In this document: in pieces, positions 1 through 32,000 of the stretch | Numbering within the stretch: the stretch's first letter is position 1 | Layout: the number at the start of each line of letters is the position of its first letter | From: Bellilinea caldifistulae | GTDB lineage: Bacteria; Chloroflexota; Anaerolineae; Anaerolineales; Anaerolineaceae | DNA length: 32,000 nucleotides | Direction of reading: 5' to 3' | NCBI RefSeq assembly: GCF_001306055.1 | Contig: NZ_LGHJ01000004.1 | Location: 1 to 32,000 of the forward strand | Notes under the pieces: generated by a model | What the model was told of the DNA's origin: nothing | Database searches by the model: none | Seen by the model: only the letters and a program-made list of their open reading frames with translations | Made by a program: the position numbers and the translations under genes

Positions 1-142
1 ATGATCCTTTGCCGGTTTCTTCGAAACGCTGCTTTTCCATCCCGCTGATCTCCAAAGTGGTTTGGTTCGATTGTATTAAGGTTTTCCCCTTTTCGTCAAT
101 CCCAGTTGTTTGTTTTTCAACAATCTCTGACTAAAATTATAA

Positions 143-171
143 TTGACCACGCCAAGATTTGCTATTATAAT
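143..171 (+). promoter_or_regulatory. sigma70-type promoter for the APC permease / trkA operon
   Basis: TTGACC (143-148), 17-nt spacer, TATAAT (166-171). It lies about 58 nt upstream of ATG 230. Confidence 0.55.
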
Positions 172-229
172 CACAGGCTTTGTTGATAAGAGTTCTTGCG
201 TCTGGAAATAAAGGCGTTACTGAGAATAA

Positions 230-2170
230 ATGAATATCGAAGATCAAACCGGTACGACTGTACTTCGCCGTGAAACCGAGGCCAAGCCCAAGAAAAGCTG
301 GCGCACTTGGCTGATTGGCAGACCTTTACCAACTGCAGATGCCCCTCACCAAACGATTGGGGTGTTGATTGGGCTGGCTGTTTTTGCATCGGATGCGCTT
401 TCCTCGACGGCGTATGCTACGCAGGAAATGCTGGTCATCCTGATGGTGTTGGGGCCTCAAGCTTATCAGTACGTCTTTCCATTGGCCATCGCAATTGTAA
501 TTCTATTGGGAATCGTTACTCTCTCCTACGAACAAACGGTTCATGCGTATCCAAATGGCGGTGGCGCGTATATCGTAACCCGGGACAATATAGGAGCCTT
601 ACCCTCAAAAGTTGCCGCTGCAGCATTGCTGACAGATTACATTCTGACCGTTGCGGTTTCTATTTCCTCGGGGGTTGCCCAAATTGTTTCTGCTATTCCG
701 TCACTATTTGAATACCGAGTTTGGATTGCAGTTGGGCTGGTTGCTTTTATCATGGTGGTCAACTTGCGAGGGATTAAGGAGTCGGGCAAGACATTTGCCA
801 TTCCCACGTACTTTTTCATTATTACCATGTTTGTTACTGTGCTGGTAGGATTGGGAAGATACCTGTTTGGTACGCTGGGTGTGGTTACCGATCCACCACC
901 ACTCGAAATTCTTCACACAACCTATGGGGTGGGGGCTTTTCTAATTTTGAGAGCTTTTGCCAGCGGAACTGCGGCATTGACGGGTATTGAAGCCATTGCC
1001 GATGGCATCCCGGCTTTTCGTGAGCCTCGCTCCAAAAATGCGGGTACTACGCTGATCATCATGTCGCTCATTCTCGGCAGTCTGATGTTGAGTATTTCGT
1101 TTTTATCGGCTCACATTCAGGCTGTTCCGTCCGAGGCTGAAACGGTCATTTCGCAACTGGCGCGCACGGCTTTTAATGGGAGGGGTGGCCTGTACGGTGC
1201 AGTGATTATCGCTACGACCGTCATCTTGATTATGGCAGCCAATACCTCGTTTGCTGATTTCCCGCGGTTGAGCGCAATCACTGCAACCGATGGTTTGCTC
1301 CCGCGTCAGTTGACCTACCGTGGCAGTCGGCTGGTGTATTCACGGGGGATCGTGCTGCTGGCTTTGCTGGCAACTTTGTTGATCGTTGTATTTCAAGCCT
1401 CGGTCACACGCTTGATCCCGCTTTACGCCGTTGGTGTTTTTCTTTCCTTTACCTTGTCTCAAGCCGGCATGGCACACCGTTGGTGGAAAATAGGAAAGTT
1501 GAAAGAAGGACAAGAGTTAAGGGAACGCGGCTCGGTGCTCCGTTACGACCCAAACTGGCTTCTTAAGATGGTCATCAATGGCTTTGGGGCTTTTTGCACG
1601 GGTGTTGTGATGATTGTCTTTGCCGCAACCAAGTTTGTGGATGGCGCGTGGGTAGTGATTGTGATTATTCCCACACTGGTGGTGATTTTTAGCGGTATTC
1701 AGCGGCACTACCATCATCTGGCTGCCAAACTTTCTCTTGAAAATTACGGCGGCTTACCGCAGATCGGTCGTCATCGGGTGATCATCCCTATCGGCGGTGT
1801 TCATCGGGGTACGCTGGCGGCTCTGCGGTATGCTCGTACGCTCTCGGATGACATTACAGCCGTGCATGTGTCCCTTGATCCGCAGGAAGCCGACCGGGTG
1901 CGACAAAAATGGGAAACGTGGGGAGACGGCCGCAGGTTGGTCATTCTTGAATCGCCCTATCGCTTATTCATTGAGCCGTTGTTGGAATACATCAATGAAA
2001 TCGAAGCCCTCCGTCAGCCCAATGAAATCATCACCATTGTCGTGCCGGAGTTTGTGCCGCGGCATTGGTGGGCCAGTTTACTGCACACTCAAACTGCACT
2101 TACTTTACGTATGGCATTGCTCTTTCATAAAGATATTGTCATCACCAGCGTTCCCTATCAGGTGGATTAA
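230..2170 (+). CDS. APC-superfamily permease (amino-acid/cation transporter fold) with a C-terminal cytoplasmic domain of about 150 aa; candidate K+ transporter
   Basis: 646-aa ORF. The first ~490 aa are polytopic and glycine-rich, with APC-like segments (GGGAYIVTRDNIG, ANTSFADFPRL). The soluble tail resembles a USP/nucleotide-binding domain (HRVIIPIGGVHRGTLAALRYA...). The stop overlaps the next ATG (TAATG at 2168-2172). Confidence 0.8.
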   Translation: MNIEDQTGTTVLRRETEAKPKKSWRTWLIGRPLPTADAPHQTIGVLIGLAVFASDALSSTAYATQEMLVILMVLGPQAYQYVFPLAIAIVILLGIVTLSYEQTVHAYPNGGGAYIVTRDNIGALPSKVAAAALLTDYILTVAVSISSGVAQIVSAIPSLFEYRVWIAVGLVAFIMVVNLRGIKESGKTFAIPTYFFIITMFVTVLVGLGRYLFGTLGVVTDPPPLEILHTTYGVGAFLILRAFASGTAALTGIEAIADGIPAFREPRSKNAGTTLIIMSLILGSLMLSISFLSAHIQAVPSEAETVISQLARTAFNGRGGLYGAVIIATTVILIMAANTSFADFPRLSAITATDGLLPRQLTYRGSRLVYSRGIVLLALLATLLIVVFQASVTRLIPLYAVGVFLSFTLSQAGMAHRWWKIGKLKEGQELRERGSVLRYDPNWLLKMVINGFGAFCTGVVMIVFAATKFVDGAWVVIVIIPTLVVIFSGIQRHYHHLAAKLSLENYGGLPQIGRHRVIIPIGGVHRGTLAALRYARTLSDDITAVHVSLDPQEADRVRQKWETWGDGRRLVILESPYRLFIEPLLEYINEIEALRQPNEIITIVVPEFVPRHWWASLLHTQTALTLRMALLFHKDIVITSVPYQVD

Positions 2171-2859
2171 TGAAAGCAGATCAAGAATCATCTCAAAAAA
2201 GAATGCAGATCATCGTGGTCGGCTGCGGCCGGCTGGGGTCAGCCCTGGCTTATCGGCTGTTTCGAGCCGGTCACTCGGTGGCGGTGATTGATTCATCGCC
2301 AACTTCGTTCAATAATTTGCCCCCCGATTTTACCGGCCGGCTTCATGAAGGGGATGCGCTCTCGCAGGATGTGTTGGTGCGGGCAGGTATCGAAAATGCC
2401 GATGCTCTGGCGGCCGTTACCAGCTCGGATGCCATCAATGCCGTGGTAGCACGGGTTGCCCGGGAGGTTTTTCATGTCCCCAATGTGGTTGCGCGCAATT
2501 ACGATCCACGCTGCCGGGTGTTGTTTGAAGAGCTGGAACTTCAGGTGATCAGTTCGACCAGTTGGGGGGCGCAGCGGATTGAAGAAATGCTCTACGATTC
2601 GGGCGTTCATACGGTCTTTTCAGCCGGAAATGGGGAAGTGGAGATCTACGAATTTGTCATCCCTGAACGATGGGATGGTAAAACGTTGGAGGAATTGCTG
2701 CCGGATGAAGAATGCCTGCCGATCTCGATTACACGGGCTGGGCGGGCAATGCTGCCCCAATCCGGCTTGATGATCAAGGGCGGTGACATCATTCACGTAA
2801 GCGCTACCTTTAATGGCAGTAACTGCTTACGCCAAAAGTTGATGGAAGGAAGGGAGTAG
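2170..2859 (+). CDS. trkA: TrkA/RCK-type K+ transport regulatory protein (TrkA-N Rossmann + TrkA-C)
   Basis: 229 aa. It has a GxGxxG Rossmann motif (IIVVGCGRLGSALA), a downstream acidic residue (VAVID) and a C-terminal TrkA-C-like segment. An alternative start is ATG 2203 (MQIIVVG). Confidence 0.88.
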   Translation: MKADQESSQKRMQIIVVGCGRLGSALAYRLFRAGHSVAVIDSSPTSFNNLPPDFTGRLHEGDALSQDVLVRAGIENADALAAVTSSDAINAVVARVAREVFHVPNVVARNYDPRCRVLFEELELQVISSTSWGAQRIEEMLYDSGVHTVFSAGNGEVEIYEFVIPERWDGKTLEELLPDEECLPISITRAGRAMLPQSGLMIKGGDIIHVSATFNGSNCLRQKLMEGRE

Positions 2860-2864
2860 CCAGA

Positions 2865-3554
2865 ATGTATGTCATTATTGCAGGTGGCGGAAGAACCGGC
2901 GCCCAGTTGGCGCGGATTCTGGTTGCCCAAAATCATTATGTTCAATTGATTGATAATCGCCCAGAGGTACTGGCGCGTTTGCACAAAGAATTACCCACCG
3001 AGGTGATTTTTGAGGGACGCCCGATTGACCCGCTGGTGTTGGAAAAAGCCGGAGCAGAAAAAGCCGATGTACTGGCAGCCTGTACAACCGAAGATGAGGT
3101 TAATCTGGCGATTTGTTTCATGGCGCGTAGCCGTTATAAAGTTCCGCGAACTATTGCTCGCATCAATAATCCTCGTAACGCGTGGCTGTTTGATCACAAG
3201 TTTCATGTGGATGTGGCGGTCAATCAGGCCGAAATTATGGCATCCATCATCGAAGAAGAGATGTCGCTGGGTGATATGATGACTCTGATCAAGCTGCGGC
3301 GGGGGAATTATTCCCTTGTCGAAGAGAAAGTCCCTGCGGATGCTGCGGCATTGGGGGTTGCCATAAAAGACCTGAATTTACCTGAACATTGTGTGATTGC
3401 GGCTATCATTCGGCACGGAGAGGTGATTGTGCCGCGCGGTGTGACCACCTTTGAACCCGGCGATGAAGTTTTAGCCGTGGCAGATCCGGAAGGTGCCCGG
3501 CAACTGGCTAAAATGCTCTCCCCGAATAAGGCGGTCAATGGCCGTACAAAGTGA
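2865..3554 (+). CDS. trkA: second TrkA/RCK-type K+ transport regulatory protein
   Basis: 229 aa. MYVIIAGGGRTGAQLARIL...LID is a Rossmann motif, followed by a TrkA-C-like C-terminus. It starts 5 nt after the preceding gene. Confidence 0.88.
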   Translation: MYVIIAGGGRTGAQLARILVAQNHYVQLIDNRPEVLARLHKELPTEVIFEGRPIDPLVLEKAGAEKADVLAACTTEDEVNLAICFMARSRYKVPRTIARINNPRNAWLFDHKFHVDVAVNQAEIMASIIEEEMSLGDMMTLIKLRRGNYSLVEEKVPADAAALGVAIKDLNLPEHCVIAAIIRHGEVIVPRGVTTFEPGDEVLAVADPEGARQLAKMLSPNKAVNGRTK

Positions 3555-3561
3555 AATTTGT

Positions 3562-3590
3562 TTGACCACTACCCAAGCATAGGGTATAAT
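3562..3590 (+). promoter_or_regulatory. sigma70-type promoter for rpmH-rnpA-yidD
   Basis: TTGACC (3562-3567), 17-nt spacer, TATAAT (3585-3590). The extended -35 word TTGACCAC is the same as in the promoter at 143. The predicted leader to rpmH is about 110 nt. Confidence 0.6.
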
Positions 3591-3709
3591 TTGGTTCTAC
3601 CCTTCGCAATCACCTGTGCACTGCGGAAATCGCCAAACATTTCGATAAAGGGGTTTGGCAATTTGCGCAGGACACAGTGGCTAAAAATCAATGAGGAAAG
3701 GATTACGAT

Positions 3710-3880
3710 ATGCCCAAACGGACATACCAACCAAAAATTCGCCGCCGTGTTCGCGTGCATGGCTTTCGCGCCCGGATGGCAACGGCTGACGGACGGCAGG
3801 TATTGAAACGCCGCCGCTTGCGCGGCCGCTACCGTCTGACAGTCACCGCAAACAGCCATGTTAAAAAGGTACGCTGGTAA
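3710..3880 (+). CDS. rpmH: 50S ribosomal protein L34
   Basis: Hand translation gives [56 protein letters not shown]. The core matches the universal L34 signature (KRT.QP...R...HGFR.RM.T..GR.VL..RR.KGR..L). An SD-like GAGGAAAGG lies at 3693-3701. At 56 aa it is below the ORF-track cutoff. It sits directly upstream of rnpA, as in most bacteria. Confidence 0.92.
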
Positions 3881-3883
3881 TCG

Positions 3884-4321
3884 GTGCTGTCTACGCAGGT
3901 AATGCCCTTAGGGCGCGACCTGCCGTTCATTGGTCTTCAATGGACGGATTCATGGGTGAAGCGCAAATTCAGGCTAAGACGGTCGAACGATTTCAAGCGG
4001 GTGCGGCAATCAGGTAAATCATTTACGCACCCGTTTGTTGTGTTAAGTGTGCTGTCCAATGAGGAAGGTCAATTGCGTATCGGTATTACCGCCAGCAAAG
4101 CAGTGGGCAGTGCCGTAGACCGGAATCGAGCCAAAAGGCGCTTGCGAGCGGTGGTGGACGGGTTGCTGCCCCGCATGCAGGCCGGCTGGGATGTGGTGCT
4201 GATTGCGCGCAAACCGGTCTTAACCGCCGATTTTGAAGACTTGACTCAATCGGTGTTGGAATTGTTGACTCGCGCGCACGTGATTGTTGAAAACGGGACA
4301 AGGTTCGATGATCGAGCATGA
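3884..4321 (+). CDS. rnpA: ribonuclease P protein component
   Basis: It has the RNR motif region ([22 protein letters not shown]) and an N-terminal [15 protein letters not shown] like other RnpA proteins. 3884 (GTG) is the longest ORF. By alignment logic the true start is probably ATG 3902 or GTG 3956. Confidence 0.88.
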
Positions 4322-4586
4322 TTATTCTCATGAACCGAGACTACGGGATTTACCGTTCAACTTCAAAACGGCGCCGCGTTGGGTTTTGCTGGGTTTAATC
4401 CGCCTCTATCAAAAACTGGTTTCACCAGCATTACCGGCCAACACCTGCCGTTTTTATCCGACCTGCTCACACTACGGTTATCAGGCCATCTACAAGCATG
4501 GCGCAATTAAAGGTACGCTTATGGCGGTGTGGCGGGTATTGCGTTGCAATCCTTTCAATCCCGGTGGATATGATCCCGTACCTTGA
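4308..4586 (+). CDS. yidD: membrane protein insertion efficiency factor YidD
   Basis: [34 protein letters not shown]......R.LRCNPF..GGYDPVP is the YidD signature. ATG 4308 overlaps the rnpA stop (4319-4321). The ORF track starts at TTG 4284. Confidence 0.9.
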
Positions 4587-4623
4587 AGTTGAGCGAGAAA
4601 TCTAACTGACACGAAAAAAATCT

Positions 4624-5682
4624 ATGAAAAATACAAAAATTTTACTCATCGGACTGTTCCTGTTAGGAGCTGTATTGTTAACATCCTGTGGCGCACCGCT
4701 TTCAGGCTCCAGCTGGCCGGGGGTCAGCTCAAACGGCGATGCTGTCTACGTTGCCTATATGCAGCACGTTTATGCCATTCGGGCAGCGGATGGCAGCATG
4801 ATCTGGCGTTTTCCAGAGAAAGCAGGGCGACAGATGTTTTTCGCCGCACCGGTGCTGGCTGATGATCAATTGCTTGTGGGGGATTATGAAAATGTCCTGC
4901 ACAGTCTCGATCCGAACAGCGGGGTAGAAAAGTGGATCTTCACACAGGCTCAGGCCGATTGGATTGCCAGTCCGCTGGTGGTGGGGGATGTAATCCTCGC
5001 CCCGAATGCGGATCATTTTCTCTATGCCCTTTCCAAAAATGGATCGCTACTGTGGAAATTTGAAACCGGCCGGGCCTTGTGGGCGCAGCCGGTCAGTGAC
5101 GGGGAGTTCGTATATCAGGCTTCGATGGATCACAAGGTGTACGCCATAAACCTTCGAACCGGACAAGAGCTGTGGTCATTGGATGTTGGCGGGGCGGTGA
5201 TCTATTCACCCACCCTGGACGCCGAGGAAGGTACGTTGTATCTGACCACTTTGGCGCGCAATCTGATGGCTATCAACACGCAGGACGGTTCCATCCGCTG
5301 GCAGCGCCAATTCGAAGGCGGTTTGTGGACTCAGCCCGCCTTGCATGATGGCCGGCTTTACATGGGAGATTTGCAGGGAACAGTCTATGCCATCTCGACG
5401 AAGGATGGGGCTGAAATCTGGACTCAAAAAGTGGATCAGCCAGTGACCGGTAAACCAACAGTTCTGGACAGCCGGGTGATTTTTCCGACCGAGGATGGCA
5501 GTCTGATTGCCATGACGCTGGAGGGTGAGCGTTTGTGGAGCCGCACCTTTGAAGGAAAGTTGTACACCGGGCCGGTAGTCATCGGCGACCGTCTGGCAGT
5601 GGGCATTGCCGGCGGTAAAGAGTTTTTGAAAATGGTCTCGCTGGATGGGCAAGACCTTTGGACGTTTGTTCCACCTAAATAA
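4624..5682 (+). CDS. PQQ-like (BamB/YfgL-type) beta-propeller repeat lipoprotein
   Basis: 352 aa. It has a signal peptide with a lipobox (LLTSC at residues 18-22). Repeated motifs (G.vyA.....G...W.f) are typical of PQQ-like 8-bladed propellers. Confidence 0.75.
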   Translation: MKNTKILLIGLFLLGAVLLTSCGAPLSGSSWPGVSSNGDAVYVAYMQHVYAIRAADGSMIWRFPEKAGRQMFFAAPVLADDQLLVGDYENVLHSLDPNSGVEKWIFTQAQADWIASPLVVGDVILAPNADHFLYALSKNGSLLWKFETGRALWAQPVSDGEFVYQASMDHKVYAINLRTGQELWSLDVGGAVIYSPTLDAEEGTLYLTTLARNLMAINTQDGSIRWQRQFEGGLWTQPALHDGRLYMGDLQGTVYAISTKDGAEIWTQKVDQPVTGKPTVLDSRVIFPTEDGSLIAMTLEGERLWSRTFEGKLYTGPVVIGDRLAVGIAGGKEFLKMVSLDGQDLWTFVPPK

Positions 5683-5696
5683 GAGAGGTAAAAGTC

Positions 5697-6509
5697 ATGT
5701 GGGACGCTTTGATTATTACGCCGTTTATCAACACCCTGCTGTTCATCTATAACATTGTTGGACAGAATTTTGGGATTGCCATCATCCTGTTCACCCTGCT
5801 GATTCGGTTAATTACCCACCCCTTGATGGTTAAACAGATCAAGGGAGCGCAGGCAATGCAGGAACTTCAAAAGAACGAAAAATGGATCAAAATTCAAGAA
5901 AAATACAAAGGTGACCGTGAAAAATTGGCACAGGAGCAAATGGCACTCTACAAAGAGTTGGGAATCAATCCGTTTGCTTCCTGTCTGCCAACTTTGATCC
6001 AGCTGCCGATCATTTTCGGCTTGTATCAGGCAATCATCTCTGCGCTGGCCAGTACACCACTGGATTTGCTGCGGTTGATCCGCCATATTTATCCCGGCCT
6101 TTTGCAGGTTGAATCGCTGATCCCGCTGAATTCGCGTTTCCTGTGGATGGATCTGGGTCAACCCGAACGGTTGTTCATTCCGGGGTTGAGTTTTGGCATT
6201 CCGGTACTGGTGGTTGTGGTTGTAATCACGACTTATGTGCAGGGGAAGTTGATTGCCACCCCTTCCGCCAATCCCAAAGATCAAACAGCGGCAATGTCGA
6301 ATATGATGAACCTGTACATGCCAATCTTCATGGGATATCTGGCTTATACACTGGCTTCGGGTCTGGCTTTGTACTTTGTGGCTTCGAACCTGATCGGTAT
6401 CCTGCAATATGCAATGTTAGGTAAAGTCAATTGGGGAAACGTGTTCCCATTTTTGAACAAACAGCCAGCGCCAGCCGGCAGCGGCGGGAAAAAATCCTAT
6501 TCGAAATAG
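5697..6509 (+). CDS. yidC: membrane protein insertase YidC (short, Gram-positive/Oxa1-like form)
   Basis: 270 aa. It carries FGIAIILFTLLIRLITHPL, MQELQ...IQEKYKGDREKLAQEQMALYKELGINP and CLPTLIQLPIIFGLY motifs. It sits in the rnpA-yidD-yidC-jag context. Confidence 0.92.
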   Translation: MWDALIITPFINTLLFIYNIVGQNFGIAIILFTLLIRLITHPLMVKQIKGAQAMQELQKNEKWIKIQEKYKGDREKLAQEQMALYKELGINPFASCLPTLIQLPIIFGLYQAIISALASTPLDLLRLIRHIYPGLLQVESLIPLNSRFLWMDLGQPERLFIPGLSFGIPVLVVVVVITTYVQGKLIATPSANPKDQTAAMSNMMNLYMPIFMGYLAYTLASGLALYFVASNLIGILQYAMLGKVNWGNVFPFLNKQPAPAGSGGKKSYSK

Positions 6510-6557
6510 TGCAGCATCGCCCTAATTAAATTTGAAAAGGGAAGATTTGAGGAGGCT

Positions 6558-7343
6558 ATGAGTCACGAGAAAACCACCCTTGAAATCATTGCTCCAACTG
6601 TCGAAGAGGCAGTTGCTAAAGGATTGAATCAACTTGGCCTGCGCGAAGAAGAGGTCGAAGTTGAAGTTTTGGATGCTGGTAGCCGTGGTTTCCTTGGTTT
6701 GGGCAGCCGTCAGGCGCGTATCCGTTTGTGGATCAAAGAAAAAGAGAGCGTTCAAACTGCTCCGCTGGAAAACGAAAAGAAACGACCGGCCAAGATTGAA
6801 AGGAAACCCGCTCTCTCAACAAACCCGACTCAGCCAACCGAAGGAACTCTGGACAGGGATGAGAAATTTGTATTGGCCACCGCTGAGCAAATTACGGGGG
6901 AGTTGTTGCAAAAAATGCACCTGAAAGCTCGTCTAAAGGCGAGCATGCTTCCCCCGCAGGATGAAAACGATCAACCGACGGTGATGGTGGAGGTGCAGGG
7001 CGAGGATTTGAGTATTCTCATCGGTCGGCGGTCGGAGACTTTGAATGCCTTGCAGTACATCACCAGCCTGATTCTAAGCAAAGAGGTTGGCCATTGGGTA
7101 CCGTTGATTATTGATGTGCAGGGCTATCGTGCCCGAAGGGAACGTCAATTACGGGTGCTGGCACGCCGCAGTGCCGAACAGGTCGTGCACACCGGAAGAA
7201 AAATCACCCTTGAACCCATGCCGGCTAATGAACGACGAGTGATCCACCTTGAACTACGCGATCATCCGGAAGTAACCACCGAAAGCGTGGGTGAGGAACC
7301 AAACCGAAAGGTCACAATCTTTCTCAAGAAACACCATTCATGA
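6558..7343 (+). CDS. jag: Jag/KhpB RNA-binding protein (Jag-N, KH, R3H domains)
   Basis: 261 aa. The N-terminal Jag-N-like segment reads GLNQLGLREEEVEVEVLDAGSRGFLG. There is a KH-like core (VEVQGEDLSILIGRRSETLNALQYI) and an R3H-type tail (EPMPANERRVIHLEL). It is located immediately after yidC. Confidence 0.87.
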   Translation: MSHEKTTLEIIAPTVEEAVAKGLNQLGLREEEVEVEVLDAGSRGFLGLGSRQARIRLWIKEKESVQTAPLENEKKRPAKIERKPALSTNPTQPTEGTLDRDEKFVLATAEQITGELLQKMHLKARLKASMLPPQDENDQPTVMVEVQGEDLSILIGRRSETLNALQYITSLILSKEVGHWVPLIIDVQGYRARRERQLRVLARRSAEQVVHTGRKITLEPMPANERRVIHLELRDHPEVTTESVGEEPNRKVTIFLKKHHS

Positions 7344-7353
7344 ATCATTATCA

Positions 7354-7400
7354 GAAACAGGCATTTTCAATGGCGAACTTGAAAAGCCTGTTTTCTTTTT
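7354..7400 (+). terminator. rho-independent terminator after jag
   Basis: GAAACAGGCATTTTCAA (7354-7370) pairs with TTGAAAAGCCTGTTTTC (7379-7395), giving about 16 bp with one bulge and loop TGGCGAAC. A T5 run follows (7396-7400). Confidence 0.8.
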
Positions 7401-7409
7401 GGAGATAAT

Positions 7410-8579
7410 GTGACCATCTGGCAGTTCATCGTTTCTACCCATGCGGATGGCTTGCTGGGCTACCTTGGGGTCATTTTGACCATTTCGGTCTTCAATCTTT
7501 TTTGGTTTCGGCGAATTGACCGCTATCCGCCAGCTGCTCAAAAACCGCTCGTGTCCGTCCTCATACCAGCCCGAAACGAAGAGGAAAATATTGGGGCGTG
7601 TCTGGAGTCGGTATTGAGACAGGATTATCCCAACTTGGAAATCCGGGTTCTGGATGATCAATCTACCGATCGAACGGCTGAAATTGCCCGTCGTTACGTT
7701 CAGCAGGATCGGCGGTTGGTTTTGGTGGAAGGGAAACCTCTCCCGCCCGGCTGGTTGGGAAAGCACTGGGCGTGTCATCAGTTAGCCGAACAAAGCAGCG
7801 GTGAATTGTTGCTCTTTTTAGATGCAGATACGGTGCTTCATCCAAAAGCCATTACGCATGCGGTAAATACTTTTTTTCACGAACACGTCCAATTGCTTAG
7901 CGTTGTTCCGAAGGAAATTGTAAAAAGTTGTGGAGAACGGCTGATTCAACCCTTTTTCTTGTGGGCGGTTTACACGGTTTTACCCCTGGGCATTGCCAGA
8001 AAGGTGCAGCTTGACTGGTTGACCTTTACAATTGGCCAGTTTATGCTGTTTGACAGGCAGGTTTATTTTGAAATCGGCGGCCATGCGGCGGTGCGGAACG
8101 ATGCAGTGGATGATCTGGCTCTGGGACGCCTGACAGTGAAACGGGGTTTCCGCTGGTGGCTGGCGGATGGGACGACGCAGGTGAAATGCCGGATGTATCG
8201 TTCTCTAACTCAGGTCATTGAAGGTTTTAGTAAGAATTATTTTGCGGCTTTTCGGTATAATCTCTTAACATATGGTTTTGTGTTTTCGTGGTTGATGATG
8301 GTTTTCTGGGAACCGCTGGTCGTTCTTTTTCTTAACCTGTTTGGTTTGAAAGCTAATTACTTTCCAATGCAAAAAGCTGGTGTGGCAGTGGGTCTCTCTC
8401 TGATGATTTGGGCTTTGGTTTATGCCCGTCTGAAATTTCCGGTTTATCTGGCCATTTTTTATCCCCTGACGGTGCTTTTCAACACTTTGATTGCGGTGCG
8501 CTCTTTCTATCTGACTATAAGCGGCACCTCTACTTGGAAAGATCGTCGTCTGGAACGGCCCAAAATTCGCTTTTTCTGA
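7410..8579 (+). CDS. membrane-anchored family-2 glycosyltransferase (CrtQ-like / lipid glycosyltransferase type)
   Basis: 389 aa. GT-A signature [42 protein letters not shown], plus LFLDADT (DxD). The N- and C-termini carry TM segments. The [14 protein letters not shown] segment resembles carotenoid/lipid GT2 enzymes (from memory). GTG start follows GGAG (7401-7404). Confidence 0.78.
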
Positions 8580-8592
8580 CGGAGGAAAACTC

Positions 8593-9897
8593 ATGAAAGC
8601 AGTGGATATCATCATAAAGAAACGCGACCGAAAAGTGCTGAGCCGTGAAGAAATTGATTTTTTTGTGCAGGGATTTACACGGGGAGAAATACCGGATTAT
8701 CAGGTAGCGGCCTGGGCTATGGCGGTGATGCTGAACGGTATGACCGAACAGGAAACTACGGATTTGACTCTGGCAATGGCTTATTCTGGGGAGGTTTTGG
8801 ATTTAACCGGTGTTGTTCCGATTGCGGTGGATAAACACTCAACCGGTGGTGTTGGGGATAAAACTACGCTGGTGGTTGAACCCGTGGTGGCTGCTTGTGG
8901 GTTACCGGTTGGTAAAATGTCCGGACGCGGACTTGGTTTCAGCGGCGGCACACTGGACAAGATTGAATCAATCCGTGGTTTTCGCACCGATTTGAGCAAA
9001 GAGGAGTTCATCCATCATCTGCGAACTTATGGATTGGTACTGACCGGTCAGACGGGGGATTTAGCCCCGGCGGACGGTAAATTATACGCCTTAAGGGATG
9101 TTACTGGTACGGTTCCGTCCATTCCTTTGATCGCATCTTCAATTATGAGTAAAAAAATTGCTGCCGGGGCGCAGGCAATTGTTCTGGATGTGAAAGTTGG
9201 GGCGGGTGCTTTCATGGAAACTCTGGAGGATGCCCGTCAGCTGGCGGAATTAATGGTGGCGATTGCCCGTCTTTCCGGGCGCAAAGCGGTGGCGGTTTTA
9301 TCGGACATGAATCAGCCGTTGGGGTACGCCGTGGGAAATGCACTGGAATTACGCGAGGCAATAGATACCCTGCATGGCAACGGGCCGGAAGATTTCTACG
9401 AACATTGTATGGAAATTGCCAGCCACATGCTGGTGATTGGTGGAAAGGTTCAAGATTTGCGCGAAGGGCGCGATCTTGCGGAAGAAGCCTTACGGGAAGG
9501 GCGGGCATGGCAGCAATTCCGCACACTGGTGCAGGCCCAAGGGGGGGATGTTCGCATGGTGGATCAACCCGAATTGCTACCGAAGGCAGATTTCATTGAA
9601 AAGGTTTATGCCAGCCAGCAGGGGTATTTATCCGCTATTAACGCCCGGGAAGTGGGTGAAACCTCGGTAGATTTGGGGGCCGGCAGGACCAAAAAAGGAG
9701 ATCCGATTGATCACGCTGTGGGTGTGGTTATCCATCATAAAGTTGGGGATTTTGTGCGTGAGGGGGATCTGCTTTTTACCATCCATGCCAATGACCGCTC
9801 CAAACTGGCACAGGCCAAACAACGATTACTGGCGGCGCACAGCTGGAGCACCACCTCGGTTCAGCCCTTACCTTTGTTTTACGGGGTAATTGAGTAG
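8593..9897 (+). CDS. pdp: pyrimidine-nucleoside (thymidine) phosphorylase
   Basis: 434 aa. It matches PyNP over the full length by eye (DIIIKKRD...[68 protein letters not shown]). A GGAGG SD lies at 8581-8585. Confidence 0.92.
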
Positions 9898-9917
9898 TCT
9901 GCTCCGTTTTGGGTGTA

Positions 9918-11966
9918 ATGAAACTAAGATGGTTTGAGGTGGCATTTGCGTTATTGGTGATCGCCGTTCACTTAACGGTGATTTTTGCTCCAATGGATTT
10001 ACTGTTGGAAAGATGGTTCACCACCGATGATGCTTTTTATTACTTTCAGGTGGCGCGCAACATCAGTGAAGGGAGGGGATCTACCCTTGACGGCATCCAT
10101 CCTTCGAACGGCTATCATCCCTTGTGGATGCTTGTTTTGATTCCGGTTTTCTCGTTGGCACGCCTTGACCTTTTTGTGCCTTTGCGTCTGGTCGTTGGCT
10201 TGTCGGTGTTGATTTCTCTGACAAGCGGTATTATTCTGTACCGCTTTCTTTCAAAGACTGTTCATCCGTTTCTTGCAATGCTGGCGGCAGTTTTCTGGTT
10301 TTTTTTCCCTCCACTTCATCGCTCTATCACTCAACTGGGGATGGAATCGGCACTTAATGGACTGTGTGTAGGGGTATTGATTTTCCTGACTGGCCGCCTT
10401 TTAGAGAAGCCAATCGCTCAAGAGTCGTGGCGTGATCGCCTGCTTTTGGGGATGACTGCACTCCTGGTTTTGTTTGCCCGGCTGGATAATGTGTTTTTAG
10501 TATTAACCGTCGGTCTGGTGGTCGTGTTTCGCGAAAAGCGAAGATTCATTTTCTGGCTGTTTTATCTTACTGTGGGTCTCATTGCAATTTATCTGGCCTT
10601 TTTTTCTCGGATTGGTTTTCCTCGCTTGCTGAATGATTTTCAACATACCCTATATGCGATGATTGGACTGGGTGTGCCGCTTAAGATCATTCTGGCTTAT
10701 AGCATGGGATTGTTTGATCCGATGTGGAGGGGACTTCGGAAGGAGTTCTCGAGGGTTTGCCTTGTCAGCCTGAGTTCGGCAGCCGTTGTAGCGATATTGT
10801 TGCTGATGCTCAATGTCAGCGGGGTCATCGGAAGCTATCCTCGCATGGTGGGTTTATTGGATATCTTATACAGTATGCTTCTATTTTTACCTGCGCGGCG
10901 ACTGGCGATTGGGCTGGTGGGGAAAATTGAAGATCAGGAAATCTCACCGCTGCGGGAGTTTTTTCAAAATTTTCGCAAGTGGGTCTGGCGGGGGGTTGGG
11001 TATGCTTTACCGATTGTGATCGGTTTGAGCGCTTATCTGCTGCTTAATCTGGTTTGGTTTGGAACGCCGACTCCTGTCAGCGGTCAGGTTAAGCATTGGT
11101 GGGGTACGATTTTGGATATCGTTTATGGTCAACCTGTCAATAGCATTCCTGCCTTATTTGGTTTTTTTGAGAATATTGGTCAAAGCCCGTGGTGGTTGCT
11201 CTTTCTGCCGGCTTCAATAATAAGCAACGCTTTGTCAGGTGGAATGGGGGGAGTGGTTGAGAGTGCATGGTTAAGAGCGAGTCTGGTGGTTGGCTGGCTG
11301 GTATTGGTGTTGATTGGTTTGATTTGGAAAATCAAAAAATCCAATTTTGATCCTCGAATATTAGTGATAACCCCGGTTTTGTCTGCTTGCCTGCTGCAAA
11401 TTATGTATTACACGGGGAGCTATTATGTGAATCTGCGCCCATGGTATTGGGTGAATGAGTCCCTTGTCGGGGTATTATTATTTGCTTTTTCACTGGATGG
11501 CTGGTTTCCCCTATTTTCTTTTATAAAACGAAAAGAAAAATGGCTCGTCGCCTTTGCCGGTTTAAGTATGATGGTGATATTTGTTTGGGGCAGTTTGAGA
11601 TTACTTAATTCGTATGTGTTGCAGCGGAATACTGCTCAATCCTACTATCTTCTAGAGGTTGAATTACTGGAAAAACATACGCCTGCAGGGAGTTTAATTG
11701 GAATGCCGGGGGGCGGGACAACTGCCTATTTTATCCACGATCGCACTATCATTAATCTGGATGGCTTGATCAACAGTTATGATTACTTTCAACATCTCAA
11801 AAACGGGCGAGGAAGGGAATTCCTGGATCAACTGCGCCTGGATTATGTGTTTGGAAATCCGGGAATGATTGAAGACTCAGCTCCGTATTATTCCCTGTTC
11901 GATGGACGCCTTGAACCCGTAACTGATATTCTGGAATTCAGACTTTACCGGTACCGGGCTCCTTAA
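9918..11966 (+). CDS. large polytopic membrane protein, GT-C-like (candidate lipid-linked glycosyltransferase)
   Basis: About 682 aa from ATG 9918 (the ORF track uses TTG 9909). It has more than 12 predicted TM helices. An acidic first-loop motif TTDDAFYYFQVARNISEGRG..DG...NGYHPLW resembles GT-C/ArnT-PMT-like enzymes. A soluble C-terminal domain of about 110 aa follows. The function is not established. Confidence 0.55.
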   Translation: MKLRWFEVAFALLVIAVHLTVIFAPMDLLLERWFTTDDAFYYFQVARNISEGRGSTLDGIHPSNGYHPLWMLVLIPVFSLARLDLFVPLRLVVGLSVLISLTSGIILYRFLSKTVHPFLAMLAAVFWFFFPPLHRSITQLGMESALNGLCVGVLIFLTGRLLEKPIAQESWRDRLLLGMTALLVLFARLDNVFLVLTVGLVVVFREKRRFIFWLFYLTVGLIAIYLAFFSRIGFPRLLNDFQHTLYAMIGLGVPLKIILAYSMGLFDPMWRGLRKEFSRVCLVSLSSAAVVAILLLMLNVSGVIGSYPRMVGLLDILYSMLLFLPARRLAIGLVGKIEDQEISPLREFFQNFRKWVWRGVGYALPIVIGLSAYLLLNLVWFGTPTPVSGQVKHWWGTILDIVYGQPVNSIPALFGFFENIGQSPWWLLFLPASIISNALSGGMGGVVESAWLRASLVVGWLVLVLIGLIWKIKKSNFDPRILVITPVLSACLLQIMYYTGSYYVNLRPWYWVNESLVGVLLFAFSLDGWFPLFSFIKRKEKWLVAFAGLSMMVIFVWGSLRLLNSYVLQRNTAQSYYLLEVELLEKHTPAGSLIGMPGGGTTAYFIHDRTIINLDGLINSYDYFQHLKNGRGREFLDQLRLDYVFGNPGMIEDSAPYYSLFDGRLEPVTDILEFRLYRYRAP

Positions 11967-11985
11967 CATTTGATTGGTTTTGCAC

Positions 11986-12014
11986 TTGTCATTCGGTTAA
12001 ATTCGTGGCATAAT
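11986..12014 (+). promoter_or_regulatory. promoter of the ileS T-box leader (extended -10)
   Basis: TTGTCA (11986-11991), 17-nt spacer, TGgCATAAT (12006-12014). Confidence 0.55.
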
Positions 12015-12030
12015 TTCGGCATCTTTATAA

Positions 12031-12307
12031 AAGCGATGATGGAAACGAGTAGGTTTGAACGCAGCCACAGCGAGTCCGGGTGGGTGTGAGCCGGGCGCAA
12101 AGCGACAAATCGAAAATCCTTCCGGAGCTGCAAACTGAACGCAGGGTTGCCTGTCAGTAGGGGCGCCGGTTTCGCCAGCCGTTAGATAAGGCGCGAATAT
12201 TTCCTGAAAATGGCGTATTCGGCTGAGTGCCTGCTGGATCAGCAGGAAACAGGGTGGTACCGCGAGAAAACCCTCTCGTCCCTGTGTGGGCAGAGGGTTT
12301 ATGTCTT
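12031..12307 (+). promoter_or_regulatory. T-box riboswitch leader (tRNA-Ile sensing) controlling ileS
   Basis: The canonical T-box sequence AACAGGGTGGTACCGCGAG lies at 12248-12266. The Stem III hairpin CCTGCTG-gat-CAGCAGG (12230-12246) lies just upstream. The Stem I base carries GA/K-turn-like GATGATGG and S-turn GAGTAG (12034-12053). The candidate specifier is AUC at 12109-12111 followed by a purine. The terminator helix is AAACCCTCT (12269-12277) / AGAGGGTTT (12292-12300), followed by ATGTCTT. It lies directly upstream of ileS. Confidence 0.85.
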
Positions 12308-12333
12308 AAATTCAAGTAATTAAAGGAGTGAAC

Positions 12334-15300
12334 ATGTTTCGACCGGTTTCTCCAAAACTCAATATTGTGTTAATGGAAGAGGGTGTGCTCCGATTCTGGA
12401 AAAAGCATCAAATTTTCCAGAAAACTATGGAGCAGCGGGAAGGTGGCCCGGAATACGTTTTTTATGAAGGTCCTCCCACAGCAAATGGTAAACCGGGTGT
12501 GCATCATGTGCTGGCACGCGCCTTCAAGGACGTATTTCCCCGCTACAAGACCATGCAGGGTTATCATGTCATCCGGCGCGGTGGTTGGGATACCCACGGA
12601 TTGCCGGTTGAGATCGAGGTTGAGAAAAAACTCGGTTTTACCAATAAACAACAAATTGAGGATTTTGGAATTGCCCGGTTCAATGAACTTTGCCGTGAAT
12701 CGGCCTTTTCCTACATTCAGGAATGGGAAAAGTTGACCGACCGGATCGCTTATTGGGTGGATTTGGATACGGCTTATATAACCTATACCAACGATTACAT
12801 CGAGTCGGTTTGGTGGATCTTGAAGAATTTCTGGGACAAAGGATTGTTGTATCAGGGTTTCAAAGTTGTCCCGTACTGCCCGCGGTGTGGTACGCCGCTT
12901 TCCGACCATGAGGTGTCGCTGGGTTACGATGAAGCAACCGATCCCTCGGTCTATGTGCGGATGCCGCTGGTTGATGAACCGGATACCGCCTTACTGGTGT
13001 GGACGACGACTCCGTGGACATTGCCGGCAAATGTGGCGGTGGCTGCTCATCCGGAAGAAACATACGTGGTGGTGGAACGGGAAATGGAAGAAGGCGGCAG
13101 CGAAAAATTAATCCTCGCTGAAGCCCTACTTGAAAAGGTCTTCAACAACCAGCCGTTCACGGTTGTAAGGAAGATGAAGGGTAAAAGCCTGAAAGGCAAG
13201 CGCTATCAACCCTTATTTACCTTTGTTCCGCCCGACAAGCCTGCTCATTATGTAGTGATGGGCGATTTTGTGACTACCGAGGATGGTACAGGCCTGGTTC
13301 ACATGGCGCCAGCTTTCGGTGCCGAAGATATGAGCGCAGCGCTGGAGTATGATTTGCCGATCTTGATGACGGTGGCGCCCAATGGCACATTTATCTCCGA
13401 TGTGCGTCCCTGGGCAGGCATGTTCGTCAAAGATGCTGACCCATTGATCACCGAAGATTTGCGACAACGCGGTTTACTTTTCCGTTCGGGAACGTACACC
13501 CACACCTATCCGTTCTGCTGGCGCTGCGATACCCCTTTGCTGTATTATGCCCGCCCAACCTGGTATATTCGAACCAGTCAGTTCAAGGAGCGGATGGTCG
13601 AGCTGAACGAACAAATCAACTGGTATCCGGCTCACATTAAGACCGGAAGGTTTGGAAACTGGCTGGCAAACAACATTGACTGGGCCTTGGGCCGTGAGCG
13701 GTATTGGGGAACCCCCTTGCCGGTGTGGGAATGTGAGCAGTGCAAACATCAGGAGTGCATCGGCTCGGTGGCTGAATTAAGCCAGAAAGCGGGGCGTGAT
13801 CTTTCCGGCCTGGACCTGCACCGTCCGCATGTGGATGAAATCATCTACTCTTGTCCGGAGTGTGGTGGAAAAATGCGCCGCATACCCGAACTGATTGATG
13901 TGTGGTTCGACTCGGGTTCAATGCCCTATGCCCAATGGCATTACCCCTTCGAAAATCAGGAAATTTTCGCCCGACAGTATCCGGCCGATTACATTTGCGA
14001 GGCCGTAGATCAGACCCGTGGGTGGTTTTATTCGCTTCATGCGATCAGTACTCTGCTCAACGATCAGGTCAGTTTCAAAAATGTGATTTGCCTTGGTCTG
14101 ATTCTAGACGGCAAAGGCGAAAAAATGTCAAAATCGCGCGGGAATGTAGCCGATCCGTGGGATGTTTTGAATAAACACGGTGCCGATGCCATGCGCTGGT
14201 ATCTTTATACCGCCAGCCCGCCCGGCCAGGAGCGGCGTTATTCATCCGAGCTGGTTTCAGAGGTGGTACGAAATTTCACACTGACCTTGTGGAACACTTA
14301 CTCTTTCTTCGTAACCTACGCAAATCTGGACGGTTGGAAACCGGATGCTTCTCATCTCCCGCAATACAGTGATTTGGACCGCTGGCTACGATCCAGCTTG
14401 CATACACTGGTGCGGGATGTTACCGAGGCCATGGAATCGTACGATGTGTTGGGAGCCACCCGTCCAATTGAAACTTTTGTGGATCAGTTATCCAACTGGT
14501 ACCTGAGGCGTTCACGGCGGCGTTTCTGGAAGAGCGAGTCGGATGAGGACAAGCGCGCAGCCTATGCAACGCTCTATGAAGCCCTGGTCACACTTTCCAA
14601 ATTACTTGCGCCGACCATGCCTTTCATTGCAGAAGAGCTTTACCAGAATCTGGTACGCAGTCTGGATGAATCTGCACCGGAATCGGTACATCTGGCGCAG
14701 TGGCCCGGCTACGATTTAGCGGTGATTGATGAACGGCTCAACCGCGAAATGGCTCTGGTGATGAAACTGGCTTCGGTTGGACATGCTGCGCGAAATAAAG
14801 CCAACCGCAAAGTGCGCCAACCCCTGGCGGAAGCGGCTTTTTCGGTTGGCACGGCCGAGGAAATGCGCGTGGTCGAAGCCTACGCGGATTTGCTGGAAGA
14901 TGAATTAAATGTCAAGAAGGTGCGTGTGCTGGATACAACCGCCGAAGCGGTTGCCTATTCGCTCAACCCCTTGCCCAAACAATTGGGTCAAAAGTACGGC
15001 AGCAAATTTCCGGCGATCCGCAAGGCATTACTGGAACTGGAACCCGAAACGGCTGCAAAACGACTGCTGGCCGGAAAGCCGCTTGAAGTGGTGCTGGAAG
15101 GGGAAACCTTTACCATTTTACCGGAAGAGGTGGAAGTGCGAGCGATGGCGCGTGAAGGCTTTGCAGTGGCCAGTGAAGGTGCCTATCTGGCGGCTTTGGT
15201 CACGGACTTGACCCCGGAACTTGTCAAAGAGGGGTTGGCACGGGAGTTTGTACGCCGGGTTCAAGATTTGCGTAAACAAGCCGATTTAGAAATTTCAGAC

Positions 15301-15486
15301 CGAATCCGGCTTTATTACTCAGCCACACCTTTGCTGGCGGAAGCCGTTAAAGACTTTGCCGGTTATATTCAAGCCGAAACGCTCTGTATTGAGATGGTTG
15401 ATTCACTGCCGGCTGAGAACCTGCCCACGACGCAGGATACCTTCGACGACCAGGAAGTGACCATTGCCCTGAAAAGGGTGGAATAA
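12334..15486 (+). CDS. ileS: isoleucine--tRNA ligase (long, type-2-like form)
   Basis: About 1050 aa. HIGH-region PPTANGKPGVHHVLARAFKD and KMSKS motif (GEKMSKSRGNV). The CP1 editing-domain segment reads WTTTPWTLPAN. Cys pairs are present at CPRCG, CEQC and CPECG. ATG 12334 follows AAAGGAG (12322-12328). The ORF-track GTG 12328 overlaps the SD. Confidence 0.97.
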   Translation: MFRPVSPKLNIVLMEEGVLRFWKKHQIFQKTMEQREGGPEYVFYEGPPTANGKPGVHHVLARAFKDVFPRYKTMQGYHVIRRGGWDTHGLPVEIEVEKKLGFTNKQQIEDFGIARFNELCRESAFSYIQEWEKLTDRIAYWVDLDTAYITYTNDYIESVWWILKNFWDKGLLYQGFKVVPYCPRCGTPLSDHEVSLGYDEATDPSVYVRMPLVDEPDTALLVWTTTPWTLPANVAVAAHPEETYVVVEREMEEGGSEKLILAEALLEKVFNNQPFTVVRKMKGKSLKGKRYQPLFTFVPPDKPAHYVVMGDFVTTEDGTGLVHMAPAFGAEDMSAALEYDLPILMTVAPNGTFISDVRPWAGMFVKDADPLITEDLRQRGLLFRSGTYTHTYPFCWRCDTPLLYYARPTWYIRTSQFKERMVELNEQINWYPAHIKTGRFGNWLANNIDWALGRERYWGTPLPVWECEQCKHQECIGSVAELSQKAGRDLSGLDLHRPHVDEIIYSCPECGGKMRRIPELIDVWFDSGSMPYAQWHYPFENQEIFARQYPADYICEAVDQTRGWFYSLHAISTLLNDQVSFKNVICLGLILDGKGEKMSKSRGNVADPWDVLNKHGADAMRWYLYTASPPGQERRYSSELVSEVVRNFTLTLWNTYSFFVTYANLDGWKPDASHLPQYSDLDRWLRSSLHTLVRDVTEAMESYDVLGATRPIETFVDQLSNWYLRRSRRRFWKSESDEDKRAAYATLYEALVTLSKLLAPTMPFIAEELYQNLVRSLDESAPESVHLAQWPGYDLAVIDERLNREMALVMKLASVGHAARNKANRKVRQPLAEAAFSVGTAEEMRVVEAYADLLEDELNVKKVRVLDTTAEAVAYSLNPLPKQLGQKYGSKFPAIRKALLELEPETAAKRLLAGKPLEVVLEGETFTILPEEVEVRAMAREGFAVASEGAYLAALVTDLTPELVKEGLAREFVRRVQDLRKQADLEISDRIRLYYSATPLLAEAVKDFAGYIQAETLCIEMVDSLPAENLPTTQDTFDDQEVTIALKRVE

Positions 15487-15507
15487 AATCCAGAATAATT
15501 CAAACAA

Positions 15508-15540
15508 ACAGGGCACCCAGATGGGTGCCCTGTTCTACAT
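15508..15540 (+). terminator. intrinsic terminator after ileS
   Basis: ACAGGGCACCC (15508-15518), AGAT loop, GGGTGCCCTGT (15523-15533): a perfect 11-bp stem. The tail TCTACATT is T-poor. Confidence 0.65.
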
Positions 15541-15555
15541 TAACGTTACAAAAAC

Positions 15556-15583
15556 TTTACAAACTTGGTCTGGTTGGTACAAT
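15556..15583 (+). promoter_or_regulatory. extended -10 promoter giving an apparently leaderless transcript
   Basis: TTTACA (15556-15561), 16-nt spacer, TGgTACAAT (15575-15583). The ATG of the next gene (15592) begins 8 nt after the -10 and no SD is present. Confidence 0.5.
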
Positions 15584-15591
15584 AGAATAGA

Positions 15592-16612
15592 ATGAAATCA
15601 AAAACCTCCGTTTCGAAATGGATTTGGGTGATTTTGCTGGCGTCAATCCCTCTGTTGGTTTGGTCGCTGGGTTCAACGCCGCTGAATGAGATTGTGCAGG
15701 TATTTTCTCGTCTCCACCTTGCTCAGGTCATGATTTTAGCAGGGGTCAACATTCTAGTTTTTCTTTTGATTGCATTGCGCTGGGAGATTATTCTGCGCGC
15801 CATGGGGATGAAAGTGCCTCTGAATAAACTGGTCAGTTACCGCTTAACCAGTTTTGGAGTGAGCTACTTTACACCCGGCCCGCAATTTGGCGGCGAACCG
15901 GCGCAGGTTGCCTTTTTGACCCGTCATCATCCTGTTCAAACCCCTGCTGCCATTTCGTCCGTCTATCTGGATAAATTGTTGGAGTTATTGGTGAATATTC
16001 TGGTCATCTTCGGGGGACTTTTCCTAACTTTAAACGCGGGCTTTGGCAGCCATATTCTCCAGCCAAAATGGCTGGGTCCTGGTTTTGCTGGTGGCTGTGG
16101 TTCCCATGATTCATCTGGTTGCCTTGAAAAGCCACTTATATCCTATCAAGTGGCTGGTAGAAAAGAGTGGAGCCCACCGTTCAAACCGGCAATGGATGCG
16201 GAAAACCAGTCAACTGCTGGTTGAGGCAGAAGGTCAAATTGCAATCTTCCTGGAAAAAAATCCAAAAAGCCTGCTCCTGGCAATTTTGGTGTCTCTGCTT
16301 TCCTGGGCGGGGATGATTTTAGAGTACTATCTGGCTGCGCAATTTCTGGCTTTGCAAATGAATGGTCAGCAAGTTGCGTTTGCGTTTGTTCTTTCGCGGC
16401 TTGCCTTTTTGGCACCCTTACCGGGTGGATTGGGGGTTTTGGAAGCCAGTCAGGTTTTCGCAATGCAATCAGTCGGAATGCCGGCAGCAGCGGGGTTGGC
16501 ACTGAGTTTATGGATGCGCGCCAGGGATGTGTCCATTGGACTGGCAGGCTTGATGCTGGGTGGCTGGTTTCTAACCCGCCCATCCCATTCAATTCAAGAG
16601 GATTTTAAGTAA
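15592..16612 (+). pseudogene. flippase-like / lysyl-PG-synthase-TM-region (UPF0104) family membrane protein, interrupted by a frameshift
   Basis: Two overlapping ORFs (15592-16224 and 16043-16612) lie in frames offset by +1. Each encodes one half of a single membrane protein of about 335 aa. The N half has LRWEIILRAMG..L....YRLTSFGVSYFTPG..GGEP. The C half has LSRLAFLAPLPGGLGVLEA. The hydrophobic reading switches frame between 16034 and about 16075. Confidence 0.6.
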
Positions 16613-16619
16613 TAAAAGA

Positions 16620-16988
16620 ATGGAGATACCCATGATGACTACTCGCTCAAAGATTGGGGTTTTGGAGGGATTAATTATTTTGCTCACCCTTGCGACCGCT
16701 GCAATTCACATTTCATTGCTTTTTCCGGATGTGGTGTTCATCTTGAATGGTTTGGGATTCCTTTCGCTGGCTGCAGCATATTTTTTACCAATACCGCTGT
16801 TTACTCAGCGAAGAAAATGGATTGCCTGGGCTTATATGGGATACACTCTGGTGACCATTCTCTTGTGGGTTGCGATTGGTGAGCGCTCAACGTTGGGGTT
16901 TGCTACGAAAATCGTTGAAATAGCCCTTTTGATCAGTTTGTGGATGGATTATCGGCGGGGTTCATTCGGTAATCGTCAATCTTCTTAA
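16620..16988 (+). CDS. small integral membrane protein (4 predicted TM), unknown function
   Basis: 122-aa ORF with four hydrophobic stretches. It lies 7 nt after the preceding gene and 17 nt before ribA. An alternative start is ATG 16632, after GGAG (16623-16626). Confidence 0.5.
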   Translation: MEIPMMTTRSKIGVLEGLIILLTLATAAIHISLLFPDVVFILNGLGFLSLAAAYFLPIPLFTQRRKWIAWAYMGYTLVTILLWVAIGERSTLGFATKIVEIALLISLWMDYRRGSFGNRQSS

Positions 16989-17005
16989 ATCATTGAGGTG
17001 TTGTA

Positions 17006-17659
17006 ATGGAAGAACCATTAATTTTGAATCAAATTGTTTGCGCGCGAGTCCCAACCGCAGTGGGAGAATTCCAGCTCTGCCTGTACACCAATAATCGGGA
17101 CGACAAGGAACATCTGGCGTTGATTCGGGGGGACGTGTTCGGTAAGGAAAACGTGCCTGTCCGGATTCATTCGGAATGTTTCACTGGTGATGTTCTGGGT
17201 TCGCGCCGGTGTGATTGTGGGGAACAATTGCACCATGCGATGGAATACATTGCCCTGGAGGATTGCGGGGTAATTGTTTATCTGCGGCAGGAAGGCCGCG
17301 GCATTGGTTTGATGGAGAAACTACGGGCTTATAATCTGCAAGATCAAGGAATGGATACGGTGGATGCAAATCTTGCTTTGGGGCATCCTGAAGATCAACG
17401 CGAATACAGTGTGGCTGCGGCCATTTTGAAGGATCTGGGGGTGCGGTCGGTGCGTCTGTTGACCAATAACCCGGACAAGATTGCCGATTTAGAGAGCCGC
17501 GGAATCCGCGTTGTTGAGCGAATACCGCTCATCCCCACCATATATCCGGATAATGCCGCCTACTTGATGACCAAAATAAAGCGGATGAATCACCTGCTGG
17601 ATGCAGAAGTACTTCAATTTGTTCACTCCGAATCGAATCGCAATGGAAATCATCCCTGA
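17006..17659 (+). CDS. ribA: GTP cyclohydrolase II (monofunctional)
   Basis: 217 aa. RIHSECFTGDVLGS.RCDCG.QL, YLRQEGRGIGLMEKLRAYNLQD.G.DTV.AN and VRLLTNNP.K...L...GI.V.ER.PL all match RibA. The active-site Tyr (RAY) is retained. Confidence 0.9.
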   Translation: MEEPLILNQIVCARVPTAVGEFQLCLYTNNRDDKEHLALIRGDVFGKENVPVRIHSECFTGDVLGSRRCDCGEQLHHAMEYIALEDCGVIVYLRQEGRGIGLMEKLRAYNLQDQGMDTVDANLALGHPEDQREYSVAAAILKDLGVRSVRLLTNNPDKIADLESRGIRVVERIPLIPTIYPDNAAYLMTKIKRMNHLLDAEVLQFVHSESNRNGNHP

Positions 17660-18371
17660 TATTGAACTTGCAGCGATTGACTGGTTGAACCAGCATAAAA
17701 AATTGGCTGAAAATCAGAAGAAGCCGCTGGTTACACTCAGCTATGCCCAAACGCTGGATGGAAGCCTGACCATTCGGCGGGGAAGACCGATTGGTTTGAG
17801 TGGGCCTCAGTCCCAACGCCTGACTCATCGTTTGCGTGCCAGCCATGATGCCATTCTGATCGGGATTGGGACGGTGCTTTCCGACGATCCCCAGTTGACT
17901 GTGCGATTGGTGAAGGGAAAAAACCCGCAGCCGATCATTCTGGACTCTCGGCTACGAATTCCCCTTGAATGTCAATTGCTGCGCCGTCAGGATTGTAAAG
18001 TCTGGGTGGCCTGTGCCGTTACGGCTGAAGAAACTCGACAACGAAGATTGCTTCAACGTGGGGTTGAATTGATCCCTTTACCGCGCCGCGGTGATCGCGG
18101 ATTGGATTTAGAAAAATTATTGCAAGAATTATGGCAGAGAGGGATTGAATCAGTGATGGTAGAGGGAGGAGCGAAGGTCTTAACTTCGTTTCTCACCGAA
18201 AGGCTGGCAGATTTAGCCGTGATCACAATTGTTCCGCGCTGGCTGGGCGGTGTGAATGTGATCAGTCATCAGCGGGCGTCGGATCAATTGCCTTCGTTGA
18301 ACCATGTCCGCTATGAAGTGTTTGGCAGGGATGTGGTGGTATTCGGTGATCTGGATTGGTCGGAGCGCTAA
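17643..18371 (+). CDS. RibD C-terminal-domain-type pyrimidine reductase (no deaminase domain)
   Basis: About 242 aa from ATG 17643, overlapping the ribA stop by 17 nt. It carries PLVTLSYAQTLDGSLT, HRLRASHDAILIGIGTVLSDDPQLTVR and MVEGGAKVLTSFL motifs of the RibD/RIB7 reductase fold. No CMP/dCMP-deaminase zinc motif is present. Confidence 0.8.
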   Translation: MEIIPDIELAAIDWLNQHKKLAENQKKPLVTLSYAQTLDGSLTIRRGRPIGLSGPQSQRLTHRLRASHDAILIGIGTVLSDDPQLTVRLVKGKNPQPIILDSRLRIPLECQLLRRQDCKVWVACAVTAEETRQRRLLQRGVELIPLPRRGDRGLDLEKLLQELWQRGIESVMVEGGAKVLTSFLTERLADLAVITIVPRWLGGVNVISHQRASDQLPSLNHVRYEVFGRDVVVFGDLDWSER

Positions 18372-19403
18372 ATGAAGCGGCAGGTTTTGGTTCACCGGTC
18401 AGTCCGGAAAGTTGAGGTTGTAGAAGAAGATTGTCCTTCTCCGGCTGAAAATGAAGTGCTGGTTCAAACCCGTTTCAGCGGAATCAGCGCCGGTACGGAA
18501 GCAATGATCTATCAGGGACTGTTTCCCGAACATCTCAGTCTGGACGAGAATCTGGCAGCTTTGAGGGGAGAATTCCAGTATCCTTTCCGATATGGGTATT
18601 GCTGTGTGGGAGAGATTATCGAATGTGGCAAAGGGATTTCTCCCGCATGGCTGGGCAGGCGGGTATTTGCATTTTATCCTCATGCCAGTCATTTCACAGT
18701 TTCATGGGATGACTTAATCCTCTTGCCGGATACCCTGCGGGATGAAGATGCGGTGTTTTTGCCAAACATGGAAACTGCGGTCAATTTTCTTCAGGATGGC
18801 AAGCCCTTGCTGGGCGAAGCCGTCCTGGTGTTTGGTTTGGGGATGGTGGGCTTGTTGACTTGTGCTTTACTGGGGCAGTTTCCGCTGGGATTTTTGGGTG
18901 GATTGGACCTGTTCCCTTACCGACGACAGATTGCCCTCAGCCTTGGCGCGGATATTGCCCTCAACCCTGTTGAATTTCCGCAAACCGGATTGCTCCGTCA
19001 GGCGCTTGAATCGGCCGGTTTACCCAACACTGGCGCAGACCTGGTTTATGAACTGAGTGGTAACCCAGAGGTGATCAATCAGGCGATTGAGGTGTGTGGA
19101 TTCAACAGCCGGATGATCATCGGTTCCTGGTACGGTAAGAAAACGGCTTCTCTGGCATTGGGTGGAGCGTTTCATCGCAACCGAATCAGCATCTCTTCCA
19201 GTCAGGTCAGCACAATTGATCCATCGCTCATCGGACGATGGGATAAACGGCGCCGTTTTGAGGTGGTATTTGAACAGCTGGAGAAAGTCAAACCCGGTAA
19301 CTGGATCAGCCATCTTTTTCCGTTGTCTGAGGCCGATCAGGTGTTTCAATGGCTGGTTGATTCGCCCGAGCAAGTATTACAAGCGGTTTTTACATATCGG
19401 TAA
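18372..19403 (+). CDS. medium-chain dehydrogenase/reductase (MDR) family oxidoreductase, zinc-ligand-less (BchC-like subgroup)
   Basis: 343 aa. It has a GroES-like N-domain with SGISAGTE in place of the GxCxSD zinc motif, and GYC in place of GHE. The Rossmann motif is VFGLGMVG. The ATG directly abuts the stop of the previous gene (TAAATG). Confidence 0.75.
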   Translation: MKRQVLVHRSVRKVEVVEEDCPSPAENEVLVQTRFSGISAGTEAMIYQGLFPEHLSLDENLAALRGEFQYPFRYGYCCVGEIIECGKGISPAWLGRRVFAFYPHASHFTVSWDDLILLPDTLRDEDAVFLPNMETAVNFLQDGKPLLGEAVLVFGLGMVGLLTCALLGQFPLGFLGGLDLFPYRRQIALSLGADIALNPVEFPQTGLLRQALESAGLPNTGADLVYELSGNPEVINQAIEVCGFNSRMIIGSWYGKKTASLALGGAFHRNRISISSSQVSTIDPSLIGRWDKRRRFEVVFEQLEKVKPGNWISHLFPLSEADQVFQWLVDSPEQVLQAVFTYR

Positions 19404-20349
19404 GGTGATCGGCGGGTTGGCGTGTGGGTAAATGGGGTGGGTGATCAGCGGAGTTCTTGATTTTTTCGATTGTTCGCTCGTAGAGCGGGCGAATCTGATC
19501 CATTAAGTGACGGGTGATTTCCTCCGGGCGGCGGTAAACAGCCAATGGACGGGTGTCAATTGGGGGAAGGAGATCAACCTGAACATCCACCGGCCACAAT
19601 GCTGGGAAAAGTTCGCGCATCAAAATTTGCAGAGTGGCTGCCAGACGGCGTTTGTCTTCTGGCCGGCGGCGGAGCAGCGTGAGAGGGTGGCGCAAAGAAG
19701 GCGCTGCAATCACACCACTGACCAGCACCGGCAGGATCGGCAAACCGGGAACGAGCCGCACAAACAAGCCGGTACTGATTGACCAATCATCCAGGGAATC
19801 GAGCGTACCCGGCAAAACTTTCGGGTCGGGTTCAATTTTTCCGCCGGGAAAGGTCAGCACAGCCCCGCCAGCCCGCAGATGAGCAGCGGCTTGACGAATC
19901 ACCTCGCCACGTTGGTGTTCTGCTTCTGGAACAAAGAATAAGTAGCGGCTGGTGGCCGGCAAAGCCCGCAAAAAGGGACGTTCGGCTGCCAGAACGCGTA
20001 AATCGGAACGCGGCAAGGCTGCAAACAGGGCGAGCGTATCTGCCATGCCGGGATGATTGGAGAGGATTAAAACTGGCCCGCTGTGGGGAAGATATTCCTG
20101 ACCGCTCACGTTCAGGGAACGGACATATTCGGGGAGCATTCTCCGTGAACCGGCATTAAGACCACCCGAAGCAACCTCGCGGTCAAATTCGAGTACATGG
20201 CGGGTAAACTTGCGGGCCGGATAGTCGAATAAACGTCGGGCAATCTGACGTGCCAGAGGTCGCTTTTCAATGCCGAAGGAAATCAACATATCCTCAATGT
20301 TGATTTCCACCAAAGTTTGTTCACTGGACTGATCATCAGCCATGATCAT
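19390..20349 (-). CDS. lysophospholipid / 1-acyl-sn-glycerol-3-phosphate acyltransferase family protein (PlsC-like)
   Basis: 319 aa. It has the HX4D block (LSNHPGMAD) and an FPGGKIEPD block resembling the FPEGTR motif. Its 3' end overlaps the convergent MDR gene by 14 nt. Confidence 0.78.
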   Translation of the reverse strand: MIMADDQSSEQTLVEINIEDMLISFGIEKRPLARQIARRLFDYPARKFTRHVLEFDREVASGGLNAGSRRMLPEYVRSLNVSGQEYLPHSGPVLILSNHPGMADTLALFAALPRSDLRVLAAERPFLRALPATSRYLFFVPEAEHQRGEVIRQAAAHLRAGGAVLTFPGGKIEPDPKVLPGTLDSLDDWSISTGLFVRLVPGLPILPVLVSGVIAAPSLRHPLTLLRRRPEDKRRLAATLQILMRELFPALWPVDVQVDLLPPIDTRPLAVYRRPEEITRHLMDQIRPLYERTIEKIKNSADHPPHLPTRQPADHLTDM

Positions 20350-20416
20350 GTTAAGATTATAGTAGATTTGCTGATTGCTTTGGGCTGAGTCATCTTTTTG
20401 TAAAAGGAGTGAAACT

Positions 20417-20794
20417 ATGTACCGGGTCGGTGTGCTGAGGGATTTTATTGCCCAGCATTATCTGATTGGCGGGGATTGGGGAGCAGAAAATCAACTTCAT
20501 TCGCATCCCTATCGCCTCGAATTGGAATTGAGCGGAAAGCAGCTCGATCAACATCAATATCTGGTGGACATCGTGGCGATTGAGCAGGCTCTCGACCGCC
20601 TGATTGCTTATTACCGCGATCATACCTTGAATGATCTGCCGGAATTTGCGGGGATCAATCCATCTCTGGAGCATTTTGCTCGCGTGTTGTGTGAATCGTT
20701 GGCTCAGCAGTTTCTGCATGGGGCGGTCGAGCGCATTTCTGTCAAATTGTGGGAAAACTCACTTGCCTGGGCAGGGTATGAGGTAAACCGCTAA
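20417..20794 (+). CDS. 6-pyruvoyl-tetrahydropterin synthase / QueD (COG0720) family protein, non-canonical (no catalytic Cys)
   Basis: 125 aa from ATG 20417, preceded by AAAGGAG (20403-20409). The zinc-ligand pattern is F.AQH(14)...LH(28)SH(30). Glu24 sits where QueD/PTPS carries the catalytic Cys. The mid-protein motif is TLNDLPEF..INPS.E. Confidence 0.75.
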   Translation: MYRVGVLRDFIAQHYLIGGDWGAENQLHSHPYRLELELSGKQLDQHQYLVDIVAIEQALDRLIAYYRDHTLNDLPEFAGINPSLEHFARVLCESLAQQFLHGAVERISVKLWENSLAWAGYEVNR

Positions 20795-21883
20795 GTGAGA
20801 GTTGGGCTGATCATTTACGGGGAGTTAAGTACCCTGTCCGGGGGGTATCTGTACGACCGTAAATTGGTGGAGTATCTGCGGAGTCAGGGAGATGAGGTGG
20901 AGATCATCTCTCTGCCCTGGCGGGATTACCTGCGACATTATCAGGACAATTTCAACCCCGCCTTCCGAGAACGTCTGCGACAATTGCGGGTGGATGTGCT
21001 GCTGCAGGATGAACTCAATCATCCTTCTCTTTTTCTTCTAAACGTAAATTTGAAAAAGACGGTTCGTTACCCGCTGGTGAGCATTGTCCATCACTTGCGC
21101 TGTAATGAACAACACCCCTCTTTATTGCGGTGGTGGTATCGGCAGGTTGAAAGAATTTATCTGAATTCTGTGGATGGTTTTATTTGCAATAGCCGGACAA
21201 CCCTTGAAACGGTGGAAGGGCTCATCAAAAATCCAAAACCTGCTGTGGTTGCAACTCCCGGCGGCGATGCTTTGCCTTTAAAAACCGTGCCCCATTCCAT
21301 TCCGCATAACCCAAATGCGGTGGTGCAATTTTTGTTTGTTGGGAACTGGATCCCCCGGAAGGGCCTGCATATCCTGTTAGAGGCATTACAACCCCTGAGC
21401 TCGCAATCATGGCGGTTATCGTTGGTGGGCAGAACGAACTTGATGCCATCCTATGAGCGGAAGATTCGCCATCGAATTGCCGCAAGCGGCTTGAGCGAGA
21501 AAGTGCACATTCATGGAGCAGTCTTGAATGAGGATCTGGTTCGGTTATGGCAATCCGCCGACGTGCTGGTAGTCCCATCTCAGTATGAGGGGTTCGGAAT
21601 TGTCTATCTGGAAGCGATGCGCTTTGGGGTGATCCCAATTGGCGGGAAAGACGGGGCAGCCGGGGAAATCATCCAATCGGGGATCAATGGTTTTCTTGTT
21701 CGGCCCGATTCTCCAGCAGAGTTGAGTAATCTTTTGGCGACCTTAATCGCCGATGCGAGTCTGCGGAATGCTATTAAACAAGCCGCCCGCCAGCGGTATG
21801 AGCAATTCCCCGCCTGGCAGCAGAGCATGGCAGCGGTACGCCGGTTTTTGATCGAGAATTTTTTGGGTAAAACATGGAGTTAG
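20795..21883 (+). CDS. GT4-family (GT-B, group 1) glycosyltransferase
   Basis: 362 aa. It has an E-x7-E region (PSQYEGFGIVYLEAMRFGVIPIG) and a typical GT4 C-terminal domain. The GTG start immediately follows the PTPS-like stop. Confidence 0.85.
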   Translation: MRVGLIIYGELSTLSGGYLYDRKLVEYLRSQGDEVEIISLPWRDYLRHYQDNFNPAFRERLRQLRVDVLLQDELNHPSLFLLNVNLKKTVRYPLVSIVHHLRCNEQHPSLLRWWYRQVERIYLNSVDGFICNSRTTLETVEGLIKNPKPAVVATPGGDALPLKTVPHSIPHNPNAVVQFLFVGNWIPRKGLHILLEALQPLSSQSWRLSLVGRTNLMPSYERKIRHRIAASGLSEKVHIHGAVLNEDLVRLWQSADVLVVPSQYEGFGIVYLEAMRFGVIPIGGKDGAAGEIIQSGINGFLVRPDSPAELSNLLATLIADASLRNAIKQAARQRYEQFPAWQQSMAAVRRFLIENFLGKTWS

Positions 21884-21886
21884 AAA

Positions 21887-22801
21887 ATGGAATGGTCGTT
21901 TGTCCGATATTTAGCCGCTAAGAAGTCAGTGGATGATCGGGCGCTCAATCGGCAGGTCTGGGAGTCGCTGAGACGGGAAATCGAGCATAAGGCCGACTCG
22001 CAGCCGCTTAGAGTGCTTGAAGTGGGCATGGGCATCGGCACGATGTTTCAACGGATGCTGGAATGGGGATTAGTAGAACAGGCGGAGTATATTGGCATTG
22101 ATGCTGAAAGTGAAAATATTGCCGTTGCCAATCGCATTATTCCGTCATGGGCAAAGGAGCAAGGCTGGAATGTGCAAGGTTTGGATTTTCAACAATCTGC
22201 AAAACCCAGACACGATGGGGTGGCTTATGGCTTTTTGAAGGCTGATTTGTTCGATTTTTTGCAACAGCCTCGCTGGCAGAATTATTTTGATCTGGTGATT
22301 GCGAATGCTGTGCTGGATGTGGTGGACGTTCAGGCTGTTTTGCCAATGATCAACAACAGCCTCAAACAGGGTGGAATGGGCTACTTTTCGATCAACTTCG
22401 ATGGGATGACGGCTTTTGAGCCGTTGATTCATGCTGCCCTGGATGAGCAAATCATTCGTGTGTACCATCAAAGCATGGACGAGCGGCGCATCAACGGTAA
22501 GCCTTCAGGTGGCAGTCGGACGGGACGGCTTCTTTTTTCGGTGTCAGGTCAGGCAGGTTTTGACATTTTGGATGCCGGATCATCGGATTGGGTGGTCTTT
22601 GCGCGCGGTGGTCAATATCCGGCTGATGAGGCTTATTTTTTGCATTTCATTCTGCATTTCTTTGAGGAAACCATTCCGCGCTACCCGCAAATTGACCCAG
22701 GCGATTTTCAAGAGTGGTTGAGGATTCGCCATGCCCAAATACAGAGGGGAGAACTGGTTTTTTTGACCCATCAAATGGATTTCCTGGTACAAAAACGATG
22801 A
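21887..22801 (+). CDS. class I SAM-dependent methyltransferase
   Basis: 304 aa. Motif I is VLEVGMGIGTMF, with an acidic post-I residue (IGIDAE) and a motif II-like DLVIANAVLD. It starts 3 nt after the GT4 gene. Confidence 0.8.
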   Translation: MEWSFVRYLAAKKSVDDRALNRQVWESLRREIEHKADSQPLRVLEVGMGIGTMFQRMLEWGLVEQAEYIGIDAESENIAVANRIIPSWAKEQGWNVQGLDFQQSAKPRHDGVAYGFLKADLFDFLQQPRWQNYFDLVIANAVLDVVDVQAVLPMINNSLKQGGMGYFSINFDGMTAFEPLIHAALDEQIIRVYHQSMDERRINGKPSGGSRTGRLLFSVSGQAGFDILDAGSSDWVVFARGGQYPADEAYFLHFILHFFEETIPRYPQIDPGDFQEWLRIRHAQIQRGELVFLTHQMDFLVQKR

Positions 22802-23256
22802 AGCTCGATCTATTTCCTTCCACAGGGGGAAGTTATATTTTGGTGCTGCGGCTGACCAATGCTGTGGAAATTTTGGTTGGTAAGTCAGGACGAATTCCAT
22901 TTCCGGCTGGTGTTTATTTTTACTGCGGTTCTGCGTTGGGCAGCGGCGGTTTAAGAGGGCGGTTGAAGCATCATTTCAAACCTCGTACTTCTCCACACTG
23001 GCATATTGATTACCTGCGTCCCCACAGTGAGATTGTCGAGGTGGTCTTCTCACAGGGCGATGAGCGGTGGGAGTGCTGGTGGACGCAATTTTTGTTGAGG
23101 CAACCTACTGCTTTTATACCGGCAGGCGGTTTTGGGGCTACGGATTGTCGGAATGACTGCCCGGCTCACCTGATTGGTTTTTCGGAAACTCAAATTCCGA
23201 AAATTTTAAGAAATTTCACCCTTGCGTGGAATTGTCAACGCCTACCCATGGAATAA
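22798..23256 (+). CDS. DUF123 / GIY-YIG nuclease superfamily protein
   Basis: 152 aa from ATG 22798 (ATGA overlap with the methyltransferase stop). GVYFYCGSALG..GLRGRLKHH......PHWHIDYL matches the DUF123 signature as I remember it. The longer ORF-track start (22714) lies inside the methyltransferase gene. Confidence 0.65.
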   Translation: MKLDLFPSTGGSYILVLRLTNAVEILVGKSGRIPFPAGVYFYCGSALGSGGLRGRLKHHFKPRTSPHWHIDYLRPHSEIVEVVFSQGDERWECWWTQFLLRQPTAFIPAGGFGATDCRNDCPAHLIGFSETQIPKILRNFTLAWNCQRLPME

Positions 23257-23278
23257 AAATTGTGGTATAAGAAAGATA

Positions 23279-23456
23279 ACCCTGCTGTGTTCGTGATGCA
23301 GCACGACCGGTTTTGAGCCAACACCAATTAAGAGGGTTCCAATATCACTTGAGTGACGCGATAGACTTCGGTCAAGGCGGATCTCGGTGGAGGATCCCAT
23401 ACCTGCGAATGCAGGTTCAAAACTACGCAGCACACGGCACGGCGGGGGGTTTTTTT
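23279..23456 (+). ncRNA. candidate structured small RNA of about 175 nt with 6S-RNA-like architecture
   Basis: An own extended -10 (TGgTATAAG, 23263-23271) precedes it. The 5' end (23280-23299) pairs with the 3' end (23427-23447) over about 19 bp including G-U pairs. A second helix is 23310-23316 / 23417-23423. A 17-nt single strand (23317-23333) lies opposite a small hairpin (23401-23416). A long terminal stem-loop (23334-23398) is capped by C(UUCG)G at 23366-23371. It ends in T7 (23450-23456). No convincing ORF is present. Confidence 0.5.
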
Positions 23457-23489
23457 ATCTCCTGTTGCTCAGCGGCATGGAGATTTTTT
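23457..23489 (+). terminator. second (backup) intrinsic terminator after the sRNA
   Basis: ATCTCC (23457-23462) pairs with GGAGAT (23479-23484). An inner TGC/GCA pairing is possible. T5 follows (23485-23489). Confidence 0.5.
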
Positions 23490-23490
23490 G

Positions 23491-23519
23491 TTGACATCCC
23501 TCCTCAATCGGACTACACT
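23491..23519 (+). promoter_or_regulatory. sigma70-type promoter for the FHA-domain gene
   Basis: Consensus TTGACA (23491-23496), 17-nt spacer, TACACT (23514-23519). AGGAG SD lies at 23541-23545 and the ATG at 23554. Confidence 0.6.
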
Positions 23520-23553
23520 ATGAATAGTTCAATCGCCAAGAGGAGATGAAAAG

Positions 23554-24186
23554 ATGGCTGCCCGATATCAACTGGTACTCAAGTCCGGGCCGAATGCGGG
23601 TCTGACCTACCCTGTGGAGGGTGATCTAATTTCTATTGGAAGAGATGCCAGTAACATGCTGGTGGTCAATGACCCGGAGGTTTCACGCCGGCATGCGCGT
23701 ATTTACCGGCAGGGCGAAGGGTATTATCTCGAAGATCTTGGATCTACCAATGGAACGGCGGTTAATGGGGTCAGGCTGGAAACGGCTTATGCCCTTCAGG
23801 GCGGGGAGTTGATCACACTTGGGGAAAATACCCATCTTCTCTTTGAAGCGCTTGAGCTTGACCCGGATGCGACCATTGCGGCGGTGCGTAGTTCTCTGCT
23901 GGAAGAGGAAGCCGAACCGCAGACGGCGTATGAGCCGGTAATGACAAGCCCTCCCCCGATACCGGGTAGCTTTACCGGTCAGGTGCCGCAACCGGCGGCT
24001 GTTCAAAAAAGCACCCAGACGGCAAAAAAGAAACTGTCTCCTCTGATGATTGTTTTAATCGTTGTGGTGATTGTGCTGGCTTGTGGTTGTATTGCTTTTG
24101 CAATTTTTGATGCCTTGAATTTGTACTGCACCTCGCCATTCAATACGATTACCAATCTTTTCATACCGGGAGCTTGCCCTCCCTAG
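23554..24186 (+). CDS. FHA-domain protein with Pro-rich linker and C-terminal TM anchor
   Basis: 210 aa. The FHA core is ISIGRDASNMLVVNDPEVSRRHARIYRQGEGYYLEDLGSTNGTAVNG. The TM segment is LMIVLIVVVIVLACGCIAFAIF, near the C-terminus. Confidence 0.85.
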   Translation: MAARYQLVLKSGPNAGLTYPVEGDLISIGRDASNMLVVNDPEVSRRHARIYRQGEGYYLEDLGSTNGTAVNGVRLETAYALQGGELITLGENTHLLFEALELDPDATIAAVRSSLLEEEAEPQTAYEPVMTSPPPIPGSFTGQVPQPAAVQKSTQTAKKKLSPLMIVLIVVVIVLACGCIAFAIFDALNLYCTSPFNTITNLFIPGACPP

Positions 24187-24194
24187 AACGAAAA

Positions 24195-24283
24195 GGGTTT
24201 CAATTCAATGACCTTCCAGCAGGGGCTCCAAGGGGTTGATTGTGGATTTGCGGGCTTGCTCTGGTACAATTGAATTGAAGCCC
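24195..24283. repeat. 15-nt inverted repeat bracketing the FHA / AI-2E-transporter intergenic region
   Basis: GGGTTTCAATTCAAT (24195-24209) versus ATTGAATTGAAGCCC (24269-24283). 14 of 15 positions are complementary and the exception would be a G-U pair in RNA. The right arm overlaps the TGgTACAAT extended -10 at 24262-24270. Confidence 0.6.
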
Positions 24284-24300
24284 AATCTGGACATTTGTCA

Positions 24301-25629
24301 ATGAGCGATTCTGCGCAACCATCAATTTCCCCACGTTGGAGCGGTACGACGAAACTGGTCGTGGCTCTGACGACGGTTGCCATTCTGGCGGGACTGCTGA
24401 TCCGTTTTCGCCAGATTGTGGGTCTGTTGCTGGTGGCGTTTATCCTGGCTTACCTGCTTTATCCGATCACCGATTTTCTTCACCGTAAGTTAAGGCTTTC
24501 CTGGCGGCTGGCGGCTTTCATTATCTTTCTGATTTTACTGGTTGGGCTTTTATCATTGTTGACCGTCAGCGGGTTGGCGCTTTTTGAGCAAGTTCAAAAT
24601 CTGGTGCGTTTTCTGGATACCCGCATCCGTGACCTGCCGAAAATTATTGCTGATTTAACCGCTCACCCGATTGAAATTGGTATATTCCAGATTGATCTTG
24701 CTCAGTATGACCTTGCCAGTCTGGCAAGTCAATTACTGGGGATGGTACAGCCAGTTCTGTCTAATTTGACCTCCCTTGTTGGAAAACTGGCTGCGAGTGC
24801 GGCGACCACTGTTGGCTGGTTATTCTTTTCGGTTTTGATTGCATACTTTATCCTCAATGATTCTGGCGGTGTTCGCGAACGTTTGATTAACCTGCAAATT
24901 CCGGGTTACAGTGAGGATATTGCCCGTTTTGGCAAGGAATTGAACCGGATCTGGAATGCTTTTTTGCGCGGTCAAATGATCATTTTTATCATAACCGTGC
25001 TGGTGTATATCCCGCTGTTAGGGGCATTGGGAGTGAGTTTTTACGTGGGACTGGCGCTGCTGGCAGGGCTTGCCCGCTTTGTACCTTACATCGGGCCGTG
25101 GGTAACCTGGATTACCTACGGGTTGGTTTCTTACTTACAGGGCAGTACCCTGTTCGGGGTTGAACCGTGGGTTTATGTCCTTATTGTCTTGGGCTCGGCC
25201 ATTGTCGTTGATTTTGCTCTGGATAACTTTTTAGTCCCGCGTTTGATGGGAAGCGCTTTGAACATTCACCCGGCGGCGATTATGGTGGCAGCATTAATAT
25301 TCGCCAATCTGTTTGGTTTGATTGGGGTCTTGCTGGCGGCTCCGGTCACGGCAACGATCAAGTTGATTGCCAATTACGTGTTTCGCAAAATGTTCGACCT
25401 GGACCCCTGGGAGGGCATGGAGAAGATCGCCGACCGGGAACCCAATGCAATGGCCCGCTGGATCAGTCAATGGTTTGGTAAATTGTTTGCCTGGATCAAC
25501 AGGCGTTTTCAAAAACAATTTCCCAATGGAATTCCGCTGGTCAACTGGCTGGAGGAGTTTCGTAACTGGTTGGGACGTGCGTTGCAAAAAAATGTGCCGC
25601 CCCAGAAAAAAACGAATTCCGGTAAATAA
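24301..25629 (+). CDS. AI-2E family transporter (PerM/UPF0118)
   Basis: About 442 aa from ATG 24301 (the ORF track uses TTG 24295). It has about 8 TM helices. The family-typical C-terminal region is PRLMGSALNIHPAAIMVAALIFANLFGLIGVLLAAPVTA. A Trp-rich cytoplasmic tail of about 70 aa follows. Confidence 0.85.
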   Translation: MSDSAQPSISPRWSGTTKLVVALTTVAILAGLLIRFRQIVGLLLVAFILAYLLYPITDFLHRKLRLSWRLAAFIIFLILLVGLLSLLTVSGLALFEQVQNLVRFLDTRIRDLPKIIADLTAHPIEIGIFQIDLAQYDLASLASQLLGMVQPVLSNLTSLVGKLAASAATTVGWLFFSVLIAYFILNDSGGVRERLINLQIPGYSEDIARFGKELNRIWNAFLRGQMIIFIITVLVYIPLLGALGVSFYVGLALLAGLARFVPYIGPWVTWITYGLVSYLQGSTLFGVEPWVYVLIVLGSAIVVDFALDNFLVPRLMGSALNIHPAAIMVAALIFANLFGLIGVLLAAPVTATIKLIANYVFRKMFDLDPWEGMEKIADREPNAMARWISQWFGKLFAWINRRFQKQFPNGIPLVNWLEEFRNWLGRALQKNVPPQKKTNSGK

Positions 25630-25669
25630 TTATTCTCGAAACCAAAACCGATCATCAAGGAGAAAAGAA

Positions 25670-25867
25670 ATGAGCAATGCCATGGATCCGAAAACTGAAA
25701 CGATTGCAGAAACCGACAACTACATGGCGTGGCAGGCCGAAGAACCGGATGGGGAAACGACTTACCATCTGGAATTAAATAATGTGACTCTGCACTTCTT
25801 CACCGAGGAGTGGGAGGAATTTTTGCAGCTGGCACGGGCGATTATCCGCGATGCGGATGGACGGTAA
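25670..25867 (+). CDS. small acidic hypothetical protein (65 aa)
   Basis: ATG 25670 is preceded by AAGGAGAAAAG (25656-25666). It is the 3' part of ORF-track entry 25367-25867, whose 5' part overlaps the transporter gene out of frame. The sequence is MSNAMDPKTETIAETDNYMAWQAEEPDGETTYHLELNNVTLHFFTEEWEEFLQLARAI... Confidence 0.45.
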   Translation: MSNAMDPKTETIAETDNYMAWQAEEPDGETTYHLELNNVTLHFFTEEWEEFLQLARAIIRDADGR

Positions 25868-28030
25868 TTAATATCTGCCACGCGGCTGGGATTCGAAAAC
25901 AGCCGTCAGTTCTTCCTCACTGGCGGGTGTTACCCGCACGACGGCGGCTTTGTATTCCGGAATCTTAGCCTGCGGGTCAAGTGCGTCGGTTGTCAGCAGG
26001 TTGGCAGCCGCTTCGCGGAAGTGAAAAGGAATAAAAACTACCCCGATGTTTGTTTTGGTGGTCACTTTTGCGCGTAAAACGATTGAACCGCGCCGAGAGG
26101 TAACCCGCACCGGGCTGCCATCGTGAATTCCTAAACGGGCGGCGTCCGCCGGGTGAATGTCCATCAGGGCTTCGGGAAAGAGGTCATCCATCCATGAATG
26201 CCGGGTGAGGGTTCCGCCGTGCCAGTGTTCCAGCACTCGCCCGGTACTCAGTATCAGCGGATATTCTTCATCCGGCATTTCGGCGTTTGGTATGTATTCC
26301 AGGGGGTGGAATTTGGCTCTGCCGCGTGGAAAACGCTCGCCATAAAGGTAGGGGGTACCGGGGTGATCCGGGGTTGGAACCGGGGTTTGCAAACCGACTT
26401 TTTCGATGCGATCATACCGAATGCCAGCATAATCCGGGACATAGCGCCCCATCTCTTCAAGGATTTCAGCAGGATGGTGATAGTCCCAATAGGCCGAATT
26501 GGGGCGGTTCAAGCGGCGTTCAACTCGTTTGGCGAGATCACAGATGATCTCCCAATCCGGGCGGGATTGACCGCGTGGGGGAATGACCTGTCGAACGCGT
26601 TGAACCCGCCGGTCGGTGTTGGTAAAGGTGCCTTCTTTCTCTGCCCAGGAGGCAGCCGGCAGGAAAACATCCGCAAACGCACCGGATTCGTTGATGAACA
26701 GATCCTGGGCAACTAAAAATTCCAGTTCCTGCATCTTCTTGCGGGTGTGGTTGAGGTTTGGCTCGGACATCATTGGGTTTTCACCCATGATGTAGAGGGC
26801 TCGCACGCCACCAGGATGAACGGCTGCCAGGATCTCGGTGGTGGTCAGTCCTCGCTGCCGGTTCAGCCCTCCTGGTTCAATGTGCCAGGCTTCTTCCCAG
26901 CGGCGGGCATTTTCTTCATTGTCCACAGCCTGATAACCGGGGTAGTGCCATGGCATTGCACCTGAGTCGGACGCTCCCTGGACGTTGTTTTGACCGCGTA
27001 AAGGATTCAAGCCGGTGCCCTTGCGACCGACATGTCCGGTCAACAAAGCCAGGTTGATCAGGCTTAAAGCGTTGGCTGTCCCATGAGTGGATTCAGGAAT
27101 TCCCAGCGCCCAAAAAATAGCCCCGTTGTGGGCGGTTGCATACATGCGGGCGGCTTCGATAATCAACCCGCGGTCAACCCCTGAGATCTGCTCAGCGAAT
27201 TCAGGGGTGAACTTTTCCATGGAGGTTGCAAAGGCCTCAAAATTCTCAGTGCGTTCCTCGATGAACTGGCGGTTATAAAGGTTTTCTTTGAAGATGACAT
27301 GTGCCATTGCCGAAAAGACCGGCACATCACTGCCAGGACGGATGGGCAAGTACAGGGTGGCGTAATTGACCATTTCGATGCGGCGCGGGTCAACCACAAT
27401 CAATTTTGCGCCGTGCTTTTGGACGGCGGCTTTCATTTGCAGGGCAATAATCGGATGATTTTCGGTTGGGTTGGAGCCGGTTAAGATGAACACATCGCAA
27501 TCGCTGACCTCGGCAGCCGTGTTGCTCATGGCTGCAGATCCAATGGCCATTTGCAGGGCAACTACACTGGCGGCATGGCATAAGCGGGTACAGTGATCTA
27601 CATTATTGGTACGAAAAACAGCGCGGAAAAATTTTTGGAGAAGGTAGTTGTCCTCGTTGGTGGCTTTGGCGCAGCAGTAAACCGCCATGGCTTTTGAGCC
27701 ATCGCGCTGGTAAATTTCCACCAGCCGGTCGGCGGTGTAGTCGAGAGCTTCATCCCAACTGACTTCGCGCCATGCCGAACGATCAAACGCTTGGGTGCGC
27801 TGACCGGGTGTTTGAGGCTGTTTGCGGATAAGAGGAACAGTAACACGCTCTTTGTTGTAAATAAAGTCGTAACCGAAACGCCCTTTAACGCATAAATTGC
27901 CGTGATTGACGACGGAATCGAAGGGAGAGGTTACCTTGTAAATGAATTCATCTCGAACATGCAATTCCAGGTTGCAGCCCACGCCGCAGTAAGGACAGGT
28001 GGTGGGAACAACTTTTTCGGCATTCAACAT
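25868..28030 (-). CDS. fdhA: formate dehydrogenase catalytic subunit (Mo/W-bisPGD, Cys-type)
   Basis: 720 aa. The N-terminal 4Fe-4S motif is TTCPYCGVGCNLELHV. The active-site segment is NNVDHCTRLC(151)HAASV, matching the position of ..CARVUHGPS.. in FdhF. Molybdopterin oxidoreductase and C-terminal MopB_CT-like domains are present. AGGAGG SD lies at 28039-28044 on the - strand. Confidence 0.9.
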   Translation of the reverse strand: MLNAEKVVPTTCPYCGVGCNLELHVRDEFIYKVTSPFDSVVNHGNLCVKGRFGYDFIYNKERVTVPLIRKQPQTPGQRTQAFDRSAWREVSWDEALDYTADRLVEIYQRDGSKAMAVYCCAKATNEDNYLLQKFFRAVFRTNNVDHCTRLCHAASVVALQMAIGSAAMSNTAAEVSDCDVFILTGSNPTENHPIIALQMKAAVQKHGAKLIVVDPRRIEMVNYATLYLPIRPGSDVPVFSAMAHVIFKENLYNRQFIEERTENFEAFATSMEKFTPEFAEQISGVDRGLIIEAARMYATAHNGAIFWALGIPESTHGTANALSLINLALLTGHVGRKGTGLNPLRGQNNVQGASDSGAMPWHYPGYQAVDNEENARRWEEAWHIEPGGLNRQRGLTTTEILAAVHPGGVRALYIMGENPMMSEPNLNHTRKKMQELEFLVAQDLFINESGAFADVFLPAASWAEKEGTFTNTDRRVQRVRQVIPPRGQSRPDWEIICDLAKRVERRLNRPNSAYWDYHHPAEILEEMGRYVPDYAGIRYDRIEKVGLQTPVPTPDHPGTPYLYGERFPRGRAKFHPLEYIPNAEMPDEEYPLILSTGRVLEHWHGGTLTRHSWMDDLFPEALMDIHPADAARLGIHDGSPVRVTSRRGSIVLRAKVTTKTNIGVVFIPFHFREAAANLLTTDALDPQAKIPEYKAAVVRVTPASEEELTAVFESQPRGRY

Positions 28031-28049
28031 GATATTATCCTCCTCTGTA

Positions 28050-28775
28050 TTATGAGGGGTTAGCGGAAATTTCTTCGCGCCGTTTACGGCGTTGACGCTG
28101 GCTGCGTGTCAGACTCATGATCTCGTCTGGGCTGTAGCCCATTTCAAGCAACCATTGGCGCTTGGGCTTGAGCGCTCCGGTCGGACAAACCCCAACGCAC
28201 TGTCCGCAAAAAACGCAGGTGGATTCGGGCATGGGAATTTCGTAAAAGGTACTGATTTGGGTTTCATAACCGCGCCCGGAAAAGTTAATGGCGTAGGTAT
28301 ACTGGGCATCTTCGGCGCATACCTGTACGCAACGCCAGCACAGAATACATTTGGCATAATCGCGGATGTACATGGGGTTGTCATCAATCACCGTTGGGCG
28401 GCGCGCTTCGGCATCCGGAAAGCGGTATAGATCAGAGGAATATTCCTGAATCATGGCTTGAATCTCCGGTGATTCGCTCAGATCCACGCTGGAAGCCAGC
28501 ATTTCCAGGATGGTGCGCCGCGAGCGAATGACCCGTTCGCTGCGAGTGTGAATGACCATACCATCTCGCACCTGCACCACACAGGCTGGCTGCAAGGTGC
28601 GCGTTCCTTCTACTTCAACCCCACAAATGCGGCACAGACCGTTGGCAGTGCAGTGATCATGGTAACAAATTGTCGGAATCTGGATGCCTGCCTGCTGCGC
28701 AGCCTGTAAAATGGTGCTGCCTGCGGGTACCTCAACGGTTTGCTGGTCAATGGTTAAGCGGATGGTTTCGCTCAT
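28050..28775 (-). CDS. Fe-S subunit (2Fe-2S ferredoxin plus 4Fe-4S clusters), equivalent to the N-terminal NuoG-like domain of fused FDH alpha subunits
   Basis: 241 aa. The 2Fe-2S pattern is [19 protein letters not shown]....C. Two CxxCxxCxxxCP-type motifs are present ([23 protein letters not shown]). It lies 19 nt upstream of the catalytic subunit. Confidence 0.85.
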
Positions 28776-28796
28776 TGGATTACCCTTCCGTATTAT

Positions 28797-30515
28797 TTAG
28801 ATGGGTTGAAACAGGTGAGGAAAGTGCTTCATGGCACTCAGTATGGCAGAAGCAGCAGTTTGTCCTAAACCGCAAAGGGAAGAATCGGTCATCGTCCAGC
28901 CGACATCTTGAAGGCGTTCCCAGTCTTCCTGTTGAACTTCACCTCTGGCGATGCGTTCCAAAATTTCAAATTGGCGCTGGGTGCCCATTTGACAGGGATA
29001 GCACTTACCGCAGGATTCCTCCGCAAAGAAACGCGCCAATCGCAGGCAAATATCCCGTAAGTCGCGGGTTTCATCGAATACGGTGATCACGCCTGAACCA
29101 AGCGGTAAACCGGCTTCTTTCAAGTCCTCAAAGGTCAAGCGTACATTCAAGTGATCAGGGGTGGCAAATGCGCCGGCTGCTCCACCAAACAAAGCTGCCT
29201 GAAGGTGATGACCGGGCCGGACACCACCAGCCAGATCATACAATAAATGATGAAAAGGTATCCCAAAGGGTACTTCGTACAGACCCGGTCGAACCACATC
29301 TCCGGAGAGACAGAACAATTTACTGCCGGGAGATTTTTCGGTTCCCAATTTGCGATAATGAGCGGCTCCTTTGCGGATGATCACCGGTACATTGGCGAGG
29401 GTTTCTACATTATTAATCACCGTGGGCTTGCCGAATAATCCGTGAGTGGTTGGGAAGGGTGGTTTTAACCTTGGAAAGCCGCGTTTACCTTCGATGGACT
29501 CAAATAGAGCGGTTTCTTCGCCGCAGATGTAAGCGCCTGCACCGCGTCGAATTTCGATGTCAAAGTTAAAATCGGTATCGAGGATATTATTACCCAGAAA
29601 ACCGGCTTCGCGGGCGTCTTCCACGGCTTTCTTCATGGCCTGATAGGGCAACAAGTACTCACCGCGGATATAGACATAGCCCTTTTGGGCACCAATGGCA
29701 TAACCGGCGATGATAATCCCTTCCAGGATGCTGTGGGGGTCATCTTCCATCAAGACACGGTCCTTAAAGGTGCCGGGTTCAGCTTCATCGGCATTGCAGA
29801 CAACATATTTGACTGATCCGGGAGCATTCGCGGCGGCTTCCCATTTCAAACCGGTTGGGAAGGCAGCTCCACCCCGTCCAACCAACCCGGCGGCTTTGAT
29901 TTCCTCAATGATCTGGCGCGGCGGGGTTTGGAGAGCTTTGCGGAGAGCCTGATAACCGCCCAGGTCGAGGTACTCGGATAATTCAACGGTATGACCCAGC
30001 CCGCAGTTGGCTGTCAGGATTGAGACCGTGCCACCCAGCAGACTGGAAGGCCGCTCGCCCCTACCACTGACCAAATCCTGCCAGGTTTGGCGGTCAGCTC
30101 TGGCAACCGGCTGACCCTGTACCAGAACGGCAGGTGCGTGTTCACACAGGCCTAAACAGGGTGCCATCTCGATCGTCAAAGAAGATGACGAATTGCCGGT
30201 TGGGGCAGCCTCTTGCTGAAAGCGAATTTGTTTGAAAAGCGTTTCGGAACCTGCCAATGCACAAGCCGGGTCATTGCAAACGTGGATGACGGTTTTTCCA
30301 ACCGGTTGGCTGTAAAACAGGGAATAAAATTCAATCACTCCATAAATTTCGGCAAGCGGGACGTTCAAAGCCTGTCCGACGGCTTCGGCAGCCACACGGG
30401 GAATGTAACCGTAAATTTGCTGAGCATCATGCAGGGCAGGCAGCAGGGACGTTCGTCCCCGCGAATGATAGCTTTCCAAACGATGGAGAAGGGGACTTAA
30501 ATCCAGGTCGGACAT
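28797..30515 (-). CDS. fused NuoE-like (2Fe-2S) / NuoF-like (FMN, NAD(P)H, 4Fe-4S) diaphorase subunit
   Basis: 572 aa. The NuoE-type motifs are CNDPAC...[11 protein letters not shown]. The NuoF-type motifs are [35 protein letters not shown] and SLCGLGQ. Confidence 0.9.
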
Positions 30516-30620
30516 GGGTTCTCCTTTTCGACCAGCGAATTTTGGAAAGAGCAGCAGAGGGGAGCAATGGTTGGGGGTGAAGTCGGATAATTCCTACTAA
30601 ACCGGTTATAATTATTATAC

Positions 30621-31226
30621 ATGAAGTTGACGGTAGTGGTTCAAGCAGGCGGTGAATCCCGTCGGATGGGAAAAAACAAGGCTTTGCTTCCATTCATGGG
30701 GCAGCCTTTGATTGAGCGGGTGGTCGAACGGGTCAAACCCATTGCCGGGGAGGTCTTGATTACCGCCAATCAACCGGCGGATTATGACTTTTTGAATTTG
30801 CCGATATATCCGGACATTTTGCCCGGCTATGGAGCTTTGGGTGGTCTTCTGACCGCTTTATCAGTTTCCAACTCGCCAGTAACAGCTGTGCTGGCCTGTG
30901 ATATGCCGTTCGTCAGTGCTGAATTGCTGGTGTACCAGTTACAGGTTTTGGAACAGGGGAATTGGGATGCGGTGGTTCCCAGAGGCGAGGGCGGTTATGA
31001 GCCTCTCCATGCTGTTTATCGCACCCAGACATGTAAACAGGCAGTTGAGCTGGCAATTCAAATGGGCGAGAGAAAAATGATTGCGTGGTTTCCAAAGGTG
31101 AGGCTTTACACCATCGAACAGACGGAATGGGAGCCTTTTGATCCGCAAGGACGAATTTTCTGGAATATCAATACCCCGCAGGAATTAACCCGTGCCGAGG
31201 CAGCGGCTCACGCCGAAATGGAATAG
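30621..31226 (+). CDS. mobA: molybdenum cofactor guanylyltransferase
   Basis: 201 aa. It carries VVVQAGGESRRMG.NKALL.F.G.PLI, ACDMPF and YEPLHAVY motifs of MobA. No SD is present. TATAAT at 30607-30612 ends 8 nt before the ATG. Confidence 0.9.
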   Translation: MKLTVVVQAGGESRRMGKNKALLPFMGQPLIERVVERVKPIAGEVLITANQPADYDFLNLPIYPDILPGYGALGGLLTALSVSNSPVTAVLACDMPFVSAELLVYQLQVLEQGNWDAVVPRGEGGYEPLHAVYRTQTCKQAVELAIQMGERKMIAWFPKVRLYTIEQTEWEPFDPQGRIFWNINTPQELTRAEAAAHAEME

Positions 31227-32000
31227 GGAGCAGTGTGTTTTTCGGTAGCATTTGAGGATTCGTCAAAACGAACCCGCTGCGGATGGGTGTAGAGGTTGAA
31301 CTGATTGCGGCGGGCATAACCGATCAAGGTAATCCCGTACTGGTCAGCCAGTTGAATGGAAAGAGAAGTGGGCGAGGTGCGCGAGATGACAATCGAAGCG
31401 CCAATCCGGGCGGCTTTTTGCAACATCTCTGAACTGATCCGTCCGGTGGTCAGGATAATGCGCCGGCTGGGCTGGAGCGATTGACGCAGGATTTTACCCG
31501 CAATTTTATCGAGAGTATTGTGCCTGCCGATGTCTTCGGCAAGGGCGATGACCTTATTCCCGTCGGTTAATAAAGAGCAGTGGACGCCGCGCGTTTGCCG
31601 GTATAACTGTTGGGAATCGAACAGTAAATCCATCCACATAACCAGTTTTTCTGCCGGAAAGACATCTCCGTTGAGGATGGGCTGGGTGTGTTTTTGAGCA
31701 TCATCGCTGGTCACACCACCTGTGCAGCCGGAAGTCTTGCGCCACGTGAGGGGTTTTTCCACCGGATGATTGAGCCAGACATCCACATTTGCGCCATGAT
31801 CGCAGGGGCGCAGGATTTCAATCTCATGGATGCTTTGAATGATTCCTTCGTTGAATAGAAAACCAACGGCTAAATCTTCCAGTTCCAGCGGGGTGCACAT
31901 CCAGGATAGCCAGAGTGTTCCATTAACCGTCAGACTGACACTGGCTTCGGAAATAACAAGTCCTTCTTCCACCAGAGAAGTGATTCCACTTCGGTATTGA
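31208..32000 (-). CDS. fdhD: formate dehydrogenase accessory sulfurtransferase FdhD (5' end probably beyond the window)
   Basis: It carries E..v.L.VNG, LAVGFLFNEGII, EDIGRHN.LDK..G and SGRISSEMLQKAARIGASIV motifs. The ORF track starts at GTG 31972. The frame stays open to 32000 and homologs normally have about 25-35 residues before the ..VNG motif. It overlaps the mobA 3' end by 19 nt (convergent). Confidence 0.85.
   Translation of the reverse strand, partial: QYRSGITSLVEEGLVISEASVSLTVNGTLWLSWMCTPLELEDLAVGFLFNEGIIQSIHEIEILRPCDHGANVDVWLNHPVEKPLTWRKTSGCTGGVTSDDAQKHTQPILNGDVFPAEKLVMWMDLLFDSQQLYRQTRGVHCSLLTDGNKVIALAEDIGRHNTLDKIAGKILRQSLQPSRRIILTTGRISSEMLQKAARIGASIVISRTSPTSLSIQLADQYGITLIGYARRNQFNLYTHPQRVRFDESSNATEKHTAPYSISA

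Follow-up and report, generated by a model that had tools for sequence, protein, structure and literature searches.

What do a GTP cyclohydrolase II (GCH II) and a riboflavin-type reductase do beside a PTPS-like protein, a glycosyltransferase and a methyltransferase? The question is raised by a 32,000-nt stretch of DNA from Bellilinea caldifistulae (Anaerolineae), here called the window. All gene and domain calls of a first-pass annotation of this DNA are borne out, each ORF being recovered with its domain where it had been placed (Table 1), and the junctions agree as well: gaps of 7 and 17 nt, an overlap and 0 nt in the first set of genes, then 0 nt, 3 nt and an ATGA overlap, in which the DUF123 start overlaps the methyltransferase stop codon by 4 nt. 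The locus had been judged not to be a canonical rib operon, and this holds, as no ribB, ribE, ribH or deaminase gene and no FMN riboswitch were found in the 32-kb window. A promoter-like site lies just 5' of the first cluster gene, past the IleRS hairpin at 15506-15535; such sites are no commoner in the region than in shuffled sequence.

Table 1. Positions of the cluster genes and of a promoter-like site in the window.
Feature	Position	Strand	Basis
Promoter-like site, TTTACA-16-TACAAT with TG extension	15556..15583	+	Consensus match only
LPG_synthase_TM (flippase-like) membrane protein, frameshifted	15592..16612	+	PF03706, two halves
Small 4-TM protein, distant DUF7475 member	16632..16988	+	Weak Pfam DUF7475 match
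Monofunctional GCH II, Tyr type	17006..17659	+	PF00925, TIGR00505
Reductase-only RibD_C protein (pyrimidine nucleotide reductase type)	17601..18371	+	PF01872
Zinc-less MDR dehydrogenase, BchC-like / polyol-dehydrogenase-like, predicted NAD-dependent	18372..19403	+	Domain and motifs
PlsC-family acyltransferase, accessory, divergent from PTPS	19390..20349	-	PF01553
PTPS-like T-fold protein, E-x3-H-x-H signature	20417..20794	+	PTPS domain, motif, AF2 model
GT4 glycosyltransferase	20795..21883	+	PF00534, PF13692
Class I SAM-dependent methyltransferase	21887..22801	+	Domain match
DUF123 protein, pathway membership doubtful	22798..23256	+	PF01986

Loss of co-conservation in other genomes had been named as a finding that would refute a cluster. 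When this was checked, the genes proved strongly co-conserved, across phyla and domains. Among 52 Anaerolineae loci that have 5 kb or more of flanking sequence on each side (full-flank loci), the PTPS gene is accompanied by GT4 in 98%, the methyltransferase in 75%, MDR in 71%, RibD_C in 69% and GCH II in 65%; the corresponding counts in a wider set of 80 loci are 78 (GT4), 58 (MDR), 52 (methyltransferase), 50 (RibD_C) and 44 (GCH II). Cluster genes are kept in 25-98% of the 52 loci, versus 0-4% for the genes flanking them in the window (IleRS, FHA, AI-2E). GCH II and RibD_C are fused into one protein in nine loci. Downstream genes (lspA, rluD, threonine aldolase and PNP) also recur, in 12-15 loci. 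Roughly one quarter to one third of Anaerolineae loci have PTPS-GT4, with or without the methyltransferase, and no GCH II, RibD_C or MDR within 6 kb, and the modules are therefore separable.

The place of two genes assigned to the cluster at first pass needs correction. The DUF123 gene has only a weak link to the rest, being present in 17% of full-flank loci, and neither the archaeal nor the Streptomyces versions described below carry it. The acyltransferase is accessory: its orthologues occupy three different positions and occur in 25% of full-flank loci, and MDR directly abuts PTPS in most relatives, lying immediately upstream of it in 71% of full-flank loci.

The MDR-PTPS-GT4-methyltransferase set is also found in haloarchaeal loci, with 29-47% identity to the window proteins (44-46% for MDR, 35-40% for GT4 and 29-35% for the methyltransferase). 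Haloarchaea already have riboflavin genes elsewhere, and in the Haloarchaeobius and Halalkalicoccus clusters GCH_III occupies an operon position. A more distant version, with 29-32% identity, surrounds the uncharacterised Streptomyces protein SCO6650. It has a Met-type GCH II and a creatininase-family hydrolase but no RibD_C, and Glu24 and His30 are missing from its PTPS homologue. This Streptomyces version was noticed earlier, without a function being given (structure 3D7J). Thus, the PTPS-GT4 module neighbours Tyr-type GCH II in Chloroflexota, Met-type GCH II in Streptomyces and GCH III in haloarchaea. Since these cyclohydrolases are not orthologous, we infer that three GTP ring-openers feed one module; together with the fusion proteins, this supports the GTP origin that had been proposed for the product.

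The first two enzymes are readily classified. GCH II matches PF00925 with 238 bits and TIGR00505 with 258 bits (cut-off 206), consists of the GTP_cyclohydro2 domain only and carries a C-x10-C-x-C zinc site; the Tyr of its KLRAYNLQ motif is kept in 33 of the 34 Chloroflexi cluster orthologues. The RibD_C protein (PF01872, 148 bits) has no deaminase domain, and its nearest structures are the stand-alone reductases 7LRH and 2AZN, the latter from M. jannaschii. The MDR protein is zinc-less, as had been claimed: invariant SxxSxGTE and YGY motifs stand where zinc alcohol dehydrogenases have their catalytic Cys and His, both of which are replaced. After its GxGxxG motif, beta-2 ends in Asp or Glu, a sequence feature that suggests use of NAD, and the structures closest to it are those of polyol, threonine and butanediol dehydrogenases.

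The PTPS-like protein lacks the catalytic Cys, again in agreement with the first-pass annotation. Glu24 stands at the position of the QueD Cys, giving the family its signature, and the zinc ligands H14, H28 and H30 are all kept. When the family is clustered at 50% identity and one representative is taken per cluster (110 in all), these residues are conserved, as are D51, N72, P82, E85 and E113. An AF2 model (pLDDT 93.6) confirms the T-fold, and its best PDB match is SCO6650 (3D7J; TM 0.85), followed by QueD and PTPS. True PTPS relies on a catalytic Cys and an Asp-His pair, neither of which is conserved in this family. The nearest structures to GT4 are MshA, GlgA and PimB', and no solved relative of the methyltransferase family was found.

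We consider it reasonably probable that the cluster encodes a conserved, dedicated pathway that branches from the riboflavin route at its first intermediates, with riboflavin not being its product and the actual product unidentified. All catalytic steps after GCH II and RibD_C are inference. GTP would be opened by GCH II to 2,5-diamino-6-ribosylamino-4(3H)-pyrimidinone 5'-phosphate, a step that rests on strong family membership, and the reductase, judging from its family, would convert this compound to the ribityl form, DARIPP. In bacteria, RibD deaminates first, so DARIPP is not a normal intermediate. The archaeal riboflavin route reduces before it deaminates (PMC5397151), and we attribute the lack of a reductase in archaeal clusters to this order, because DARIPP is already available. 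There are two precedents for such branching: Chlamydia obtains dihydroneopterin monophosphate through RibA plus an isomerase (PMC4161248), and in faba bean the route to vicine, a glucosylated pyrimidine, is fed by GCH II (bioRxiv 10.1101/2020.02.26.966523).

The zinc-less, NAD-type MDR protein might next oxidise a secondary hydroxyl of the ribityl chain. Sequence alone does not tell whether this is at 2', 3' or 4'. If the site were the 2'-OH, reduction and oxidation together would amount to an Amadori rearrangement, and closure to a 7,8-dihydropterin of the neopterin phosphate type would be possible. The PTPS-like enzyme is inferred to have an active site of Zn-His3, with Glu24 as base and Glu113 anchoring the 2-amino-4-oxo-pyrimidine, and may catalyse a PTPS-type rearrangement or a phosphate elimination on the oxygenated side chain. 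Finally, GT4 could add a sugar and the SAM methyltransferase a methyl group, as inferred from their families and their near-invariant linkage.

The least certain step involves a membrane lipid, on which the product may be built or to which it may be attached, with transfer outward as a further possibility. This proposal is based on the recurrence of a CDP-alcohol phosphatidyltransferase (CDP-OH_P_transf), DUF7475, LPG_synthase_TM and, in bacteria only, PlsC. At least one lipid- or membrane-type gene is present in 29 of the 34 full-flank loci that have GCH II. LPG_synthase_TM occurs in 40% of full-flank loci and in the Streptomyces cluster, which also has the CDP-OH_P_transf family. Orthologues of the 4-TM protein occur in 50% of full-flank loci; the window protein matches DUF7475 only below the cut-off (E 7.6e-5), and bona fide DUF7475 genes of haloarchaeal clusters are 27% identical to a Chloroflexi orthologue. 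CDP-OH_P_transf, found in only 31% of full-flank loci, occurs in 22 Chloroflexi loci and adjoins the flippase-like gene in nearly all of these; the two stay paired even when relocated or inverted. CDP-OH_P_transf and DUF7475 are present in three of six haloarchaeal clusters; CDP-OH_P_transf is absent from the other three. The acyltransferase carries an HPGMAD (H-x4-D) motif and, among NCBIfam models, best matches the OlsF and Aas acyltransferase domains; its family was not found in archaeal cluster versions. The hint of a membrane fate is strengthened by the presence of CDP-OH_P_transf and DUF7475 in the conserved set of relatives. Lipid linkage is not proven, because a CDP-alcohol transferase may also couple two alcohols that are both soluble.

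In the window itself, the flippase-like gene is broken and no CDP-alcohol transferase was found within the 32 kb. The gene is split into ORFs at 15592-16224 and 16043-16612, whose products match PF03706 positions 4-143 and 148-295. The frameshift noted at first pass comes down to a single additional A in the run at 16058-16061; the 99%-identical MAG L002 lacks it, and there the gene is intact (327 aa). The extra A recurs in an independent Logan assembly.

It is possible, if unlikely, that the product is a soluble pterin glycoside like biopterin glucoside, tepidopterin, cyanopterin or solfapterin, with GCH II, RibD_C and MDR jointly replacing GTP cyclohydrolase I, the PTPS-like protein acting as PTPS, GT4 as the pterin glycosyltransferase and the methyltransferase on the sugar or the pterin, and with membrane genes that serve export only or are unrelated. 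With its PTPS, oxidoreductase, GT4 and methyltransferase genes, the cluster mirrors the known logic of pterin glycosides at the level of families, homology of its GT4 to BGluT/PgtA not being established; both the T-fold and Glu113, the pterin anchor, are conserved, and many loci have no lipid gene. The Chlamydia precedent, in which dihydroneopterin phosphate derives from RibA (PMC4161248), also counts for this reading. However, the module is repeatedly accompanied by CDP-OH_P_transf and DUF7475 in two domains of life and in Streptomyces, the acyltransferase is restricted to bacteria, and the catalytic residues of true PTPS are not conserved.

More doubtful is the idea that GCH II and RibD_C form an archaeal-order pathway to a riboflavin or F420 precursor, with the PTPS-like protein perhaps supplying the missing pyrimidine deaminase, and merely lie next to an unrelated operon for an envelope glycolipid (GT4, methyltransferase, CDP-alcohol transferase, flippase and acyltransferase). 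The two enzymes are bona fide riboflavin types, Zn-His3 with Glu is formally compatible with hydrolytic chemistry, and the GT4, CDP-alcohol transferase and acyltransferase recall the PI-mannoside operon. F420 is made in Chloroflexota, Actinomycetota and haloarchaea, the groups that hold the PTPS-like family, and PTPS-IV, an unpublished subfamily of COG0720, is connected with F420 in a review (PMC5041015). Nevertheless, no link is tighter than PTPS-GT4 adjacency, and MDR-PTPS-GT4-methyltransferase travels as one unit in haloarchaea, whose riboflavin genes sit elsewhere. The window also lacks the riboflavin genes and riboswitch noted above. In T-fold structures of PTPS and QueD, zinc lies at the side-chain end rather than at pyrimidine C2.

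That gene order merely reflects chance or phylogenetic inertia among close relatives, with no common pathway, is highly improbable and already largely refuted by cross-domain synteny: most of the 80 loci do belong to one class, Anaerolineae, and the downstream housekeeping genes recur, but linkage of these families is seen again in Halobacteria and Streptomyces, in other orders and with non-orthologous cyclohydrolases, fusion proteins exist, and conservation does not extend to the genes that flank the cluster in the window.

We found no published description of this pathway in the literature. The first-pass interpretation, a GTP-derived, glycosylated and methylated metabolite with a hint of a membrane fate, is supported, the choice among pterin, pyrimidine and lumazine remaining undecided. 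For the dedicated pathway that we favour, the best reading of the product is a glycosylated, methylated pterin or pyrimidine, of undetermined exact identity, that derives from 2,5-diamino-6-ribitylaminopyrimidinone phosphate and is probably linked to the membrane.

Genes assigned by the first-pass annotation to a cluster at 15592-23256 were all found at the positions and with the domains that it had given (see table). The gene for the flippase-like protein, LPG_synthase_TM, lies in two pieces; by reference to a 99%-identical metagenome-assembled genome (MAG) in which the gene is intact and encodes 327 amino acids, there is one A too many in the A-run at 16058-16061. This extra A is present both in the isolate assembly and in the Logan assembly of run DRR198553, and the gene is intact in MAG GCA_026003595.1. 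Because the isolate and Logan assemblies agree, the frameshift is probably no assembly error, and probably reflects either a genuine pseudogene specific to the strain or a slippery site. The sequence of the SAM methyltransferase (MT) is identical on a 3.7-Mb scaffold, in a related MAG and in a Logan assembly.

The rest of the window carries housekeeping genes, including rnpA, yidC, jag, a GT2 gene, pyrimidine nucleoside phosphorylase, IleRS and a set resembling formate dehydrogenase. A T-box leader lies directly 5' of the IleRS gene, and an ORF of 685 amino acids with a TTG start and without a Pfam match occupies the space between the pyrimidine nucleoside phosphorylase gene and this T-box. 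A 6S/SsrS RNA begins 20 nucleotides past the stop codon of the DUF123 gene, and marks the 3' boundary of the cluster.

Features of the window and of related loci. The last column gives the percentage of 52 loci, each with at least 5 kb on both sides, in which tblastn places a homologue of the window protein within 6 kb of the PTPS-like gene.
Feature	Positions	Strand	Remark	Loci (%)
LPG_synthase_TM (flippase-like)	15592-16224 and 16043-16612		in two pieces	40
4-TM protein	16632-16988		weak DUF7475 match	50
GTP cyclohydrolase II (GCH II)	17006-17659		monofunctional; TIGR00505 above cut-off	65
RibD_C-only protein	17601-18371			69
MDR dehydrogenase	18372-19403		under Pfam cut-offs; top NCBIfam match BchC	71
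PlsC-type acyltransferase	19390-20349	-	H-x4-D	25
PTPS-family (PTPS-like) protein	20417-20794		125 aa
GT4 glycosyltransferase	20795-21883			98
SAM methyltransferase (MT)	21887-22801			75
DUF123	22798-23256			17
IleRS, FHA, AI-2E (flanking genes)	IleRS 12328-15486			0-4
T-box leader	12027-12286	+	RF00230, 113.8 bits
6S/SsrS RNA	23276-23452	+	RF00013, 57.2 bits (cut-off 46.4)
685-aa ORF	9909-11966	+	TTG start
Formate-dehydrogenase-like set	25868-31972		molybdopterin oxidoreductase, 2Fe-2S/4Fe-4S subunit, NuoE/F-like subunit, MobA-like gene, FdhD
GCH II::RibD_C fusions	L014, L025, L034, L035, L037, L045, L066, L068, L070; e.g. L034:6988-8304		single polypeptides of ~438 aa
Streptomyces Met-type GCH II	L084:14919-15608
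Streptomyces creatininase-family hydrolase	L084:14119-14883		adjoins the GCH II gene
DGNHR protein (haloarchaea)	L086:6170-6769, L087:6131-6754, L090:4229-4924		~200 aa; 'ADGNHRA' motif

Relatives of the PTPS-like protein at 55-90% identity number in the thousands, and a scan of one genome per species detected such a relative in at least 571 genomes. The best 80 loci were fetched, nearly all of them from the class Anaerolineae. The proposal that the genes form one pathway predicted that they would be linked in other genomes, and this was borne out: the set is syntenic across Anaerolineae, and is also linked in haloarchaea and, distantly, in Streptomyces. In most loci the MDR gene directly adjoins the PTPS-like gene. 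Only the Bellilinea lineage and a few related Anaerolineae loci have the acyltransferase gene inserted between the two; elsewhere it takes two other positions. When every ORF of these loci was clustered without prior selection, a second methyltransferase came to light in a few cases, and also nine loci in which GCH II and RibD_C are fused. Judged from sequence, this fusion is a Rosetta-stone link that joins the first two enzymes. About a quarter to a third of the loci carry only the PTPS-like and GT4 genes, with or without the MT gene, and the system is therefore modular, consisting of a supply module (GCH II, RibD_C and MDR), a tailoring module (PTPS-like, GT4 and MT) and a membrane module. 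The sole locus among the best 80 that is labelled as a phylum other than Chloroflexota comes from a contig labelled Desulfobaccales (JBGSLA010000270.1), where the order is MDR, one other gene, PTPS-like and GT4; this may reflect horizontal transfer or a mis-binned contig.

An exhaustive profile search returned 648 representative PTPS-like clusters at E <= 1e-10, many of which looked haloarchaeal. A search started from one such representative identified members in Natrialba, Natronorubrum, Halorussus, Halalkalicoccus, Halorubrum luteum and others; Natrialba, Natronobeatus, Halorubrum luteum, Halorussus, Halalkalicoccus and Haloarchaeobius are among those with clusters of MDR, PTPS-like, GT4 and MT genes. 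Relative to the window proteins, identity is 44-46% for MDR, 46-47% for the PTPS-like protein, 35-40% for GT4 and 29-35% for MT; these are true orthologues, much closer than the Streptomyces proteins. The order MDR, PTPS-like, GT4, MT is shared by four of the six haloarchaeal loci read, and the E-x3-H-x-H motif of the PTPS-like protein is kept. However, these loci lack GCH II, RibD_C, the acyltransferase and LPG_synthase_TM, and have as extra components a 200-aa membrane protein and a protein with a DGNHR motif. Three of the six combine MDR, PTPS-like, GT4 and MT genes with DUF7475, which is recognisably related to the 4-TM protein of Chloroflexi, with a CDP-alcohol phosphatidyltransferase (CDP-OH_P_transf; 33% identity), and in some cases with the membrane protein. 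The other three carry the DGNHR gene beside the module, which in the Halalkalicoccus jeotgali locus (L087) is without MDR and MT, and GTP cyclohydrolase III (GCH III) is encoded just upstream of the module in two of these three. The DGNHR proteins are 44-50% identical to each other, are found in the variants without DUF7475 and CDP-OH_P_transf, and have no Pfam or NCBIfam match. In H. jeotgali, QueC and radical-SAM (QueE-like) genes directly follow the GT4 gene on the opposite strand (L087:9433-10889, minus strand), which may be a coincidence or may reflect shared GTP-derived metabolism. Those haloarchaeal proteins that were seen have nothing more specific than generic names ('PtpS family protein', for instance), and we found no publication on these clusters.

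Among solved structures, the one closest to the PTPS-like protein is that of SCO6650 from Streptomyces coelicolor (PDB 3D7J, 'uncharacterized protein SCO6650'; hmmsearch E 5.5e-15, Foldseek TM 0.85). The Streptomyces locus encodes, in order, CDP-OH_P_transf, a zinc-less MDR, the PTPS homologue, GT4, MT, LPG_synthase_TM, a creatininase-family hydrolase and GCH II. All of these except the hydrolase are also families of the Chloroflexi system, so that the gene content of this cluster type in Actinomycetota matches at the family level. However, orthology is distant (just 29-32% identity to the window proteins) and active-site residues differ: SCO6650 has no equivalents of Glu24 and His30 of the window's PTPS-like protein. 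The creatininase-family hydrolase takes the place of RibD_C, and in the GCH II a Met (KLRAMALQ) replaces the Tyr of the window enzyme. Met marks the formylaminopyrimidine-forming type of GCH II; the paralogue in S. coelicolor is SCO6655. The creatininase family includes the archaeal deformylase ArfB; the Streptomyces member scores 142 bits against MftE and a lower 38 bits against ArfB, each time under the cut-off, and a deformylase function is only a hypothesis. SCO6650 reportedly binds no zinc and has no PTPS activity, and both SCO6650 and SCO6655 are said to have been solved or studied around 2008 without a role being assigned.

The window's GCH II satisfies the usual expectations for a GTP cyclohydrolase II (PF00925/TIGR00505, C-x10-C-x-C and Tyr). 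It scores 257.7 bits against TIGR00505 (cut-off 205.85), has the zinc-site motif SEC-x10-C-x-C, and carries the sequence KLRAYNLQ, whose Tyr we take to be at the position of E. coli Tyr105. Where Chloroflexi loci were compared, the enzyme is of this Tyr type in 33 of 34. The RibD_C protein (PF01872; 256 aa) has neither a deaminase domain nor a deaminase motif. The MDR was suggested earlier to be zinc-less, and comparison with structures 6IE0 and 4ILK agrees, with Ser/Ala and Tyr at the catalytic zinc-ligand positions; SxxSxGTE and YGY are invariant across the family where the ligands would be. The replaced ligand residues speak against a zinc-dependent medium-chain alcohol dehydrogenase, and the Pfam families ADH_N and ADH_zinc_N match only under their cut-offs. 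The nearest structures are polyol, threonine and butanediol dehydrogenases. A GxGxxG fold is present, and the Asp or Glu that ends beta-2 suggests that NAD is the cofactor. The GT4 is generic, with MshA and GlgA as its top PDB matches and PimB' among the nearest; the substrates of these structures are polyol phosphates or phosphatidylinositol (MshA, PimB') and also glycogen. Comparison of MT with solved structures, whether by its own sequence or by a profile of 25 sequences, matched only the SAM-binding motif and gave no clue to the substrate. NCBIfam contains no specific model for PTPS-like, MDR, GT4 or MT proteins, for the CDP-alcohol transferases, or for the haloarchaeal accessory proteins.

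The PTPS-like protein is predicted with confidence to adopt the T-fold (AlphaFold2 pLDDT 93.6), with TM scores of 0.76-0.85 to QueD, PTPS and SCO6650. With the QueD, PTPS and PTPS-III enzymes of COG0720 it has in common this fold (TM 0.7-0.8 to QueD and PTPS), three His zinc ligands, the NPS/TxE and LN motifs, and the C-terminal Glu by which QueD and PTPS anchor the 2-amino-4-oxo-pyrimidine ring. The His ligands, H14, H28 and H30, are invariant or nearly so in the family, although there are no data on metal binding. The protein had been described as lacking the catalytic Cys, and indeed Glu24 stands at the QueD Cys position, as it does in 102 of 112 aligned sequences. A catalytic 6-pyruvoyltetrahydropterin synthase or QueD would account for the fold and the three His residues, but not for the absence of both Cys and an Asp-His relay: Asp68 is conserved, and the His that follows it is variable. 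A PTPS-III enzyme, which replaces FolB, would have a Glu in the active site, but alignment to PH0634 places the Glu of the present protein one residue farther from the His pair, and there are no fol genes in the window. The E-x3-H-x-H motif differs from all three published motifs, namely C-x3-HGH for QueD (PTPS-I), C-x5-HGH for PTPS-II and E-x2-HGH for PTPS-III (PMC5041015). The neighbouring genes are also different, encoding GCH II or GCH III, MDR and GT4 and not folE, queC, queE or fol products. A review describes one COG0720 subfamily that is tied to F420 by unpublished work and another of unknown function (PMC5041015). We looked for fusion partners in long PTPS-like representatives and detected PTPS domains only. 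Two very long proteins, P0387 (2105 aa) and P0375 (855 aa), contain 17 and 3 PTPS-like stretches, respectively, and in P0375 Pfam identifies PTPS repeats alone.

One and the same module is linked to three GTP ring-opening enzymes that are not orthologous to each other: Tyr-type GCH II in Chloroflexi, Met-type GCH II with a creatininase-family hydrolase in Streptomyces, and GCH III in haloarchaea. From what is established for these families, all three lead to 2,5-diamino-6-ribosylaminopyrimidinone 5'-phosphate. A reductase-only RibD_C is added in the bacterial clusters (apart from the Streptomyces locus, with its hydrolase) and not in the archaeal ones. The bacterial RibD deaminates first, and bacteria must therefore make the reduced compound, 2,5-diamino-6-ribitylaminopyrimidinone 5'-phosphate (DARIPP), separately. 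Archaea reduce before they deaminate (PMC5397151), so in them DARIPP is already a normal metabolite. From the distribution of RibD_C we therefore infer that DARIPP is the entry substrate of the module. This comparison across domains argues against the possibility, raised in the first-pass annotation as a refutation, that ribA and the reductase merely lie beside unrelated glycosyltransferase and methyltransferase genes.

In the proposed pathway, GCH II and the reductase-only RibD_C would produce DARIPP, exactly the archaeal riboflavin intermediate. For MDR, whose activity is inferred, the natural assignment is that it oxidises, with NAD, one of the secondary hydroxyls on the ribityl side chain. 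If the 2'-OH is oxidised, RibD_C and MDR together would achieve by redox chemistry what GTP cyclohydrolase I does in its Amadori step, analogous to the fungal pair of xylose reductase and xylitol dehydrogenase, and the product could close to a 7,8-dihydropterin. Pterin chemistry from the GCH II product is feasible, since Chlamydia uses RibA and an isomerase (TrpF) to reach dihydroneopterin phosphate (PMC4161248). The most economical proposal for the PTPS-like protein is that it abstracts a proton as PTPS does and eliminates phosphate from, or rearranges, an oxygenated side chain bound to zinc, after which GT4 and MT would tailor the product. All steps past GCH II and RibD_C are inferred, and so are the position oxidised, the ring system, the identity of the sugar, the position methylated and the connection to lipid.

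The module is repeatedly accompanied by members of four membrane or lipid families (CDP-OH_P_transf, DUF7475, LPG_synthase_TM and the PlsC acyltransferase), and at least one of these is present in 29 of the 34 full-flank loci with GCH II. CDP-OH_P_transf (PF01066) occurs in 22 of the 80 Anaerolineae loci, in three of the six haloarchaeal ones and in that of Streptomyces, and its motif D-x2-DG-x2-AR...G-x3-D-x3-D is intact in the L066 sequence. In nearly all of the 22 loci its gene adjoins that of the flippase-like protein, and this pairing survives relocation or inversion. The acyltransferase is confined to the bacterial versions, a distribution that fits the difference between ester and ether lipids. 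These recurring families make a lipid-anchored or membrane-assembled product our best guess, which is not proven. CDP-alcohol transferases can also join soluble alcohols, and those found here match no curated equivalog (the top score, 37.6 bits to PgsA, falls short of the cut-off, 109). No CDP-OH_P_transf was detected in the 32-kb window, and it is missing from half of the archaeal loci read. Operons of the phosphatidylinositol mannoside type combine a CDP-alcohol phosphatidyltransferase and an acyltransferase with the GT4 enzyme PimA, a combination like the one found here, where PimB' and MshA are near the GT4. Unlike those operons, the present clusters have no curated-equivalog CDP-alcohol transferase, their acyltransferase is PlsC-type, and the supply of the head group is derived from GTP rather than from inositol.

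Among known GTP-derived pathways, a canonical rib operon was rejected in the first-pass annotation, and our searches agree. Ring opening and reduction before deamination are also the order of archaeal and fungal riboflavin synthesis (ArfA/B or RibA, then ArfC/Rib7). However, the RibD deaminase domain is absent, the fusions in relatives consist of GCH II and RibD_C only, no ribB/ribBA, ribH or ribE was found among the window ORFs scanned, and Rfam detected no FMN riboswitch in the window (only the T-box and 6S RNA). Instead, the genes are tied to MDR, PTPS-like, GT4 and MT. The GCH II product is drawn off riboflavin synthesis in Chlamydia, to a pterin, and in faba bean, to the pyrimidine glycosides vicine and convicine (bioRxiv 10.1101/2020.02.26.966523), as is proposed here, but the enzymes that follow are TrpF isomerase or plant enzymes, and no MDR, T-fold enzyme or CDP-alcohol transferase is involved. 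Pterin-glycoside pathways, which pair PTPS and a reductase with a glycosyltransferase of the BGluT/PgtA type, have a similar gene logic; GCH I was found neither in the window nor in the related loci examined. Anti-phage defence, suggested by a match to PF20706 ('GT4-conflict'), is dismissed, as PADLOC was blank save for a generic methyltransferase-domain match.

We place the cluster among GTP-derived pteridine or pyrimidine biosynthetic clusters; it is not a rib operon, a canonical PTPS or QueD system, a PTPS-III folate bypass or a defence system. We found no literature description of this gene combination (COG0720 or GCH II with a glycosyltransferase, methyltransferase and CDP-alcohol transferase, or SCO6648 to SCO6655), and the product may well belong to an entirely new class. 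Read jointly, the data could point to an unknown class of membrane lipid or membrane-bound cofactor whose head group is a glycosylated and methylated pterin or aminopyrimidine made from GTP, a reading that we offer as speculation and consider rather unlikely to hold as a whole. In it, RibD_C would reduce C1' and the zinc-less MDR would oxidise C2', performing a redox Amadori reaction without GTP cyclohydrolase I, and the Glu-type T-fold enzyme would act next. Attachment would be by a novel subfamily of CDP-alcohol phosphatidyltransferase, using CDP-diacylglycerol in bacteria or CDP-archaeol in archaea, and the pathway would be common to Chloroflexota and haloarchaea and, distantly, Streptomyces.

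Comparison of the bacterial and archaeal versions leads to a minimal set of MDR, PTPS-like, GT4 and MT, with or without DUF7475 and the CDP-alcohol transferase, and indicates Streptomyces and haloarchaea as experimental hosts, their genetic tractability being an expectation only. If the proposed pathway is correct, it would provide a function for a large orphan T-fold branch of COG0720 (relatives in at least 571 species genomes; 648 representative clusters at E <= 1e-10), and would also address SCO6650 and SCO6655 of Streptomyces. Riboflavin synthesis would gain a new branch right at its outset, and the extra GCH II and deaminase-less RibD_C of bacteria would be accounted for. If the lipid reading is also true, a GTP-derived head group would be added to the membrane-lipid repertoire of bacteria and archaea.
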